A stretch of DNA of 64,000 nt from Candidatus Latescibacterota bacterium (GTDB lineage: Bacteria; Latescibacterota; UBA2968; UBA8231). The notes beneath the pieces were generated by a model, which was not told the origin of the DNA, searched no databases, and saw only the letters and a program-made list of their open reading frames with translations. Below are positions 1 through 64,000 of this stretch, piece after piece. Location of the stretch: positions 3,680,001-3,744,000 of the forward strand of contig OZ242318.1 of NCBI GenBank assembly GCA_965208105.1. Direction: 5' to 3'. How positions within the stretch are numbered: position 1 is the stretch's first letter; the number at the start of each line of letters is the position of its first letter. A program made the position numbers and the translations under genes.

Positions 1-663
1 GTCTTCACCTCCTCCATCGCCGTCTACGGCCGCAACCAGCTTCCCATGCGCGAGGACCTGGTCCCGGCCCCGGAAGATCCCTACGGCATCGCCAAGTACG
101 CCGTCGAGCTGGAGCTCGCCGCGTCTCACGAGATGTTCGGCCTGCCCTACCTCGTCTTCCGCCCCCACAACGTCTACGGCGAGCGCCAGAACCTCGGGGA
201 CAGGTACCGCAACGTCATCGGCATCTTCATGAACCAGATCATGCGCGGCGAGGCGCTCACCGTGTTCGGCGACGGCAGCCAGTCCCGCGCCTTCAGCCAC
301 ATCGACGAGGTCGCCCCGGTGATCGCCGGGTCGATTGAAAGGCCGGAGGCCTTCGGCCAGATCTTCAACACGGGCTCGGACGTTGCCTCTTCCATCAACG
401 AGCTGATCGAGGTGGTGGGCAGGGCCATGGGAGTTGCTCCGAAGGTGGACTACCTGCCGGCGCGGCGCGAGGTCCTGCACGCCTACGCTACCCACGACAG
501 GGTGAAGGAAGTGTTCGGGGATTTGATCGAGGAGGTCCCGCTGGAGCAGGGTGTCGGGCGCATGGCGAAGTGGGCGCGCCGCCACGGCGCCCGTCAGAGC
601 AGGAAGTTCAATAACATCGAGGTGCGCAGGAACCTGCCGCCCTCCTGGGCCGGGGGTGATTGA
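1..663 (+). CDS. NAD-dependent epimerase/dehydratase (extended SDR), 5'-truncated by window edge
   Basis: Frame open from base 1 (VFTSSIAVYG...); catalytic YxxxK motif (PYGIAKY), RPHNVYG and GDGSQSRAF typical of sugar epimerases. Confidence 0.9.
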   Translation, partial: VFTSSIAVYGRNQLPMREDLVPAPEDPYGIAKYAVELELAASHEMFGLPYLVFRPHNVYGERQNLGDRYRNVIGIFMNQIMRGEALTVFGDGSQSRAFSHIDEVAPVIAGSIERPEAFGQIFNTGSDVASSINELIEVVGRAMGVAPKVDYLPARREVLHAYATHDRVKEVFGDLIEEVPLEQGVGRMAKWARRHGARQSRKFNNIEVRRNLPPSWAGGD

Positions 664-785
664 GCCGTGGGCAGGAGGGTTGCAAGGGTGTGCGCTCGTC
701 CCGGGCGCCTCGAAGGGTCCCCCGGTCGGGCGTTGCGGCCTGAAAGAGGATGCGGGGGAGAGCTGATCGCCAAGCGGAGGCGGGC

Positions 786-1355
786 ATGCCGGTGAGGCTG
801 AACATCGGCTGCGGGGACGATCTCCGCCCGGGCTACCTCAACATCGACCGGTTTGCGCAGAAGGCCGGCATCAGGATGGACGCTGCCCGGCTGGCCTTCG
901 CCGATGGCTCGGTGGACGAGATCTTCTGCTCGCATGTTTTGGAGCACCTGTCGAAGTACGAGGTGCCGGGCCTTCTCGAAGAGTGGAACCGCGTGCTCAA
1001 ACCCACCGGCCAGGTGGAGATTATCGTGCCCGACCTGCCCTGGTGCATGAGGCAGTGGCTGCGGCTGCCGGATTCGGCGCGCTGGGACTGGGCCCTGGAT
1101 ACCATCTACGGTCTGCAGGATTCCCCCGGAGAGTTCCACAAGACCGGCTTCAGCGCCGGGCGCCTGCATCGCCTCCTGAAGGAGGCCGGCTTCGGCGCCG
1201 TCGAGGTGACCACCCGCTTCGACCACGGCATGCGGTCCATCCGCGCCCTGGCCTCGAACGGCGCAACCGCCACCCCCTCCTCTGGAACCCGCCCCGGCCG
1301 TTGGCTGCGCAAGCAGTTGGTGTTCCTGTTCTACAGAATAGCCTCGCTTTTCTGA
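786..1355 (+). CDS. Class I SAM-dependent methyltransferase (glycan-cluster type)
   Basis: LNIGCG SAM-binding motif, HVLEHL, RVLKPTG...IIVPD; ATG at 786. Confidence 0.85.
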   Translation: MPVRLNIGCGDDLRPGYLNIDRFAQKAGIRMDAARLAFADGSVDEIFCSHVLEHLSKYEVPGLLEEWNRVLKPTGQVEIIVPDLPWCMRQWLRLPDSARWDWALDTIYGLQDSPGEFHKTGFSAGRLHRLLKEAGFGAVEVTTRFDHGMRSIRALASNGATATPSSGTRPGRWLRKQLVFLFYRIASLF

Positions 1356-1374
1356 GGGCTCCATCGGATCGGGC

Positions 1375-2481
1375 TCACCGCCGCCCGGTTGAAATCGCCT
1401 CGAGCCATTTCCGGGCCGTGGATTCCAGGGCGAAATCCATCGCCCGTTTCCGCCCGCCGGCGCCGAGTTTTTCGCGAAGATCAGAATCGAGGATGAGGCG
1501 TTCGAGCTTCTGGTACAATGCCTGCGAATCCTTCTGGGGAACGATGAAGCCGGTGACCCCGTCCTCGACCAGCTCCTTCGGACCGGAGCAGTCCGTCGCC
1601 ACGCAGGGCAGGCCGCAGGCCATGGCCTCCACCAGGGATATACCGAACAACTCCTCCCATCCATCCACCTTGAAGGAGTTCAGCACGAACAGGTCGGCTG
1701 CCTGAAATTCCCCGACCAGCTCCTCCTGATCGGCCACGTGGCCTTTGCAGACCACTCCTCTTCTGTCCTGGATATGCCGCACCTCGGGTCCGCCGCCGAC
1801 GACCACCAGTCTCAGCTGAGGAGTTTTTTCCAGCAGCGACTCGAACACGGAGCAAAGCTCTCTGATGCCCTTTTCCCGCACCACCCTGCCTACATATAGT
1901 AATGTAATGAGTGTCCTTGCCCTTTTTCTGGCCGGGGGGATGAACCGATGAACGTCCACGCTGTGGGGGATATGCCTTGCATCTGCTCCCAACCTGGTCA
2001 GTTCACCGGCGCTCTTGCTGGTCACACACACGGCTTTCGAGCCCTTGAGGAACCGCTCCCAGATCTTCTGGGAGCCCAACCGGGGCTTGTGGACGTAGTG
2101 TTCGCCGTTCCAATAGGGCCAGGAGGTGAAATAGATCACGTTTTTCCCGATGGCCTTCAACAACAGGAGATAGAACCCCATGATGGAACAGGGGGCGAAG
2201 GCAGCGACGATATTCTTCTGAAGCAGTACCCTGAAGGGATGGATGAGGCTTCGCAGCAGCGCGCCCCAGGCGGGTTCTTTCTGGTGGGCGGCTCTTCCGG
2301 TCAATTTTTCGACGAGCTTTCTGCAGAGGGGAGAGCAGTGCCACAGCTTGATCCCGAACCACCTGAAGCCTTTATGGTCGAATACCTTCAGGTCTATTTC
2401 CCCTTGCTCAGCCAAATGGAACAGTGCCCGGTAGTAGTTCCTGTCCGCCGCCGATTCTCCGTAGAGCGCCAGTTTCATCAT
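1375..2481 (-). CDS. Glycosyltransferase family 4 (GT-B)
   Basis: YVGRVVREKG and ELFGISLVEAMACGLPCVATD (EX7E) motifs; true start MMKLAL overlaps the flippase stop. Confidence 0.9.
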   Translation of the reverse strand: MMKLALYGESAADRNYYRALFHLAEQGEIDLKVFDHKGFRWFGIKLWHCSPLCRKLVEKLTGRAAHQKEPAWGALLRSLIHPFRVLLQKNIVAAFAPCSIMGFYLLLLKAIGKNVIYFTSWPYWNGEHYVHKPRLGSQKIWERFLKGSKAVCVTSKSAGELTRLGADARHIPHSVDVHRFIPPARKRARTLITLLYVGRVVREKGIRELCSVFESLLEKTPQLRLVVVGGGPEVRHIQDRRGVVCKGHVADQEELVGEFQAADLFVLNSFKVDGWEELFGISLVEAMACGLPCVATDCSGPKELVEDGVTGFIVPQKDSQALYQKLERLILDSDLREKLGAGGRKRAMDFALESTARKWLEAISTGRR

Positions 2482-3938
2482 GAATCCTCTTTCCTCAGCA
2501 CCTGGCGCAGCGTGCGCAGCTCGTTCAGCAGGGTGCGGCGCTCCAGGCCCAGGAGGGCGGCGCCGTAGGCGAGCCCGAAGAGGGCGGCGCCCAGGACCAG
2601 GGCAACCGGGTCGGCCAATCCCTCGATGAGGGGCTCGGCCCAGAGGCGCAGGGCCCCGGCCGCCGCCGCCGCCAGCAGGGGGGGCGCGAAGCTGCGGACC
2701 CACGGCACCTCGGCGTAGCGGCCGCTGCGGCGCAGGGCCAGCACCGTGCCCACCAGGGCTGCCAGGTTCATGGCCAGGGCGGCGCCTTCGATGCCCAGGC
2801 TGTGGGTGAGCAGCGGCGCCGCGATCACCAGGACCCCTGCCTGGACCGCGGCGAAGGCGGCGAATCCCCGGGTGTCGCCGATACTGCGCAGCAGCGCCTG
2901 CACCGTGTCCAGCAGGGGGCGGCAGAGGGAGTAGAGCAGCAGCCAGCGCAGAATGGAGGCCAGGGGCAGCCAGCTCTCCCCCAGGAGCAGGCGGGTGATG
3001 ACGGGGATCTCGATGGCGAGGATCACGGAAAAAGGCACCGCGGCGCGCAGGATCAACCTCAGGGTGCGGCGGAAGGCGCCGCCGAGCCGCTCGCGGTCGT
3101 GCTGGTAGCGCGCGAAGACGGTGAGCATGACGCCGGTGAGGGCGTGGGTGAGGGCGCCGGTGGGCAGTTGGGCGAAGACGTGGGCGCGGTCGTAGAACCC
3201 CAGGGCGCGGGGGTCGAGCAGGTGGCCCACAACCAGGCGGTCGAAATGGAGCAGCAGGGTCTGCAGCATGGCCCCGAGCCAGATCCACCCGCCGTAGCCC
3301 AGCATGGCTCGCGCCTCGGCCCGGTCGAAGCCGCAGAGGCGCAGGCGCAGGGGGCTGCGGCGGCGCCAGAGCAGGGCGCAGTAGAGCGCGGCGTAGGCGA
3401 TGCCGTAGGTGGAGTGGCTGAGGATGAGGGCCCAGATACCGGCGCCGAGCCAGGCCGCGGCCATGCCGGCGGCGGCGGCGGCGATGAGGGCGAGGGCATG
3501 GGCCCCGGCCAGATAGCCGAACTCCAGATCGCGCCGCAGCTGGGTCTCGGCGGTCTGGGCGGTGGCGCGCAGGAGGTCGAAGGCGGCGAATACGGCCATC
3601 GCCGTGGCGACGCCGCGGCCGTAGTGGCCGTCGACGAAGAGGACGGCGAGGCCCACCGCCGCCAGCGTCCCCAAAGCGCTGAGGCCGCTGTTGAGCACAA
3701 AGTGGGTGGGCGCCAGTTCGTCAACGCGCCGGTAGTGGTGCAGCAGGGCATTGTGGAGGCCGAAGTTGCGCAGGGAGACCACCAGGGCGAGCAGGGAGGC
3801 GGCCAGGGCCACGTGGCCGAAGTCCTCCGGGGCGAGGGCGCGGGTGAGGACGACGACGGCGACCCAGTTGACCAGGCGCCCGGCGTAGGCGCTGCTCAGG
3901 GTGTGGACCGCGCCGCGCGCCACCCGCGCCAGCGCCAT
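2478..3938 (-). CDS. Polysaccharide flippase (Wzx/WzxC-like, MOP family)
   Basis: Many hydrophobic TM segments; LTRALAPEDFG and LGFYDRA motifs typical of oligosaccharide flippases. Confidence 0.85.
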   Translation of the reverse strand: MALARVARGAVHTLSSAYAGRLVNWVAVVVLTRALAPEDFGHVALAASLLALVVSLRNFGLHNALLHHYRRVDELAPTHFVLNSGLSALGTLAAVGLAVLFVDGHYGRGVATAMAVFAAFDLLRATAQTAETQLRRDLEFGYLAGAHALALIAAAAAGMAAAWLGAGIWALILSHSTYGIAYAALYCALLWRRRSPLRLRLCGFDRAEARAMLGYGGWIWLGAMLQTLLLHFDRLVVGHLLDPRALGFYDRAHVFAQLPTGALTHALTGVMLTVFARYQHDRERLGGAFRRTLRLILRAAVPFSVILAIEIPVITRLLLGESWLPLASILRWLLLYSLCRPLLDTVQALLRSIGDTRGFAAFAAVQAGVLVIAAPLLTHSLGIEGAALAMNLAALVGTVLALRRSGRYAEVPWVRSFAPPLLAAAAAGALRLWAEPLIEGLADPVALVLGAALFGLAYGAALLGLERRTLLNELRTLRQVLRKEDS

Positions 3939-4305
3939 CCCCTCCTTGCCGTGTGTGGACTGCAAATCTCCGGCCTGGCCTTTCCCGTTTCGGTCGTGGA
4001 GGGCTGATACTAGGGCCGGTGGCGGCGTCCGTCAAGTAGAGCAAGCCGCGGCCGCCGGCCCATTGCGGACATCCTCTCCGGGCAGGAGGCCGAACCGACC
4101 GGGTCAGCGGCAGGGAGCCCAAACGCTTATCAGATGCGGCAAAGGATTTGAAGATTTTTATTGGCAAGGGGAAAAATTGGTGTATATTTAGGGGAGAGTT
4201 GCACTTTTGGCACCTTCCAACATTTGCCTGGAGGGGTCCGGGTAATGTCCAAAATTGTCCAGAAAACCCTTGGGAAGCGGCACCTGTTTGGCATCCAAAA
4301 AATAC

Positions 4306-4334
4306 TTGACACCCCTTACCTTTGGGAGTATATT
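4306..4334 (+). promoter_or_regulatory. Sigma70-type promoter for giant surface protein
   Basis: TTGACA-N17-TATATT in an AT-rich intergenic region. Confidence 0.7.
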
Positions 4335-4491
4335 GAAAAATCTTAATTCGCTAATAAGAGGGGAGGAGAAGCGAATTTCTATGTGTTCATCAATTAGAAG
4401 TAGCATAAAGTTCTGGCGTAAGGTTACCCAACCTAGAGTAACTTCAATTTCATCCTTAAGTCAGGGAAATCACCTGGGGAGGAATTCTACA

Positions 4492-7400
4492 ATGTACAAA
4501 GGGAGCAAGTCTTTACTCCTATTGTTTTCTATCTCCTTACTAGTTGGTATAGGAGCAATAGGTCCGAATGAAGCTGTTGCTCAAAGCACTCCTGGAGTTA
4601 CAGCAACTAGTCCCGCTGCCGGTTATACGTCAGATGACGAAATAACAGAGGGCGGAAGCGAAGATTACACACTGGTGTTGGATTCGCAGCCGACGGGTGA
4701 TGTGACGATAACGATAACTGTGTCGGATGCGGCAGATGTCAACCCGCACGGAATTACGGTGGATCCGATGGAGTTGACGTTTACGCGGGATAACTGGAAT
4801 GAAGCGCAGACAGTGACCGTGAGTGTGGCGGAAGACGATAATGCGGACGACCCAACCACTACGACGTTGACATATGCGATAAGCGGCGCGAATTACGGAG
4901 CGGTAACCCTGACTGCCCTGAGCGTGGATGTCACGGACAACGACTCACGGGGCGTTTTGGTGGATCCGGCGACTCTTTCGGTCGCTGAAAATGGGAGCGC
5001 GACTTATGATGTATGGTTGACTTCCGCGCCTATAGGTGACAACGTCGTGGTCATAGACGTGGGCGGTGCCTCGGATCCCGTGACGGTGGATACGGATAGA
5101 GGCACGGCAGACAATCAGACCACGTTGACCTTTACAGCGGACAACTGGAACCAGCCGCAGACGGTGAGGGTGGCGGCAGCGGAAGACGATGATGCAGATA
5201 GTGAGGAAGTAACGCTGACTAATTCCGCTGGCGGTATTCTCGAGGCTAGTCAAACTGCCGACCCTGGTTATACCTCGGCTGCAACGGCCAGTGTGACTGT
5301 CACCGCCGAGGACAATGATCTGGGCATGGTAGTAGTGACTCCGACGTCGTTGTCGCTGGAGGAAGGTGGGGCCAACAATACCAAAACCTTCGATGTGGTG
5401 TTGGCTTCGGACCCGGGATCTGACATAACAGTGACAGTGACAGTGCCAGATGCGGCGGCGGATGATCCCCCCCACGGGGTTACCGTTGACACGGATGCGA
5501 CAACTGACGGCCACCAACCGGGCGCAACGACAACATTGACATTCACGGCGAACACCGGAACCGCGCCGAATATTGTGACGGGCACCTGGGGCACAGCGCA
5601 GAAAGTGTCGCTGGCCACCGCCGACGACCTTGACGCCATGGATGCTGAGGTAGAGGTGGCGGTTACCATCGAATCCGGCGGCTCTACCACCTACCCGGCC
5701 GGAATGGATATAGATGACGTTACGGTGATGGTGGTGGATGATGACGACGAGGGCTCGGTGGTGGTATCTTCAAACGCGCTTAGTATCGATGAAGGCGGGA
5801 CCAGCACTTATACCGTGGAATTAGGGGGAGAGCCGACATCGCCTTCTGCTGTGGTGACGGTCACCATCGCGTCGTCTTCAGGAGAGCTGAGGGTCGTATC
5901 AAATGGAGTAATGACCTTCACGGATGCTAACTGGAACACTCCGAAGACGGTGACAGTGATTGCAGATGAGGATGCTGACGCGGTTATGGATGATGATGTA
6001 ACGCTGACGCATGCGGTTACGGTGGATGACGGTGGAGCATCAACAGGCAACTACGCTGGTGTTGATGCTGAAGAAGTTATGGTGACGATCGCGGAGAACG
6101 ATGTAGCAGGTGTGAGTGTGACGTCTGCGACATTAGAAATCGTTGAAGGCGCCGAAAAGACCTACACGGTGGTGCTGGATTCGGAGCCGTCGGATAACGT
6201 GACCGTGGAGATCACCTCCAGTAGTGATATGCTCACAGCAGATCCGTCAAGTCTGAGGTTCACGGCTGGTGACTGGAGCACTGCGCAGACGGTGACGCTT
6301 TCGGCAGGGCAGGACGACAACGCGGACCCGAATCCTGATGCGGTTCTGACCCATGACGCCAGCGGTGGCGACTACGATAATGTCGCTGATGTGACGATAA
6401 CGGTGATGATCGAGGAGGATGACGCCGGCGCGGTAGTTGACACAGACCCGGCGATGGACGGTGGGCAGGACGAGTTGTCCATCGAGGAAGGTAAGAGCGG
6501 GACCTATACTGTGGCGCTAGTTTCTAACCCGGGCGGGAACGTGACAGTGACGCCTGTGGCTCCAAGTGGCGCGGACATACAAGTGAGTCCGGCGTTTCTG
6601 ACGTTCACGACCAGTACTTGGGGAGCACCACAGACGGTAACCGTGAAAACGACGGCAGATGCCGATGCGGCCTCAGATGAGGATGTGGTCATCGCCCATC
6701 AGGTCGCTGCTCCGGATGGTTACGAGCTCACCGTGCCGGATGTGACGGTGATGATCACCGAGCTCAACACCCGGTCTGTGACTGTGGCGCCGACGGCTTT
6801 GACGATCACCGAAGGCCAGAGTGGAACCTACTCAGTTGTGCTGACTTCGGAGCCGACCGGCCCGGTAAGTGTGTCTCCCACGGTTCAACCGGGCACGGAC
6901 GTGTCACTGAGTTCGGCGACTCCTCTTCCTCTCACTTTCTCTGCCAGCAATTGGAACCAGCCCCAGATGGTGACGGTGAATGTGGCCCAGGACGACGATA
7001 CGGCCACAGATCCCGCGGTGGTGCTGAGCCACCGGGTGACAGGTGGAGATTACGGTGATCCGGATGGCGATCCTGCTACAGATGACGCTGTGGCGGCTGC
7101 CTCCGTCACGGTGACGATCATGGACGACGACACGCCGATGTTGACCATAGCTCCGACGGCACTGACCGTTGCTGAAGGCGGAAGTGGCACCTACACGGTG
7201 GTGCTGCCGCAAGCGCCTACGGGCGATGTGACGGTGACGGTGACCGGCGCGACGGGTGACGTGACAGTTGCTCCGACCAGTCTGACCTTCACCACGGCAA
7301 ATTACAATACGGCGCAGACGGTGACGGTGAGCGTTGGCGAGGACGACGACGGGGCCACGGACCCGAGTGTGACCCTGACGCACAACGTTGCGGGAGGCGG

Positions 7401-10400
7401 TTATGACGCTTCGGGGTCGGCCGCTCTGACGGTGACGGTGGCAATTACGGAGAACGATGCGCCAGCAGTGACGGTGTCGCCAACGGCGCTGACCCTCGAT
7501 GAAGGCGGGGCGGCAAAGAGCTATACGGTGGTTCTTGCCACTCGACCTTCGGGTGATGTAACGGTGACGGCGACGGCTTCCGCAAAAGTGCAGGTGAACC
7601 CTGCGAGTCTGACCTTCTCCACAAGTAACTGGAACCAGGCGCAGGCCGTAGAGGTAAGCGCCGCGGAGGACGATGACTCTGCCAATGATGAGGTGACCTT
7701 GAAGCACGCAGTGAGCGGCGGAGGCTATGATGCCGTGACTGCGGCCGACGTTATGGTTACTGTTACCGATAATGACCAGCCGGGGGTCCGGGCGAGTCTT
7801 GCAACCTTGTCGATTCTGGAAGGCGAGAGTGGGACTTACACGGTGGTCCTGGCGACCCAGCCCACAGGAGATGTGACCGTGACTCCGGTGGTTCCATCGG
7901 GCACGGACGTCACAGTTGATCCGACCAGTTTGACCTTCACCACGGGAAATTGGGGCACGGAGCAGACTGTGAAGGTAAGCGCGGCGGCTGACGTCGACGA
8001 AACCACCGATGCGGTCGTGACACTGACCCATACGGTGAGCGGCGCCGACTACGCGCAAGTCACAGGCCCTGAAGTGGCTGTAGGTATCAGAGAAGCATCG
8101 TTGGTTGTTAGCGCACAGGTTGCAGAAGTGACCATCAGTGTCCCCGATAGTGGAGTTGTAAGGGGCATTGACTCCGTCCTGACGGCTACCGTGAGGGTCC
8201 TCGATGTTCCGCGGACCCCCGGCCTTGAGGTCGTTATGTACCTCGTAGCCGGTGACAAGGCCGACACGGTGGTAACTGAAAACACCTCCGTCGTCAGGGC
8301 CTTTGACCCCGAAGGCAAATCCTTCGAAAGGGCCGCCACTTCGGCTGAAAGACAAGCAGAATTGGATTTGGTTGAGGCGGCTGTCGGAAAATCCTTGGTG
8401 GCCGCCCACGAAGACAGGAGGCCCTCGGGCGGAGGTATCGCTGCCGGTGCGGGTCTCGTAGCCGTTCGCAAGGCAGTAAATAATGACAAGTCGGTCTTCA
8501 GCACCACCTTTACCGGCGATGCCGACTCGGTTGTTACAAAGGACGTCACCAACGGCGTCCAGTTTACCTGGGAGGTAAAGGTTTCATCTCAGGTCTCCGA
8601 AGTGAAGAGGGTGCGCGTCGCTGCCTTTGTGGTTAACAGAGAAGGCGATGGCGCCGTCGGGGGCGTGAAGATTTCGAAAGCAAGTCAACAGTTCAGCCTT
8701 GACGGCGATCGGCCCATGAACCCCCATGCCTTCGAGAATACGACTGCGAACGGCGCCTTGGAAGAAGACGCCATCGTGGTCACGAATGGCAACCGGGGTG
8801 TGGGAGGCTTCGAAAGGGGAGCCACCACAGTCCTTGGTATCGGCGATTCGCTGTACATGCGTCTCAAGTTAGGACCCGATGTGGCGGCCATACTTGGGGA
8901 CGGCTCCAAATTGGATGTGGCTGCCGTCGTCTTCGGCAAGACGATTGCCGTAGACAGGAGCAACAGGGAATCGGGCAGTGACGTCGTCGAGTTGGACCTG
9001 ATTTTGAAAGAGGATATGTTCGGCTCCGGGACCGAGGGGTGTTGTGCTGGTGACGCGGCTAGTGCGGCCACCGACACTCTCAGGTTTGTATATGTGGACG
9101 GGGCGGGGAACCTATCCGGTGATGTAAATGGTCCTGTCGGAGGAGCCAAAGCTACGACAAACTTCCTCATCGACACCAAAAAGCCCGTGCTGGATGGCCT
9201 GGCCAAAGGCGAGGGCGACACAATTATACCGGTGAGTAACGACACTATATCGGACGGGACCCTGAATGCTGGCTTCCCCAGCGATACCAATACGGTGATC
9301 TGGAAGCTTGCAGAACCTCTGGACAGTCTCTTCATCACCTTTGATGGTGCGGATGTAGATGCCAGTATCAGTATTCCGAACAAGACCTCCAGCATCGGCG
9401 ATCCTGCGTTGCGGAGGGGTTTTGATCGCATCCTTGATTTCACCGAGTTGGGAAATTTGCCTACTGATGACGACTCGGTGCGCGTTCTCATGGTCGATGC
9501 CGATGGGAAAGAAGTCGCTGTGGCCGGGTATAACGGAGGCGACGCCAGTGTTTCCTATAAGCAAAGGCCCGGAGTCAAGGACAATACCGACTCCCTGCTG
9601 ACCGGTCTCCATACTCTCAAGTTGAAGGGTAGGGATTTCGGAGGCAATCTTGGTCCTGAGCTGGAGCGCGAAAATGTCTACGTTGACGTGGACGATATCC
9701 AGTTCGGTCGCTTGTTCCCGACCAAGGCGGGATTCGGCCCAGTCGATAAGGAACGTGTCGACGAAATCAATGCAGAGACTGCTGCAGTGACCTTCCATTT
9801 GAGCGAGCCGGCCGACAGCGTCCTTATTACTTACAAGGGCATTGAGGGCCCGGATGAGGATGGTGTGCGCACCCGGCGTCTGTCGGGCACCGAGTTGATG
9901 CGCACCGATGGCGCTCAGTCGTTCGTGGTGGACTCACTGGAGCACGGTACCAAGTATCAGTTGACGGTGCTGGGCCGCGACATAGCTGGTAACTTCACCA
10001 TGGCCGGTCCGGATACCTTCCTTTATAACACGGATGCCGTGATACCCACGATCAGGCGTTTCGCCGTAAAGGCGACCCGCGGCGGGGACGCTGCCTTGCC
10101 TATCGGCCTCACGGACACCAACCATGTGCCTGCCGGCGGCAAGGTCCTGCTGACCCTTATGGCTGATGCGACTGCTGAGGACGGGATCCCGGCGGTCACC
10201 TATAAGTCTGACGCCATTCTCAAGGTCGACATTGTCGGTTCCACCGCCGCCACCACCGGTATTGCCTTGGAGGGAACCGGTGTCGAAGACATGGGTGGTG
10301 GTCGGGCGGTCCTGAAGGGTCTGGATTGGGTTACCGGCAGCCGAACCGTAACCCTGACCGATTCGGCGACCATCGAAACCTTGATGGTCTCCATCGTTGA

Positions 10401-12768
10401 TTCGACCACCGATGGCGGACCTTTTGCCGGCAGGCTGGATTCGGCCATCGTCTACGTGCCGGAGGCTTACACCCAGATCGTGGTCAGCGCCCCCGATACG
10501 GTGAACCAGGGCGAGGACTTCTGGGTAGGTCTCACCCTGGGCGACAAGTTCGGGAATCAGCGCGCCCAGGATGAACGCCACGTCAGCATCTCGGCTAACA
10601 AGCTGGGGGTTGAGCTGTCGGCGGACATCCAGCTCGTCAAGATGGGCAGCGGCGGTTTCTTTGCCAACAGCGGCAGCTATGCCGGAGAAGGATTGGTCTT
10701 CACGGCGAGGGATCTCATCCCCTCATCTGATGATGACGGTAATGAGTATTTCATCGACGGAGAATCCAATTCCATCTATGTCAGGAGCCCCATCGAGGTT
10801 GTCGCTGGACAGGTTGACCGGCCGGATACCCTCATCGTCGAGGACTACACGGGCGCTGACGGGGCCGGTGACCAGGGCGGCTTCCTGTTGCTGACCTGGG
10901 CTCTGTCCGATCATCACACCTCCGATGGCGTCTATCGTATCTATCGCGAGGTGAGCGTCAACTACGACGCTCCCGGTGAGGATGATACAACTGGGGTTTC
11001 CGTCGTGGAGTTGGAATCTCCCACCATGGTCGCTCTGCCGTGGGCCAAGGTCGACATGATTCCGGGCGAGACCATCGGCCGGGCCATCGTCGCCACCCTT
11101 GACAATGTTGCTACCAGGTGGTTCGTCGCGGCGGAAATCGGCGCGGCAACAAGCGCGAGGGGGAAGCATGCCTTCTCGGACCGTTCCAGCTTCCTGTCGC
11201 CAGAGGATCCCATGGGCGAATCCATGGTTCCGGGGATGGCCGCGCTCGCTTCGGCCAGCGTCGCCTCTCCCTACGAGCTCATGGCCAAGACCATGGTAGT
11301 CAGCAAGCAGGCTGGCCTGGTCGATCCCGACGCTCCGGTCATCGCCACCTTGACACCTGAAGCGCTGGCCTATATGCAGAATGGGGTAGCCCCGCGTTTC
11401 AAGGAAACCGGGGGCGAGGTCCGGTCCTCGGAGTTGACCCCCTCGGCCGAGGAGGTCCGCGCTGTGGACAACATAGCGCCCGAGCCGATTACCACCCTCC
11501 GGGTCCTGGACACCCCGGATGACGCTGGCGCCAGCGTTGACGTGATTTGGACCATCTCCGCGTCGGATATGCTGGTTCCGCGCAGCGCCGCCGGTGCCGT
11601 GGGCAGGGCAGGAGTCGGTGATCTTGCTCCCGGCGTGGTCGGCTACAATGTCTACCGCAAGGAAGGCAATGGAGAGGTCGCCCTCATCGGCAAGGCCGAG
11701 GCCGGGATGACAATCTTCAGTGATGTCACCGTCCTCAACGGCGTGCGCTACACCTACCAGGTGAGCCCGTTCGACGACGACAACGTCGCCCATTCGGAGC
11801 TTGAGGGCACGGCCATGGCAATTCGCAACAAGGTGTTCGACAAGTCCGGCACTCCGATCTACGGCCTCTTCGGTCCGGACCAGAGCGTCGGATTCGACGA
11901 CTTCTTCATCTTCGCTGATTTCTTCGGCCTCGATGCCAGCAGCGAGGGCTACGATCCGGCCTTCGATCTTAGCGGCAACAATAAGATCGACTTCGACGAC
12001 TTCTTCGTCTTCGCCGACAACTTCGGCCGTAGCGTGGAAGCCGCCGGGAAGGCCGTTCCCACCCTGGCTGCCGGGATGAACCCCGAGGCCAGCCTCTTCT
12101 TCGATGCCGTAGTGGAATTGCCGCGGGTCGGAGAAGAGATGGTGATCGACCTCGGTCTGGCCGACTTTTCCGAACTCAAGGGCTACGGTTTCACCGTCAA
12201 TTTCGACAGTGACCACCTCGAGTTCGTCAAAGTCCTCGGCGGCGCCAGCCTCCTCGGCGAGTCCGAGTTGGCCCAGCCGCACCTCGTCGCCCAGGCTGAT
12301 GGCGAGGTCTCCATCGCTGCCTTCGGGCAGACGGTCGACAAGGGCGAGTTGGACATGCGCCTGGTCTTCCGTCCGACGATGGAAATCGAAGACAGCCGAA
12401 TCTACTTCAGCGAAGGTCAGTTGCGCGATGGCAACTACGGGGTCAACCAGGTAGCCCGACTGGGCGAGGTCCAGATTCAGACCCGCCCGGAGGTCTTCTC
12501 CCTGGCTGACAATTATCCCAACCCGTTCAACCCGGAAACCACCATCAAGTACGCGCTGCCCGAGGCAGTCGACGTACGGCTGGACATCTACAACATGCTC
12601 GGCCAGATGGTGCGCACCATGGTCGCGGAGAACCAGAGCCCCGGCCGGTACGTGGTGCGTTGGAGTGCTACCGATGACAGCGGCAACGACCTGTCGACCG
12701 GGATTTACTTCTACCGCCTGCGGGCAGGAGATTTCCTGGAAACCAAGAAGATGCTGCTGCTGAAGTAA
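4492..12768 (+). CDS. Giant secreted surface protein (~2758 aa): signal peptide, 10 Calx-beta/cadherin-like repeats, central Ig-like region, FN3-like, EF-hand/dockerin-like, cohesin-like and C-terminal FlgD-Ig/T9SS-like domains
   Basis: ATG 4492 after GGAGGA; hydrophobic signal ending AVA-Q; repeated LTFT..NW..QTVTV...DDD units; duplicated DFDDFF.FAD.FG; GYGFTVNFD cohesin-like motif; NYPNPFNPETTI...GIYFYRL...KKMLLLK terminus. Confidence 0.85.
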   Translation: MYKGSKSLLLLFSISLLVGIGAIGPNEAVAQSTPGVTATSPAAGYTSDDEITEGGSEDYTLVLDSQPTGDVTITITVSDAADVNPHGITVDPMELTFTRDNWNEAQTVTVSVAEDDNADDPTTTTLTYAISGANYGAVTLTALSVDVTDNDSRGVLVDPATLSVAENGSATYDVWLTSAPIGDNVVVIDVGGASDPVTVDTDRGTADNQTTLTFTADNWNQPQTVRVAAAEDDDADSEEVTLTNSAGGILEASQTADPGYTSAATASVTVTAEDNDLGMVVVTPTSLSLEEGGANNTKTFDVVLASDPGSDITVTVTVPDAAADDPPHGVTVDTDATTDGHQPGATTTLTFTANTGTAPNIVTGTWGTAQKVSLATADDLDAMDAEVEVAVTIESGGSTTYPAGMDIDDVTVMVVDDDDEGSVVVSSNALSIDEGGTSTYTVELGGEPTSPSAVVTVTIASSSGELRVVSNGVMTFTDANWNTPKTVTVIADEDADAVMDDDVTLTHAVTVDDGGASTGNYAGVDAEEVMVTIAENDVAGVSVTSATLEIVEGAEKTYTVVLDSEPSDNVTVEITSSSDMLTADPSSLRFTAGDWSTAQTVTLSAGQDDNADPNPDAVLTHDASGGDYDNVADVTITVMIEEDDAGAVVDTDPAMDGGQDELSIEEGKSGTYTVALVSNPGGNVTVTPVAPSGADIQVSPAFLTFTTSTWGAPQTVTVKTTADADAASDEDVVIAHQVAAPDGYELTVPDVTVMITELNTRSVTVAPTALTITEGQSGTYSVVLTSEPTGPVSVSPTVQPGTDVSLSSATPLPLTFSASNWNQPQMVTVNVAQDDDTATDPAVVLSHRVTGGDYGDPDGDPATDDAVAAASVTVTIMDDDTPMLTIAPTALTVAEGGSGTYTVVLPQAPTGDVTVTVTGATGDVTVAPTSLTFTTANYNTAQTVTVSVGEDDDGATDPSVTLTHNVAGGGYDASGSAALTVTVAITENDAPAVTVSPTALTLDEGGAAKSYTVVLATRPSGDVTVTATASAKVQVNPASLTFSTSNWNQAQAVEVSAAEDDDSANDEVTLKHAVSGGGYDAVTAADVMVTVTDNDQPGVRASLATLSILEGESGTYTVVLATQPTGDVTVTPVVPSGTDVTVDPTSLTFTTGNWGTEQTVKVSAAADVDETTDAVVTLTHTVSGADYAQVTGPEVAVGIREASLVVSAQVAEVTISVPDSGVVRGIDSVLTATVRVLDVPRTPGLEVVMYLVAGDKADTVVTENTSVVRAFDPEGKSFERAATSAERQAELDLVEAAVGKSLVAAHEDRRPSGGGIAAGAGLVAVRKAVNNDKSVFSTTFTGDADSVVTKDVTNGVQFTWEVKVSSQVSEVKRVRVAAFVVNREGDGAVGGVKISKASQQFSLDGDRPMNPHAFENTTANGALEEDAIVVTNGNRGVGGFERGATTVLGIGDSLYMRLKLGPDVAAILGDGSKLDVAAVVFGKTIAVDRSNRESGSDVVELDLILKEDMFGSGTEGCCAGDAASAATDTLRFVYVDGAGNLSGDVNGPVGGAKATTNFLIDTKKPVLDGLAKGEGDTIIPVSNDTISDGTLNAGFPSDTNTVIWKLAEPLDSLFITFDGADVDASISIPNKTSSIGDPALRRGFDRILDFTELGNLPTDDDSVRVLMVDADGKEVAVAGYNGGDASVSYKQRPGVKDNTDSLLTGLHTLKLKGRDFGGNLGPELERENVYVDVDDIQFGRLFPTKAGFGPVDKERVDEINAETAAVTFHLSEPADSVLITYKGIEGPDEDGVRTRRLSGTELMRTDGAQSFVVDSLEHGTKYQLTVLGRDIAGNFTMAGPDTFLYNTDAVIPTIRRFAVKATRGGDAALPIGLTDTNHVPAGGKVLLTLMADATAEDGIPAVTYKSDAILKVDIVGSTAATTGIALEGTGVEDMGGGRAVLKGLDWVTGSRTVTLTDSATIETLMVSIVDSTTDGGPFAGRLDSAIVYVPEAYTQIVVSAPDTVNQGEDFWVGLTLGDKFGNQRAQDERHVSISANKLGVELSADIQLVKMGSGGFFANSGSYAGEGLVFTARDLIPSSDDDGNEYFIDGESNSIYVRSPIEVVAGQVDRPDTLIVEDYTGADGAGDQGGFLLLTWALSDHHTSDGVYRIYREVSVNYDAPGEDDTTGVSVVELESPTMVALPWAKVDMIPGETIGRAIVATLDNVATRWFVAAEIGAATSARGKHAFSDRSSFLSPEDPMGESMVPGMAALASASVASPYELMAKTMVVSKQAGLVDPDAPVIATLTPEALAYMQNGVAPRFKETGGEVRSSELTPSAEEVRAVDNIAPEPITTLRVLDTPDDAGASVDVIWTISASDMLVPRSAAGAVGRAGVGDLAPGVVGYNVYRKEGNGEVALIGKAEAGMTIFSDVTVLNGVRYTYQVSPFDDDNVAHSELEGTAMAIRNKVFDKSGTPIYGLFGPDQSVGFDDFFIFADFFGLDASSEGYDPAFDLSGNNKIDFDDFFVFADNFGRSVEAAGKAVPTLAAGMNPEASLFFDAVVELPRVGEEMVIDLGLADFSELKGYGFTVNFDSDHLEFVKVLGGASLLGESELAQPHLVAQADGEVSIAAFGQTVDKGELDMRLVFRPTMEIEDSRIYFSEGQLRDGNYGVNQVARLGEVQIQTRPEVFSLADNYPNPFNPETTIKYALPEAVDVRLDIYNMLGQMVRTMVAENQSPGRYVVRWSATDDSGNDLSTGIYFYRLRAGDFLETKKMLLLK
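4590..8095 (+). repeat. Ten ~100-130 aa Asp/Thr/Val-rich tandem domains (Calx-beta/cadherin-like)
   Basis: Ten occurrences of the (L/M)(T/R)F(T/S)...W/Y...QTV motif, each preceded by E-G..TY.V.L...P; boundaries approximate. Confidence 0.75.
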
Positions 12769-12777
12769 GCTGGTTGT

Positions 12778-12830
12778 ACAGATGTGGGACGGGGTCCTTT
12801 CGAGGATTCCCGTCTCACATCTGTTTTTTT
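12778..12830 (+). terminator. Rho-independent terminator
   Basis: Long stem ACAGATGTGGGACGGGGTCCT-TTCG-AGGATTCCCGTCTCACATCTGT followed by a T run. Confidence 0.85.
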
Positions 12831-12899
12831 TATCTATTGCTCAGTTGCGGTAATTTCTCACCTACCTTTTGAAATCCACTGAAGAGAGGAGCATCGCTC

Positions 12900-14447
12900 A
12901 TGCTTGATCGTGTGCACAAAGTCGCGTGGCTCGCCACCGCATTTGTGCTCGTGGGGAGCGGGGCCGCCTTCGCCGGCGAGAATGCGAATGCGGAGGTCTC
13001 CCTCACCAGCCCGGTTGAAGTCTCAGGTGTAGGGCCCGGTGCGGAGGTAACCGTGGCTCTTTCTGCGTCCGGTCTGGTAGGAGCAAAGCAGATTGCCTGG
13101 ACTGTAGAAGTCTCGGATGCCGCCCATTTCGATTTCGGCGTTTACACGGCCGAAGGGGCCGACCCCGCAAACTACATCACCCCGCCTCCCGGCGCCTTCG
13201 GGGCCCAGTTCACTGGACCGGAGTATCCCGAGGGGGAAGATGATCAGCTCAAGGTTGCCTTCGCTTACCTTCAAGGTGACGGCCTGAGCGGGGAGAGCAC
13301 GCTTGGTGAATTGAAGCTGGTGACATCTTCCAGTTTCACCACCACCACCGAGGCCACCATCACCGTGGTTGAAGTTACCCTGGGACAGAGCTCCGAGGAC
13401 TGGAACGTGTTCGACGCCGAGGCCCTGGGCCTCAGCATCACCGTCAATCCGCCGGCGCCGCCGGTGGTGGAGCCCACTTTGACGGCGACCACTCCCACCG
13501 ACGCCTCTCTCTCTTATGGTGAGAGCGTCGCTTTCGGCATCAACTTCACCGACCAGAGCGGAGGCGCAGCCTCGGGCCAGGCCATAAGCTGGACCATCGT
13601 CAACAACGGGTCCGAGTCGGTCTTCGTCCTCGGTCAGGAGATCACCGCCGGCAGCACCGTCAGCGTCGATCTCGCCACCGACAACAACGGTAACTCCGGT
13701 GGCGTGATCAGCGCCGAGGGGGACCGCACCGCGGGGACCACCAGCATCTCGGTGACAGCGGCCACCAGCGCCGACAATTCCGAGGGAGCCTCCCGCGACC
13801 TGTCGGTGAACTTCAGCGCCACCTGGGACGTGCCCGTCGCCGCCGAGCTCTCCAGCTTCGCTGCCGACGTCACCCTGTCCAACGAGGTGATCCTGCGCTG
13901 GGGCGTGGTCTCCCAGTCGAACAACCTGGGGTGGGAAATCTACCGCAGTGTGGACAACATCCACTTCGAGCAGGTGGGAGACCTGGTTCCCGGTGACGGG
14001 ACCTCGGACGAGTTCAAGGTCTACACCTTCGAAGACGGTGACCTGCCCGCTGCCCAGGTCCTCTACTATTATTTGAGGCAGATCGATCTGGACGGCAGCT
14101 CGAGCCGGTCGAGGGTGCTGGAGGTTCAGGTGGCCAATCCTACCGTCGTCGAGCAGGCCCTTCCTTTGGCCAATGCGCTGCACCAGAACTATCCCAATCC
14201 GTTCAACCCCGAGACCACCATCGCATTCGAGTTGAACGAGGAAGCGGTGGTGAGCCTGATTATTTACGATATGGCCGGTCAGGTGGTTCGCGAGCTCGCC
14301 GCCGAGCATGTCTTGGCCGCTGGGCACTACAATAGGCTCTGGGACGGCCGCGACGACAACGGCGACCGGGTGGGAAGCGGAGTGTACTTCTACCGCCTGG
14401 GAGCGGGTAATTTCACCTCGGTGAAGAAGATGATTCTCCTGAAGTAA
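12900..14447 (+). CDS. Secreted protein with cohesin-like N-terminus and C-terminal FlgD-Ig/T9SS-like domain
   Basis: Signal peptide (AFA-G); VPVAAELSSF...LRW...NNLGWEIYRS...YYYLRQIDLDG module; QNYPNPFNPETTI...GVYFYRL...KKMILLK. Confidence 0.8.
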   Translation: MLDRVHKVAWLATAFVLVGSGAAFAGENANAEVSLTSPVEVSGVGPGAEVTVALSASGLVGAKQIAWTVEVSDAAHFDFGVYTAEGADPANYITPPPGAFGAQFTGPEYPEGEDDQLKVAFAYLQGDGLSGESTLGELKLVTSSSFTTTTEATITVVEVTLGQSSEDWNVFDAEALGLSITVNPPAPPVVEPTLTATTPTDASLSYGESVAFGINFTDQSGGAASGQAISWTIVNNGSESVFVLGQEITAGSTVSVDLATDNNGNSGGVISAEGDRTAGTTSISVTAATSADNSEGASRDLSVNFSATWDVPVAAELSSFAADVTLSNEVILRWGVVSQSNNLGWEIYRSVDNIHFEQVGDLVPGDGTSDEFKVYTFEDGDLPAAQVLYYYLRQIDLDGSSSRSRVLEVQVANPTVVEQALPLANALHQNYPNPFNPETTIAFELNEEAVVSLIIYDMAGQVVRELAAEHVLAAGHYNRLWDGRDDNGDRVGSGVYFYRLGAGNFTSVKKMILLK

Positions 14448-14469
14448 GCCGCTCCCTCGCTTGGACTGT

Positions 14470-14510
14470 AAAAGGCCGTCGGGTTCTCCAGGAGGATCCG
14501 ACGGCCTTTT
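14470..14510 (+). terminator. Rho-independent terminator
   Basis: AAAAGGCCGTCGG...CCGACGGCCTTTT inverted repeat. Confidence 0.8.
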
Positions 14511-14649
14511 CTCTTGCTTGGCCTGGCCGCGCGGGAGCCGGTTTCCTGGGCTTGAGGGGTTGCTGCAAGGTGGTGTTTAAACAGGGGTTGGGCCGTCTGG
14601 TCCGGTCTTGCGCGGATGGTGCGTTTCGATTATATTGGACTAGAAGCCC

Positions 14650-14895
14650 ATGATAGTCAAGGTGCTGTTCTTCGCTTCCTGCCGCGATATTGCCGGGTGC
14701 AGGGAGAAGGAATGGGAGATTCTCGATGGGGCGACGGTGGGTGACCTCAAGGGCAGGCTGGTTGCCGTCTTCGGCGGGCTTGCGCGGTTGCGCGACAGCC
14801 TTGCGGTTGCGGTCAATACCGAGTATGCGGATGACTCGACGGTTCTCTCCGATGGCGACGAGGTGGCGCTCATTCCCCCGGTGAGCGGAGGGTGA
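14650..14895 (+). CDS. moaD: Molybdopterin synthase sulfur carrier subunit
   Basis: VKVLFFA start, AVN.EYA, C-terminal IPPVSGG. Confidence 0.95.
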   Translation: MIVKVLFFASCRDIAGCREKEWEILDGATVGDLKGRLVAVFGGLARLRDSLAVAVNTEYADDSTVLSDGDEVALIPPVSGG

Positions 14896-15324
14896 ATGTT
14901 CAGAATCAGCAAAGACCCCATTCAACCGGACGACCTGTACAGGGACGTGCTCCGAGACTGCAACGGGGCCGTGGTCACCTTCTGCGGAGTGGTGCGCGAC
15001 AACTCCGGAGGACGACGGACCGAGTACCTGGTCTACGATGCCTACGAGGAGATGGCCGAGCGCAAGATGGCCGAGATCGGCTCCGAGGTGGAGCGACGCT
15101 GGAATATCCGGCACATCGCCATGGTGCACCGGGTGGGGCGCCTCGAGATCGGTGAGATCAGCGTGCTCATCGCCGTCGCCAGTCCCCACCGGCCGCAGGC
15201 CTTCGAGGCCTGCCACTATGCCATAGACCGGCTCAAGGAGGTGGTGCCCATCTGGAAGAAGGAGGTGGGCGAGGACGGAACCGCATGGGTGGAAGGGCCG
15301 CAGCCCGTAGCCGAGGGAGCCTGA
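14896..15324 (+). CDS. moaE: Molybdopterin synthase catalytic subunit
   Basis: GAVVTF.GVVR, HRVG.L.IGE, SPHR..AF, LKEVVPIWKKE. Confidence 0.95.
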   Translation: MFRISKDPIQPDDLYRDVLRDCNGAVVTFCGVVRDNSGGRRTEYLVYDAYEEMAERKMAEIGSEVERRWNIRHIAMVHRVGRLEIGEISVLIAVASPHRPQAFEACHYAIDRLKEVVPIWKKEVGEDGTAWVEGPQPVAEGA

Positions 15325-15327
15325 GGT

Positions 15328-15828
15328 TTGCTGATCAATTTCACATGGCTCGTTTCCGGGAAGATCGCCGGGATGGGACAGCCCGGGGGCTACGGATATC
15401 ATTCAGGGGATGGCTGGGAGCGGCTTGCCCTGGACTTGGACGAGTTGCGGTGGGAGGGCATCCGTGCCGTGGTGTCTCTGACCGAGCAGGGTCTGGACCG
15501 TGGAATGCTGAAGGCCAGGGACATGAGCTATCTGCATCTTCCCGTGGGGGATATGCAGCCTCCCACCCTGGAAGAGGCGCTCAGGTTCATGGAGTTCGTC
15601 CGCGAGGCCGAGCGCGCGGGCCGTCCCGTGGTGGTTCACTGCGGCGCCGGACAGGGCCGCACCGGGACCATGCTTGCTTGCTATCTGGTGGGGCAGGGGA
15701 TGGAGGCAGGTCAGGCCCTGGCGCGGGTCCGGCGGGACCGGCCCGGCTCGGTGGAGACGGCGGGGCAGGAAGAGACCGTCCGCGAGTACGCCGCTCACTG
15801 GAGACGCCCCGCCGGGCAGTCGGCCTGA
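15328..15828 (+). CDS. Dual-specificity / Cys-dependent protein phosphatase
   Basis: VHCGAGQGRTG (HCX5R) active site, DMQPP acid loop, RPGSVET. Confidence 0.9.
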   Translation: MLINFTWLVSGKIAGMGQPGGYGYHSGDGWERLALDLDELRWEGIRAVVSLTEQGLDRGMLKARDMSYLHLPVGDMQPPTLEEALRFMEFVREAERAGRPVVVHCGAGQGRTGTMLACYLVGQGMEAGQALARVRRDRPGSVETAGQEETVREYAAHWRRPAGQSA

Positions 15829-15882
15829 GGCCGGGCTGGATCGAGACGGTATTCACAAACTAGCAGGGAAGAGAGGGCAAGA

Positions 15883-16077
15883 ATGGAAATCGGCAGCTTA
15901 CCACAGTGCTTATCCTGTTCCGAGGGCGTGCTGATTCCCCTTTCCGATTACGGCAGGGAAGGCGCGACCATACATTTCAAGGCCTGGGCCTGCACCAACC
16001 CGAAATGCGGGTTCCACATACGGATCGACAACGGGGAGTTGAGTATGGGAAAGGATATCAAGGAGTCCTACAAATAA
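15883..16077 (+). CDS. Small putative Zn-ribbon protein (64 aa)
   Basis: CxxC...CxxxxC pattern, purine-rich RBS, codon usage like neighbours. Confidence 0.65.
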   Translation: MEIGSLPQCLSCSEGVLIPLSDYGREGATIHFKAWACTNPKCGFHIRIDNGELSMGKDIKESYK

Positions 16078-16165
16078 AGGGCCGGGCTGTCCGGGTCATG
16101 GCCGGTGGCAGGTGCGCCCGATGCGGCCGCGGCCGGCCCCGCTGGATCACGGCTTTTTGAATCAG

Positions 16166-16194
16166 GGGGCTCCCCTGCGGTCGGGAGCCCTTTC
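16166..16194 (+). terminator. Probable terminator hairpin
   Basis: GGGCTCCC...GGGAGCCC followed by TTTC. Confidence 0.5.
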
Positions 16195-16212
16195 CTCTCC
16201 AGAATCGAACCA

Positions 16213-17148
16213 ATGAAAAATCGAACCTACGGTGGCTGGGTGATCAAGATAGGGGCCTTCGCTCTCGCCGCGATCCTCTGGTTCCACGCCGTCACCGAGA
16301 ACTCCTACAAGAAGGAAATCGACGTCCGCCTGGAGGTCGAGGATCCCCTCACAGATGCCCCCGAGGACGAGATCATCGTGGCAAACCTACTCCCCTCCCA
16401 CGTGCGCGTGCTCGTTTCCGGGAGTGGCAAGGACCTTTTGCAGTTGAACCAGGATGGGCTCATGCTGCGGGTGGAAACCCAGGAGGGCAGCGCCGGAAGC
16501 CGGCATCATTACAGGCTGACCCCGGGGCTCATCGAGAGCAGGATCGGGGACTTGGCCGTGAAGGTCGAGGAAATCCTGGAACCCACCGAGATCGAGGTCG
16601 CCCTGGATCGGAGCATGGAGCGCGAGGTGGAGGTGCGGCCTGTGGTCGAGCTCAACGCCGCCGAATCCTATACCCTGGTCGGAGGGTTTCAGCTCGACCC
16701 GCAGAAGGTGAGGATTACCGGACCGGCGCGGGAGATACGCAAGATCCGCTACGTCGAAACCGATTCGCTGGTGGTGGGAGGGCTCCAGGAGGACGTGGAA
16801 TATCGCCTGTCCCTGAGCAAACCCGCCGGTCTCCCGGTCGAGCTGGAACCCGATCACATCACTCTGAAGGCCGACATTCAGATTCTGGCCGAGGACGACA
16901 TCGCAGGGGTGCCGGTGGAAGTGCGTTACGCGAGGGGCTCCGGGGTGGCCTGCGTGCCGCCCATGGTCAGGGTGAAGGTGCGGGGGGCGGTACAGGTACT
17001 GGCCGATCTCGACCCCGAACGGGATCTGGAGCTCTTCGTGGACTACAGGGACTACTCCGGGGAAAGTGTTCCCGTGAGGGCTGCGCCCAAAGGCCTGTTC
17101 GAGGTCAGGGAGATCATTCCCGCCGAGGTCAGCTTGATCGTTCCATAG
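16213..17148 (+). CDS. YbbR/CdaR-like membrane-anchored protein
   Basis: N-terminal K..A..LA..LW TM anchor, repeated V.(V/I).G beta domains (VRITGP). Confidence 0.75.
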   Translation: MKNRTYGGWVIKIGAFALAAILWFHAVTENSYKKEIDVRLEVEDPLTDAPEDEIIVANLLPSHVRVLVSGSGKDLLQLNQDGLMLRVETQEGSAGSRHHYRLTPGLIESRIGDLAVKVEEILEPTEIEVALDRSMEREVEVRPVVELNAAESYTLVGGFQLDPQKVRITGPAREIRKIRYVETDSLVVGGLQEDVEYRLSLSKPAGLPVELEPDHITLKADIQILAEDDIAGVPVEVRYARGSGVACVPPMVRVKVRGAVQVLADLDPERDLELFVDYRDYSGESVPVRAAPKGLFEVREIIPAEVSLIVP

Positions 17149-17204
17149 GGCGGCCTTTCCTCGTCCTTCCCATTGTTGATCCGTTTCCCATTCGGGTGCG
17201 TTGA

Positions 17205-18230
17205 ATGCTGGTGCTGGGCATAGAGACCTCCTGTGACGAGACCTCCGCCGCGGTGGTGGACGACGGCTACGCCGTCCATTCCAACATCGTGTATTCGCAG
17301 CAGGACCACGCCAGCTTCGGGGGGGTGGTCCCCGAGCTGGCCTCGCGCGCCCATCTGCGCGCCATCGTTCCTACCGTGCGCGAGGCCGTGGCCGCCGCGG
17401 GAGTCGAGCTGGGCGGTCTGGACGGCATTGCGGTGACCCGCGGACCGGGCCTGGTGGGGTCGTTGATCGTCGGTCTCTCCCTGGCCAAGGCCCTGGCCCT
17501 GGCGCTGAAGATCAGTTGGGTGGGGGTGCACCACCTCGAAGGGCACATCTTCTCCAACCTCATCGAGCACCCGCTGCAGCCCCCCTTCCTCACCCTGCTC
17601 GTTTCGGGGGGCCACACCGAGCTGGTGCTGGTGCCCGAGTTGGGGCGCTACGTGATCCTGGGACGCACCAGGGACGACGCGGCCGGCGAGGCCTTCGACA
17701 AGGTGGCCAAGCTGCTGGACCTGCTTCCCTCCTCCGGCTCCATCATGGGAGGAAAGCTGGTCTCGGAAGCGGCCTCGAGCGGCGACTCGGGGGCCATCCC
17801 CTTTCCCCGCGGCCTGGGAGGGGAGGACACCTTTGATTTCAGCTTCAGCGGGGTGAAGACCGCGGTGCTCAACCACGTCCGCCGCCTGGGGCCGGGTGAG
17901 CTCCGGGCGCAGTTGGCGGACATAGCCGCCAGCTTCCAGGCCGCGGTGGTGGACGTCCTGGTGGACAAGACGGTCAGGGCGATGGAGCGGACCGGGGTGG
18001 AAAGGGTGGCCCTGGCCGGCGGCGTGGCCGCCAACGGCAGCCTGCGCCGGCATTTGCAGGAGGAGGTTGCCAGCCGCGGCGGATCCCTGTGCGTTCCTTC
18101 GCCGCTTTTGTGCACCGACAACGCGGCGATGATCGCGGCCGCCGGTGCCTTCTACCTGGGGCGCGGGGTCAGCTCCGGCTACGACCTGGACGCGATCCCT
18201 CGCCTGAGCCTGGGAGAGAACGGCTCCTGA
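17205..18230 (+). CDS. tsaD: tRNA N6-adenosine threonylcarbamoyltransferase
   Basis: LGIETSCDET, GGVVPELASRAH, HHLEGH, SGGHT, DDAAGEAFDK, CTDNAAMIA. Confidence 0.97.
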   Translation: MLVLGIETSCDETSAAVVDDGYAVHSNIVYSQQDHASFGGVVPELASRAHLRAIVPTVREAVAAAGVELGGLDGIAVTRGPGLVGSLIVGLSLAKALALALKISWVGVHHLEGHIFSNLIEHPLQPPFLTLLVSGGHTELVLVPELGRYVILGRTRDDAAGEAFDKVAKLLDLLPSSGSIMGGKLVSEAASSGDSGAIPFPRGLGGEDTFDFSFSGVKTAVLNHVRRLGPGELRAQLADIAASFQAAVVDVLVDKTVRAMERTGVERVALAGGVAANGSLRRHLQEEVASRGGSLCVPSPLLCTDNAAMIAAAGAFYLGRGVSSGYDLDAIPRLSLGENGS

Positions 18231-18297
18231 GGCGTGGCGGAGGCGGGCGGCGGAAGCGCGTCCCGCAAACCCATAACCAGAAGATTATTCTCCTTCC

Positions 18298-20445
18298 ATG
18301 TCCCAGTGGCTGGACCTGAGCCTGAGCCTGGAGGGCCACCGCTTCGTTCTGGTGCTCCTGCCCGTGGTGCTCGGACTTGTCTACCTCGTCTACCGCCGCA
18401 CATATCCATTTGCCGGTCCCCTCCTGCGCGCCGCCTTTGTGGCCCTGCGGAGTCTGGCCCTCTGTTTGCTGCTTTTGCTGCTGGTCGAGCCCGTCCTCGG
18501 AATGTGGAGCAAGGAGGTGGTGCGGCCCCGCCTGCTGGTCCTGCTGGACACCAGCGCCAGCATGGCCGCTGCCGAAGGCGGCGGCCGGCGCCTGGAACGG
18601 GCCGCCGCCGTCCTCGACCACGAGGATTTCCGCGCCACCCTGGCCCCTGCCGTGGTCAGCGCCCGGGGCTTCGCGGAGGGCCCCTACGCCCTCGACCTGG
18701 ACACCCTGGCCTCCTTGCGGCCGGGAGGGTCGGCCACCGACCTTGCCGGTGCGCTGGACAGGAGCCTGGAGTCCGACCCCGGGGCCTTCCAGGGTATTCT
18801 CCTGGTTTCGGACGGAGCGCACAACCTCGGAGAGGACCCCCTGCGCTGGGCCGAGGAGGCGGAGACTCCGGTCTATGCGCTCGGAGTGGGCAGCGCAGAG
18901 AACCCGTCGGATATCCAGATCGCCGGGGCGCGGGCGCCGGAGAGCAGCTACGTGGGCAGGAGTTTCGAGATCGAGGCGGAGATCCGCAACTGGGGGTTCG
19001 GCGGCAGGGAGGTGCAGGTCCTGCTCTACGAGGGCGAACGGGAGATCGCTCGCCGCCGCCTCATCCTGCGGCAGGGGGATCTGGTGCAGAGAGTGTCCTT
19101 CGAGGTCGGGTCGGCCACCCCCGGCCCCCATGTCTACCGGCTCGAGATCCCCCCTCTGGAAGGTGAGCTCTCGCGCGACAACAACGAGGCCCTCCTTTTC
19201 ACCCGGATCCTGGGGGAGCGCACCCGGGTCGCCCTCCTCGCCGGCGCCCCCAGCGCCGATTTGGCCTTCCTGCAGCGCAGTCTGAAGGCGGACTCCAGCA
19301 TAGCGGTGGAGGCACTGGTAGAGCGCCAGCCGGGGGTTTTCTACCAGCGGGAACCTGCGCCGCAGGACGGGTTGGAGGCTGCCGACGTGGTGATCCTGCT
19401 CGATCCAGGGAGGGACCTGCTGCGGCAGGCCGAGGACTGGGGCCTGGCGGGCCGGGTCCGCGATGGGGCCGGGCTGCTCTTCGTGGGCGGTCCCCGCACC
19501 TCCGCCGGCTGGGACCCGGGAACCGCGGTGGCGGCGCTGCTGCCGGTGTCCCTGCCCCCGGGCGGTGGCCTCTTCGCCAGCGGCCCGGTTTCCCTGCAGA
19601 TCAGCTCCGAGGGCCGCCACCACCCGGTGGTCCGGCTAGGGCAGGATGCGGAGCAGGACCCCTGGAGGTCCCTGCCGCCCCTGCAGGGATATTTTTCCGT
19701 CGATGGCAGGCGCCGGGGAGCCATGGTCCTGCTGGAAGCGGCCGACGGGGAAGGCCCGCCCCTGGTGGTGGTGGGACCCCACGGCCGCGGCAAGGTCATG
19801 GCCGCCCTGTCGGCTTCCTGGTGGCGGCTTGACCTGCTCAGCAGCGGGGTTGGAGGGAGGCCGCAGACCATCCGCCGGTTCTGGCAGGATGCGGTCAAGT
19901 GGCTTGCCCTGGAGGCCCCCGCGGGGCGGCTGCGGGCGTCCACCGAGCGCCATGTCCACCGGGCCGGAGAGAGGGTCTTCTTCGCCGCCCAGGCCTTCGA
20001 CGAGCTGCTGCGGCCCCAGCGCCAGGCGCAGGTGCGGGTGCTGCTGGGCCAGCGGGAGCTCCCGCTGCGGGAGGAGGGTGGCGGACGCTACCGCGGCTCA
20101 TTGGGCGGTCTGGAGCCGGGTGACTACAGCTACAGGGCCGAGGCCCGGGTGGGAGAGGTGCTCATAGGCGCCGACGAGGGCAGCTTTCTGGTGGAGCGGC
20201 ACAGCATCGAGTCGGTGGACCTGAGGGCCGACAAGGCCCTGCTGTACGAGATCGCCCGCCGCAGCGGGGGAGAGTACCGCTCCCTCGGCCAGTGGCGCGA
20301 TCTGCTGGCCCTGCTGCCGCTGCAGAAGCGCCTGGTGAAGGAGGAAGAATCCCTGCCACTGTGGGGTCCCACCTGGCCCCTGGTGCTGGTGCTGGCGCTG
20401 TTGGGGATCGAATGGGGGCTGCGCAAGAGGCACGGGATGTTGTAG
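18298..20445 (+). CDS. Membrane protein with vWA-like (MIDAS) and GATase1-like domains
   Basis: N- and C-terminal TM segments, LDTSASM, SDGAHN, DNNE, GLLFVGG, EW.LRKR.G terminus. Confidence 0.7.
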   Translation: MSQWLDLSLSLEGHRFVLVLLPVVLGLVYLVYRRTYPFAGPLLRAAFVALRSLALCLLLLLLVEPVLGMWSKEVVRPRLLVLLDTSASMAAAEGGGRRLERAAAVLDHEDFRATLAPAVVSARGFAEGPYALDLDTLASLRPGGSATDLAGALDRSLESDPGAFQGILLVSDGAHNLGEDPLRWAEEAETPVYALGVGSAENPSDIQIAGARAPESSYVGRSFEIEAEIRNWGFGGREVQVLLYEGEREIARRRLILRQGDLVQRVSFEVGSATPGPHVYRLEIPPLEGELSRDNNEALLFTRILGERTRVALLAGAPSADLAFLQRSLKADSSIAVEALVERQPGVFYQREPAPQDGLEAADVVILLDPGRDLLRQAEDWGLAGRVRDGAGLLFVGGPRTSAGWDPGTAVAALLPVSLPPGGGLFASGPVSLQISSEGRHHPVVRLGQDAEQDPWRSLPPLQGYFSVDGRRRGAMVLLEAADGEGPPLVVVGPHGRGKVMAALSASWWRLDLLSSGVGGRPQTIRRFWQDAVKWLALEAPAGRLRASTERHVHRAGERVFFAAQAFDELLRPQRQAQVRVLLGQRELPLREEGGGRYRGSLGGLEPGDYSYRAEARVGEVLIGADEGSFLVERHSIESVDLRADKALLYEIARRSGGEYRSLGQWRDLLALLPLQKRLVKEEESLPLWGPTWPLVLVLALLGIEWGLRKRHGML

Positions 20446-20526
20446 TGCCCTAGGCGGCCATGTGTAGTTTGGTTCCTACTCCTGTGTCTCCGGGGGGACA
20501 CAGGGAAGGTCACGGATTGGCTAGCG

Positions 20527-21399
20527 ATGAAAAACGCCCTTCTCTTCCTTTCCGCCGCCCTGGTCCCGGTGCTTTTGTGCGATCAGGCGCGGGCCCGGGT
20601 GGTGCTTAGCGAGGTGATGTACGATCCCCCCGGCGCCGATCACCACGACGAGTTCGTGGAGCTGGTCAACACCGACCCGGCGACCGGCGTCGATCTGAGC
20701 GGCTGGAGCCTGGGAGACGGCGATGAGATCGACCACCTGCTGGATGGTGGGGAGGGCAGGGTGCTGGCGCCGGGGCAGTTCGCCCTGGTCCTGGACGGCA
20801 GCTACCTAGGTGCTTCCACGGCCTATGAAAACGTGCGAACAAACGCGCTTTTGCTTACTATTGATGATGGAGCTTTTGGTCGCGGCGGCTGGTCCAACAG
20901 CGAGGAAGAGTCCGTGGTCCTCCGCAACGCCCGAGGAGATACGGTCGAGGTCTTCCGCTACCTCCCCGCGCAGCAGCCGGGCTATTCATGGGAGAAGGTC
21001 GACCCTGAGGCGGGCTCGGCCGCGGCCAACTGGGCTCTCAGCCTGATCGCAGGCGGCACCCCCGGCCGTCTCAACAGCGTTCAGGGAGCGACCCGCCCGG
21101 CTGCCCCGGGAATCGAATTCGAGGCGGAGCCCAATCCCTTCGCGCGGACCCTGGAGCTTAGCTACCGGTTGCCGGCGGCTCCAGCCCTGGTGAATCTGTG
21201 GATCTTCGACGTCGAGGGATTCCGCGTCAGGTCCTTGATGCAGGGGGCCGAGGTCGAGGGGCTGGGTGCGGTGAGGTGGGACGCTAGAGACCAAGCCGGC
21301 CGCAGAGTAGCGCCCGGCATCTACATCGCCTACCTGGAGGCGAGCGCAAATGGTGTGGTGACCTGGGCGCGGAAGGTGGTCGTGCGGCGGGCGCGGTGA
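20527..21399 (+). CDS. Lamin-tail-domain secreted protein with FlgD-like C-terminus
   Basis: VVLSEVMYDP...EFVELVN...VDLSGWSL; GTPG..NS; PNPF...GIY. Confidence 0.8.
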   Translation: MKNALLFLSAALVPVLLCDQARARVVLSEVMYDPPGADHHDEFVELVNTDPATGVDLSGWSLGDGDEIDHLLDGGEGRVLAPGQFALVLDGSYLGASTAYENVRTNALLLTIDDGAFGRGGWSNSEEESVVLRNARGDTVEVFRYLPAQQPGYSWEKVDPEAGSAAANWALSLIAGGTPGRLNSVQGATRPAAPGIEFEAEPNPFARTLELSYRLPAAPALVNLWIFDVEGFRVRSLMQGAEVEGLGAVRWDARDQAGRRVAPGIYIAYLEASANGVVTWARKVVVRRAR

Positions 21400-21502
21400 T
21401 CGCCGCCTTCGCCTGACGCCCGTGGTTCGATGTCCTTCCCCTGTTTTCCCACGTTTCTTCTTTTCTTCCCCTGGAAATTGGAAATACCGGAGCGGTAGCC
21501 AA

Positions 21503-23896
21503 ATGGCCAAGTCTGTTAACAGCTTCGTCGCGCCGAGGAAAGGCGCCCGGGCGATAGCGGTGCTGCTAGCGGCGCTGGGGATTTTTCTGGCCCTCAGCCT
21601 GATCTCCCATTCGTCGCACGATTATCCCAACTCCAGCCGGCCAGCCGCAGAGAGTCTCAACTGGGCGGGGAGTATTGGAGCCCTGGTCTCCTACGCATCC
21701 TTCGTGGCGGTGGGCTACGGGGCCTATTGCCTCCCTCTACTGGTATTGCTATGGGCCTGGAACCGCTTCATGCAGCGGCCCCTCCGGCCCATGACCTGGC
21801 GCAGCGTGGGCCTGCTGTGCATGGCCCTGATCTTCAGCATCGGCACCGGGCTTCCTCCCTACTCGTCCCACGCGGTATTCGAGCTGGGAGGGTGGCTGGG
21901 GGTCTACGCCAGCAATCTCATCCTCATTCCATACGGGGGCCGGGTGGGCTCCGCGGTGATCCTGTCGTCGCTCTTCCTGGCAGCCATGATCCTGACCGTG
22001 GACCTCGATCTGCGGTTTTTTGTGCGGGGACCCTGGAAGGTGGTCCGGCTGCTGTGGAGCGGATTCGCCTGGGTGCTGGCACTGCCGGAACGCGACCCCT
22101 ATCCGGGGAGGAGAATGACGGCGGAGAAGGAGGAGGACGAAGGGAAGGAAGGAGTGCAGGCCCGCTCCACTGCCGTTTCCGCGGATGGGGAGACAGCTCC
22201 GCTTGCCGAGGTCGTCGCCGAAGACCCGGAGGTTGCCCGGGTTGAAGGGGGGACCGGGACCCCCGAGGACGTCCACTACGTCGAGGAGATCTACATCGCC
22301 CGGGAGCTCGAGGTCCCCGCGGGGGCGGAGGCGGCCGAGAATTCCGGGGCCGTCCTGCCGAGAATCGCGCCAAAGACCCGGATAATCTCTGCCGGGGAGG
22401 GTCTGCAGAAGATGACGGGCGCCGCCGACTACCAGACCCCCGTCCCGGGCATGGTGCTGGACCAGGTCTCCGAGGTGAGGCAGGGAGGGGGCAAGGAGAA
22501 GCTGCTGCAGAATGCCCGCATCCTGGAGGAGGCCCTCAACGATTTCGACATCGCCGGCAAGGTGGTGGAGGTGAGTCCGGGACCGGTGGTCACCCGCTAC
22601 GAGGTGGAGCCGGCGGCGGGGGTCAAGGTGAACCGCATCGTCGCTCTCTCCGACGATCTGGCCCGGGTCATGCGCGCCAGGGGGATCCGCATCCAGGCGC
22701 CGGTGCCGGGCAAGTCCGTGGTGGGGGTCGAGATCGCCAACCAGGAGCGCGACACCGTCTACCTGCGCGAGATCCTCGAGTCGGGGACCTTCCAGAAAGC
22801 CGAGTCCAGGCTGACCATCGCCCTGGGCAAGACCATTGCCGGCGAACCGTTCGTCACCGATCTGGCCATGATGCCCCACCTCCTGGTGGCGGGGGCCACC
22901 GGCTCGGGGAAGAGCGTCTGCATCAATGCCCTGATCTCCAGCATCCTCTTCAAGGCCACCCCGGAGGAGGTGCGGCTGCTCATGGTCGATCCGAAGGTGG
23001 TGGAGCTGACGGTCTACAACGAGATCCCCCACCTCCTGGTTCCCGTCATCACCGAGCCCAAGAAGGCCGCCGAGGCCCTCAGGTGGGCGGTCGCCGAGAT
23101 GGAGCGCCGCTACCTCAAGCTGGCCGCCCTCGGGGTGCGCCACATAAGCGACTACAACCGCAGGCTCGAGCGGGGGGCCGGTGCGGCGCAGGAGGCAGGG
23201 GCCGAACCCGAACCCCCGATGGCCCAGATCGTCATCGTCATCGACGAGTTCGCCGACCTGATGCTCACCGCGCCGGCCGACGTGGAGACCCTGCTGATGG
23301 GACTGGCGCAGAAATCGCGGGCGGTGGGCATCCACATCATCCTCGCCACCCAGCGGCCTTCGGTGAACGTGGTCACCGGGGTGATCAAGGCCAACTTCCC
23401 CTCTCGTATCGCCTTCCAGGTGGCGTCGAAGACCGACTCCCGCACCATCCTGGACTGCAACGGAGCCGAGCGCCTGCTGGGGATGGGGGACATGCTCTTC
23501 CTTCCCGGCGGCCAGGCGGAGCCCGTCCGCATCCACGGGGCCTACGTCTCGGGAGAGGAGACCGACAGGCTGGTGGAGGCCATCAAGTCCTCAGGCTACC
23601 GGACCGAGGAAGTTGCGGTCTTTTCCGAACATGCGGATATTTATGCCGCCGCCAGCGCCCGGGACGAGCTGTTCGAAGAGGCCGTGCGCATTACGGTGGA
23701 GCACCAGCAGGCGTCCACCTCGTTTCTGCAGCGCCGCATGAAGGTGGGCTACTCGCGGGCGGCGCGGCTGATGGACGAGCTGGAGCTGGCCGGGATCGTG
23801 GGGCCGGCCGAAGGGGCGAAGCCCAGAAAGATCCTGGTCGAGGTCGATGCGGAGGGCGGGAACGGAGCCGCGGCCGGGGACGGTGAGCCGGGCTGA
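21503..23896 (+). CDS. ftsK: DNA translocase FtsK
   Basis: N-terminal TM domain, PHLLVAGATGSGKS, DPK.VEL, DEFADLM, ATQRPSV, gamma domain S.LQRR..GY.RAARL. Confidence 0.95.
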   Translation: MAKSVNSFVAPRKGARAIAVLLAALGIFLALSLISHSSHDYPNSSRPAAESLNWAGSIGALVSYASFVAVGYGAYCLPLLVLLWAWNRFMQRPLRPMTWRSVGLLCMALIFSIGTGLPPYSSHAVFELGGWLGVYASNLILIPYGGRVGSAVILSSLFLAAMILTVDLDLRFFVRGPWKVVRLLWSGFAWVLALPERDPYPGRRMTAEKEEDEGKEGVQARSTAVSADGETAPLAEVVAEDPEVARVEGGTGTPEDVHYVEEIYIARELEVPAGAEAAENSGAVLPRIAPKTRIISAGEGLQKMTGAADYQTPVPGMVLDQVSEVRQGGGKEKLLQNARILEEALNDFDIAGKVVEVSPGPVVTRYEVEPAAGVKVNRIVALSDDLARVMRARGIRIQAPVPGKSVVGVEIANQERDTVYLREILESGTFQKAESRLTIALGKTIAGEPFVTDLAMMPHLLVAGATGSGKSVCINALISSILFKATPEEVRLLMVDPKVVELTVYNEIPHLLVPVITEPKKAAEALRWAVAEMERRYLKLAALGVRHISDYNRRLERGAGAAQEAGAEPEPPMAQIVIVIDEFADLMLTAPADVETLLMGLAQKSRAVGIHIILATQRPSVNVVTGVIKANFPSRIAFQVASKTDSRTILDCNGAERLLGMGDMLFLPGGQAEPVRIHGAYVSGEETDRLVEAIKSSGYRTEEVAVFSEHADIYAAASARDELFEEAVRITVEHQQASTSFLQRRMKVGYSRAARLMDELELAGIVGPAEGAKPRKILVEVDAEGGNGAAAGDGEPG

Positions 23897-24030
23897 AGGA
23901 TTGAGGAAGTTCGAGGGCGGCCCCTGCTGCCTTCCCCGCCAAAGCCCATTTCTCCCTCCCACAGGCGGGTGGCGGGGGGATGAGCCTCCCCGCGTGGATC
24001 GCGGTAATTTCAAGAGACAGGCTCGATTAT

Positions 24031-24699
24031 ATGGACGGCAGTTGGCGCAGGTGGTTATGGCCGGGACTGCTGGCCCTTTGGCTCGGCGCCCCGGGGGCCC
24101 AGCCCGCGTGGGGCATCAGCGGGTCCCAGGTCATCGAGAAGATGCGCAAGAGCTTCGCCGGCTACAAGACCTTTTCCGCCAGCTTCGAGAAGCAGTTCTA
24201 CTGGGCCGTGCTGGACCAGAGCAGCACCCTGGAGGGGAAGATCTACACCCGCAGGCCCGACCACTTTCGCCTCGAGGCGGGGGACGGGAACCTCGTGGTG
24301 GCCGACGGCGAGACCATCTGGTCCTACGTGGCCCGCAACGAGCAGGTCATCGTCAGCTCCTACTCGGGGGGATTGAGGACTCCTTGGGAGATCCTGGTGG
24401 ACTACACCGACCGCTACCGCACCGTGTCGGTGGAGGAGGTCCGCCTGGGGAAGCGCAGGTGCTACCTGCTGGGGCTGAGACCGCGCGCGGACAATTCCTA
24501 CATGACCCAGATGAGGATCTGGGTGGAGCGCGACCACTGGCTCCTGATGAAGGTGGAGCAGGTGGAGGCCAACGACAATATCACCACCTACGTCCTCGAG
24601 GGCCACAAGGCCAACCGGAGGCTGAGCGGCGACCTCTTCCGCTTCGAGATTCCCGCGGGAGTCGAGGTCATCGACCGCAGGAACCCGGAACCGCCATGA
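24031..24699 (+). CDS. lolA: Outer-membrane lipoprotein carrier LolA-like
   Basis: Signal peptide, ASFE, RPDHFR, VVADG.TIW.Y, F.F.IP.GVEVID; follows ftsK (conserved synteny); start may be 23980. Confidence 0.8.
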   Translation: MDGSWRRWLWPGLLALWLGAPGAQPAWGISGSQVIEKMRKSFAGYKTFSASFEKQFYWAVLDQSSTLEGKIYTRRPDHFRLEAGDGNLVVADGETIWSYVARNEQVIVSSYSGGLRTPWEILVDYTDRYRTVSVEEVRLGKRRCYLLGLRPRADNSYMTQMRIWVERDHWLLMKVEQVEANDNITTYVLEGHKANRRLSGDLFRFEIPAGVEVIDRRNPEPP

Positions 24700-26369
24700 T
24701 GCGCCGCCCGCAAAGAGTCCTGGTCTGCGCCGTCCTGGCGCAGCTGCTTGCCGGCTCCTTCGCCTCCGCCCGGCCTGGAGGAGACTTCTGGGTATTCCTG
24801 CGCGACAAGCCCGATGGCGCGGGCGGGCGCCTGCTCTGGGGCGAGTTGGGAGCAGGACATCCCGCCTCTGAGCTGGACCTGGAGGTGGACCCGGGTTACG
24901 TCTCCCGGATCGAAAGGGCCGGCCCCGTCGTCCGCGCCCGGTCGAGGTGGTTCAACGCCGTCAGCGTCCGGACCACCCCCTCCCAGCTCCGCTGGCTCGA
25001 GGTCCAGCCCTTCGTGCTCCGCCTGCGCCCGGTGGCCAGGTTCCGGCGCCCGCCGCCGCTCCCGGAGCAGGCCGCCGCCGAGGCGGTGCCGGCGCCGAGT
25101 CCCAAGGGGCTGGCGCAGGACTACGGTCCCTCCTTCGCGCAGTTGTCGCGGATCGGGGTGGTGGCTCTGCACAACCTGGGCTACCTCGGGCAGGGCGTTC
25201 GCATCGCCTTGCTGGACAACGGCTTTCACCACGTCGGACACCCGGCCTTCGCCGGTCTCCGGGTCGTGGCCGCCCGCGACTTCATCAACGGCGACGACGT
25301 GGTTACCGACCAGGACGACCAGCCCGTAACCCCCAACGAATCCACGACAGACCAGAATATCCACGGCGCCCAGGTGCTGTCCATCCTGGGCGGCCATGAT
25401 TCGGGGCACCTGATCGGAGTGGCTCCCGAGGCCGAGTACATCCTGGCCAAGACCGAGGACAACGGCAGCGAGCTGCCGGTGGAGGAAGACCGCTGGATCG
25501 AGGGGCTGGAATGGGCCCAGCGCCAGGGTGCCCGGGTGGTCAACAGCTCCCTGGGCTACAGCACCTGGGACGACGGCAGCGGCTACACCTACGAGGAGAT
25601 GGACGGGGCCACCGCCCTGACCTCGCGGGCGGCGCAGATGGCCGCGGAGCGGGGCATCGTGGTGGTGGTATCGGCCGGCAACGAGGGCGACAAGCCCTGG
25701 CGCTACATCACCGCGCCGGCCGACGCTCCCGGGGTCATCACGGTGGGAGCAGTGGACTCGAGGGACAGCCTGGCCGCCTTCAGCTCGCGCGGACCCGCGG
25801 CGGACGGCCGCGTCAAGCCCGACCTGGTGGCGCCGGGTGTGGGCCTGGTGGCCGCCCAAATCCGCGGCGGGGGCTATTCCCGCTCCCGCGGGACCTCCTT
25901 TGCCGCTCCCCTGGTGAGCGGGGCGTGCGCCCTGCTGCTCCAGATCCATCCGGACTGGGACCCGGCCCGGGTGCTCGAGGCCCTGCGCGAAACCGCCGCG
26001 GACCTGGGCCCGGCGGGTCCCGACACCCTCTACGGCTGGGGCTTGGTCAACGCCCTCGGGGCCAGCGACGTTTCCGTGTCCAGGCCCACCGAGGTCGCGG
26101 CCGGAATCCCCTTTCCCAACCCGGCGGCTGCGGGCGTGGTCTATTTCCCCCTGAAACTGCCCGAGGCCGCCACCGTCGTCCTCGAGGTCTTCGATTTGTC
26201 CGGCTCCCCCGTGGCGGACCTTGAGCGCCGCCTCGAGGCGGGAGACTACAGCACCGCCCCGAGGTCCCTGCCCTGGGAGGTCCCCGAGGATCTCGGCAGC
26301 GGAGTCTACTTCTACCAGTTGCGGACCCCCACCTTCACTCGCCTGGGCAAGATCGCCCTGGTACGCTGA
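24696..26369 (+). CDS. Secreted S8 (subtilisin-like) serine protease with C-terminal FlgD/T9SS-like domain
   Basis: Triad motifs LLDNG, IHGAQV, GTSFAAP; SAGNEG; PFPNP...GVYFYQL. Confidence 0.9.
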   Translation: MMRRPQRVLVCAVLAQLLAGSFASARPGGDFWVFLRDKPDGAGGRLLWGELGAGHPASELDLEVDPGYVSRIERAGPVVRARSRWFNAVSVRTTPSQLRWLEVQPFVLRLRPVARFRRPPPLPEQAAAEAVPAPSPKGLAQDYGPSFAQLSRIGVVALHNLGYLGQGVRIALLDNGFHHVGHPAFAGLRVVAARDFINGDDVVTDQDDQPVTPNESTTDQNIHGAQVLSILGGHDSGHLIGVAPEAEYILAKTEDNGSELPVEEDRWIEGLEWAQRQGARVVNSSLGYSTWDDGSGYTYEEMDGATALTSRAAQMAAERGIVVVVSAGNEGDKPWRYITAPADAPGVITVGAVDSRDSLAAFSSRGPAADGRVKPDLVAPGVGLVAAQIRGGGYSRSRGTSFAAPLVSGACALLLQIHPDWDPARVLEALRETAADLGPAGPDTLYGWGLVNALGASDVSVSRPTEVAAGIPFPNPAAAGVVYFPLKLPEAATVVLEVFDLSGSPVADLERRLEAGDYSTAPRSLPWEVPEDLGSGVYFYQLRTPTFTRLGKIALVR

Positions 26370-26409
26370 GGAGGCGGCGGTGGGACGGCATCCCGGCGGC
26401 GGCGCCGAT

Positions 26410-26865
26410 TTGAACGCCTGGATTCGCAGGCTGGTGCTGGCCCTCGTTCTGTTCGTGCCCATCTACCTCGTCCTGCGCTTCACCGGGGGCTCGCTTGAGA
26501 AGATGGGGCAATTGCCCGATCTTATAGACCGCTTTCGAAACCCCATTTCCTGGGAGGTGCCGGAGGGAGGAGTGCGCTACATGGCCGCCTTCGAAGGCGA
26601 ACCCGGGGAGGGCAACAAGTTCGTGCTGGTGCGGGTGCGCATGCGGGCGCGGTTGAACATCGCCTACCCGATCGTGCCCCGCTGCTTCACCCTGGTGGAC
26701 CAGGGTGACAACCGCTTCAATCCACTGATTCGCTCGCCGCTCTTCCTGGCGCGGTCCGACAGCTTCCATCTCGGCAAGGACGATGAATTCGACGAGGAGC
26801 TGCTGTTCGAGGTCCCGCTGGAGAGCGAGTCCCGCACCTTGCTGTTCGAGCGATTCCAGGAATGA
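26410..26865 (+). CDS. Membrane-anchored hypothetical protein (DUF4352-like Ig fold)
   Basis: N-terminal TM, GNKFVLVRV, FTLVD, LLFEVP; TTG start approximate. Confidence 0.55.
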   Translation: MNAWIRRLVLALVLFVPIYLVLRFTGGSLEKMGQLPDLIDRFRNPISWEVPEGGVRYMAAFEGEPGEGNKFVLVRVRMRARLNIAYPIVPRCFTLVDQGDNRFNPLIRSPLFLARSDSFHLGKDDEFDEELLFEVPLESESRTLLFERFQE

Positions 26866-26877
26866 GGAGACCTGAAA

Positions 26878-27976
26878 ATGCCTACGCTGGAAGAAGAGCT
26901 GCAGGATTGCCGCGAGCGCCTCGAACGGATGGGAGGCTACCTTTGACCTGGCGGGAAAGAAGAAGGCCCTGTCGGATCTGGAGGAGCGCATGGCCTCGTC
27001 CGGCTTCTGGAACGACCGCCGCCGCGCCGGTGAGGCGGGGCGCCAGGTGCGGGCCCTGAAGGATTCCATCACCTCGTGGGAGACTCTCCGAGTCGAGCTC
27101 GACGATCTGGGCGACCTGCAGGAGATGGCCGCCGCCGAAGGCGATGAGAGCGCTCTGGCCGAAATCGAGGGCGAGGCGGCCTCCCTGTCCTCCCGCATCG
27201 GCGAGCTGGAGCTGCACAGCACCTTGAGCGAAGGCGACGACCGCAAGAACGCCATCCTCGACATCAACTCGGGGGCCGGCGGCACCGAGGCCGCGGACTG
27301 GGCCGCCATGCTCATGCGCATGTACATGCGCTGGATCGAGCGGCGCAGCTTCCAGAGCGACATAATGGACCTGCAGGCCGGGGAAGAGGCCGGCATCAAG
27401 AGCGTGACGGTGGAGGTCAAGGGCGAGTACGCCTATGGATTTCTCAAGGCCGAGGCGGGGGTCCACCGCCTGGTCCGCATCTCGCCGTTCGACGCCAACA
27501 GCCGCCGCCACACCTCCTTCGCCTCGGTCTTCGTCTATCCGGAGGTCGAGGACGAGGTGGAGGTGGACCTGCGCGACGAGGACCTGCAGATCGAGGTGTT
27601 CCGCGCCGGCGGCGCCGGAGGACAGCACGTCAACAAGACCTCCTCCGCGGTGCGCATCAGGCACCTTCCCACCGGAATCGTGGTCCAGTGCCAAAACGAG
27701 CGCTCCCAGTTCAAGAACAAGGCCACCGCGCGCAAGGTGCTGGCCACCCGTCTCTACCAGCACTACAAGGAAGAAGAGCAGAAGAAGCTGGCGGCGGTGG
27801 AGAGCTCCAAGAAGAGCATCGAGTTCGGCAGCCAGATCCGCTCCTACGTCTTCCATCCTTACAACCTGGTCAAGGACCACCGCACCGCCTGGGAGACCGC
27901 CGGCATCCAGGCGGTGATGGACGGCGACATCGACCCCTTCATCCGGGCCTTTCTGACCCAGGGAAAGACGCGGTAG
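26878..27976 (+). CDS. prfB: Peptide chain release factor 2, +1 programmed frameshift at CTT-TGA-C (26941-26947)
   Basis: ATG 26878 ORF ends GGA GGC TAC CTT TGA C, with internal SD and slippery site; downstream frame has SPF and GGQ motifs. Confidence 0.97.
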
Positions 27977-27980
27977 AGGC

Positions 27981-29240
27981 TTGTCCTACGAGCTCTTCAT
28001 AGCCGCGCGCTATCTGCGCTCCAAGCAGCGGACCGGGTTCATCTCCACCATCACCTACATCGCGGCGGGCGGAGTGATCCTCGGCGTCGCCGCCCTGGTC
28101 ATCATGCTGTCGGTGGCCAACGGCTTTTCCGGCGAGGTCAAGAACCGCCTCCTGGGGATGAACGCCCACGTCAACGTCCTCAAGTTTCACGGCGCGGCGG
28201 TGGAGGACTACCGCCCCCTGGTGGAGAGACTCGAGGGATTTCCCGAGGTCGTCGCCGCGGCGCCGGTGATCGACAGCAAGGTGGTCATCACCGCCAAGCG
28301 CGACCGCAGGCAGATGGACGGGATTTTCCTCTGGGGGGTCGAGCCCGAAAGCTTCTCCCGCGTCTCCGACCTGCCCCTGCACCTGACCTACGACCACGAG
28401 GAGCTGTTGAGATTGGGCCCGGTGCCCGAACAGAGATATCCCGGCATCATCCTGGGGGAGTACCTGGCCCGGAGGTTGAGGGTGGGGCCCGGCGACGAGG
28501 TGCTCCTGGTCACCATGAACATCGACCTGGACAAGGCCGTGCTCGAGGGCTTCACCCCCAGACCCTGGCCTTTCCTGGTCACCAACACCTTCGAGACCGG
28601 GATGCATCAGTACGACGACAGCTTCGCCTTCATCGCCCTGGAGGACGCCCAGCGCATCCTGGATTTGGGTGAGGGGGTGAGCAACATCCATCTGCGGGTC
28701 ACGGATATCGACCTCGCCACCCAGGTCAGGGAGGCGCTGGACCTGGAGCTGGGCTATCCCTATCGCACCACGGACTGGACCCAGCTCTTTCCCGAGTTCT
28801 TCCGCTTCATGGAGCTGGAGAAGTGGGGCCTCTTCATCGCCCTCAGCCTCATCGTTCTGGTGGCCGCGTTCAACATCATGTCCATCCTCGTCATGTCCAT
28901 CCTGATAAAGACTCCCGAGATCGGCATCCTCAGGGCCATGGGCTCCACCGCCAGGGGGATCCGCCGCGTCTTCGTCTACCAGGGAATGGCCATCGGGGTG
29001 GCGGGCACCATCCTGGGCTGCCTGATCGGGCTCGCGCTGTGCCTGGCGCAGCAGCACTTCGAGCTGATATCCATTCCCGGCGACATCTACATCATCAACT
29101 CCCTCCCCATCGACATGGAGGTCCTCGACTTCGCCGTGGTTTCCCTGTCGAGCCTGGGGATCTGCCTGCTGGTTTCGGCCTACTCGGCGCGCAAGGCCTC
29201 CGCATTGATGCCGGTCGAAGCGATTCGCTATATTATGTGA
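27981..29240 (+). CDS. Lipoprotein-releasing ABC transporter permease LolC/E
   Basis: ELFIA.RYLR, GVAALVI.LSV.NGF, VAAFNI, EIGILRAMG. Confidence 0.92.
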   Translation: MSYELFIAARYLRSKQRTGFISTITYIAAGGVILGVAALVIMLSVANGFSGEVKNRLLGMNAHVNVLKFHGAAVEDYRPLVERLEGFPEVVAAAPVIDSKVVITAKRDRRQMDGIFLWGVEPESFSRVSDLPLHLTYDHEELLRLGPVPEQRYPGIILGEYLARRLRVGPGDEVLLVTMNIDLDKAVLEGFTPRPWPFLVTNTFETGMHQYDDSFAFIALEDAQRILDLGEGVSNIHLRVTDIDLATQVREALDLELGYPYRTTDWTQLFPEFFRFMELEKWGLFIALSLIVLVAAFNIMSILVMSILIKTPEIGILRAMGSTARGIRRVFVYQGMAIGVAGTILGCLIGLALCLAQQHFELISIPGDIYIINSLPIDMEVLDFAVVSLSSLGICLLVSAYSARKASALMPVEAIRYIM

Positions 29241-29252
29241 GGGGAAGGCCAC

Positions 29253-29945
29253 TTGTCCGGGCAATCTGAGCGCGACATGGTATTGCGGGCGCGGGGGATC
29301 CGCAAGGTCTTCCGGTCCGGGGAGGAGGAGCTGGAGGTCCTCGCTCACGTGGACCTCGAAGTGACCCGGGGCGAGTCCCTCGCCATCATGGGAGCTTCCG
29401 GGGTGGGCAAGAGCACCCTGCTGCACATCCTGGGGACCCTGGACCGCCCCACCTCGGGGGAGCTGACCATCGACGCGGTGGACGTTCTGCGCGTGTCCGA
29501 CGCGGACCTGGCCGCTTTCCGCAGCAGGCACATCGGCTTCGTCTTTCAGTTCCACCACCTTCTGCCCGAGTTCAGCGCCCTCGAGAACGTCATGATGCCG
29601 GCGATGATCGCTTCGAAGCGGGGCCCGCTCCTGGAGGCGGAGGCCAGGGACCTGCTCGTCGCGGTGGGATTGGAAGAACGCCTGCATCATCGCCCCGGAG
29701 AGCTGTCGGGGGGAGAATGCCAGCGGGTGGCCCTGGTGCGGGCCCTGGTGATGAAACCCCGGGTCGTGCTGGCCGACGAACCTTCCGGTAACCTCGATTC
29801 GGCCACCAGCGAGAGGCTGCACGCATTGATCAGGGAATTTTCCCGGTCCCATGGACAGACTTTCGTGGTCATGACCCACGACCACGGACTGGCTGCCGGC
29901 ATGGACCGGGTCGGGCGGCTCGAGGAAGGCGTGCTGCGCCTCTAG
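29253..29945 (+). CDS. lolD: Lipoprotein-releasing ABC transporter ATPase
   Basis: GASGVGKSTLL, GFVFQFHHLL (LolD motif), LSGGE.QR, ADEP.GNLD; start could be 29277. Confidence 0.9.
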   Translation: MSGQSERDMVLRARGIRKVFRSGEEELEVLAHVDLEVTRGESLAIMGASGVGKSTLLHILGTLDRPTSGELTIDAVDVLRVSDADLAAFRSRHIGFVFQFHHLLPEFSALENVMMPAMIASKRGPLLEAEARDLLVAVGLEERLHHRPGELSGGECQRVALVRALVMKPRVVLADEPSGNLDSATSERLHALIREFSRSHGQTFVVMTHDHGLAAGMDRVGRLEEGVLRL

Positions 29946-29973
29946 CGGGCGGCCGGACAGGAGGAGCAAAGGC

Positions 29974-30483
29974 GTGAACACCTGCGAGTTGTGCCACGAA
30001 CATCCGGCCACGGTCGTGTCGGCCCACATTGTGGGGAAGAAAAAGAACATTCTGCACCTTTGCAGCTTCTGCGCCTCCAAGCAGCACGGGGTCGAGACCA
30101 AGGGGACGAAGGTGGAGATCGTGGTCAAGAAGGGGAAGGCCAAGATCCTCGATGAGGACGGGGAGCCCTTCACCGCCCAGTGCGCCGAATGCGGAATGAC
30201 CTACGAGACCTTCAAGGAAGGAGGCCGCTTCGGCTGCCACGCCTGCTACTCCGCCTTCGAGCCGCAGCTGGACCGCCTGCTGAAGCGCATCCACGGGGCG
30301 GTCGAGCACCGCGGCAAGGGGCCGGTGCGGCGCCGGGTGCTGCCCGTTCCGGCGGAGGAGCTGGAGAGCCTGCGCGAGGAGCTCGAGGCCGCGGTGGCCG
30401 ATGAGGCTTTCGAGAAGGCGGCCGACCTCCGCGACCGGATCGTCAGGCTCCGCGGGGAAGGAACCGGGGATGCACCTGAGTGA
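29974..30483 (+). CDS. mcsA: Protein-arginine kinase activator McsA (UvrB/C motif)
   Basis: Four CxxC pairs, GRFGC..CY..F, LKRIHG, C-terminal E.FE.AA.LRD. Confidence 0.88.
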   Translation: MNTCELCHEHPATVVSAHIVGKKKNILHLCSFCASKQHGVETKGTKVEIVVKKGKAKILDEDGEPFTAQCAECGMTYETFKEGGRFGCHACYSAFEPQLDRLLKRIHGAVEHRGKGPVRRRVLPVPAEELESLREELEAAVADEAFEKAADLRDRIVRLRGEGTGDAPE

Positions 30484-31555
30484 GCTGGCCAACAATCCCG
30501 CCCACTGGTTGAGCGGTGCGGACGACGCCCGCGGCATAGTCGTCAGCTGCAGGGCGCGGCTCGCCCGCAATCTCAGCACCCGCCCCTTCGCCAGGACGGC
30601 CACCGAGGAGGACCAGGAATACGTCATCGAGCAGGTGCTCGTGGCCGCCAGGCGCAGCCGACATCTGCACAACGCCGTGTTTCTCAAGATGAACGCGCTG
30701 AACTCCGACCAGCGCCGTTTCCTGGTCGAGCGCCACCTCGTCAGTCCGGCCCTGGCGGCGGGCAAGGGGCAGCGCGGCGTGCTCTACAACCGGGACGAGT
30801 CCCTCAGCGTGATGGTCAACGAGGAGGACCACCTGCGCCTGCAGGCCATTCTGCCCGGGATGCAGGCCAGGGAGGCATGGTCGCGGATCAACGCCCTCGA
30901 TGACGAGCTGGGCGCCGGACTGGACTATGCCCACTCCGAGAGATGGGGCTATTTGACCGCCTGTCTGACCAACACCGGCACCGGGCTGCGGGCATCCGTC
31001 CTCATCCACCTTCCGGCCCTCGTCCTCACCGAGGACATGCAGAGGGTGATGCGCGGCCTGGAGAAGATGTCCTTCGCGGTGCGGGGAGTCTACGGCGAGG
31101 GCACCAATGCCACCGGCAACCTGTACCAGGTATCCAACCAGGCCACCCTGGGGAAGTCGGAGGAGGAGGTGGTCGGCGAGCTCGCCCGCCTGACCGGGCA
31201 GCTCATCGAGTACGAGAAGGAGGCACAGGAAACCCTGATGGAGTCGGCGCGTTCCCAGGTGGAGGACAAGGTCTGGCGCGCCTACGGGGTCCTTTCCCAC
31301 GCCCGCGTCCTGGGCAGCCAGGAGCTCATGAACCTGCTGTCCGCCCTGCGCCTGGGGTACAGCCTGGGAATGGTCGAGGACGTGCCCTCGAGTTTCATGA
31401 ACCACCTGATGATCGTCACCCAGCCCTCCCACCTCCACGCCGAGGCCGGCAGCATACTCGAGCCCGAGGAAAGAGACGTTCGCCGGGCGGCGTTGGTGCG
31501 CCGGCTCCTGGGGGAGTTGAAGTCCAAGGGGAAGGGGGGTAGTGGGTCGGGTTGA
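30470..31555 (+). CDS. mcsB: Protein-arginine kinase McsB
   Basis: R.RLARN, NEEDHLR, GYLTAC.TN.GTGLRASV..HLP, YQVSNQ.TLG. Confidence 0.95.
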   Translation: MHLSELANNPAHWLSGADDARGIVVSCRARLARNLSTRPFARTATEEDQEYVIEQVLVAARRSRHLHNAVFLKMNALNSDQRRFLVERHLVSPALAAGKGQRGVLYNRDESLSVMVNEEDHLRLQAILPGMQAREAWSRINALDDELGAGLDYAHSERWGYLTACLTNTGTGLRASVLIHLPALVLTEDMQRVMRGLEKMSFAVRGVYGEGTNATGNLYQVSNQATLGKSEEEVVGELARLTGQLIEYEKEAQETLMESARSQVEDKVWRAYGVLSHARVLGSQELMNLLSALRLGYSLGMVEDVPSSFMNHLMIVTQPSHLHAEAGSILEPEERDVRRAALVRRLLGELKSKGKGGSGSG

Positions 31556-31562
31556 GATTTAA

Positions 31563-31594
31563 TCTCATTCGGGTCCTGTCTCATTCGGGTCCTG
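31563..31594 (+). repeat. 16-bp tandem direct repeat TCTCATTCGGGTCCTG x2
   Basis: Read directly just after the mcsB stop. Confidence 0.85.
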
Positions 31595-31659
31595 TAATGT
31601 TTATTTTTATACTGCAACCGTTAATATTGCCAAATCCACAGGGAATAGGGAAGCATGCC

Positions 31660-33483
31660 ATGACGAGTTTGTTGAAATCGATGCTCATTGCGGTAATGAC
31701 CTTGGTCATTACCTCATGCGCAGACAGTCCCACCATGCCAAAGGGTAGCCCCAGTCCTGGCAATGGGATAAAGGTTGTAACTGCGGAAGGAAGGCCAATA
31801 TCCAAAGCAGAGGGATACTTGCTCAATAAAAAAGACTGGTCCATGCAGAAGGTGTCCACCAACGCCAAGGGCCGCCTCAAGATAGATCAACCTCTTGCCC
31901 AGGGCAATTATTGGCTAGGCATCTTGGTCGAAGGCGAGGTCTTGGTCGACACCAACGTTGCGAGCGGCCAGGAGACAGCGGTCGTGCATCCCATGAAGCT
32001 GCCGTCGTCCAAGCCAGCCCAAAATGACGATGCCCTGATTCGCGGGGATGTAGATGGGAACGGAGAAGTGAATCAAACCGATGTCATTGCCTTCTTCCTG
32101 AAACTTATCACGGGGCAGACGTTCAGCCTGCAGGCCAACATCAATGGCGACGAGAGTACCGACTGGATTGATCTGGCGCTGTTGGGAGCCTATGTGTATG
32201 GCGGTCCGGACGCCGAAAATCCCTGGAACATCGGTCAGCCCATCGGCGATCCTCCTACGCAGCCGCCTACGCCTCCTCCAACACCTCCACCCACTCCACC
32301 TCCCACACCGCCGCCAGACCCCTACCGCGATGGAAGCTCGATAGAACGGGCGATCATCGTGCCGGATCCCAACTACGTTTTCCAAGGGGAGCAGTTGGAA
32401 GCCGGGCAGCAGATCTTCTATCGAGTGGACGTTCCCTCTACCGGGCGCCTGGTCGTCCACTCCGCGGGAAGCACCGATACCTACGGGACACTCATTTACA
32501 GAAGCAACCGGGTGGATCGAAACGACGACGGCGGCTCGGGCAGAAACTTTCTGATGGATGTTTCCACCTATACCGGACCGCACTACGTCGCTGTAAGGGG
32601 GTATAGCAATGTGGTCAGCGGCGCCTACGACCTCAACGTGGAATTCTTTCCATTCACCTCCGACCAGGCCTTCAACATCGAGCTCCGCTATGTGGCCCGG
32701 TTTTCTGCTGAGGAAAAAGCGGAATTCCAGCGCGCCGCCTCCCATTGGGAGAGAATAATTCAGGCCGACGCGGAGGACATCTATTATTTCTCTGGGAACC
32801 CTACGACGCTCTCCATAGAATGGTTCGGCTCCGACGTAACGATAGATGGCGTTATCGATGATCTGCTGGTTTTCGTGAACTGAGGCACGATAAACGGCGG
32901 GGCGGCGTCCTCAGACCAGGGAATTTTCCGTGAAGATGAGAGCGGATTGCCTTTTTTGGGACTGGTCATGATGGGGGAGGTCGTCCTGGAGTCGGAGGAC
33001 CTGGCGGATGGAACCACCTACGACATATTCCTCCATGAATTAGCTCACACTATGGGCTTCGGATTGATGTGGGACCGCGGGAATTTACTGGCCAATCCGT
33101 CTTCTCGTTTGGCCGGCCGCGACACCCACTTCCGCGGATTCAATGCCGTGAGGGCGTTCGACCAGTCGGGCGGAGAGGACTATATCGGGGGGAAAGTGCC
33201 CGTGGAAAACAGCGCCGAGGCTCCCGGCCCCGGCAGCCGGGACCTCCATTGGAGAGAGTCTGTCTTTGGGGGCGAGGTAATGACCTGGATTCATCGGGGA
33301 GTGCGAGCCCCCCTGAGCAACATCACCCTGCAGTCCTTGTTCGATCTGGGCTATCTGGTGGACGCAAGCCTGGCCGATCCCTATGTGATTCCTGAAACCC
33401 CTGCATTGTCAGCCGGTGATTTTGACCCCGACAGACTCCAATGCACCCTTCACGGCCCGATTTTGATGCCGGGGGGACATTAA
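31660..33483 (+). pseudogene. Lipoprotein with dockerin, Pro/Thr linker, PPC domain and leishmanolysin-like (M8) Zn protease; interrupted by in-frame TGA at 32881-32883
   Basis: Lipobox ITSC; GDVDGNGEV / ANINGD dockerin pair; PPT repeat; PPC DTYG...NDD...NF; FNIELRY...AA..WE.II; HELAHTMG, SRDLHWRE, EVM. ORFs 31552-32883 and 32947-33483 are in the same frame. Confidence 0.75.
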
Positions 33484-33836
33484 GAGGGCACCACTCCTGT
33501 AACCTTGACAATTATAATGTGAAGATGAGAGCTGCCTTTGTAATCACATTGGCGTCTTCGGCAAGATTCCTGCCGGGTCAACTCCAGCCCCTTTTCTGAC
33601 AGGAAAAATAAATACAATAACTGTCAGGCGAAATCGAGCTTGTTTTAAATCACTCTACTTGGACTTGATCAAGGGGGCAAGGTCAGCCTCCGGGGCCAAG
33701 AAGCCATCCTGTCAACGAGAAGTAGGCTGGAAGTTATCCACTGGGATGGGCCCCACATGGCCCTGGTTCAAATTCAGAGGGTGATACCCCTCGTGGGGAC
33801 AGGTCATAATCCGAGGGAAGGGACGGGAAGTGCTCG

Positions 33837-36203
33837 TCAGGATTCTGTTTTCTCACCCAGGCGATACCCGACGCGGGGCTCGGTGAAAAGAAAGGTTGGG
33901 TTGGCGGCGTCGTCTCCCAGCTTGCGGCGGAGGTTTTTTACGGCGGCGCGCACCACCCGTGGATCGATGCTGCCCGGCCCCCAGACCGTTTGCAGCAATT
34001 GTTCGTGGGTTACTACCCATCCGGGGTGAACAGATAGCTCCGCCAACAGGCGATACTCGATGTCGGTCAATCGCACACGCTGCCCGGCCACCGTCACACA
34101 GCGTCCGGCGTAGTCGATGGTCAACTCTCCCAGCACATAGGGTTCCGTGGGATCTGTAATGCCGGATGCCGCCCGTTTGCGCAGAGTCGCCCGCATCCGG
34201 GCGGCCAGTTCCGTCTGTGAGAAGGGTTTGACCATGTAGTCGGCTGCCCCCGCATCGAAGGCCCGGGCGATCACCTCGTCCTGGCCATAGGCGGACAGGA
34301 AGATGACGGGCGCATTCGAGGTCTCGGAAAGGTCTTTCATCAGGTCTATCCCGTCGACGCCGGGCAGCACCAGATCCAGCAACACCAGGTGGGGATGGTG
34401 CTTCTCCATGAGGTGGGGCACATCCTTGGGGTCGGCGGTCACGATGGGAACATAGCCTGATTTGCGAAGGGCATCCCGTATGGTGCGCAGCGCCTGCGGG
34501 TCGTCGTCCACCACCAGGATGGGGGTTCGGTTCCGCTTCGTCGTCGCCCTGCGAGCAGTCCGAGGGAGATCTGAGGCGAGGGCATTCCCCTCCTCCTCGG
34601 CCAGGGGAAGGGTGAAGCTAACAAGAGTACCCTTACCCACGCCCTCGCTTTCCGCCCAAATGCGGCCTCCATGGGCCTCGACAATGCCCTTGCAGATGGC
34701 CAGGCCAAGGCCCCGCCCCTCCTCGCCACAGTCTTGGTCCGGTTCCACTCGCCGGGAAAACTTGCGGAAAAGGTGCGACAGGCGCTCGGCCGACACGCCT
34801 CGGCCCTGGTCGCCCACCGAGACGGCCACGTGGTCCCCCTCCCATACCGCGGCTATGCGGATTATGGTCGACTCGGGCGAGTGCCGGGCCGCGTTGCCCA
34901 GGAGGTTGCCGAGGACCTGCACGAGGCGCCGACGGTCCGCCATCACTCGAGGAAGATCCGGCGCCATCTCGATCTGCAGCGGATGCCGGTTCCCGCCACT
35001 CGAAAAGACCTTTCGGGCTTCGTCCACCAGATCGCCCACGGATTCCGGTTCGGGATGAATCAGCAGGGTGCCCGTTTCGATGCGGGCCACGTCCAGCAGG
35101 TCGTGGATCAGGCCCGTCATTCGGTCGGCCTGCTGATTGATGATGCGAAAGAACGGGATCGTCTCGGCCGGGCTCAGGTCGGTCGAGTTTCCCAGCACGG
35201 TGACGGCAGCGCCCTTGACAGCCGCCAGCGGGGTCCGCAGCTCGTGGCTGACCATGGCCAGAAACTCCGCCCGCAGCCGCTCCAGGTCTTCCAGGTGCGC
35301 CATGTCCTGCACGGTGACGACAAAGGACTCCAAGTCTCCATCCTCCGAGCGGATGGGGGTGGCGTTGACGAGGACGGTCATTTCGCGGCCGTCGGGGCCT
35401 TGGAGAAGGACCTCCTCGGTGCTCACCGCCTCCCCTGCTCTCAGAATATTGGATATGGGGTTTGTTCTCAAGGAGGTCTCCCTGCCGTCCTCCCGGCGGA
35501 TGTTCAGGACTTTCAACAGGGCCTCGACAGTCTGCCCTGGGGCGCGCAGGTACTCAAAGATCCGGAGCGCCTCCTTGTTGGTAGACCGAGGCAGGTCCTT
35601 CCCCCCATCGAAGACGACCACACCCACGGGGGAGATGTCGATCAGGGTCTCCAGGTCGGCCCGGGCCCTCTGCTCGTCCCGGTGTCTGCGGGCATTGGCG
35701 ATGACCAGCGCCGCCTGGGAGGCGAACATGGTCAGGATCTCCTCGTCTTCTTTTGTGAACGCCCTACCGGTCTCCTTGTTGGCAAGATAGATGTTGCCCC
35801 TGCACTCGTCTTGGTGGCGCAAGGGAGCGGCCAGGAAACAACTTACCTCCATGGGGGGCCGGAAGTCAGGGATACCCAGCATTCGGGTGTAGCGGGCAAA
35901 GTCCTTGACCCTCCGAGGGCTTGAAATGTTGCAAAAGTGCTCCCCTGGGGTCGTCTCCCATAATTTCTCGGCCTCCTGGTCCGACATGCCGGAGGCAATT
36001 AAGCCATCAACTTTCCCGGAATCGTCCAAGGTGGCAATCACGCCGTAGCGGGCGTCGGTCAGCGACCGGGCGCTGTCCAGGACCCCCTGCAACACCGTCT
36101 GCAGATCAAGGCTTTCGTTGATGCGCAGGCTCGCCTGGCTCAATCGCGACAGGCGTTGCCGAAGGGTCTTGATCTCTCGTGCCGTTGCCTCGGTTGGATG
36201 CAT
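33837..36203 (-). CDS. Hybrid sensor kinase-response regulator fusion (GAF-PAS-HisKA-HATPase-REC-winged helix)
   Basis: SHELRTPL, N-box NLLGNA, DQGRGV, GLGLAI; VVDDD...LLDLVLPG...KPF; LTDIEYRLL...TEPRVGYRL. Confidence 0.92.
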   Translation of the reverse strand: MHPTEATAREIKTLRQRLSRLSQASLRINESLDLQTVLQGVLDSARSLTDARYGVIATLDDSGKVDGLIASGMSDQEAEKLWETTPGEHFCNISSPRRVKDFARYTRMLGIPDFRPPMEVSCFLAAPLRHQDECRGNIYLANKETGRAFTKEDEEILTMFASQAALVIANARRHRDEQRARADLETLIDISPVGVVVFDGGKDLPRSTNKEALRIFEYLRAPGQTVEALLKVLNIRREDGRETSLRTNPISNILRAGEAVSTEEVLLQGPDGREMTVLVNATPIRSEDGDLESFVVTVQDMAHLEDLERLRAEFLAMVSHELRTPLAAVKGAAVTVLGNSTDLSPAETIPFFRIINQQADRMTGLIHDLLDVARIETGTLLIHPEPESVGDLVDEARKVFSSGGNRHPLQIEMAPDLPRVMADRRRLVQVLGNLLGNAARHSPESTIIRIAAVWEGDHVAVSVGDQGRGVSAERLSHLFRKFSRRVEPDQDCGEEGRGLGLAICKGIVEAHGGRIWAESEGVGKGTLVSFTLPLAEEEGNALASDLPRTARRATTKRNRTPILVVDDDPQALRTIRDALRKSGYVPIVTADPKDVPHLMEKHHPHLVLLDLVLPGVDGIDLMKDLSETSNAPVIFLSAYGQDEVIARAFDAGAADYMVKPFSQTELAARMRATLRKRAASGITDPTEPYVLGELTIDYAGRCVTVAGQRVRLTDIEYRLLAELSVHPGWVVTHEQLLQTVWGPGSIDPRVVRAAVKNLRRKLGDDAANPTFLFTEPRVGYRLGEKTES

Positions 36204-36392
36204 GTCGCCCTCCTAAGGGGGTGATATGGCACTCCTCTATGTCTTCAAGAAATGCGCTTGGGAGCGGACCCATCCCCATATTTTCATAAAAAAATCATTA
36301 TAAGTCAAGGGATTTATCACGTATTCCTCATAAACGGATAGTATATTCCAAAAATTGTTTCTTCCGGATGAAGATCTTCAAAGGGAGTGAGC

Positions 36393-37720
36393 ATGATGAA
36401 GCGAATAATCGGTGTTCTCATGGTTCTGTGCTTGGCGCCCGGGATGCAGGCAGGAGCCGAGCCGCTGGTGGAGGGCCGGGTGCGGCTGGCCTCGGGCGAG
36501 CCGGCCGTCGGCGCCTCTGTGCGGCTCTTCGATTTGGCCGATTTGCGTAAGTGGGTCGGCGCCACCACCGATGAGGCGGGCTATTTCGCCCTGCCGTTGC
36601 GGGCCTTGCCGGGGGCGGCGGCCCTGCCGGAGCGCTTCGCGCTGGGGCCGAACTATCCCAATCCGTTCAACCCTTCCACCCTGATTCCCTACCAACTGCC
36701 GCTGGCGACCCACGTGCGGCTGGAGGTATTCAACGTCCTGGGGCAGCGGGTGGCGACGGTGGTGGACGGGGAGCAGTCGGCGGGTTTTCACACGGCGCGT
36801 TGGGACGCCACCGATGCGGCGGGTCGGGCGGCGGCGGCCGGGGTCTATCTCTACCGGCTGCAAGCCGGCGGGGAGAGCATAACCCGGCGCATGGTGTTGA
36901 TTGACGGGCAGGCCGGCCTGCCAAGGGCGTCGTCGGGCGGCTGGGCGCCGGCGGAGGCAGGCCCCCCGGAAACGGGCATCCCGGTCTATGGCTTGACCGT
37001 CTCCGGTGAAGGGCTGGTCCCCTACGTGGACCCGGGCTTCGGCCTGGAGGCTGGCAGGGGGCCGGTGGACCTGGTGGTCGAGGCCCGGGCTGACGGCCCG
37101 CCGGCGAAGGTGGCCACCGAGGGGACGGGCGGGATCCTGGGCGACGTCAACAACGACGGCCAGGTCACCATGGCCGACGCGCTGGTGGTGGTGATCCACC
37201 ATCTCGATGCAACGCTTGCCGCCCCCAACAACGGCGATATTTCGCTGGGCGACGTCAACGCAGACGGCCGCATCGATCTGACCGACGCGCTGCTCATCAT
37301 GACCTACAGCGTCAATCCGAACGATCCGACCTTGCCGGAGGGGATCGGGGGTCCGGTCGCGGAGGAGAGCCCTGCTCCGGATGGTGATTTGCGCTACCCG
37401 GAGGCGACGCCGGTCGCTGCCAACAGTCAGACGGCGGGTATGCTGGCGGGTGGGGAGACCGACTATTATCGCGTCACCCTCAGCGGCCCCGGCACCCTGG
37501 TGGCCTACACCACCGGCGGCACGGATACCTACGGGTACCTGGAGGATAACGCCGGCACGGTGCGGGACCAAAACGACGATGCGGTCAGGGGCAACCGCAA
37601 CTTCCGCGTATCGGCGGTCGTTACGGCCGGCACCTACTACGTCCGGGTCCGCGGTTTTGTTGCGTCCATCACCGGCGCCTATACCCTGCACGTAGAGTTC
37701 GAGCCGGGGGAAACGGTCGC
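36393..37720 (+). repeat. 1328-bp direct repeat copy 1 (copy 2 at 40087-41414)
   Basis: Colinear without indels (offset 3694); about a dozen substitutions by eye, clustered 5'. Confidence 0.95.
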
Positions 37721-39431
37721 CTCCGACGATCGGGCGGCGCTGGTGGCGTTCTACGAGGCGACCGGCGGGGCTGACTGGGCCGATAGCCGCGGCTGGCTCA
37801 GCACCGCGCCCTTGGGCCAATGGCACGGCGTCGACACGGACACCGACGGCCGCGTTACTCATCTGATCCTCCGTGGTAACCAGTTGAGTGGAGCGATCCC
37901 GGTGGAGTTGGGCCAACTGACCAACTTGCAAGGGCTGAATCTCTCTGGTAACCAGTTGAGTGGAGCGATCCCGGTGGAGTTGGGTCAACTGACCAACTTG
38001 CAGTGGCTGTACCTCGAGGGTAACCAGTTGAGTGGAGCGATCCCGGTGGAGTTGGGTCAACTGACCAACTTGCAGTGGCTGTTCCTCGAGGGTAACCAGT
38101 TGAGTGGAGCGATCCCGGTGGAGTTGGGCCAACTGACCAACTTGCAAGGGCTGAATCTCTCTGGTAACCAGTTGAGTGGAGCGATCCCGGTGGAGTTGGG
38201 TCAACTGACCAACTTGCAGAGGCTGTACCTTGATGGTAACCAGTTGAGTGGAGCGATCCCGGTGGAGTTGGGTCAACTGACCAACTTGCAGGGGCTGTGG
38301 CTCTCTGGTAACCAGTTGAGTGGAGCGATCCCGGTGGAGTTGGGTCAACTGACCAACTTGCAACAGCTGTTTCTCTCTGGTAACCAGTTGAGTGGGTGCA
38401 TACCCGAGGGTTTGCGAGCGGTAGAGGACCATGACCTGGACCAGCTTGGGCTATCGCTGTGCACCACCACGCCCTCCCCTGATCGGGCGGCGCTGGTGGC
38501 GCTCTACGAGGCGGCCGGCGGCGCTGACTGGGCTGATAACGGCGGCTGGCTCAGCGACGCGCCCCTCGGCCAATGGCACGGCGTCGGCACGAACACCGCC
38601 GGTCGCGTTACTCATCTGCGCCTCTCTGGTAACCAGTTGAGTGGAGCGATACCGGTGGAGTTGGGTCAACTAACCAACTTGCAACAGCTATTCCTCTATG
38701 GTAACCAGTTGAGTGGAGAGATCCCGGTGGAGTTGGGTCAACTGACCAACTTGGAATGGCTGTATCTCTCTGGTAACCAGTTGAGTGGAGAGATCCCGGT
38801 GGAGTTGGGTCAACTGACCAACTTGCAGGGGCTGAATCTCTCTGGTAACCAGTTGAGTGGAGAGATCCCGGTGGAGTTGGGTCAACTGACCAACTTGCAA
38901 CAGCTGTTCCTCTCTGGTAACCAGTTGAGTGGAGCGATCCCGGTGGAGTTGGGTCAACTGACCAACTTGCAGGGGCTGAATCTCTCTGGTAACCAGTTGA
39001 GTGGAGAGATCCCGGTGGAGTTGGGTCAACTGACCAACTTGCAACAGCTGTTCCTCTCTGGTAACCAGTTGAGTGGGTGCATACCCGAGGGTTTGCGAGC
39101 GGTAGAGGACCATGACCTGGACCAGCTTGGGCTATCGCCGTGCACCGCCATTGATCCACCGCCGCCGACGGGCGACGCCTGTTTCGTCGGGCAGGAGTTG
39201 AGTCCTGGGCAGAGTTGCACCGTCGATATTCCCAATCTCCACGTCGGCAGCAATCGGTTCGAGGTACGCTCCGGTGGGTCTGGATGTTACGGCAGTATCT
39301 GCGCGGGCACGAGTATGGATCTCAATGGGTTTCAAGCCAGCAAAATTGCGGGCACGTCACGGTGGCTCATCGAAGCACTGCCCAGTACCGCCGGCCAGGC
39401 GAGTGCGAAGGTCTCCGCGGCAGGCTCCTGA
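36393..39431 (+). CDS. Secreted modular protein: FlgD-Ig, dockerin, PPC, two capped plant-type LRR arrays, Cys-rich C-terminal module
   Basis: Signal peptide; NYPNPFNP; GDVNNDG/GDVNADG; LxxLxLxGNQLSG.IP.ELGQLTN repeats; DRAALVA.Y...W...W.GV N-caps; GCIP C-caps. Confidence 0.9.
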   Translation: MMKRIIGVLMVLCLAPGMQAGAEPLVEGRVRLASGEPAVGASVRLFDLADLRKWVGATTDEAGYFALPLRALPGAAALPERFALGPNYPNPFNPSTLIPYQLPLATHVRLEVFNVLGQRVATVVDGEQSAGFHTARWDATDAAGRAAAAGVYLYRLQAGGESITRRMVLIDGQAGLPRASSGGWAPAEAGPPETGIPVYGLTVSGEGLVPYVDPGFGLEAGRGPVDLVVEARADGPPAKVATEGTGGILGDVNNDGQVTMADALVVVIHHLDATLAAPNNGDISLGDVNADGRIDLTDALLIMTYSVNPNDPTLPEGIGGPVAEESPAPDGDLRYPEATPVAANSQTAGMLAGGETDYYRVTLSGPGTLVAYTTGGTDTYGYLEDNAGTVRDQNDDAVRGNRNFRVSAVVTAGTYYVRVRGFVASITGAYTLHVEFEPGETVASDDRAALVAFYEATGGADWADSRGWLSTAPLGQWHGVDTDTDGRVTHLILRGNQLSGAIPVELGQLTNLQGLNLSGNQLSGAIPVELGQLTNLQWLYLEGNQLSGAIPVELGQLTNLQWLFLEGNQLSGAIPVELGQLTNLQGLNLSGNQLSGAIPVELGQLTNLQRLYLDGNQLSGAIPVELGQLTNLQGLWLSGNQLSGAIPVELGQLTNLQQLFLSGNQLSGCIPEGLRAVEDHDLDQLGLSLCTTTPSPDRAALVALYEAAGGADWADNGGWLSDAPLGQWHGVGTNTAGRVTHLRLSGNQLSGAIPVELGQLTNLQQLFLYGNQLSGEIPVELGQLTNLEWLYLSGNQLSGEIPVELGQLTNLQGLNLSGNQLSGEIPVELGQLTNLQQLFLSGNQLSGAIPVELGQLTNLQGLNLSGNQLSGEIPVELGQLTNLQQLFLSGNQLSGCIPEGLRAVEDHDLDQLGLSPCTAIDPPPPTGDACFVGQELSPGQSCTVDIPNLHVGSNRFEVRSGGSGCYGSICAGTSMDLNGFQASKIAGTSRWLIEALPSTAGQASAKVSAAGS
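37875..38378 (+). repeat. Seven tandem 72-bp LRR units
   Basis: GGTAACCAGTTGAGTGGAGCGATCCCGGTGGAGTTGGG... recurring at exact 72-bp period. Confidence 0.95.
38628..39059 (+). repeat. Six tandem 72-bp LRR units
   Basis: Same unit at exact 72-bp period. Confidence 0.95.
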
Positions 39432-39471
39432 CGGCCGCTGGCTGCGGCGGCTGGCACCGCAGTCGGAGTAG

Positions 39472-39627
39472 TTGTACGGCGTCGGCACGAACACCGACGG
39501 TCGCGTTGACTATTTGAACCTCTCTGGTAACCAGTTGAGTGGGTGCATACCCGAGGGTTTGCGAGCGGTAGAAGACCATGACCTGGACCAGCTTGGGCTA
39601 TCGCCGTGCACCACCACGACCCCGTAG
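39472..39627 (+). pseudogene. Orphan LRR module with N-cap fused directly to C-cap (no internal repeats)
   Basis: Translates LYGVGTNTDGRVDYLNLSGNQLSGCIPEGLRAVEDHDLDQLGLSPCTTTTP*; near-identical DNA to the caps in the upstream gene; flanked by stops. Confidence 0.85.
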
Positions 39628-40086
39628 GGAACGGCACCGACCGTATGATCTTGTAGTTGCCATGAGGAACGGCTGTTGTGGCTGGTTGAAGAGTCGCCGC
39701 CGACCCGGCGGGCCAAGGGTCGGCGCGCCGCCTTGACCGGGTCCCCGAGGCCCCTTCGAGGTAGTCGACGTAGAACCCCCATGTCCCTATCCATGGCCCC
39801 CAAAGAGCCATCCTGCGCCTGGGATATCACCTCAAGCACACAACAGGGGCCGGGATAATGGGGAGAGTTGCGCCCTCACCTGGTTCGAGCTCCCTACCAC
39901 CGATCCGCAGACGCCCAGGGAGAGGTACACCCTGGGGTTGCTCCGTCGGGGATTGCTTTCACCCACACCCTTCGGAAAATAGGAAGGGGCTTCGTGCTGC
40001 CATCACTTTGCAGAAATCTCAGGACTGGCCCCGGTCAGTACAGTGCCATGACGAATCAAGGCTGACCCCATATATAAGGAGTAAGC

Positions 40087-43000
40087 ATGATGAGGCGAAT
40101 AATCGGCGTTCTCATGGTTCTGTGCTTGGTATCCGGGATGCAGGCAGGGGCCGAGCCCCTGGTGGAGGGCCGGGTGCGGCTGGCCTCGGGCGAGCCGGCC
40201 GTCGGCGCCTCTGTGCGGCTCTTCGATTTGGCCGATTTGCGTAAATGGGTCGGCGCCACCACCGATGAGGCGGGCTATTTCGCCCTGCCGTTGCGGGCCT
40301 TGCCGGGGGCGGCGGCCCTGCCGGAGCGCTTCGCGCTGGGGCCGAACTATCCCAATCCGTTCAACCCTTCCACCCTGATTCCCTACCAACTGCCGGTGGC
40401 GACCCACGTGCGGCTGGAGGTATTCAACGTCTTGGGGCAGCGGGTGGCGACGGTGGTGGACGGGGAGCAGTCGGCGGGTTTTCACACGGCGCGTTGGGAC
40501 GCCACCGATGCGGCGGGGCGGGCGGCGGCGGCCGGGGTCTATCTCTACCGGCTGCAAGCCGGCGGGGAGAGCATAACCCGGCGCATGGTGTTGATTGACG
40601 GGCAGGCCGGCCTGCCAAGGGCGTCGTCGGGCGGCTGGGCGCCGGCGGAGGCAGGCCCCCCGGAGACGGGCATCCCGGTCTATGGCTTGACCGTCTCCGG
40701 TGAAGGGCTGGTCCCCTACGTGGACCCGGGCTTCGGCCTGGAGGCTGGCAGGGGGCCGGTGGACCTGGTGGTCGAGGCCCGGGCTGACGGCCCGCCGGCG
40801 AAGGTGGCCACCGAGGGGACGGGCGGGATCCTGGGCGACGTCAACAACGACGGCCAGGTCACCATGGCCGACGCGCTGGTGGTGGTGATCCACCATCTCG
40901 ATGCAACGCTTGCCGCCCCCAACAACGGCGATATTTCGCTGGGCGACGTCAACGCAGACGGCCGCATCGATCTGACCGACGCGCTGCTCATCATGACCTA
41001 CAGCGTCAATCCGAACGATCCGACCTTGCCGGAGGGGATCGGGGGTCCGGTCGCGGAGGAGAGCCCTGCTCCGGATGGTGATTTGCGCTACCCGGAGGCG
41101 ACGCCGGTCGCTGCCAACAGTCAGACGGCGGGTATGCTGGCGGGTGGGGAGACCGACTATTATCGCGTCACCCTCAGCGGCCCCGGCACCCTGGTGGCCT
41201 ACACCACCGGCGGCACGGATACCTACGGGTACCTGGAGGATAACGCCGGCACGGTGCGGGACCAAAACGACGATGCGGTCAGGGGCAACCGCAACTTCCG
41301 CGTATCGGCGGTCGTTACGGCCGGCACCTACTACGTCCGGGTCCGCGGTTTTGTTGCGTCCATCACCGGCGCCTATACCCTGCACGTAGAGTTCGAGCCG
41401 GGGGAAACGGTCGCTTCGCTGTCGCCCGACCCTTCGACGGCGACGTTTACCGACGACGGGGCCTGGCACCGGTTCACGGTGCAGGCCGGCGAGGCGGTGT
41501 CGGTGGTGGCCAACCCGGAGGGGACCACCCCGCGCCTGAAGATCACCACCCGCAGCGTCGGGAGCAACTTCTGCCCGGCTGAAGCCGAAGACGACGTCTC
41601 GCGCCGGGACGGCCAGGCCGTCTACCTAGCCGGGTGCGCCACCGGCACGGCCACGGTAGAGCTGCAGCGGCGATCCGACGGCACGGTCCTGAACACCTAC
41701 ACCTTCGAGGTGACCGGCAGCCCGGCGGACCTCATTGTGGAGTCGGTCTCGGTCAGCGACAACACCCTGACGCCGGGGCAATCCTTCACGCTGAGCGCTA
41801 CCGTGCGCAACCAGGGCACGGGCCGGTCGGCGGCGACCACGCTGCGCTGGTACCTCTCGTCAGACACGAGAATCACCACGCAGGATACGGAAGTAGGCAC
41901 CGACCCAGTGACCGCCTTGGGGGGTTCCCGTACCAGTGCCAAGTCGATCCGCCTGACCGCGCCGTCGAGCGAAGGCACCTGGTACTACGGAGCCTGCGTG
42001 GTCAGCGTCACGGGCGAAAGCGTCGGGAACAACTGCTCCCTTGGTGTAAGGGTGATCGTCAAGGAGTACGACAGGGAGGAGATTCTCGTCTTTACTGACC
42101 CACAGATATACAACGACAACGTGTTTGTCTTGCCCGTTACAGAGAACCTCGCCGCCGGCAGTTTGCCACTGAAGGACTACGCGGCGCGTTTCTACGAGAA
42201 CTTCGACGATGCCTTCGATTTCCTGATAATCGTCACCAATTTGCCCGAAGCAGAGAGACCAGTCAGCTATATCGGCAGATATTTGCATGTGAAGAACGAT
42301 GTACAAGGGATTGGTCTATCGATTTTTTCTGACAATAGTAATTGGGGGTCGGCGGGAAAACTCCAAGGTGTGATCGATTTTCCGATCTATTCGACATATT
42401 ACAAGCTCGGACGCTCGGTCTTGTTCGAGGGGCCGACCTTGCACGAACTGATGCATCGGTGGGCAAACTTCATCGTGCCACCATACGAAGCGGCTATTGG
42501 CGCTCATTGGGGATTCACCAGCGTCAACGGTATACTTGGCGGGTTTGATATCGCCAATCTGGTGGACCATGGCGGCGGCCAGTACACCGCCGGAGACATT
42601 GGTGTCAACTTTAATACTGTTGGATGGGGCAACACACGACCATACAGCCCTATCGAGTTGTACTTGGCAGGTCTCATACCCCCAGAGGAGGTCCCTGACT
42701 TCTTGGTTGCAGAGGAGGGACAGTGGCTGCGCGGCGCGGACGGTCTAATCATAGAGGCCGGCAATGGGGAGCCGATATTTACCGCAAGTCGGCTCAAGAC
42801 CTATACGATAGAGGACATCATCGCCGAGCATGGACGACGCGATCCCGACCATTCGCAAGCGCAGAAGGATTTTCGCGCGGCAGTCATTCTGCTGATCGAT
42901 AAGGACCACTTGCCGACCCGAGGTATCCTAGAGACGCTGAGCGACGATATATCCTGGTTCAGTCATGTGGGCAATGTTGGAATCCGCTGGAACGATCGCT

Positions 43001-43155
43001 ATCAAGCATACAATTTCTACGAAGCAACCGGTGGCAGAGGCACAATCACCATGGACGAGCTGTCACATTTCCAACGCCGCGGGGGGAGTGCAAAAAGGCT
43101 TGCGCCGAGTTCGTTCGGAACGCCCCCACCGCCCATCGTGGATCATTGGGATTGA
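40087..43155 (+). CDS. Secreted modular protein: FlgD-Ig, dockerin, PPC, CARDB-like, HExxH Zn-metalloprotease
   Basis: Same N-terminal ~443 aa as the 36393 gene; ADLIV...LSATVRNQG CARDB-like; LHELMHRW...AHWG. Confidence 0.88.
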   Translation: MMRRIIGVLMVLCLVSGMQAGAEPLVEGRVRLASGEPAVGASVRLFDLADLRKWVGATTDEAGYFALPLRALPGAAALPERFALGPNYPNPFNPSTLIPYQLPVATHVRLEVFNVLGQRVATVVDGEQSAGFHTARWDATDAAGRAAAAGVYLYRLQAGGESITRRMVLIDGQAGLPRASSGGWAPAEAGPPETGIPVYGLTVSGEGLVPYVDPGFGLEAGRGPVDLVVEARADGPPAKVATEGTGGILGDVNNDGQVTMADALVVVIHHLDATLAAPNNGDISLGDVNADGRIDLTDALLIMTYSVNPNDPTLPEGIGGPVAEESPAPDGDLRYPEATPVAANSQTAGMLAGGETDYYRVTLSGPGTLVAYTTGGTDTYGYLEDNAGTVRDQNDDAVRGNRNFRVSAVVTAGTYYVRVRGFVASITGAYTLHVEFEPGETVASLSPDPSTATFTDDGAWHRFTVQAGEAVSVVANPEGTTPRLKITTRSVGSNFCPAEAEDDVSRRDGQAVYLAGCATGTATVELQRRSDGTVLNTYTFEVTGSPADLIVESVSVSDNTLTPGQSFTLSATVRNQGTGRSAATTLRWYLSSDTRITTQDTEVGTDPVTALGGSRTSAKSIRLTAPSSEGTWYYGACVVSVTGESVGNNCSLGVRVIVKEYDREEILVFTDPQIYNDNVFVLPVTENLAAGSLPLKDYAARFYENFDDAFDFLIIVTNLPEAERPVSYIGRYLHVKNDVQGIGLSIFSDNSNWGSAGKLQGVIDFPIYSTYYKLGRSVLFEGPTLHELMHRWANFIVPPYEAAIGAHWGFTSVNGILGGFDIANLVDHGGGQYTAGDIGVNFNTVGWGNTRPYSPIELYLAGLIPPEEVPDFLVAEEGQWLRGADGLIIEAGNGEPIFTASRLKTYTIEDIIAEHGRRDPDHSQAQKDFRAAVILLIDKDHLPTRGILETLSDDISWFSHVGNVGIRWNDRYQAYNFYEATGGRGTITMDELSHFQRRGGSAKRLAPSSFGTPPPPIVDHWD

Positions 43156-43384
43156 CCGCGAGAATCTGGACGGAAGGCTGAGGGGGTATTGTGACTGAAT
43201 TGGCTAATAATCATGGCCGTTGGAGGATCAGGCTGAGCAGCTACGATCAGAAACAGTAGGGGTCTTTGTGTACCGGCTGGTGACGAGCGAAGCCGTGCAG
43301 ACACGCGAGCTTACCGTGCTGCGGTAGTGCGGCTCCCATGAGGACGCCGGAACAAGGAGAAAGCCCCACCCACGTCCGCAGACG

Positions 43385-43790
43385 CGAACATGTAGCCCGG
43401 CGCTGGATGTCGGTGATTACGGAAGACCTGCCGGACTATGAATTCACTCAGGGCTGGTCGGGTACGTGCAACGGTCAGTCGTTTGAAAATCTCCGCCGGG
43501 GAGTGGATGGACGACCTGCGGATCTATTCGGGTCGCACTGGAGGACTCCCGTACTCGATGGGGAAGTCATGTTGTCGTACGGGGGAGGGGGGCGCGCTGA
43601 GCTCGATCACGGTTCAGTCCCTGGCCGACCTGGGCTACGGCGTCGATGGCTCTCAAGCTGACCCATATACCCTACCCGGTGCCGGAGCTTTTGTGCGGAG
43701 CCGGTCTCCAGCGGGGGCCGATTCACGTGGTCGACCCGCAGGGGCGCATCGTCCGTACCCTGGGCGACTGAAAGGTATGGCAGGGCGCCA
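43385..43790 (+). pseudogene. Degenerate leishmanolysin-like (M8) cassette with frameshifts and deletion of the HExxH core
   Basis: Fragments ARRWMSVITEDLPD, DDLRIY, SHWR.PVL.GEVM and LSSITVQSLADLGY.VD..QADPY.LP lie in shifting frames and parallel the 31660 protein's WERII..DDLLVF..HWRE..EVM..LSNITLQSL.DLGY.VD..ADPY. Confidence 0.7.
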
Positions 43791-44458
43791 ATGAATTCGC
43801 GGAATAGGAGGTCAGCCGCGCCTTAGTGATTCTGCCTGAGCCAGTCCAGCAGGCGGCCCAATTGTCCCACCAAGTAAAGCGGCAGCGAGAGCAAGGTCAT
43901 TTCCACGCTCTGTCGCGTCCCGCTCACCTGGTGCTGGATGGAGTTGCTGGGTGAGCAAACGGGTTGTAAAGAATGCCAAGGAAGCTATGTAGCGGTATTC
44001 GCAGCCCTGGCCGAACGCGATCCAAATGTAGGCGTTCCCTCGGTCGGGGAAGCCCAAGATGAGATCCTGACTGAATTCGATCTTCGCGACCTCACACGTG
44101 GTCTCCAAACGAATTCGAGGATGGGCGTCAGGCGCGTCAGCTCATCGCGGAATGGTTTCGGTATTACAACAAAGATCGGCCTCTTTCCAGCCTGGCGGGG
44201 AACCGGACGCCGATGGAGGCCTGCACAGGTCGCCAAGGGGCATGAACGCGGGAGAAACGAGGTGAAACCTTGGCCAAGGCCGGGTGGTCTATCCCCTCAA
44301 CCAGCAAAATGACCATCCTGCCAAGTCGGAAAGGAGACCTCAGAGAAATCCAGAAAAAGCAGGACAGGGCAGCAAATCAACCAAAATGAATCCACCTGGA
44401 TCATGCTGCCAAGCTGTCCAAAGAACGGGGGTCCGCCTCAAAAAGTGGGTCAAGGCTG

Positions 44459-44944
44459 TTATTTTTTCGGGCGGACATACCAGCCAAGGCACCGTTCGAT
44501 TTGAGGATCATACACAACCCCGTATTCCATTTGCTGCCATTCTCCCAATCCATTTTGGAACTTGATCTTATTGCCATAATATTTCAATTTGCCCAATCTC
44601 TTGTCTCCCCACACGAACTTTGGAAACCTGGATTCGTACCAGGCGTCAGTCCATTTGTGGTCGTAATCGGCATAGGATTCTACTATATCGCTGCACTGAA
44701 CATTTACGGCCCTTGAGTGCTTATCTCCCCAGCATTGCAGGTCCTGGCGGCAATTCTGATCCTCAGTCCTTGCTTTCTCCGCCTCTGTTAAATTGGGCTC
44801 AATGGCCTGGAAGTTTTTTAGAGTAGGTCGAACCTTCGAAGCACGTGGTGGGGGCTCTTCGTTGTCTCCTACCATTATTTCGATAGTGCACATTCCCATT
44901 AAAAGGCAGAGCACGGCTCCTACGACCATTAAAAATCCGCCCAT
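44459..44944 (-). CDS. Hypothetical membrane-anchored protein, lower GC
   Basis: Strong RBS AGGAGG, N-terminal hydrophobic segment, 161-aa ORF. Confidence 0.6.
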   Translation of the reverse strand: MGGFLMVVGAVLCLLMGMCTIEIMVGDNEEPPPRASKVRPTLKNFQAIEPNLTEAEKARTEDQNCRQDLQCWGDKHSRAVNVQCSDIVESYADYDHKWTDAWYESRFPKFVWGDKRLGKLKYYGNKIKFQNGLGEWQQMEYGVVYDPQIERCLGWYVRPKK

Positions 44945-44993
44945 ATTGATTTCCTCCTATTTGGTGTCTCCCTTTGTCGAAATTGGCGATCAC

Positions 44994-45526
44994 CTAGTCG
45001 TGCGCAATCAGATGGCGCCCCTCGGCATGGTCGCAGAACCAACCCGCCTCCTCGATCATCTCCCCGCTATGGCTGACCAGGGTGTTGTCGATGGCGATCA
45101 CCCCCTGCGCTGAATAGCGCCTCGAGGAATGACCCTGCAACCAGGCCAAACGATGTTCGTTGAGTTGTTCCACATCCCACGGCACCTGAGTAATCCAGAG
45201 GTTCAGGCAGGATGGATCCGTGGTCTGGGCAAACTCGGCGTTGATCGCCGAAACGTTCTTGCGCTCGGCTACCATCAGCCCGGTCAGATATTCGGCAAAG
45301 TGCCAGCGCTCCGGGGTGTCGGCGAACATCCAGCCGAACTCGTCCACGGCTTGCTCGGCGATCGTAGGAAAGGCAATAATACCTGGCGTGAACCCCTCTT
45401 ACAGCGTCAGGGGACGGGCAAGGCGGGGGAGGCCCTGCCTGGCAAATATACTCATGCGGGCGGTATTTCTGCTACCGAAAATCTGGACTCATCGGCAGAA
45501 AAAACTCATTTTGCAAAAGTCCAAAG
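44994..45526 (-). mobile_element. Truncated IS701-like DDE transposase remnant
   Basis: HFAEYLTGL...RKNV...W...GVIAIDNT is typical of IS701-family N-termini; apparent start degraded (ACG-CCA-GGT) and frame truncated; left end approximate. Confidence 0.65.
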
Positions 45527-45542
45527 GGAAGGGCGGCGCCGG

Positions 45543-45571
45543 TTGACAGGTAATTTCACATTCCATAGGTT
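45543..45571 (+). promoter_or_regulatory. Sigma70-type promoter upstream of clpC
   Basis: TTGACA-N17-TAGGTT. Confidence 0.55.
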
Positions 45572-45661
45572 CAAAATCCGGAGGGACTGCTTGGTCTCTC
45601 CGGGTCGGTTTTCAACTCACGGGTCCTGCGTTCGGGGGCGGCTCTCAGGAGGAATTTCCGG

Positions 45662-48133
<2,472 letters not shown>

Positions 48134-48238
48134 GCGTCTGCTTCAGAGACGTGGTGATGGCAACGGAGTGGGGAACGGCAGCCGCTTCATCGTGCAGATG
48201 AGGCGGCTGTTTGAGTGATCTGAAACAAGAGGTGCCCT

Positions 48239-50524
48239 ATGAAATACCGGAATGGAATCGGAGCGGGACTGGTGCTGGCGCTCTTCATGTGCAGCGCCGG
48301 AGATGCCCAGAAGGTGGTCGAGGTCGAGGTGCGGGGCCACTACAAGAAGGTCGCCGAGTCCCTGATCCTGTCCACCCTGGGCCTGGCCCCGGGGGTCGAA
48401 CTCTCGCAGGAGAACGTTCAGGCGGCGGTGCGCGAGCTGCAGGGGCTGGACGTATTCGAGGACATCCAGATCTGGGGGGAGCAGGTCGGCGGTGGAATGA
48501 AGCTGATCGTCGTGGTGGAGGAGTATCCCACCATGGAGGGCATGCGCTTCAAGGGGCACAAGCATGTCAAGGAGAAGGACATGCGCGAGGCCCTGGGATT
48601 TGCCGACGGCCAGGTGATCGCCTCCAGGGACATCGCCCGTGGCCGCCAGAAGATCCTCGACCTCTACAAGGACAAGGGCTATCTGCGCGCCGAGGTCGTC
48701 GGCCGGCTCTTCGACGCCGATGAGGAAGGCAGGGTCTACCTGCAGTACGACATAGAGGAGGGCGAGAAGGTAAAAATCAGAAAGATCAACATTGTGAACA
48801 ACCAGGCCTTCAGCGCCGGCAAGATCAGGAAGCAGATGGACACCAAGGAGAAGCGCTGGTGGCGCAAGGGCGAGTTCAAGGCCGAGACCTTTGCCGAGGA
48901 CAAGGAGAAGATCCTGGCCTTCTACAAGAGCAAGGGCTACTACCAGGCCACCATCGTGGGCGACAGCGTCTATTTCGACAGCACCAGGAAGAACCTCTTC
49001 ATCGACATCGAGGTGGACGAGGGCGGCCAGTACCGCCTGGGGCAGGTCGCCTGGGAAGGCAATTCTCTCTTCGACAACGAGGTCCTGGCCGACCAGATCA
49101 AGCTCGATGAAGGCGACACCTACAAGTACTCGGCTCCTGAGCTGGCCTACCTCGTGCGCACCGCCTATCTCGACAAGGGGTACCTCGACACCGAGGTGAT
49201 TCCGGAGGAGAAGCTGCGCGCCGACTCGGTGGACGTGCACTTCCGCATCTTCGAGGGGGAGCCCTGGAAGATCAGGCGGATCAACATCCGGGGAAATACC
49301 AAGACCCGGGAGAAGGTGATCCGCCGCGAGCTGGAGCTGCGCCCCGGAGACATCTACAAGCAGAACCTGGTGCAGGAGAGCCAGCGCCGCATCTACATGC
49401 TGAACTTCTTCAAGGACGTGCAGATCCAGCCCCAGTTCAGCCCCGGCGAAGCGGAGCGCCTGGTGGACCTCAATTTTCAGGTGGAGGAGCAGCCCACGGG
49501 GCAGGCCTCGATGGGGGCGGGATACAGCGACCGCGACAAGCTGGTGGGTCAGATCGGCCTGCGCATACCCAACCTGCGCGGCATGGGGCAGAACCTCGAC
49601 TTCAACTGGGAGTTCGGACTGCGGCGCAAGCAGTTCCTCATCAGTTTCACCGAGCCCTGGCTCTTCAATACTCCTACCAGCCTCTACACGCGCCTCTACA
49701 CCCTCAACCAGCAGTACTTCGACTACTACAACCGCCGCTCCAACTCCCTGAACGTGCGCATAGGACGCCGGCTCAAGCGCCCCGCCTATTCCACCCTTTC
49801 GGTGGGCTACCGCCTGCAGTCCAACCGCTACACTGATTTCCAGGCCGGGTTCGACCCGGTTCTGCGCAGCACCGGACGCTACGCGGCGATCATGACCAGC
49901 AGCTTCGAGATGATCTACCAGCGCGACACCCGCGATCTCGCCCAGTTTCCCACCAGGGGCACCCTGTTCAGCTACAGGCCGGAACTGGCCACCTCCTTCG
50001 TGGCCGGCGACGTGGATTTCCACAGCCACGAGGTGAAAGTCAACTACTACCGCCCGAGCTGGTGGAAATTCGTTCTCAGCCTGGAAACCAAGGTGGCGGT
50101 GATCGACGGGTTTTCCAGCTACGACGACAGCCACCTCTCCTTCTTCGATCTCTACTCGCCCGGAGGCATCGACTGGTGGGACGGGCAGGTGCGCGGCTAT
50201 CCCGACCGCTCCCTCGGACCGCGCCAGGCCGGCTACCCCATCGGCGGGCGCTCGATGATGGTGTTGAATCTCGAATACCGCTTTCCCATAGCCGAGCAGC
50301 AGGTGCATGGCCTGCTCTTCGCCGACGCGGGCAATGCCTGGGAGGACACCATGGGGCTCAGCCTCACCGACCTGCGGCGCTCGGTGGGCTTCGGCTTCCG
50401 GGTCATGACCCCCATGCTGGGGATGATCGGCTTCGACTTCGGCTACGGATTCGACCGCAGGAAGGTGGACGGCAAGTCCCCCGGGTGGAGCACGCACTTT
50501 CAGTTCGGACCGCAATTCTACTAA
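48239..50524 (+). CDS. bamA: Outer membrane protein assembly factor BamA
   Basis: POTRA repeats (GN.KT.EKVIRRE), VRGY motif, C-terminal aromatic strand. Confidence 0.95.
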   Translation: MKYRNGIGAGLVLALFMCSAGDAQKVVEVEVRGHYKKVAESLILSTLGLAPGVELSQENVQAAVRELQGLDVFEDIQIWGEQVGGGMKLIVVVEEYPTMEGMRFKGHKHVKEKDMREALGFADGQVIASRDIARGRQKILDLYKDKGYLRAEVVGRLFDADEEGRVYLQYDIEEGEKVKIRKINIVNNQAFSAGKIRKQMDTKEKRWWRKGEFKAETFAEDKEKILAFYKSKGYYQATIVGDSVYFDSTRKNLFIDIEVDEGGQYRLGQVAWEGNSLFDNEVLADQIKLDEGDTYKYSAPELAYLVRTAYLDKGYLDTEVIPEEKLRADSVDVHFRIFEGEPWKIRRINIRGNTKTREKVIRRELELRPGDIYKQNLVQESQRRIYMLNFFKDVQIQPQFSPGEAERLVDLNFQVEEQPTGQASMGAGYSDRDKLVGQIGLRIPNLRGMGQNLDFNWEFGLRRKQFLISFTEPWLFNTPTSLYTRLYTLNQQYFDYYNRRSNSLNVRIGRRLKRPAYSTLSVGYRLQSNRYTDFQAGFDPVLRSTGRYAAIMTSSFEMIYQRDTRDLAQFPTRGTLFSYRPELATSFVAGDVDFHSHEVKVNYYRPSWWKFVLSLETKVAVIDGFSSYDDSHLSFFDLYSPGGIDWWDGQVRGYPDRSLGPRQAGYPIGGRSMMVLNLEYRFPIAEQQVHGLLFADAGNAWEDTMGLSLTDLRRSVGFGFRVMTPMLGMIGFDFGYGFDRRKVDGKSPGWSTHFQFGPQFY

Positions 50525-50719
50525 GGCTCCGCGGGACGGACCGCGGCGCCCGCCGCGATGTCCGGACCGGATCCCTGAAACCCCTGGCGAAAATTCTCGC
50601 ACGGACGGGACCCTTCAGAACGGGGACCCCGGGATGGTCCTCCTCCCGGCTCCGGTGGCCGGGGCCGGGTTGGAAAGGAATCGCGGGCTCCCCTTTTTTG
50701 GTTTCGAAAAGGAGACACC

Positions 50720-51268
50720 ATGAAACGAACCGCCCTTTACCTCATGGCCCTGGCACTGGTCTTCCAGTCTGCCCCGGTGCAGGCCGAATTGAAGGTGGGC
50801 TACATCGATTCGGACGTGGTCAAGGACCGCCTGCCCGAGTTCAGAGAGTCCCAGCGCAAGCTCGATCAGCTGCTCCAGGAGTACGAGCGCGAATCCACCG
50901 ACCGCCAGAGCAAACTGGTCAAGCTGCAGCAGGATTTCCAGAGACAGGAGCTTCTGATGAGCGAAGCCCGAAGGGAGCAATTGCAGTCGGAGCTGGATGA
51001 GGAGATTCGCCTGCTGCAGGATTTCAACGTGCAGAAATTCGGGCCCGAAGGGGATTTGGTGCGCAAGAACATCGAACTGTCCGGACCCATTTTCGAGCAG
51101 GTCAACAGGGCGCTGCAGGCCATCGGCAGGGAGGACGGCTACGACTTCATCTTCGACGTCGCCGGCACCGGAGCGATCGTTTTCGTCGCCGAGGGGAAGT
51201 TCAATCTGACCGAGCGCCTATTGAGCCGTCTCGAGGAAGAACGCGAAGAACGGGAGAAGGGAAAATGA
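50720..51268 (+). CDS. skp: Periplasmic chaperone Skp/OmpH
   Basis: Signal peptide, KVGYID, coiled coil, GYDFIFD; follows bamA. Confidence 0.88.
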   Translation: MKRTALYLMALALVFQSAPVQAELKVGYIDSDVVKDRLPEFRESQRKLDQLLQEYERESTDRQSKLVKLQQDFQRQELLMSEARREQLQSELDEEIRLLQDFNVQKFGPEGDLVRKNIELSGPIFEQVNRALQAIGREDGYDFIFDVAGTGAIVFVAEGKFNLTERLLSRLEEEREEREKGK

Positions 51269-51717
51269 CGACTGCTGCGCCCCCCTATTCTGTGGAAGCC
51301 ATTAAGGAGGTTTTGCCCCACCGCCACCCCATGCTGCTGCTGGACCGGGTCGATGAGCTGGTGCCCGGGGAACGCATCGTTGCCTGCAAGAACGTGAGCG
51401 CCAACGAGCCATTCTTCCAGGGGCACTTCCCGACCTTCGCGGTCATGCCCGGGGTGCTGATCCTGGAGGCCCTGGCCCAGGCCGGAGCCTTCATGATGCT
51501 GAAGAGCTTCGACGATCCCTCCGGCAAGGTGCCGCTCTTCGCCGGGATCGACCGGGCGAGGTTCAGGAGGCAGGTGGTCCCGGGCGATCAGCTCCGGCTC
51601 GAGTTGAGCGTGCTGCGCCGGCGGGGAGCATCGTGCAAGCTTTCCGCCAAAGCCTTCGTGGGCGATGAGGTGGCCGCCGAGGCGGAGATTCTGGCCTTCG
51701 TCGGCGATGCCGCTTGA
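51265..51717 (+). CDS. fabZ: 3-hydroxyacyl-ACP dehydratase
   Basis: LPHRHPMLLLDRV, NEPFFQGHFP...MPGVLILEALAQ, FRRQVVPGD. Confidence 0.96.
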   Translation: MTTAAPPYSVEAIKEVLPHRHPMLLLDRVDELVPGERIVACKNVSANEPFFQGHFPTFAVMPGVLILEALAQAGAFMMLKSFDDPSGKVPLFAGIDRARFRRQVVPGDQLRLELSVLRRRGASCKLSAKAFVGDEVAAEAEILAFVGDAA

Positions 51718-51725
51718 AGGGCGCC

Positions 51726-52856
51726 TCAGGGTCTTCTGGGAAGGAAGAAGGCGAGCACGGCGGGACAGATGGACGACAGGGAAAGGTACTTGAGTGTCTG
51801 CGCCACCCCGATGTGGTCGGCGGCGTAGCCGATCAGGGGCAGGGTGAGGCTGGCCACCCCCCAGCTGAATCCCAGCGGCAGGCTGGAGGCCAGGCTCGAG
51901 TTGTCGGGGGAGAGTTCCTGTGCCATGGCCACCAGCACCGAGTTGGAGGCCATGATCATGCCGCCGCCGGCGACCAGAAAAAGGTATCCCATGGCTCCAT
52001 CGGCATGGACGTAGCCGTAGAGGGCCGGGGCGGCCAGGAAGATCGAGCCCCAGACCAGCGGCCTGGGGTCCACGCGGTCGGCCAGGTAGCCCACGATCAG
52101 ACTGCCGACAACTCCCGAGATATTGTAGACAGCCAGGGGGACCGCTCCCTCCACCAGGGAGAGGCCGCGCTCCCTGCCGAGCAAGGTCAGGTAGAAGGCG
52201 AATCCCATGGCGGTGATCGAGCGCAGGACCACCACCAGGGTTATCAGCAGGAGCGGAAGGGCCTTCGGCCCCAGGCTTGCCCACAGGGAAGTGGTCCTGC
52301 TGCGGCGGGCGCCGGGATTGTCCATGGGAATGAATTTGATCAGCAGGAAGGCGGTCACGAGTCCGGGCAGGGCGACAAACGGCAGGTGCTCCAGACCGAA
52401 CCGGGTGACGTAGTAGGAAGCCCAGAGAGGAGTCAGTCCCAGGCCCATGGTTCCGCCGAAGATGAAGAGGGCCAGGCCGAAGGAGCGGCGGTGGCCGCTC
52501 AGCTCACCGGCCATGGAAAAGGACTGTGGGTGAAAGGCGGATACGCCCAGGCCTGCCAGGGCGAGGACTAGGACGAGGACGGCGTAGTTCGGCGCAATGC
52601 CGAGGAGAGGGCTGAAGAGAGCCGCCAGGAGGGCGCCGGCGACGACGAGGTAGCGCCGGGACATGCGGTCCGCCCACAGGCCCATGAGGGGCTGGCTCAG
52701 GTTGCACAGGGAGGTGATGGTGCCGAGGAACCCGGCAAAGGCCAGACTCAGCCCGAGACGCTCGTTGACCAGGGGAAGCAGCGGGGCCAGAAGGGTGGCG
52801 TAGCTGTCGACGCAGAAGTGGGACAGGGTCGCCAGGAATAGACGGGATTTCTGCAT
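51726..52856 (-). CDS. MFS transporter (Fsr-like)
   Basis: HF.VD, QP..G..ADR, AFHP motifs; about 12 TM segments. Confidence 0.85.
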   Translation of the reverse strand: MQKSRLFLATLSHFCVDSYATLLAPLLPLVNERLGLSLAFAGFLGTITSLCNLSQPLMGLWADRMSRRYLVVAGALLAALFSPLLGIAPNYAVLVLVLALAGLGVSAFHPQSFSMAGELSGHRRSFGLALFIFGGTMGLGLTPLWASYYVTRFGLEHLPFVALPGLVTAFLLIKFIPMDNPGARRSRTTSLWASLGPKALPLLLITLVVVLRSITAMGFAFYLTLLGRERGLSLVEGAVPLAVYNISGVVGSLIVGYLADRVDPRPLVWGSIFLAAPALYGYVHADGAMGYLFLVAGGGMIMASNSVLVAMAQELSPDNSSLASSLPLGFSWGVASLTLPLIGYAADHIGVAQTLKYLSLSSICPAVLAFFLPRRP

Positions 52857-53099
52857 GGGGATCCGGTTGGGATGAAGCTGCCAGTGCGGTTCGGCCGGGA
52901 GCCGGGGCCGCCGTGGCGGTGCCGCGGGGCCTGAGGCGAGGACGGGTCTCTCGCGGGCCTCGGGTTGGTCCCCGATGCCCCATGCCGTGAAATTGGGCTC
53001 GACAAGGGACGAGGCAGAGGACGGCAGAGCGCGGTTGGGTACCGGGCCCCCGGCCGCTCTTCCGTCCTCTGCCTCGCAGTCGGTTATCCAGGCCCCGGT

Positions 53100-54077
53100 T
53101 TATTTCTTGCTGGCGGCCACCTTGTTGCGCAGTACGCCGATTTTGGAGATTTCGATTTCCACCCGGTCTTTGGGCTTCATGAACTCGCCCGTGGTGGCGC
53201 CGACCCCGGAGATGGTGCCCGTGCTGATGAGGTCGCCCGGCTCCAGGGTGATGATGGCCGAGATATACTCGATGATCATGGAGACCGGGTAGAGCATCTG
53301 GCCGGTGTTGTTGTGCTGGCGGCGCTCGCCGTTGATGAAGGTGCTGATATCCAGGGTCTGGGGGTCGGGGATCTCGTCGGTGGTGACGATCCAGGGGCCG
53401 TGCGGAGCGAAGGTGTCGAGCCACTTGCCGTTGAGCCAGTCGAACCATTTGTCCTGGTCGCGGCTGTCGGTGCGTTTCTTGATCAGCAGGTCGCGCTCGG
53501 AGACGTCGTTCATGATGGTGTAGCCGGCCACGTACCTGAGGGCGTCCTTGGCCTTCACCCCCTTGGCCTTGCGGCCGATCACCACGGCCAGTTCGCCTTC
53601 CCAGTCAATGGAGCGGGCGACCGGCGGGATCAGGATGCTGTCCTCGGGGTTGATCACCGTGGTGGTGGGGGGCTTCATGAACACCCGCGGTGTCTCCTTG
53701 TCCTGAATCTCCAATTTCCTGGTGCCGCCCTCCTCGATGTGGTCCTGGTAGTTGCCGGCAAGGCAGAAGACCTTGCGCGGGTTGGGGACCGGCGCTCTGA
53801 GTTTGACCCGGCTCACCAGGTGGGTGCGCCTGCCGTCGGCCCTGGGCTCGGACCCCAGGCGTTCCTCCTCCGCATTCGCCGCCTTTTTGGCCGCGGCAAT
53901 GCCCTTCCTGCCTGCTTCGAGCAGGGTGATCATGTCGGTGAAGAAGGGGTGAGGTCTGCGCTTCTCCCGGCGCGCCAGGGCGCGGTCGGCAGCTTTCAGA
54001 TCGACCACGATGCGGCCGTCGGCCACTACGGCGCCCACCGCTTCCTGCTTTTTGATGGCGTAGGTCGTAAGCTTCAT
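53100..54077 (-). CDS. Fumarylacetoacetate hydrolase family protein
   Basis: NY.DH, FMKP, DWEGELAVVIG, NDVSER, GK..DTF.P.GP, GDLISTGT. Confidence 0.93.
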   Translation of the reverse strand: MKLTTYAIKKQEAVGAVVADGRIVVDLKAADRALARREKRRPHPFFTDMITLLEAGRKGIAAAKKAANAEEERLGSEPRADGRRTHLVSRVKLRAPVPNPRKVFCLAGNYQDHIEEGGTRKLEIQDKETPRVFMKPPTTTVINPEDSILIPPVARSIDWEGELAVVIGRKAKGVKAKDALRYVAGYTIMNDVSERDLLIKKRTDSRDQDKWFDWLNGKWLDTFAPHGPWIVTTDEIPDPQTLDISTFINGERRQHNNTGQMLYPVSMIIEYISAIITLEPGDLISTGTISGVGATTGEFMKPKDRVEIEISKIGVLRNKVAASKK

Positions 54078-54340
54078 TCGCTTCCTCCGGGGAAGGTCGT
54101 TGTTGGGGTGCAGTACTTTCCAGTACTTGCTGACAGTCGCTCTCTTGAGCACACTATTCTAAGCCAGGGGAATTGGCCTGTCAAATAATCGGCCACCCCG
54201 CTCGATAACGTCGCCGGCCGTCCGGGTTTCGTTCGGCAGCTGCCGCCCCGCAAGCCCGGAGTGCCGGCCGGATCCCTTCCCGGGACGCGGCTGAAAGGCT
54301 GCCCGGGGCCGGGGTCCCGTCGCCTGGAGGCACCTCCTGC

Positions 54341-54916
54341 ATGGCTGGAAAAATGAACTATTCCCTGCACGAGACCGCGTGCGTGGATGCGCCCTGCGAA
54401 ATCGGGGCGGGGACCAGGATCTGGCATTTTTCCCACATCATGTCCGGCGCGCGCATCGGCGAGAACTGCACCCTGGGCCAGAATGTCCACATCGGCCCCG
54501 GCGTGCGCATCGGCGACGGCTGCAAGATTCAGAACAATGTCTCGGTGTTCAGGGGGGTGACCATGGAGGACCGCGTGTTCTGCGGTCCCTCCGTGGTATT
54601 CACCAATGTGGTCAATCCACGCGCCTTCATCGAACGCAAGCACGAGTTTGAGCCCACCTTGGTCAGGGAAGGCGCCACCCTGGGCGCCAACTCCACCATC
54701 GTCTGCGGAGTCACCATCGGCGCCTATGCCCTCGTCGGCGCCGGCGCGGTGGTCACCGGCGACGTGCCGGACCATGCGCTGGTATACGGGGCTCCTGCCC
54801 GCCGGGAAGGATGGGTTTGCCGCTGCGGCGCCGTCCTGTCCGGGGAGCCTCTCGCCTGCCCGGACTGCGAGTGCCTCTACCGGCTCGACGCGCAGGGCCG
54901 CATCGTCCGGATTTGA
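54341..54916 (+). CDS. Hexapeptide-repeat sugar N-acetyltransferase (WbpD/WlbB-like)
   Basis: [38 protein letters not shown]-terminal CxC...CxxC. Confidence 0.88.
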
Positions 54917-55023
54917 GGCCATGCCCTGGTCCGGTGTCGAGGTGCCCGGGCCGGGATGGCGCGGCGCCGGAGGTCAGGGGTATTGGGGGACTAGCAGCCC
55001 GGATGGACTTTATCAACGGGCTG

Positions 55024-55677
55024 TTAGGGAAGGCCGAGGAACTTGTGGATGCGGCAGGATAGGCGCCAGCGGGGATGGCGGGTGAGGATTTCCCGGGCCT
55101 TGCGGAAGTATTGAGGCTCGGAGGATTCGGGCTGGAGATAGACGTGGTCGGCCAGCTCTTCCTGGACCCGGTCTTCGCGGAAGGACTTGCCGACTATGTA
55201 TTTCAATTCGGTGATGCGGACGAATCCATCGACGATGGGAAAGCGCTTTGGAGACACGGTCCAGTGGTCGATCAGGTCGAAGAGGCGTGGATCAGGCCGG
55301 GTGACCCCGTTGGTTTCAATGTGAAGCAGGTAGTCCATTTCCCTGAGCCGGCGGCACAGAGGTTCGATATTCTGGCCCAGTGGCTCGCCCCCCGTAAGGC
55401 AGACCCAGGGAGCGGGATGACCCTGGACCTCGGCGGTGATCTGATCCAGGTCCATCTCGGTGTAGTCGTCGAATTCGGTGTCGCAGAACTTGCAGCGGAG
55501 ATTGCATTTTGCCAGGCGGATGAAGATGGTGGGCTGGCCGACGCGCAGGCCCTCGCCTTCGATCGAGTAGAATATCTCGTTGACCTGCAGGAGTCGTCCG
55601 CCGGGGCGCCAGAGGGGACGGCGGTCGGGGATTTCGTCGGGGATTTCGCCGCTGCGAACGGAAGTGAGTGCTGTCAT
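55024..55677 (-). CDS. queE: 7-carboxy-7-deazaguanine synthase (radical SAM)
   Basis: EIFYSIEGEG, FIRL..CNLRCKFCDT, LTGGEP, IETNG, TVSPK, YLQP. Confidence 0.92.
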   Translation of the reverse strand: MTALTSVRSGEIPDEIPDRRPLWRPGGRLLQVNEIFYSIEGEGLRVGQPTIFIRLAKCNLRCKFCDTEFDDYTEMDLDQITAEVQGHPAPWVCLTGGEPLGQNIEPLCRRLREMDYLLHIETNGVTRPDPRLFDLIDHWTVSPKRFPIVDGFVRITELKYIVGKSFREDRVQEELADHVYLQPESSEPQYFRKAREILTRHPRWRLSCRIHKFLGLP

Positions 55678-55884
55678 CGAGGTCTTGTCGTCTGGTGCCG
55701 GCGTGATGGGCTGCGGTGGTCGGCGGCGAGGCGGGACCAGGTCCCCGGGACCTGGCGGGGGTCGGCCGCAAGCTCGGCCCCCGGGCCGGACTCCCGTGCC
55801 CATGGATGATCCGGTATGGGCGCTGGCCTCCGCGGCCCCGGACCAGCTCCCCCGGGTCTTGCGGAATTGCCACCGGGCGCAGGG

Positions 55885-56052
55885 CTAGTGTGCCGTCGCA
55901 GAGATAGGTTGACGCAATTGGGCCGCCGAGGCGCCAGGCTCACAAGGCGCCTGAGCAAGTCGTACCAGTGGTGTACGGCGAGTGAAGGCAACGCCGTGAG
56001 CCGGGATGGATCGGCGGAATAATGGCGACATATTTCTGCGACTGCACACTAG
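55885..56052. mobile_element. MITE (168 bp) with terminal inverted repeats, bounded by CTAG at both ends
   Basis: Left CTAGTGTGCCGTCGCAGAGATAG versus reverse complement of right end CTAGTGTGCAGTCGCAGAAATAT (20/23 match); no ORF of note. Confidence 0.8.
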
Positions 56053-56077
56053 AAACAAAGGGGAAGCGGGAATCCGG

Positions 56078-56764
56078 TCAAGATTCCCCGCGCCAGGGGA
56101 CCTGGACCTCGTAGTCCAGCGGGTCGCGGACTTCGTTGGCGCGAAAGGCCGCGATGCGCTCGGCGCAGGCGTCACAGCGTCCGCAGGCCGGCCGCCGGCC
56201 CTGGTAGCAGGTGTGGGTGAGTTCGTAGGGCACCTCCAGTTCAAGACCCAGGGCGATGACCTCGGTCTTCCACTTCTCGACGAAGGGGGTGTGGACCTTG
56301 AAGGGAAGGGGTTGGGAGGCTCCCAGCCGCAGGGCTTGTTCCAGGATGTCGTAGAACTCCCGCCGGCAGTCCCTGTAGGCCTCGTGGTCGTCGCGCACGG
56401 GTGCGATGTAGAGGTCGTGAATGCCGCGGGTCTCGGCGTAGGCGGCGGCCGCGGTGACGAGGAGCATGTTGCGCATCGGGACGACCGTGCTGCCCTGGCG
56501 CCTGTCGAGGGCGGCCGGGACTTCGACCCGGGCATCGGTGAGAGGATTGCCGGCGATGGAGGTGAGGTCGAGCTTGATGACCTTGTGACCGCGGGCGCCG
56601 GCGCGGGCGCTCAGGCGGGCGGCGTATTCGAGCTCGATGCGGTGGCGCTGGTGGTAGTCGACGGAGATGGTGAAGATGTCGCCGGTGATGTGCTTTTTGA
56701 TCCACCACAGGCAGGTGGCCGAGTCCATGCCGCCGCTGAGTAGGAGGGCTGCGCTCGAGGACAT
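56078..56764 (-). CDS. queC: 7-cyano-7-deazaguanine synthase
   Basis: SGGMDS, DY.QRH..EL, VP.RN, Y.DCR, CY....CG.C.AC..R. Confidence 0.95.
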   Translation of the reverse strand: MSSSAALLLSGGMDSATCLWWIKKHITGDIFTISVDYHQRHRIELEYAARLSARAGARGHKVIKLDLTSIAGNPLTDARVEVPAALDRRQGSTVVPMRNMLLVTAAAAYAETRGIHDLYIAPVRDDHEAYRDCRREFYDILEQALRLGASQPLPFKVHTPFVEKWKTEVIALGLELEVPYELTHTCYQGRRPACGRCDACAERIAAFRANEVRDPLDYEVQVPWRGES

Positions 56765-56966
56765 GGTTATTGAATGCCCGGAAATAGATCGGGCTTGAAG
56801 TTGGATTGGTCTCTATATTAGTGTCTGGGAAAGGGGACGGCCCACAGGTGGTCCCCGGGTTGATGATAAGGCCCGCGGCAGGAGGAATCAAGGAAGAAGC
56901 CGCAAGGACGGGTCCCTCCACCGGGCCGGAGAAACGGGAAGTTCATCCACTTCCATTCGACAGCCG

Positions 56967-57680
56967 ATGACTGAGCAGATCAAGGTGGATCCTGTCCGGG
57001 ACGGTTCGGGGGGCAAGCCGAAACTGAGACCGCTGGTCAGGTTGCGCAGGACGATTACCGCGGGAATAACCATCATCGTTCCCCTGTGGATCACGGTTTT
57101 CGTGCTGGCGAAGCTCTTCAACTGGGCGGACGGCTTTTCCTCGCCCCTCATCAGGCAGTTCGTCGGCAAGCTCGGCTATCCCGACTTTCACATTCCCGGG
57201 CTGGGGTTCCTCCTCACCTTCGTCATTCTTTGGGTGGTGGGGGCATTCACCACAAATGTGGTGGGAAAGCGGGTGCTGCAGAACGCCCGGGAGGCCCTGG
57301 AACGGCTGCCGGTGGTGCGCACCATCTATACTCCCGTGCAGACCCTCATGGATACCATGACCTCCCCGCAGAAGGCTGGTTTCAAGAAGGTGGTCATGGT
57401 GGAATACCCGCGCAAAGGCACCTGGGCCCTTGGTTTTCTCGCCTGCGATGTTCCCCGGGAGGGGAATGACGGCGAGGCCTATAGCATCTTCGTACCCACG
57501 GCGCCCAACCCCACCACCGGTTTCATCCTGATCGTCTCCGGGGAGGAGATAAGGAACACCGACCTCAGCGTGGAGGCGGGGTTTCAACTGATGCTGTCGG
57601 GCGGGGTGGCGGTGCCCCCTTCCCTGACCATGCCGGCGGATTCCCCGGACGGTCAGCCTGCCGAACGCGGTCCCTCCTGA
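56967..57680 (+). CDS. DUF502 membrane protein
   Basis: P..IT, P.VR.IY, VEYPR.G, FVPT.PNPTTGF, SGG. Confidence 0.85.
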   Translation: MTEQIKVDPVRDGSGGKPKLRPLVRLRRTITAGITIIVPLWITVFVLAKLFNWADGFSSPLIRQFVGKLGYPDFHIPGLGFLLTFVILWVVGAFTTNVVGKRVLQNAREALERLPVVRTIYTPVQTLMDTMTSPQKAGFKKVVMVEYPRKGTWALGFLACDVPREGNDGEAYSIFVPTAPNPTTGFILIVSGEEIRNTDLSVEAGFQLMLSGGVAVPPSLTMPADSPDGQPAERGPS

Positions 57681-57781
57681 AATACACCCTCCGGCCGCAA
57701 CCCGGGCCCGGTTGCGGCCTGGCCGCGCCCGGTCATGCGCCATCCCCCACCTGACCTGGAGGGGAAGGCGCGTCTCACAGC

Positions 57782-59374
57782 TCAGGCCCCGGGACCCTGC
57801 CGCCCCGGTCCCGCATCCTTGAGCTCGGGAGCATGGTCTTCGTACTGCGCGAAGTGCTCGTTGAAGAGGCGTACCAGGTCCTCGGCCCTGGCGTCGTAGG
57901 CTCGAAGGTCCTTCCAGGTGTCGCGCGGCCGCAGGACCGCCGGCGGGACGCCCGGGCATTCGATGGGGACCTCCAACCTGAAGACAGGATCCGCTGCGCA
58001 GGCGGCCTCGTCGAGGGCGCCGTCCAGAATGGCGGACACGATGGCGCGGGTGTGGGTAATGGAAATGCGCTTCCCCTCGCCGTATGATCCGCCGCTCCAG
58101 CCGGTGTTCACCAGCCAGCAGCGCGTTTCGTAGCGGCGCACCTTCTCGCCGAGTTGACGGGCGTAGAAAATGGGATGCAGGGCCATGAAGGGCGCCCCGA
58201 AACAGGGAGAGAAGGTGGCCTTCGGTTCCTTGATGCCGCGCTCGGTGCCCGCCACCTTGGCGGTGTAGCCCGAGATGAAGTGGTACATGGCCTGTTGGGG
58301 ATTGAGCCGGGCGACCGGGGGCAGCACCCCGAAGGCGTCGCAGGTGAGCATGATGAGGTGGTTGGGATGGGAACCGCGCCCTGCGGGACTGGCGTTGGGT
58401 ATGTAGCTCACGGGGTAGGAGGCGCGCGTGTTTTCGGTGAGGCTGTCGTCGTCGAGGTCCACCCTCCGCGTCTGCGGATCGACGACGACGTTCTCCAGGA
58501 TGGTGCCGAAGCGGCGGGTGGCGGCGTGAATCTCGGGCTCGGCCCGGGCGCTCAAACGGATGACCTTGGCATAGCATCCCCCCTCGAAATTGAATATCCC
58601 CGAATCGCTCCAGCCGTGCTCGTCGTCGCCGATCAGGACGCGCTCGGAACTGGCGGAGAGGGTAGTTTTGCCGGTGCCCGACAGGCCGAAGAAGAGGGCG
58701 GTCTCTCCCCCGGAGCCCTTGTTGGCCGAACAGTGCATGCTCAACACCCCCTGCTTGGGGAGGAGGTAGTTGAGGATGGAGAAGATGGCTTTTTTGAGCT
58801 CGCCGGCATAGCTGGTTCCACCAATGAGAATGAGCTTGCGATGGAAATGCACCAGGATGAATGTCTCGGAGCGGGTGTGGTCCTGCGCGGGGACGGCCTT
58901 GCAACCCGGTGCGTAGAGCACGTGCCAATCGGGTTCGAATGCGCCCGGGCGCCGGGGATCGGGTTCCTTGAGGAACATGTTCCGGGCGAAGAGACTGTGC
59001 CAGGCCAGTTCGGTGACGGCGCGGATGGAGAGGGAGTATTGCGGGTCGGTTCCGGCATGGCAGTCCTGAACGTAGAGATCGCGTCCGCGGAGGTAGGCCT
59101 GCAGGCGCGCCAGAATGGCGTCGAAGTGCTCCTCGGCGAACCCCCGGTTGACCTTGCCCCACCAGATGTCCTCCTCGGAGGAGGGCTCGCGCACGATGAA
59201 CTTGTCATCGGGGGAACGTCCCGTGTATTGTCCGGTATCGACTACCACCGGGCCGAGATGAGAGAGCGTCCCTTCTCCGCGGCGCACAATTTCTTCATAG
59301 AGGCGTGGTGTGGAATAATTGTGGTGAATTCGACCGAGGTTGTTCAGTCCTAGGCAGGTCAGGTCCAGGGACAT
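57782..59374 (-). CDS. pckA: Phosphoenolpyruvate carboxykinase (ATP)
   Basis: TGRSP.DK, YAGE.KK, MHCSAN, GLSGTGKTTLS, IGDDEHGW, NFEGGCYAK. Confidence 0.97.
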   Translation of the reverse strand: MSLDLTCLGLNNLGRIHHNYSTPRLYEEIVRRGEGTLSHLGPVVVDTGQYTGRSPDDKFIVREPSSEEDIWWGKVNRGFAEEHFDAILARLQAYLRGRDLYVQDCHAGTDPQYSLSIRAVTELAWHSLFARNMFLKEPDPRRPGAFEPDWHVLYAPGCKAVPAQDHTRSETFILVHFHRKLILIGGTSYAGELKKAIFSILNYLLPKQGVLSMHCSANKGSGGETALFFGLSGTGKTTLSASSERVLIGDDEHGWSDSGIFNFEGGCYAKVIRLSARAEPEIHAATRRFGTILENVVVDPQTRRVDLDDDSLTENTRASYPVSYIPNASPAGRGSHPNHLIMLTCDAFGVLPPVARLNPQQAMYHFISGYTAKVAGTERGIKEPKATFSPCFGAPFMALHPIFYARQLGEKVRRYETRCWLVNTGWSGGSYGEGKRISITHTRAIVSAILDGALDEAACAADPVFRLEVPIECPGVPPAVLRPRDTWKDLRAYDARAEDLVRLFNEHFAQYEDHAPELKDAGPGRQGPGA

Positions 59375-59669
59375 TGCACCCCCCTTCGGCGCGCAGAAAG
59401 GCGCGTAAAAACATAAAACGTATTGTATTTATTAGGCTTATTTTAACCAATGCGATATGGTTCGTCAATCGAAAAGTCAATAGAGGTTCGTCTTCACCAT
59501 GAGTGCGCCAAAATGGCAGCATGTGCCTGAGATGCTTCGGAGAGCATGTCAATTTGGCATTTAATTTACTCGCTTGCTCCCTCCTCGTCTGAGCAGGAAT
59601 TGGAAAAATTTTCTTAACCCTAATATCAACAATAATTTATTATCCATTTCCGAAACTATGGAAGACGGT

Positions 59670-59685
59670 TGGCATCTTCTTTGCA
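59670..59685 (+). promoter_or_regulatory. Sigma54 (-24/-12) promoter upstream of hsp20
   Basis: TGGCATCTTCTTTGCA, with GG-N10-GC spacing. Confidence 0.7.
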
Positions 59686-59762
59686 AGTATTGGGGGTGAG
59701 TAGTTGAGATTGCGGTCATGGTCCGCACAAACCCATCAAAACCTTTCAAGGAGGAAGTCAAC

Positions 59763-60212
59763 ATGGTAACCAGGACCTTTCTACCCACGGTTTTCGGAAC
59801 CTCGCTGCGGGCATTGAGCCCGAGGGAAGCCTTCAACCGCGAGGTCGGCCGCCTCTTCAACGGCAACTGGTACTCCGCATCGGACGAGTACCCGGCGCTG
59901 AACGTCAAGAGCGACGAGAACGAGGTGGCGGTATTGGCTGAGCTGCCGGGATTCGACCCCGGCGACATCGAAATTGCCGTCGAGGCCAACATCCTGACCC
60001 TGCGGGGTTCCCGCGAGGGCGAGGAGTTGAAGGAGGGGGAAGCCTACCATCGCCGCGAGCGCTGGAGCGGCCGGTTCGAAAGAGCCATTGCCCTGCCCTT
60101 CAAGGTGGACAGCGACAAGGTCGAGGCCGAGTTCCGCCAGGGCGAGCTGGCGATCAGGCTGCCGCGGGCGGAATCACACAAGCCCAGGAAGATAGCCATC
60201 AGGGCATCCTGA
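59763..60212 (+). CDS. Small heat-shock protein (Hsp20/alpha-crystallin)
   Basis: AELPG, LTLRG, RER..G.F.R...LP, G.L.I.LP, PRKI.I; GGAGG RBS. Confidence 0.93.
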   Translation: MVTRTFLPTVFGTSLRALSPREAFNREVGRLFNGNWYSASDEYPALNVKSDENEVAVLAELPGFDPGDIEIAVEANILTLRGSREGEELKEGEAYHRRERWSGRFERAIALPFKVDSDKVEAEFRQGELAIRLPRAESHKPRKIAIRAS

Positions 60213-60254
60213 GGACCCCGCCATCCCCCTGGCGCTCGCCCGTCGAGCCAAGTG

Positions 60255-60295
60255 CGAATGCCCCTTGCACCTGCTGGTGCAAGGGGCATTCGTTT
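60255..60295. terminator. Perfect 17-bp hairpin between convergent genes (probably bidirectional terminator)
   Basis: CGAATGCCCCTTGCACC-TGCT-GGTGCAAGGGGCATTCG-TTT. Confidence 0.85.
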
Positions 60296-60332
60296 GTGGA
60301 TGGATTGGAGGTATTCCTGGCTGCTTGAGTCG

Positions 60333-61022
60333 TTAGTCGTTGGAGCTGCCTCGCAGGATGAGCAGGCGCAGAAGTTGCATCAGTGCCATGGCCGTGGCCG
60401 CCACGTAGGTGAGGGCGGCGGCGTTGAGGACCTTGCGCGCAAGGCGGCCTTCGTCGGCGGCCAGGTAGCGCCCGTCTACCAGCAGTCCCATGGCCCGTGA
60501 ACTGGCGTTGAACTCCACCGGCAGGGTGATGATCTGGAAGACCACGGCCGCTGCGAAGAACAGAATGCCGAGATCCATCAGGGCAGGGGCCTGAAAGAAG
60601 AAGCCGGCGAGAAGGAGGGGAAAGGCCAGGGTCGACCCCAGGTTGGCCACCGGCAGAATGGTGTGGCGCAGGTGAAGGGGGAAGTACCCGTAGGCGTGCT
60701 GGATGGCGTGTCCCACCTCGTGGGCGGCGATGGCGAGACCGGCCAGGTGGCGCCCGTGGTAGATCCCCGAGGACAGGCGCACAACCTTTTCGCGGGGGTC
60801 GTAGTGGTCCGAGAGATTGCCCCCCACCTCCTCGACGGCCACGTCGTGGATTCCGTTCTGCGAGAGAAGGCGGCGCGCCGTCTGGACTCCGGAAAGCCCC
60901 GACGAGGAGGCCACCTGGCTGAACCGGGAATAGGCTTTGCGCACCTTGAACTGGGCGTAGACGGCCAGGATGATACAGGGAACCAGCAAAACCATGGTTG
61001 GGTCCCAGAATGGAAAGAACAT
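60333..61022 (-). CDS. Membrane neutral zinc metallopeptidase (YugP-like)
   Basis: LSDHYDP, AAHEVGHAIQ, TLPVEFNASSRA, AAALTYVAA. Confidence 0.92.
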   Translation of the reverse strand: MFFPFWDPTMVLLVPCIILAVYAQFKVRKAYSRFSQVASSSGLSGVQTARRLLSQNGIHDVAVEEVGGNLSDHYDPREKVVRLSSGIYHGRHLAGLAIAAHEVGHAIQHAYGYFPLHLRHTILPVANLGSTLAFPLLLAGFFFQAPALMDLGILFFAAAVVFQIITLPVEFNASSRAMGLLVDGRYLAADEGRLARKVLNAAALTYVAATAMALMQLLRLLILRGSSND

Positions 61023-61270
61023 GAGGAACCTACCTCCTCAGGACGTTGTGGAATTGGGGTCGGGGCGATGGGCCTGGGGACGATTGAAAATATAATCATC
61101 CCGGACGAAATAGAAAGCCCTGCCCATGTCCCTGGGACGATGGAATCCAGGCCGCGGTTCCGCCCGGGCGCAAGGGAGGGGGGACCTGGCTGGGGGGAAT
61201 CAGGCCGGTCTTGCTGACAATCCGGTTCTAACAGAACTTAAAATGCGACGTTCACAGGTAACGGGAGGGA

Positions 61271-62122
61271 ATGGCAATGACCAGGTTCCAATGGATTGCC
61301 GCCGCATGGGCGTGTGGCGCGGTTTGCGCGGGGGCGGACGTCTACTACGTGGAGGAGGTCGTCAACTCCGGACTCGGGGCTTCCCGGAGTGGAGCGCGCA
61401 AGACCATCAACAAGGTCTACATCAAGGGGAAAGAGCAGAAGGTCGAGAGCACCATCGAGGCCGGCAAGGAGACCGCCCGCACCCTGCGCCAGCAGGGACA
61501 GTCCCTCGACACCAGCACCATCCTGAAGCTGGACGACGGTACCGTCTATAATATCGACCGGGTGGACCACACCTTCCGGCAGCAGAAGCTGCCCGCAGCC
61601 AAACCTGTGGCCGGCCGGCCGGCGCCCGCCCCCGGCGCTCCCGAGATCAACTTCAGAATCAAGGAGCTGCCCGATACCACCCGCGTCGCCGGCATTTTGT
61701 GCCGCCGCGTCGCCGCCGAGATGCGCGCCCGCTACTACAAGCCGGGCACCCGGAAGTTGCGCCAGGAGAACCGCTATCTCTACCAGGCATGGGTCGGCCG
61801 GGACTTCCCGGGATACGGGGAGATCAGGAGCTTTCAGGAGCTTCACCTGCGCACCACCTCCTACCCTCCCCTTATCAGCGGCAGTCTCGACCAGCTCAAA
61901 GGGCTTGTGGACGACTACGAAGATCTTGCCGCCGAGATCGACAAGAGCCGGGCGCTGGATGGTTTTGTCCTGGGTTCGACTCTCAAGGTCTACACCCGGG
62001 GCGCGGGAGGCAAGGAAAAGCAGATCTTCCAACTGTCGCGGAAGGTCAAATCGTTCTCCAACGACGCGCTGCCCGATTCCCTGTTCGAGATGGACAAAAC
62101 CCTCAGGCGGGTCAAGAATTAA
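61271..62122 (+). CDS. Secreted hypothetical protein (DUF4412-like)
   Basis: Signal peptide, KVYIKG, VAGILC, LPDSLFE. Confidence 0.6.
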   Translation: MAMTRFQWIAAAWACGAVCAGADVYYVEEVVNSGLGASRSGARKTINKVYIKGKEQKVESTIEAGKETARTLRQQGQSLDTSTILKLDDGTVYNIDRVDHTFRQQKLPAAKPVAGRPAPAPGAPEINFRIKELPDTTRVAGILCRRVAAEMRARYYKPGTRKLRQENRYLYQAWVGRDFPGYGEIRSFQELHLRTTSYPPLISGSLDQLKGLVDDYEDLAAEIDKSRALDGFVLGSTLKVYTRGAGGKEKQIFQLSRKVKSFSNDALPDSLFEMDKTLRRVKN

Positions 62123-62125
62123 GCC

Positions 62126-64000
62126 GTGCGCCGCACTTACCTCGTCCTCGCGGGACTGCTGCTCCCGCTCCTGATCGTCTGCGCCACTCCGCTGGGACCG
62201 CGGCTTCTCGGTGCTCAGCTCGAGAACCTCGCTCCCGGCTATGGATGGCGGCTCGAGATCGGCCGCGCGGGAGGCGCCCTTCTGGGCGAAGTTGCCCTGC
62301 AGCAGGTCAAGGTCGTCAATGCCGCCTCCGGGGTGGAGATCGAGGTGGACCGTCTCGAATGGACGCCGTGGTCCCACTCCGTCGAGTTGTTGCGCCCCCG
62401 CGTCCGCCTGCTCCCCGCAGCCGCTTCGGCGCCGGCCGATTCAGCGCCCGGCGATGCCGCATTCGCGGTGCTGCCCCTGGGTTACCTTCCCGAGCTGAGA
62501 ATCAGCCTGGGCCGCCTGGAATGGGAGAATCCGGACGGCAGCCGGCTGCAGGTGGATGACCTGGATCTACACTACGAGTCCATTGGCGATACCACCGGGG
62601 TGCTGACCCTTGACCAGGCCTGGTACCGGGTGGAGGAAGAGGGACGCCCGCGCATACAGCTGCTCCTGAAGGGCCGCCTTGTGCTCGGCCTGCAGGCGGT
62701 GGAGGTGGAGGAGCTTCATGCCACCCTGGAAACGGAGCTGGCGGACGCCGACCTGCGGGGGAGGGGCCGCTTGGGTCTGTCCGCTGGCATGCCGGTGGAA
62801 TTCTCGCTCGATTCGGCCATTCGCGCCGATACCCTCGCCGCCCGGGTGGAGGCCAGTCTCCGGGGAAGGCTTGAACCGAGGGAATTGCAGATACAGGTGG
62901 TGGGCGACGGCGTCCATCCGGACCTGGGCCCCGTGCACCTTGCCGCCGCCGCCAAGATGGATTCGGGGCAGGTGAGGATCGATTCGCTGCATCTGAGTTT
63001 TCTCGAGGCGGACCTTGGCGGCCGGGCTGCCTACCACTTGGCGGCGGACAGCCTGGAGGCCCGGCTGCGGCTCCGCGGCCTGGAGCTGCAGCGCATTCCC
63101 CGCCTTCCTCTATCAGGAAGTTTGGAGGGGAGTCTGCGCACGGCCCTGAATCTCGGGACAAAGCGCTACACCGCGGACCTGAAGCTGCTCGGCCGCGCCC
63201 TCGATCCGGCCGGTGCGCCGGTCCCCTTCGAGGTGAGCGGCGCTTATCGTCCGGACGGCAGCACCCGCATCGACCTGCGCTCCGGGCTCGGCCGCCTGGC
63301 GGCGGCGGGCTGGTCCGATCCCCGGGGGGGTTACGACCTCGATCTCGAGGGGGCAGTGGAGACCTCCAGGGTTCTCGGAGGCGCCGCCGACCCCGTCCTG
63401 GTGAGGGGCAGGGCGCGGCCGGACTCCCTGGAGCTGGACCTGGAGCTGGAGCGGCTGCCCTTCGAGACCCTGCCCGCCGGTCCGCTGCGCCTGCACCTGT
63501 TGCTGCGCCGGCAGCGTTTTCTCGACGCCGCCCTCGTGTTCGAGGAGAATCAGGCCAGATTGAACCTGACCGCGGACCTGGCGCAGGGGGAAATCGAAGG
63601 CTTCGACGGCGCCCTCATGCCCTTCGAGCTGAGCCGCTTCGCGCCCCGGCTGGAGGGCAGGGTGCTGGGACAGGTGGACGCGGCCGGCGGCCTCGACCCC
63701 GCCTCGGTGGAGCTGGCAGCCCGCTTCGATCTCGAGGAGGTGGCCTACGCCGGATGGCGCGCGGGGCCTCTGAAGCTTCACCTGGACTACCGCGACCGGC
63801 TCCTCGGCGCGCGCCTGCAGAGCTCGGCCTTCCTGGCCCGGGCAACCCTGGACGTCGACGGCCGCTTCCAGGGGAGCCTGGATGGCGGCGGAATCCTGCT
63901 CGAGAGCGGTCCCTCCGCTCCTGGGGAGGGGGAATCCAGCGGATCGGTGGCCTTGGGCGGCAGGCTGCAGTGGAGCGGCCATCTCGACCACCCCGACTCC
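62126..64000 (+). CDS. TamB/AsmA-like large envelope protein, N-terminal part (runs off window)
   Basis: GTG start MRRTYLVLAGLLLPLLIV...; frame read open over the first ~170 codons and absent from the ORF track, consistent with no stop before the edge; Leu/Gly-rich beta-taco-like composition. Confidence 0.6.
   Translation, partial: MRRTYLVLAGLLLPLLIVCATPLGPRLLGAQLENLAPGYGWRLEIGRAGGALLGEVALQQVKVVNAASGVEIEVDRLEWTPWSHSVELLRPRVRLLPAAASAPADSAPGDAAFAVLPLGYLPELRISLGRLEWENPDGSRLQVDDLDLHYESIGDTTGVLTLDQAWYRVEEEGRPRIQLLLKGRLVLGLQAVEVEELHATLETELADADLRGRGRLGLSAGMPVEFSLDSAIRADTLAARVEASLRGRLEPRELQIQVVGDGVHPDLGPVHLAAAAKMDSGQVRIDSLHLSFLEADLGGRAAYHLAADSLEARLRLRGLELQRIPRLPLSGSLEGSLRTALNLGTKRYTADLKLLGRALDPAGAPVPFEVSGAYRPDGSTRIDLRSGLGRLAAAGWSDPRGGYDLDLEGAVETSRVLGGAADPVLVRGRARPDSLELDLELERLPFETLPAGPLRLHLLLRRQRFLDAALVFEENQARLNLTADLAQGEIEGFDGALMPFELSRFAPRLEGRVLGQVDAAGGLDPASVELAARFDLEEVAYAGWRAGPLKLHLDYRDRLLGARLQSSAFLARATLDVDGRFQGSLDGGGILLESGPSAPGEGESSGSVALGGRLQWSGHLDHPDS

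Follow-up and report, generated by a model that had tools for sequence, protein, structure and literature searches.

A dockerin-bearing leader shared by two neighbouring genes of a Candidatus Latescibacterota bacterium, probably through past recombination within a modular protein family

How do two neighbouring genes come to share an almost identical first part and an unrelated second part? The question is raised by geneB and geneC, which lie in an island in the window, as we call the whole 64,000-nucleotide stretch of Candidatus Latescibacterota DNA analysed here. The initial annotation proposed a recombination-driven toolkit on the model of the Rhs/CDI polymorphic toxin loci, with a constant dockerin-bearing part onto which stored payload cassettes are swapped. 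The explanation we favour, and which we hold to be probable as a whole, is that the leader was shared through past recombination (domain shuffling and concerted evolution) and not through active cassette switching, and that geneB and geneC belong to a large lineage-specific family of which the window holds a few, partly decayed members.

The island and the block shared by geneB and geneC

The features of the island are collected in Table 1. The order mcsA-mcsB-clpC-bamA is unbroken in all five relatives examined, including genome G001 of the same genus, and no direct or inverted repeats of at least 10 nt were found flanking the island.

Table 1. Coordinates of the island, its genes and their parts (positions in the window).
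Feature	Position	Strand	Content or basis
Island, 14.1-kb insertion between mcsB (30401-31555) and clpC (45662-48133)	31556..45661		Flanks by Pfam
geneA, M8-like	31660..33483 (ATG 31660)	+	Translations
Hybrid sensor kinase-response regulator	33837..36203	-	GAF, PAS, HisKA, HATPase_c, REC, Trans_reg_C (Pfam)
Shared block, copy 1	36384..37720	+	RBS and geneB codons 1-443 (leader, PPC)
geneB	36393..39431	+	Leader, PPC, two LRR arrays (37721-39155), 92-aa Cys-containing tail
Decayed further LRR module	39440..39621	+	N-cap carrying a stop, followed by a fusion of the first LRR to the last LRR and C-cap
Shared block, copy 2	40078..41414	+	RBS and start of geneC (leader, PPC)
geneC	40087..43155	+	Leader, PPC, Ig-like domain, CARDB, unnamed HExxH domain
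T9SS type-A sorting-like/FlgD_ig domain, leader aa 88-168	geneC 40348..40590; geneB 36654-36896	+	
Dockerin, two Ca-loop/helix segments	geneC 40831..41001; geneB 37137-37307	+	Dockerin_1
PPC-coding segment, missing from G001 orthologues t1/t2	41052..41411	+	blastn against L015: homology ends at 41051 and resumes at 41412
Ig-CARDB body, orthologous to G001 t1/t2	41412..42073	+	76-78% nt identity
HExxH domain, unnamed family	42004..43152	+	GC 0.535, against 0.686 in the leader
M8-like 3'-end relic and downstream flank of t2-like gene	43371..43942	+	Frameshifted, internal deletions
DDE_5-type transposase, N-terminal fragment, right end of island	44997..45398	-	Pfam E 1.9e-5, 24.8 bits, cut-off 27

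The product of geneA consists, in order, of a lipoprotein-type signal, a CarboxypepD_reg-like stretch, a dockerin (Dockerin_1 at 21.8 bits, just under the Pfam cut-off of 22.9), a PT linker, a PPC-like stretch ending in NVEF and an M8-like domain with the motif HELAH. PF01457 (Peptidase_M8) gave no direct match to geneA; the HELAH domain is 36-40% identical (E 1e-35 to 1e-46) to the C-termini of giant proteins of relatives that match PF01457 at 32-37 bits. An in-frame TGA at 32881-32883 interrupts the gene and is also present in a 2669-nt contig (record 9) of metagenome run X10, with zero base differences. Recoding of this TGA found no support: a second M8-like match 'with 1 TGA', at C1:3142347-3143072, proved to be a small, unbroken lipoprotein gene that simply ends at that TGA.

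The initial annotation had assigned one common architecture to all three genes. It is common to geneB and geneC, whereas geneA lacks the FlgD_ig-like domain and is only 27% identical to the other two over the dockerin-PPC region. The payloads then named, an M8-like domain in geneA, LRR in geneB and CARDB plus HExxH in geneC, agree with the content seen here.

The near-identical 5' block reported for geneB and geneC, with its switch at 37720/41414, was borne out. The two copies (offset 3694) differ by 13 mismatches in 1337 positions, or ~99% identity. All 13 are confined to the first 588 bp, and 36972-37720 is without differences; by simple arithmetic, an even spread would place all of them in the first part with a chance of (588/1337)^13, about 2e-5. 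The identity begins at the Shine-Dalgarno box, 5' of which the DNA of the two genes is unrelated, and ends in the linker after the PPC domain (...HVEFEPGETVAS). Beyond it, geneB runs into its two LRR arrays, which together hold 13 repeats of 72 nt, and geneC into Ig-CARDB and the unnamed HExxH domain; the 3' parts have zero detectable similarity, against 99% for the 5' parts. GC content is 0.587 in the LRR region and 0.616 in the genome (leader and HExxH values are in Table 1).

Pfam matches common to both proteins are a FlgD_ig/Por_Secre_tail-like domain (aa 88-170), Dockerin_1 (aa 250-307; 34.7 and 35.8 bits, cut-off 22.9) and PPC (aa 356-423), together with a CarboxypepD_reg match below cut-off. 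The duplicated calcium-binding loop-helix of the dockerin appears as an internal 63-nt repeat (D6) and as invariant D/N/G columns in the alignment. The block had been described as signal, dockerin and PPC; these are present, but it also holds an N-proximal T9SS type-A sorting-like domain, with TIGR04183 scoring 43.3 and 44.6 bits (cut-off 23) and FlgD_ig 38.5 bits.

The C-terminal domain of geneC carries the motif HELMH. It had zero matches in Pfam, NCBIfam or PDB sequences, including any toxin family, and its Atlas matches were unnamed clusters only (0.87-0.89). With an AF2 model of the domain (pLDDT 79.9), Foldseek returned nothing at E<=0.001, and VIA-align gave a top Z of 4.0; several metzincins, namely adamalysin, ADAMs, fragilysin and leishmanolysin, scored Z 2.8-3.4. 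These values are too weak for a fold name.

Origin of the shared leader and of the fragments behind the genes

In a tree of the dockerin segment (23 rows), geneB and geneC (G000B and G000C) form one clade with proteins P0154 and P0155 (support 100/99, branch 0.42). In the Ig-CARDB tree (18 rows), geneC stands among P0160, P0163, P0177 and P0203/5, at 72-82% identity, and the dockerins of those CARDB-type genes fall in the other clade, at 61-63% identity. Because the two trees disagree, geneC is, as judged from its sequence, a recombinant of a geneB-type leader and a CARDB-type body orthologous to a gene of the sister genome. P0155 is, by its identities, a mosaic of two leader types: its residues 1-75 are 88% like G001 t1, and its dockerin is 92% like that of P0154. 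Paralogue pairs of G001, G010 and G016 likewise have 5' blocks in common, at 86-96% identity.

Comparison with locus L015 of G001 gave ~74% nucleotide identity in the leader and 73-83% in the M8 3' end and the flank past the t2 stop, beside the Ig-CARDB value in Table 1. The N-PPC-LRR architecture of geneB recurs in P0154 and P0155 at 75-80% identity. A transfer from geneB to geneC is suggested because PPC is missing from G001 t1/t2 and N-PPC-LRR proteins exist elsewhere. At the right junction, between PPC and Ig-CARDB, there is no homology on the geneB side, and at least one illegitimate joint is required.

Our model thus starts from geneB as an N-PPC-LRR type gene and from an ancestor of geneC that would have been of the N-Ig-CARDB-LRR-M8 type, the positional orthologue of G001 t2. 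The leader and PPC of geneB would have overwritten the 5' part of geneC, from the RBS through the dockerin, and the lower-GC HExxH domain would have replaced the LRR-M8 tail of geneC, whose M8 3' end would have remained as a relic. A further conversion-like event would have removed all differences from the final 749 bp of the shared block. Throughout, the conserved leader would provide the homology for recombination between paralogues, and selection would retain in-frame junctions at domain linkers.

The LRR- and M8-type fragments directly 3' of geneB and geneC were confirmed, at ~150 bp and ~400 bp respectively, with stops, frameshifts and internal deletions. Their reading as stored orphan cassettes did not hold. 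The LRR fragment at 39476-39621, which is 91-98% identical to parts of the geneB LRR modules, is a collapsed, stop-bearing module of geneB's own kind. The M8 fragment, in which 43371-43768 matches M8-like C-termini across several frames, is the 3' remnant of geneC's ancestral body, syntenic with G001 t2, and not a spare cassette. Searches with the constant block (blastn and tblastn) found no constant-region remnant beside either fragment. The ORFs at 39215-39517, 43338-43661 and 43438-43794 match no Pfam family and overlap the relics in other frames. With its interrupted geneA, its relics and its piece of a transposase, the island looks run-down, and geneB and geneC too might be headed for loss.

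Junctions were surveyed in low-depth Logan contigs of four runs from four studies, a depth at which rare variants are invisible. Among the contigs listed, the junctions were those of the window wherever covered. The 41414 junction is spanned by X10 record 13 (40159-42687) and X5 record 21 (41372-41773), and none of the pieces listed crosses 37720; short-read contigs of X5 and X6 end at 37677-37686, near the fork. No well-supported alternative junction was found among the listed contigs of the four metagenome runs. A single X10 contig of low depth connects 41240 with 32521 across 25 unmatched letters. Single-contig loose ends were also observed in X5, at 41381 and 42142.

An Rhs/CDI-like toolkit, in which silent orphan cassettes are swapped onto a constant N-terminus and the payload varies within populations, would account for the constant 5' block with its sharp switch, for the payload-type fragments right behind both genes and for the lone X10 contig. 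In Rhs loci, old C-terminal tips get displaced, and the relic of a displaced 3' end behind G001 gene t1 resembles that. The likeness extends to the conserved N-terminus, the variable C-terminus, the displaced 3' remnants downstream and the conserved part as recombination homology. However, neither Pfam nor NCBIfam gave a toxin, immunity, Rhs/YD or VENN-type family in geneB or geneC; LRR and M8 relics lie downstream where an immunity gene would be expected, there is no delimiting motif, and the fragments are short and decayed, lack the constant block and so offer no homology handle. The LRR fragment moreover repeats the payload type of the gene it follows and supplies no alternative. BLASTN found just two copies of the block in this genome, and the unvarying junctions in the listed contigs likewise go against a switching toolkit, so we regard this reading as quite improbable. 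Of the proposed recombination-driven toolkit, the reassortment of leader and payload stands, on the discordant trees and the P0155 mosaic; the programmed switch does not, and the exchanges here would be rare evolutionary events.

The position of geneB and geneC, 3.7 kb apart on one strand, also invites the simpler view of a plain tandem duplication followed by 3' divergence, without exchange between paralogues, and leader genes are often clustered in relatives (G001 has t1 and t2 in tandem, G010 has three inside 47 kb, and in G016 two are separated by 11 kb). We nonetheless consider it highly improbable: it is contradicted by the discordant, supported trees, by the very uneven mismatches in the shared block, by 3' parts without similarity beside 5' parts of 99% identity, and by the orthologous G001 genes without PPC. 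That the duplicated block is an assembly artefact has a negligible probability in our view, since the genome is a single 4.85-Mb contig, the copies differ at 13 positions, X10 and X5 contigs cross 41414, and the geneB-type junction from PPC to LRR N-cap occurs independently in P0154 and P0155; the X5 and X6 contigs that stop near the fork tell no more than that the block is a repeat in those runs as well.

A leader family with varied payloads

Past recombination among paralogues, the reading we prefer, sets geneB and geneC within a wider family. Its leader, of ~330 residues, comprises a Sec signal peptide, a CarboxypepD_reg-like beta-sandwich, a T9SS type-A sorting-like beta-sandwich, a flexible linker, a small beta domain and a two-segment dockerin. 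In 21 leader-bearing ORFs from six relatives the module is N-terminal, with FlgD_ig in 20/21 and Dockerin_1 in 17/21 (Pfam). Their payloads include Ldl_recept_b in 15 ORFs, CARDB and LRR in six each, cadherin, fn3 and Peptidase_M8 in three each, and FGE-sulfatase and PPC in one each.

The claim of a constant N-terminal module with varied payloads was borne out and extends to 671 protein clusters matching leader aa 172-330 at E<=1e-10, with proteins of 562-1789 aa. A hand tally of the 118 clusters listed of these 671 gave CARDB 71, YWTD 43, LRR 22, ankyrin 16, fn3 9, propeller/WD40 9, cadherin 8, PPC 7 and M8 2. The suggestion that payloads are eukaryote-like thus also stands, with LRR, ankyrin, cadherin, fn3 and YWTD among the families found. 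No carbohydrate-active catalytic domain was seen among the payload families of geneB and geneC, of the 21 ORFs or of the listed clusters. Of the 132 genomes of the class, 42 contain the leader segment (in family f1, 39 of 75 other genomes), and a single genome has up to 14 matches. The source names on homologues are Gemmatimonadaceae or Gemmatimonadota.

Export, docking and habitat

How would such proteins reach the surface? The leader proteins would leave the cytoplasm via Sec, and could reach or be retained at the surface through the dockerin on cohesins that sit beside the T9SS anchors of other proteins, through the T9SS-like domain, or both; there, the payloads would bind or cut host or matrix components. 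The leader may thus act through cohesin docking or T9SS.

The sorting-like domain is 36-53% identical to C-terminal sorting domains of the same genome, and its model resembles PorZ, the RgpB CTD, PorU and FlgD (Foldseek E 2e-4 to 7e-4). Its position is unusual, with 841 (geneB) and 851 (geneC) codons 3' of it in proteins of ~1020 residues. A scan of genome contigs with the leader alignment was dominated by this domain (79 loci, residues ~30-190 only, many FCB-type phyla) and served as a control set, in which, among other phyla, the domain is C-terminal (stop within 25 codons) in 95 of 98 matches at the 79 loci. In the genome of geneB and geneC, 39 of 47 matches have a stop within 25 codons, or 42 of 47 when three truncated matches near a stop are counted. 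Pfam found no C-terminal sorting domain in geneB, geneC or the 21 ORFs of relatives. Three further genes (C1:848123-848647, 3117205-3117681 and 3938308-3938751) have an N-proximal sorting domain without a dockerin, and these are the genome's best matches to the CarboxypepD_reg plus sorting-domain pair.

The leader could accordingly be read as a true T9SS export and anchoring signal at the 'wrong' end, with the dockerin tethering the protein to cohesin-bearing cargo. It is consistent with TIGR04183 above its cut-off, the kinship to the genome's own sorting domains, the lack of a C-terminal sorting domain in the leader proteins, the three further N-proximal genes and an arrangement conserved in hundreds of proteins. 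The genome also encodes PorU (NF033707, 632 bits, cut-off 420) and SprA (TIGR04189, 603.8 bits summed, cut-off 200), and Pfam Secretin was not found in it. Against this, the domain is C-terminal nearly everywhere else in the controls, to our knowledge all characterised T9SS signals are C-terminal, and the beta-sandwich could be a mere spacer; we think this reading unlikely. Compared with type-A cargo, then, the family, fold resemblance and encoded T9SS parts are alike, and the CarboxypepD_reg plus sorting-domain pair recurs in the genome, but its three best instances are also N-proximal; the unlike feature is a domain lying behind the signal peptide instead of in the defining C-terminal position.

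A candidate docking partner, encoded at C1:4082158-4084767(-), consists of a signal, LTD, Cohesin (24.2-26.8 bits, cut-off 24.1) and a C-terminal FlgD_ig sorting domain. A weak cohesin-like stretch (E 0.07) also precedes the sorting domain of a 2837-aa protein (window 4255-12768). Full-length orthologues of the LTD-cohesin protein occur in 6 of 7 leader-bearing genomes. G001, which has five leader genes, is missed by the Pfam Cohesin model, yet holds an orthologue at 77% identity. Pfam Cohesin is present in 39 of 41 relatives of the class, non-independent kin, and is not specific to leader-bearing genomes. Co-folding of leader residues 236-325 (alignment A1, 14 rows) with the cohesin (alignment A3, 5 rows) and two Ca gave uncontrolled scores of 0.04 and 0.08 (mark 0.32), which speak neither for nor against docking.

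The two-segment calcium-binding dockerin, the interchangeable modules and the cohesin-bearing surface proteins in the genome recall known dockerin-bearing modular proteins, both the enzymes of cellulosomes and the non-cellulosomal dockerin and cohesin proteins of many bacteria and archaea; in each, a single docking module serves many payloads. The usual place of a dockerin is a C-terminal tag, whereas here it lies inside an N-terminal leader and is joined to LRR, CARDB, YWTD, ankyrin, cadherin and peptidase-like modules, not to carbohydrate-active enzymes. No multi-cohesin scaffoldin was seen in the genome, which has one cohesin at the Pfam cut-off plus the one weak match, and binding here is a prediction.

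DNA specific to the island recurs at 99-100% identity in pieces from runs that bear the labels sponge metagenome and coral reef metagenome; on the basis of these labels and of short, low-depth contigs, the bacterium is probably sponge- or reef-associated. The payload classes (ankyrin, LRR, cadherin, fn3, WD40, YWTD/NHL) and these runs also recall the eukaryote-like proteins of sponge symbionts; the difference here is that many classes stand behind one conserved N-terminal leader. In the literature searched, mostly at abstract level, we found no description of eukaryote-like symbiont proteins that carry a dockerin or T9SS-like leader. One study reports that eukaryote-like proteins are enriched in sponge-associated genomes, counts Gemmatimonadota among the sponge MAGs, and states that the route of these proteins to the host is unknown and that classical secretion systems are for the most part absent (PMC8163846).

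The leader described here is a defined sequence element shared by several classes of eukaryote-like protein in one lineage. The locus itself is a clear-cut case, from nature, of recombination homology provided by a conserved leader, with the leader and body of geneC coming from different lineages. If the leader is only a spacer, the family would be an ordinary expanded one of modular surface proteins. Its more far-reaching interpretation, which we offer as a rather doubtful one, makes the leader a dedicated export-and-display device for the eukaryote-like proteins of a sponge-associated lineage: its N-proximal sorting-like domain would carry the protein through T9SS from the 'wrong' end, its dockerin would enter cohesins beside the anchors of conventional T9SS cargo, and recombination within this leader, common to all family members, would keep reassorting the payloads. 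If true, this would be a first concrete, testable route by which ankyrin, LRR, cadherin and YWTD proteins are exposed to the host.

Two genes with one leader and different ends

The genome under study (G000) is a single contig of 4.85 Mb with a GC content of 61.6%, and the window lies at C1:3680001-3744000. The initial annotation described two genes with a near-identical 5' block followed by a payload switch, which we confirmed: geneB and geneC match at 1324 of 1337 positions and then diverge. All 13 differences fall inside the first 588 bp of this shared block; with an even spread, a final 749 bp free of differences would have a probability of (588/1337)^13, or ~2e-5. The 5' edge of the block is the Shine-Dalgarno box, the DNA upstream of the two copies being unrelated, and the 3' edge is the linker following ...HVEFEPGETVAS. 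A search of the whole G000 genome for further copies, suggested with the original observation, returned geneB and geneC and no third copy.

The block encodes a signal peptide, a CarboxypepD_reg-like stretch, a T9SS type-A sorting/FlgD_ig domain, a dockerin and a PPC domain, as identified by Pfam/NCBIfam. Residues 1-330 (hereafter the leader) were modelled with AF2 (pLDDT 69.8). In the model, two beta-sandwiches are followed by a disordered linker at 172-195, a small beta domain at 198-229 and a helical dockerin; among its best matches in the PDB are PorZ, the RgpB C-terminal domain, PorU and FlgD (E 2e-4 to 7e-4). Past the block, geneB continues with two arrays of 24-residue LRRs (72-nt unit, 13 copies) and a 92-aa tail, while geneC carries an Ig-like domain, CARDB and a 380-aa domain bearing HELMH. 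The leader has a GC content of 0.686, against 0.587 for the LRR part and 0.535 for the HExxH domain.

This HExxH domain is patchy among relatives (6/40), with its best matches in other families. Its partners there are LRR, cadherin-fn3-LRR or dockerin-LRR, or else a normal C-terminal sorting domain comes after it. The family to which it belongs is large and unnamed (2893 representative clusters, E<=0.001), and its position is usually C-terminal. In an alignment of 25 sequences there is no variation at H151, W153, H168 and E218 and almost none at H147/E148; the confident model of the domain (pTM 0.82) gave no clear PDB match.

Features of the window, the G000 genome and relatives (window coordinates unless a genome prefix is given)
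Feature	Coordinates	Strand	Description
geneA	31660-33483	+	lipoprotein-type signal, dockerin, PT linker, PPC-like domain ending NVEF, HELAH domain
geneB	36393-39431	+	protein start MMKRII; listed ORF opens at GTG 6 bases upstream
geneC	40087-43155	+	
Shared block, geneB copy	36384-37720		
Shared block, geneC copy	40078-41414		
Sorting/FlgD_ig domain	aa 88-168 of block		TIGR04183, 43-45 bits (cut-off 23)
Dockerin_1	aa 250-307 of block		Pfam
PPC	aa 356-423 of block		Pfam
PPC-coding 360 bp of geneC	41052-41411		
HExxH domain	42004-43152		geneC aa 640-1022
Hybrid kinase-regulator	33837-36203	-	GAF-PAS histidine kinase, receiver, OmpR-type DNA-binding domain; between geneA and geneB
LRR fragment	39476-39621		beginning of another LRR module, joined to a last repeat and C-cap
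M8 fragment	43371-43768		M8-like C-termini matched in three frames
Transposase fragment	44997-45398		DDE_5
2837-aa protein	4255-12768	+	fn3_6, C-terminal T9SS sorting domain
Cohesin-like match in it	12124-12324		weak, E 0.07
Second small cluster	G000:C1:3142350-3145960	-	M8-like lipoprotein and neighbour
~700-aa protein	G000:C1:846518-849364	-	signal, CarboxypepD_reg-like, sorting-like start, no dockerin
~700-aa protein	G000:C1:3115549-3117816	-	as previous
~700-aa protein	G000:C1:3936697-3938928	-	as previous
Cohesin before sorting domain	G018:C1:4072027-4072755		
Cohesin before sorting domain	G007:C14:139440-140078		
Cohesin before sorting domain	G023:C25:15100-15756		

The island and its genes

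In all five relatives checked, including the same-genus G001, mcsA, mcsB, clpC and bamA are contiguous. In G000, the otherwise conserved mcsA-mcsB-clpC order is split, mcsB and clpC lying 14.1 kb apart (31556-45661) around an island that contains geneA, a hybrid kinase-regulator on the other strand, geneB, geneC, relics and a transposase fragment. Flanking repeats of the island were looked for and none were found. The hybrid kinase is possibly a local regulator. Directly after mcsB lie two tandem copies of the 16-nt unit CTCATTCGGGTCCTGT (~31563-31595); an X6 contig at this junction misses 16 nt, one tandem copy.

Metagenome runs from four studies contain the stretch, and the labels of two of them read sponge metagenome and coral reef metagenome. 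Island-specific pieces occur at 99-100% identity in 4/4 runs compared, the mcsB-island junction is present in X6, and the 41414 junction is spanned by X10 and X5 contigs. Contigs of X5 and X6 break off at 37677-37686, which is what a repeat fork would produce. Alternative junctions, which the annotation had suggested looking for in long reads, had no well-supported example among the matches listed, the comparison being one of short, low-depth contigs in which rare variants are invisible. One X10 contig (depth 3.4) joins 41240, in the block PPC, to 32521, in the geneA PPC, with 25 unmatched letters between; it may represent another paralogue or a mis-join.

GeneA has no sorting-like domain and only 27% identity to the shared block across dockerin-PPC. 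Its dockerin is slightly below the Pfam cut-off, and its HELAH domain shares 36-40% identity with C-termini that score as Peptidase_M8 in the giant proteins of relatives. The frame contains a TGA at 32881-32883 and reads on beyond it to 33483; an X10 contig of 2669 nt spans this codon with zero base differences. Elsewhere in G000, a second small cluster encodes an intact M8-like lipoprotein (313-aa frame) beside a lipoprotein with a dockerin, a geneC-like Ig domain and YWTD repeats.

Recombination history of the leader genes

Locus L015 of G001 (G001:C1:4855000-4873000) carries two leader-bearing tandem genes, t1 and t2, with the architecture N-Ig-CARDB-LRR, to which t2 adds an M8-like end. 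The island matches this locus in the leader as far as the dockerin (~74% nucleotide identity), in Ig-CARDB from 41412 on (76-78%), and in the M8 3' end plus the DNA past the t2 stop (73-83%, 43395-43942). These common parts make geneC the positional orthologue of t2. The PPC-coding segment is absent from L015, and G001 homology resumes at practically the same point at which geneB and geneC split (41414). Thus, as read from the sequences, geneC appears to be a t2-type gene that gained the PPC and had its LRR-M8 tail replaced. The t1/t2 pair adjoins a gene whose G000 orthologue (537212-538276) is far from the island, so the cluster has changed position in either G000 or G001.

The N-PPC-LRR form of geneB also occurs in the family proteins P0154 and P0155 (75-80% identity). 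In a tree of the small beta domain plus dockerin (23 rows), geneB, geneC, P0154 and P0155 form a clade (support 100/99, branch 0.42) that leaves the 19 remaining leaders outside. In the Ig-CARDB tree (18 rows), however, geneC falls among P0160, P0163, P0177, P0203/5 and others (72-82% identity), and the dockerin segments of these neighbours are only 61-63% like its own. This incongruence indicates that the geneC leader derives from one lineage and its body from another. P0155 is itself a mosaic, 88% like t1 at aa 1-75 and 92% like P0154 in the dockerin, while t1 and P0154 differ from one another (52-58%). A G001 paralogue pair shares a 5' block (91% over 1554 nt) that ends after CARDB, and pairs in G010 and G016 have similar blocks.

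The LRR fragment behind geneB matches that gene's own modules at 91-98% identity, with a stop inside its N-cap; the M8 fragment behind geneC is only ~50% identical to geneA and is therefore not a copy of it. Both are what remains, in decayed form, of longer ancestral genes after truncation or tail replacement, and G001 t1 is likewise trailed by pieces of an M8 3' end. Neither fragment retains constant-block sequence, and neither toxin nor immunity content was found in Pfam/NCBIfam scans, so that the defining features of Rhs/CDI loci are missing. The initial interpretation is partly supported: the constant N-terminal part joined to varied payloads bears out modular proteins, and the tree incongruence and the P0155 mosaic bear out recombination, whereas the cassette system and the Rhs/CDI analogy fail on these points. 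The general logic does hold on an evolutionary time scale, with a conserved front serving as recombination homology and displaced ends remaining downstream.

A leader family and its proposed display

The first 325 residues recur N-terminally in many relatives' ORFs of 360-4134 aa, at 43-67% identity. In a Pfam survey of 21 leader-bearing ORFs from 6 genomes, we found FlgD_ig in 20, Dockerin_1 in 17, Ldl_recept_b (YWTD) in 15, CARDB and LRR in 6 each, FGE-sulfatase and PPC in 1 each, and cadherin, fn3 and Peptidase_M8 together in three giants of ~3800-4130 aa. A search with leader residues 172-330 gave 671 clusters (E<=1e-10), covering only proteins of 562-1789 aa. Payloads tallied by hand in the 118 clusters listed were CARDB (71), YWTD (43), LRR (22), ankyrin (16), fn3 and propeller/WD40 (9 each), cadherin (8), PPC (7), M8 (2) and VWA (1). 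The few source names of homologues ('T9SS type A sorting domain-containing protein [Gemmatimonadaceae bacterium]' and similar) led to a guess at the phylum Gemmatimonadota. The segment is present in 42/132 genomes of the class (by family, leaving out G000: f1 39/75, f2 1/31, f3 0/3, f4 1/22), with up to 14 matches per genome; G000, with two, is at the low end.

PorU and SprA are encoded in G000, and Pfam Secretin had no match in this contig (93.9% marker completeness). Of 47 sorting-domain hits in G000, 42 are effectively C-terminal; the other five, in geneB, geneC and three ~700-aa proteins, are N-proximal. The latter three have ~550 residues without any Pfam family after their leader-like start. 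Across 79 loci of other phyla the domain is C-terminal in 95/98 hits. An N-proximal position is thus unusual, and it recurs.

One G000 cohesin reaches the Pfam cut-off; it belongs to the protein encoded at C1:4082158-4084767, which has the order signal-LTD-cohesin and ends in a sorting domain. Full-length orthologues occur in 9/41 genomes, including 6/7 of those first found with leader genes, a weak co-occurrence since kin are not independent. In relatives, at least 13 Pfam cohesin matches, cross-read by eye, lie directly upstream of an in-frame T9SS sorting domain; this seems a common architecture in the class and would place the cohesin beside a cell-surface anchor. The cohesin-like match in the window's 2837-aa protein lies just ahead of its sorting domain.

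The closest known systems are dockerin-bearing modular proteins, T9SS type-A cargo, eukaryote-like proteins of sponge symbionts and, by logic only, polymorphic toxin loci. For the eukaryote-like proteins, parts of PMC8163846 describe the export route as unknown and classical secretion systems as encoded by few sponge genomes. Among listings and abstracts, we came across no account of a dockerin or T9SS-like leader common to such proteins.

We hypothesize that the proteins would be exported by Sec, that the leader would give passage to, or retention at, the surface, and that leader proteins would dock to cohesins adjoining sorting domains, displaying binding arrays and peptidase-like domains toward the host matrix. 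The leader family, rather than the gene pair of the window, is the most interesting part.

Follow-up and report, generated by a model that had tools for sequence, protein, structure and literature searches.

The 64,000-nucleotide stretch of DNA analysed here (the window) contains a gene with 13 leucine-rich repeat (LRR) units of 72 nt, which are nearly constant over 54 nt and differ mainly in their last 18 nt. These near-identical units are probably the outcome of recent copying and continued recombination, with no adaptive-immunity-like mechanism. As judged from its sequence, the product would be an ordinary secreted protein of a Latescibacterota-like bacterium and a putative ligand-binder. 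The original prediction was that positions 37875..39059 form a VLR-like LRR array, in which a homogenised scaffold and targeted diversification or shuffling of the unit ends create a variable binding surface. The 13 units are real; however, a C-cap and an N-cap lie inside this interval, which therefore consists of two arrays and not one.

The LRR gene, its repeat units and its surroundings

The gene (36393..39431 in the ORF listing, on the forward strand like all features described below) encodes a secreted, multidomain protein of 1012 aa, which is 100% identical to a database protein of the same length (P0093). An alternative GTG start at 36387 gives a product of 1014 aa. The Pfam families recognized in the protein are LRR_1/4/8, FlgD_ig, Dockerin_1 and PPC. 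Its N-terminal module, or handle (36393..37724), carries a signal peptide, a T9SS type-A-sorting-like/FlgD_ig domain (aa 88-168), a dockerin (about aa 251-307) and a PPC domain (about aa 358-423). The T9SS type A sorting model TIGR04183 scored 44.6 bits (cut-off 23), and its match, at residues 88-168, is close to the N-terminus. The T9SS type A sorting domain found by Pfam in three other window proteins is C-terminal. The handle is shared with 2584 database proteins, whose C-terminal payloads are varied.

Two LRR modules follow the handle. Module 1 starts with an N-cap (37725..37874; translation DDRAALVAFYEATGGADW...GQWHGV...GRVTHLILR), continues with array 1 (37875..38378), made of seven full 72-nt units that begin at 37875, 37947, 38019, 38091, 38163, 38235 and 38307 and have Ala at codon 7 throughout, and ends with a C-cap unit that starts at 38379 and is followed by a short linker (38379..38477; GNQLSGCIPEGLRAVEDHDLDQLGLSLC; repeat family D5). 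In module 2, the N-cap (38478..38627) is 86% identical in nucleotides to the first one, and array 2 (38628..39059) contains six full 72-nt units, beginning at 38628, 38700, 38772, 38844, 38916 and 38988, with Glu at codon 7 in four units, Ala in two, and the greatest divergence in the first unit; the C-cap unit (39060..39149) differs from that of module 1 at two of 90 nt. The C-terminal tail with the stop codon (39150..39431; about 93 aa) had no Pfam or NCBIfam match, and its predicted structure is of low confidence (pLDDT below 50 at residues 472-568 of a model covering residues 447-1014).

Tandem Repeats Finder reported a single array (37874-39076, period 72, 16.2 copies, score 1123), and 15 in-frame GNQLSG units were counted in the ORF: the 13 full units and the two C-cap units. 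There are 16 copies of the 17-nt unit start in the 64 kb (0.07 expected) and 13 of a 24-nt scaffold piece (0 expected); the repeat pattern is not due to chance. Codons 1-18 are fixed, apart from codon 7 (GCG or GAG; nine Ala, four Glu) and three silent variants, of which ATA and CTA are each seen in one unit and GGC in two. The varying codons are 19, 20, 22 and 24, and the Leu codons 21 and 23 show single synonymous variants each. When the 13 units were aligned, four of the 54 scaffold columns and 12 of the 18 end columns were variable (Fisher p=1.5e-6). The near-constancy of the scaffold, synonymous sites included, is thus confirmed, and the variation is concentrated rather than evenly distributed. 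At the amino acid level, identity over the 13 units was 0.974 for the scaffold and 0.452 for the x positions, which gives by arithmetic a whole-unit identity of about 0.89 over 312 aa.

All eight peptide ends that had been listed at the outset were found, encoded by 10 different 18-nt ends among the 13 units. W, Y, F, R, D and E are frequent among the variable residues, and in five of the 13 units the end is the bland QGLNLS or a synonymous twin. Units 1 and 4 are exactly identical, including the GGC variant, as had been noticed, and so are units 11 and 13. Codon 7 is the sole difference between units 10 and 12, and thus the block formed by units 10-11 does recur as units 12-13, with one difference.

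A third LRR module has left a non-coding remnant (39473..39627; YGVGTNTDGRVDYLNLSGNQLSGCIPEGL...C; repeat families D3 and D5) 42 nt 3' of the stop codon of the LRR gene. This remnant has no start codon and consists of an N-cap tail fused straight to a C-cap unit, the internal repeats being absent; it contains the sixteenth unit-start match, at 39526, and its C-cap is two of 90 nt away from each of the two in-gene C-caps. Further downstream, a paralogue (40087..43155; 1022 aa) has the same N-terminal module, with a payload made of CARDB and of an HExxH-bearing domain. The two genes share 1340 bp (40078-41417 compared with 36384-37723) with 14 mismatches (99% identity), and this homology stops at the N-cap junction. 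The C-terminal 330 aa of the paralogue are 45% identical to the C-terminus of another LRR protein, P0014.

Promoter and terminator scans gave signals no higher than shuffled controls, and Rfam had no match over 33000-46000. Megablast against plasmids and phages with 37725-39150 gave no match, and a mobile origin of the LRR modules was rejected. Neither the LRR gene nor the paralogue was matched in a PADLOC scan for defence systems. Scores with the models of named LRR virulence families (InlA, XopAC/XopAE/XopL, LIC_11051) were 57-116 bits compared with NCBIfam cut-offs of 450-1600, and reflect generic LRR similarity only.

LRR class, fold and homologues

In LRR register, the unit reads L[QE]xLxLxGNQLSG[AE]IPVELGQLTN in 13 of 13 cases. 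All 13 fit the plant-specific (PS) consensus of 24 residues, LxxLxLxxNxL(s/t)GxIPxxLxxLxx, given in the available part of PMC7841916, in which the x residues of LxxLxLxxN are described as lining the inner face. In a phmmer search of the PDB, the best match was FLS2 (3.8e-151), followed by RGFR (1.3e-150), GSO1, MIK2 and BRI1. The model of residues 447-1014 (pLDDT 59.3) was unusable and module 1 was therefore modelled alone (pLDDT 77.1). In this model a strand recurs every 24 residues, at unit positions 20-22 or 20-24, together with a second strand and a short helix per 24 residues. The top Foldseek matches of the module 1 model were MIK2, ERL1, FLS2 and BRI1 (TMq 0.65-0.75), with 40-48% identity for MIK2 and ERL1, and GSO1 also ranked among the top ones. 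The best 60 phmmer matches and the Foldseek matches listed to rank 50 were nearly all plant receptor ectodomains, the rest being Leptospira, SHOC-2, LRRD1 and similar LRR proteins, and no VLR chain was present. The repeats are by these comparisons plant-specific-type LRRs, not VLR-type, and the qualification 'VLR-like' does not hold. As predicted for the concave face, the variable codons sit on the LxxLxLxxN strand of the module 1 model, which corresponds to the inner face.

The module is very widespread: the N-cap together with the first unit matched 42,475 representative proteins at E<=1e-3, 18,919 at 1e-10 and 4,049 at 1e-30. Scaffold identity was higher than x-position identity in all 259 homologues with at least six chained units (medians 0.61 and 0.14), and exact duplicate units were present in 43 of them. 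The positional pattern is therefore a property of the family, and to call it an adaptive receptor-like design, as initially proposed, goes beyond the evidence. Within this set of 259, internal conservation peaks in the window protein (0.974; next 0.877; median 0.61). The nearest N-module relatives have each their own scaffold variant, with identities of 0.974, 0.877 and 0.779 within proteins and of 0.71-0.76 between proteins.

In a contig scan by degenerate back-translation, the exact 18-aa scaffold (Ala or Glu at position 7) was found in no species-representative genome; the sole match to the degenerate pattern, L001, comes from an unrelated Dehalococcoidia MAG and has diverse units, with Thr where the window protein has Ser. 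A database search with the N-module, restricted to lengths of 557-1775 aa and which fragmentary copies would therefore escape, gave no hit above 73% identity apart from the two paralogues of the window itself. No characterised family member was found, and a literature search, mostly of open-access papers, turned up no description of secreted bacterial proteins with plant-type LRR arrays of near-identical units.

Common descent, recombination and alternative explanations

Nucleotide identity among the scaffolds of the 13 units was 0.981, and 0.967 at third positions; the corresponding values were 0.560 and 0.399 for L001, a typical homologue. Several rare codons occur without exception in all 13 units: GGT (7.9% of its synonymous set), TTG (6.5%, at three places), AGT (4.7%) and CAA (11%). 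The probability of this fixation under independent draws is about 1e-50 (log10 P = -50). The proposed homogenisation of the scaffold is therefore upheld, in the sense that its copies are identical by descent or homogenised. Shuffling is also in agreement with the data: whole units and a two-unit block recur, and all four gametes are present at six site pairs, which reflects shuffling or recurrent mutation. The two N-caps differ at 21 of 150 nt (14%), compared with the two differences between the C-caps (p=0.0025) and one in 54 between the consensus scaffolds of the two arrays (p=0.010). The remnant at 39473-39627 matches the expected product of a unit-to-unit deletion. The 99% identity over 1340 bp to the adjacent paralogue, which breaks off at the N-cap junction, is a further trace of this kind. 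Taken together, the evidence points to recent tandem amplification and inter-unit recombination (concerted evolution).

In this process, a conserved handle (signal peptide, T9SS-sorting-like domain, dockerin and PPC) bears two capped LRR modules of the plant-specific type, and each array would be a young tandem amplification from one 72-nt unit. The 54 identical scaffold bases would provide a substrate for homologous recombination between misaligned units, and unequal crossing-over or gene conversion would act within and between both arrays. Such recombination would duplicate, delete and reshuffle whole units and would keep the scaffold uniform, including at synonymous sites. Differences would persist only in the 18-nt end, where codons 19, 20, 22 and 24 would specify outward-pointing residues of the concave beta-strand, free of structural constraint. 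Dedicated diversification machinery would be unnecessary. The x residues presumably contact the ligand, selection may retain their diversity, and recombination may, as far as one genome can tell, still be ongoing.

One-base steps link the variable codons, and the intermediate codons occur among the units (TCT-TAT-GAT-GAG; AAT-TAT-TAC/TTT-TTC), a pattern that in-place point mutation would produce. At the x codons, pS was 0.58 and pN 0.36 by the Nei-Gojobori method, hence a pN/pS of 0.62, and step counts in the ends (12 nonsynonymous, 4-5 synonymous) gave an omega of about 0.8, both ratios being calculated from few codons in recombining units. In the 13 units of this one gene the ratio thus ranged from about 0.6 to 0.8 and never exceeded 1, and the dN/dS comparison suggested as a check did not reveal positive selection. 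Synonymous steps numbered 4-5 over about 4.3 sites in the ends and 3 over about 12.8 sites in the scaffold (binomial p about 0.03, or about 0.07 by hand calculation if four end steps are counted). This excess of synonymous change in the ends is not predicted by recent amplification with relaxed constraint; to account for it, either mutation would have to be locally biased, or selection would have to shield the ends against conversion.

Raised synonymous diversity in the ends suggests a deeper coalescence than that of the scaffold, as would be the case in a regime of rapid diversification. The uniform scaffold would then be both cause and consequence of frequent reshuffling, and this reshuffling, with diversifying selection acting on the four x positions, would produce a population repertoire of binding surfaces, as has been described for the WD, ANK and TPR repeats of fungal NLRs and for brown-algal LRR exons. 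We regard this explanation as possible but rather unlikely. In its favour are the first rank of the window protein for internal conservation, the position of the variable sites on the binding face and their residue composition, the four-gamete failures and the block duplications. In addition, the whole-unit identity lies above the level that defines high internal conservation of fungal NLR repeats in the available part of PMC4986451 (at least 85% identity over at least 100 aa), and bacterial NLRs with WD or TPR repeats of 80-90% internal identity are described in the portion available of bioRxiv 10.1101/2020.01.06.895854. However, the x-codon ratios given above do not exceed 1, the bland end or its twin occupies five units, no protein other than the window's own exceeds 73% identity in the N-module search, and the protein is adhesin-like and secreted, with neither an NTPase nor a signalling domain.

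Far less probable is an assembly artefact, by which units were collapsed, reordered or over-polished, so that their order, copy number and part of their identity would be unreal. Thirteen copies of an identical 54-nt stretch are hard for short-read assemblers, and the exact duplicates (units 1 and 4, 11 and 13) could arise by mis-joins; however, the gene sits on a 4.85-Mb contig, its frame is open across 1012 codons, both arrays have proper N- and C-caps, and homologues from other assemblies behave alike, exact unit duplicates included.

Diversity-generating retroelements (DGRs) use a nearby reverse transcriptase and a template repeat, and their changes are confined to template adenines. In the lamprey VLR system, an incomplete germline gene is flanked by many donor LRR cassettes and an AID/APOBEC-like deaminase is involved. 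Among the 44 window proteins scanned, Pfam recognized neither a reverse transcriptase nor a deaminase, and no transposase or recombinase either; 16 of these 44 had no Pfam match, and the absence of such machinery is therefore not absolute. There are no donor cassettes in these 64 kb of a genome of roughly 4.85 Mb, all 16 unit-start matches being inside the gene or the single remnant, where no internal unit is left that could act as donor. G and C positions are among the variable columns (GGG/TGG/AGG/CAG; CAA/GAA; TCT/GAG), and such positions vary whichever unit is taken as candidate template, so that the changes are not adenine-specific. DGR and VLR-type mechanisms were rejected on these grounds as the source of the ends. 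Programmed targeted diversification of the kind initially proposed, in which a DGR, or VLR- or pilin-style conversion from silent cassettes, writes new 18-nt ends, is the least probable explanation of all: it would fit the restriction of variation to a short defined segment and the presence of an LRR remnant just downstream, but besides the points above the single-step links between codon variants and the lack of VLR-type similarity speak against it.

Known repeat systems and meaning for the family

The plant PS-LRR receptors (FLS2, MIK2, BRI1, ERL1, PEPR1) share the 24-residue consensus and provide the best PDB matches in sequence and fold. In contrast with them, the window protein is bacterial and secreted and has no kinase or transmembrane part. 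Its N-cap is cysteine-free, and the 15 Pfam families matched at E<=0.01 do not include LRRNT_2. Its modules are short (7-8 strands), capped, and in tandem in one protein, and its repeats are about 98% identical in DNA, which those of plants are not. Multi-module bacterial LRR proteins, annotated as 'leucine-rich repeat domain-containing protein' in Gemmatimonadota and Caldilineaceae MAGs, follow the same grammar, with an N-cap DRAALVALY...W.GV...GRV, 24-aa units and a C-cap GC[IV]PEGL...C.

Fungal NLRs (HET-E/D, NWD family) and bacterial NLRs with WD or TPR repeats likewise combine near-identical tandem repeats, few variable binding-surface positions and concerted evolution through the reshuffling of repeats (PMC4986451 and bioRxiv 10.1101/2020.01.06.895854, available parts). 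Their repeats are WD, ANK or TPR in intracellular NOD/STAND receptors, and LRRs are stated to be absent in the parts available of PMC4986451 and bioRxiv 10.1101/2020.01.06.895854; in contrast to these receptors, the window protein lacks an NTPase and is secreted. For the fungal genes, both polymorphism in repeat number and positive selection have been demonstrated, whereas the window protein is known from one genome and its x-codon ratios do not exceed 1.

The LRR-ROCO genes of Ectocarpus contain 'type I LRR exons', each 72-nt unit encoding one 24-aa LRR, which are shuffled within and between loci (Zambounis et al. 2012; PMC3341825, available part). According to the same part of this source, non-coding LRR remnants lie near the arrays, and shuffling leaves intronic and inverted copies. 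The window gene resembles this system by its 72-nt/24-aa unit, by the traces of unit shuffling and by a non-coding remnant near the arrays; however, the Ectocarpus system, as described there, belongs to a eukaryote, where the units are exons and go together with a ROCO GTPase, whereas the window array is continuous and in frame, with a single remnant.

Lamprey VLRs have only the general principle in common with the window protein, that is a conserved LRR solenoid with variable residues on its concave face. They belong to another LRR class and have other caps; furthermore, the window gene is a complete ORF of 1012 codons, with no flanking donor cassettes in the 64 kb and no deaminase among the 44 proteins scanned. 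The TAL effectors of Xanthomonas are encoded by near-identical tandem DNA repeats that recombine, specificity residing in one or two hypervariable codons. They constitute a bacterial precedent for the repeat layout; their fold, ligand (DNA) and secretion route are different, and there is no sequence relation.

It is conceivable, though we think it improbable, that the uniform scaffold is more than a by-product of recent copying and is the functional core of a system by which bacteria reshuffle repeats in a huge family of secreted plant-type LRR proteins. If so, exchange, duplication and loss of units would be frequent, both inside single arrays and from one array or paralogue to another, and the concave surfaces with which the population binds polymers, prey or hosts would keep shifting. 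Such a system would be the equivalent, in a prokaryote and outside the cell, of the diversification of fungal NLRs and brown-algal LRRs. If, as we favour, the units reflect merely amplification and concerted evolution, the gene would be a clean textbook example from an uncultured bacterial lineage and would change little. A fixed frame with four variable positions resembles designed repeat-protein binders, and ligand binding would be easy to test. Should strains differ in the number or order of units, the extreme members of the family may show how the specificity of binding outside the cell is retuned without a dedicated mutator; the reach of this would potentially extend to a family of tens of thousands of representatives, in free-living or host-associated bacteria.

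Architecture and fold class of the LRR protein

The LRR gene (36393..39431, forward strand) is intact and encodes 1012 aa, or 1014 aa from an alternative GTG start at 36387; its product is identical to a database protein from a 4.85-Mb contig (P0093). Pfam and NCBIfam models revealed a signal-peptide-like start, a T9SS type A sorting/FlgD_ig-like domain (aa 88–168; TIGR04183, 44.6 bits against a cut-off of 23), a dockerin (aa 251–307), a PPC domain (aa 358–423) and LRRs from about aa 489 to the second C-cap. Translated in frame, the LRR part consists of two capped modules rather than a single array. The first comprises an N-cap (37725–37874), seven 72-nt units (37875–38378) and a C-cap unit (from 38379); the second comprises an N-cap (38478–38627), six units (38628–39059) and a C-cap unit (39060–39149), and is followed by an unassigned C-terminal tail of about 93 residues. 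The above-cut-off T9SS type A domain lies near the N-terminus (aa 88–168) in the neighbouring paralogue also; three other window proteins (4255–12768, 12900–14447 and 20527–21399) carry this domain at its usual C-terminal position.

The unit peptide matches the plant-specific LRR consensus LxxLxLxxNxL(s/t)GxIPxxLxxLxx (PMC7841916). The best PDB relatives by sequence were the ectodomains of FLS2 (3.8e-151), RGFR1, GSO1, MIK2 and BRI1, Leptospira LRR proteins ranking next (near 1e-71). Module 1 was modelled with AlphaFold from its single sequence (mean pLDDT 77.1, pTM 0.77; N-cap poor, residues 1–33 below 50); the model has, every 24 residues, a strand at unit positions 20–22 or 20–24, followed by another short strand and a short helix, so that in it residues 20, 22 and 24 alternate with core leucines on the inner sheet. 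In a search of the PDB, Foldseek aligned this model to MIK2, ERL1, GSO1, FLS2, PEPR1 and BRI1 (TMq 0.65–0.75 and rmsd 1.6–3.4 Å for the top hits); a larger model (residues 447–1014, pLDDT 59.3) was too uncertain to use. The original prediction had called the arrays VLR-like; no VLR was found among the best 60 PDB sequence matches, nor among the Foldseek matches listed (to rank 50), and with a plant-specific class this relationship is not supported.

Constancy of the scaffold and variation of the unit ends

Tandem Repeats Finder assigned the array a period of 72 with 16.2 copies (score 1123), and the window contained 16 matches to the unit start (0.07 expected) and 13 to a piece of the scaffold (0 expected). 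In the 13 full units, variable columns amounted to 4 of 54 in the scaffold (codons 1–18) and 12 of 18 in the ends (codons 19–24; Fisher p=1.5e-6), as had been claimed. The only nonsynonymous scaffold site is codon 7 (GCG in nine units, GAG in four), and three sites are synonymous (ATA once, GGC twice, CTA once). The x positions on the predicted binding face, codons 19, 20, 22 and 24, have 3, 4, 6 and 4 distinct codons, respectively. All eight peptide ends listed in the original prediction are present, encoded by ten distinct 18-nt ends. Whole units also recur: unit 1 is identical to unit 4 and unit 11 to unit 13, while units 10 and 12 share the same end and differ at codon 7 alone.

Codon preference as the cause of the uniform scaffold was ruled out: against the usage of 17 Pfam-supported window genes, the scaffold contains several codons that are seldom used (for Gly, GGT at 7.9% and GGA at 18%; for Leu, TTG at 6.5%, in three positions; AGT at 4.7%; CAA at 11%), each fixed in 13/13 units, for which independent draws give P ~1e-50. 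Third-position identity between units was 0.967, whereas the LRR units of a homologue locus in a Dehalococcoidia MAG (L001) reached 0.399. The sameness of the units therefore reflects either recent descent or homogenization.

By the Nei–Gojobori method, all unit pairs gave pS 0.046 and pN 0.011 for the scaffold, 0.34 and 0.26 for codons 19–24, and 0.58 and 0.36 for the four x codons. The scaffold requires at minimum 4 mutational steps, 1 nonsynonymous and 3 synonymous, and the ends require 17 (12–13 nonsynonymous, 4–5 synonymous), the variable codons being linked by single steps with intermediates present (TCT-TAT-GAT-GAG; AAT-TAT-TAC/TTT-TTC). Omega was about 0.6–0.8 at the x codons and about 0.1 in the scaffold, with no value above 1 in the 13 units, and the adaptive diversification proposed originally was not demonstrated. 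Synonymous change was about fivefold denser in the ends than in the scaffold (binomial p ~0.03 with 5 steps, ~0.07 with 4, by hand calculation); this hints that the ends coalesce deeper than the homogenized scaffold, and mutation bias could also be its source.

A Pfam scan of 44 predicted window proteins (9 + 35), 16 of them (3 + 13) without match, detected no reverse transcriptase or deaminase and no transposase or recombinase. Changes at G and C positions are among the variable columns, which is at odds with the adenine-specific process of a DGR. No match was obtained with PADLOC for the LRR gene, with Rfam in 33000–46000, or by megablast of the array against plasmid and phage collections. 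The original interpretation is borne out in part: homogenization and shuffling of a scaffold whose binding-face codons vary hold up; targeted diversification is unsupported.

Traces of unit and module exchange at the locus

All four gametes were observed at six pairs of informative sites, for example codon 7 with codons 19, 20 and 22. The two N-caps differ at 21/150 nt, compared with 2/90 nt for the C-caps (p=0.0025) and 1/54 nt for the consensus scaffolds of the two arrays (p=0.010); arrays and C-caps are therefore much younger than the N-caps, or were converted after module duplication. A third LRR module survives as a non-coding remnant (39473–39627, reading YGVGTNTDGRVDYLNLSGNQLSGCIPEGL...C), 42 bases 3' of the LRR-gene stop. 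The remnant joins an N-cap tail straight to a C-cap unit without internal repeats, its C-cap differing at 2/90 nt from each gene C-cap; this is the structure that recombination between a first unit and a cap unit would be expected to leave.

The LRR gene (36384–37723) and its paralogue (40078–41417; gene 40087..43155, forward strand) have 1340 bp in common at 99% identity, with 14 mismatches, 8 of which fall in the first 81 bp. Homology stops at the first N-cap junction, exactly where the payloads start. Past this N-terminal module, here called the handle, the paralogue carries CARDB (Pfam) and a C-terminal domain of about 330 aa (residues ~675–1005, within 41419–43152) with the HExxH motif LHELMHRW and without Pfam match. 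With 45% identity, it resembles the C-terminus of a multi-module LRR protein (P0014), and it may represent a metallopeptidase-like payload that can accompany LRR modules as well. From these alignments, payloads appear to have been swapped behind a conserved handle in this gene pair. Taken together, the traces of unit duplication and shuffling, the remnant and the payload change indicate that the locus exchanges modules as well as units. GC3 was 0.68–0.73 in the arrays, 0.68 in the tail and 0.72 in the paralogue payload (37875–39428, 41419–43152), and higher in the handle (36393–37724; 0.84) and the window reference genes (0.85).

Surrounding genes are housekeeping (FtsK, TsaD, RF2, McsB-like kinase, ClpC, BamA, Skp, FabZ, PEPCK). 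The McsB-like guanido kinase gene (30401–31555) and clpC (45662–48133), adjacent in many bacteria, are about 14 kb apart here (31552–45665). Within this interval lie the genes of a dockerin protein and a hybrid histidine kinase, the two paralogues and several small match-less ORFs; GC falls to 0.555–0.57 at its edges, from 0.63–0.69 outside, and the interval may have been inserted as a variable region. The hybrid sensor kinase–response regulator (788 aa; 33837–36203, reverse strand; GAF-PAS-HisKA-HATPase-REC-winged helix) lies in divergent orientation to the LRR gene and might regulate it. In prfB (26879–27976), a classic +1 frameshift site was observed (GGAGG, short spacer, CTTTGAC at 26941–26947), past which the PCRF and RF-1 domains carry on in the next frame.

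Family context and putative role

A saturated LRR-module search gave at least 7682 matches at E<=1e-3 (7682 of 8000 scored candidates), and an exhaustive search with N-cap and first unit gave 42,475, 18,919 and 4,049 representative proteins at E<=1e-3, 1e-10 and 1e-30, respectively. Homologues examined in full follow a common grammar (N-cap, 24-aa units, GC[IV]PEGL...C cap), usually with several modules. Among 376 non-ClpC proteins, a sample biased towards query-like proteins, 259 had at least six chained non-cap units; scaffold identity exceeded x-position identity within the protein in 259/259 (medians 0.61 vs 0.14), and 43/259 had exactly duplicated units. The closest handle relatives, P0126 (73%) and P0134 (69%), have their own scaffold variants (...GELTNL, ...AQLTNL). 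Scaffold identity in these two and the window protein was 0.78–0.97 within and 0.71–0.76 between proteins, the pattern that concerted evolution or independent expansions leave. The exact 18-residue window scaffold was absent from the species-representative genomes scanned, the single degenerate-pattern match having Thr for Ser.

TAL effectors are a bacterial analogue of near-identical repeats with few variable binding positions. The more interesting reading would be a bacterial diversification regime with high internal conservation, which we consider unlikely. In the query-biased sample of 259, only the window protein exceeded 0.9 scaffold identity (0.974; next P0134, 0.877). Fungal NLR WD/ANK/TPR repeats are described as near-identical, with few variable binding-face positions, and are kept alike by reshuffling (PMC4986451); bacterial NLR WD/TPR repeats (bioRxiv 10.1101/2020.01.06.895854) and brown-algal LRR-ROCO genes, in which each LRR is a 72-nt exon (PMC3341825), follow the same regime. 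No description of it in secreted bacterial plant-type LRR proteins was found in the main texts of an incompletely covered literature. The probable account is recent tandem amplification with ongoing unit-to-unit recombination, in a protein that is ordinary for its very large LRR family.

The window ClpC is 83–85% identical to proteins labelled Candidatus Latescibacterota (several), Gemmatimonadetes or Handelsmanbacteria, which marks the organism as Latescibacterota-like within this group. LRRs are among the 'eukaryotic-like' domains listed for sponge-associated Latescibacterota MAGs (PMC12993501; counts only); the present data do not place this organism in a sponge. At least 2584 database proteins have the handle, joined to diverse payloads (LRR, CARDB, NHL/SMP-30 propellers, WD40/TolB-like domains); this suggests that it is a common module for display or anchoring, onto which interchangeable binding or enzymatic parts are fitted. 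On it, the two LRR modules are putative extracellular ligand-binding surfaces; in the middle of module 1 lies an aromatic/acidic patch (QWLYLE, QWLFLE, QRLYLD, QGLWLS), with bland QGLNLS strands on either side. Because the two 1340-bp copies of the handle are direct repeats, recombination between them would remove the LRR gene.
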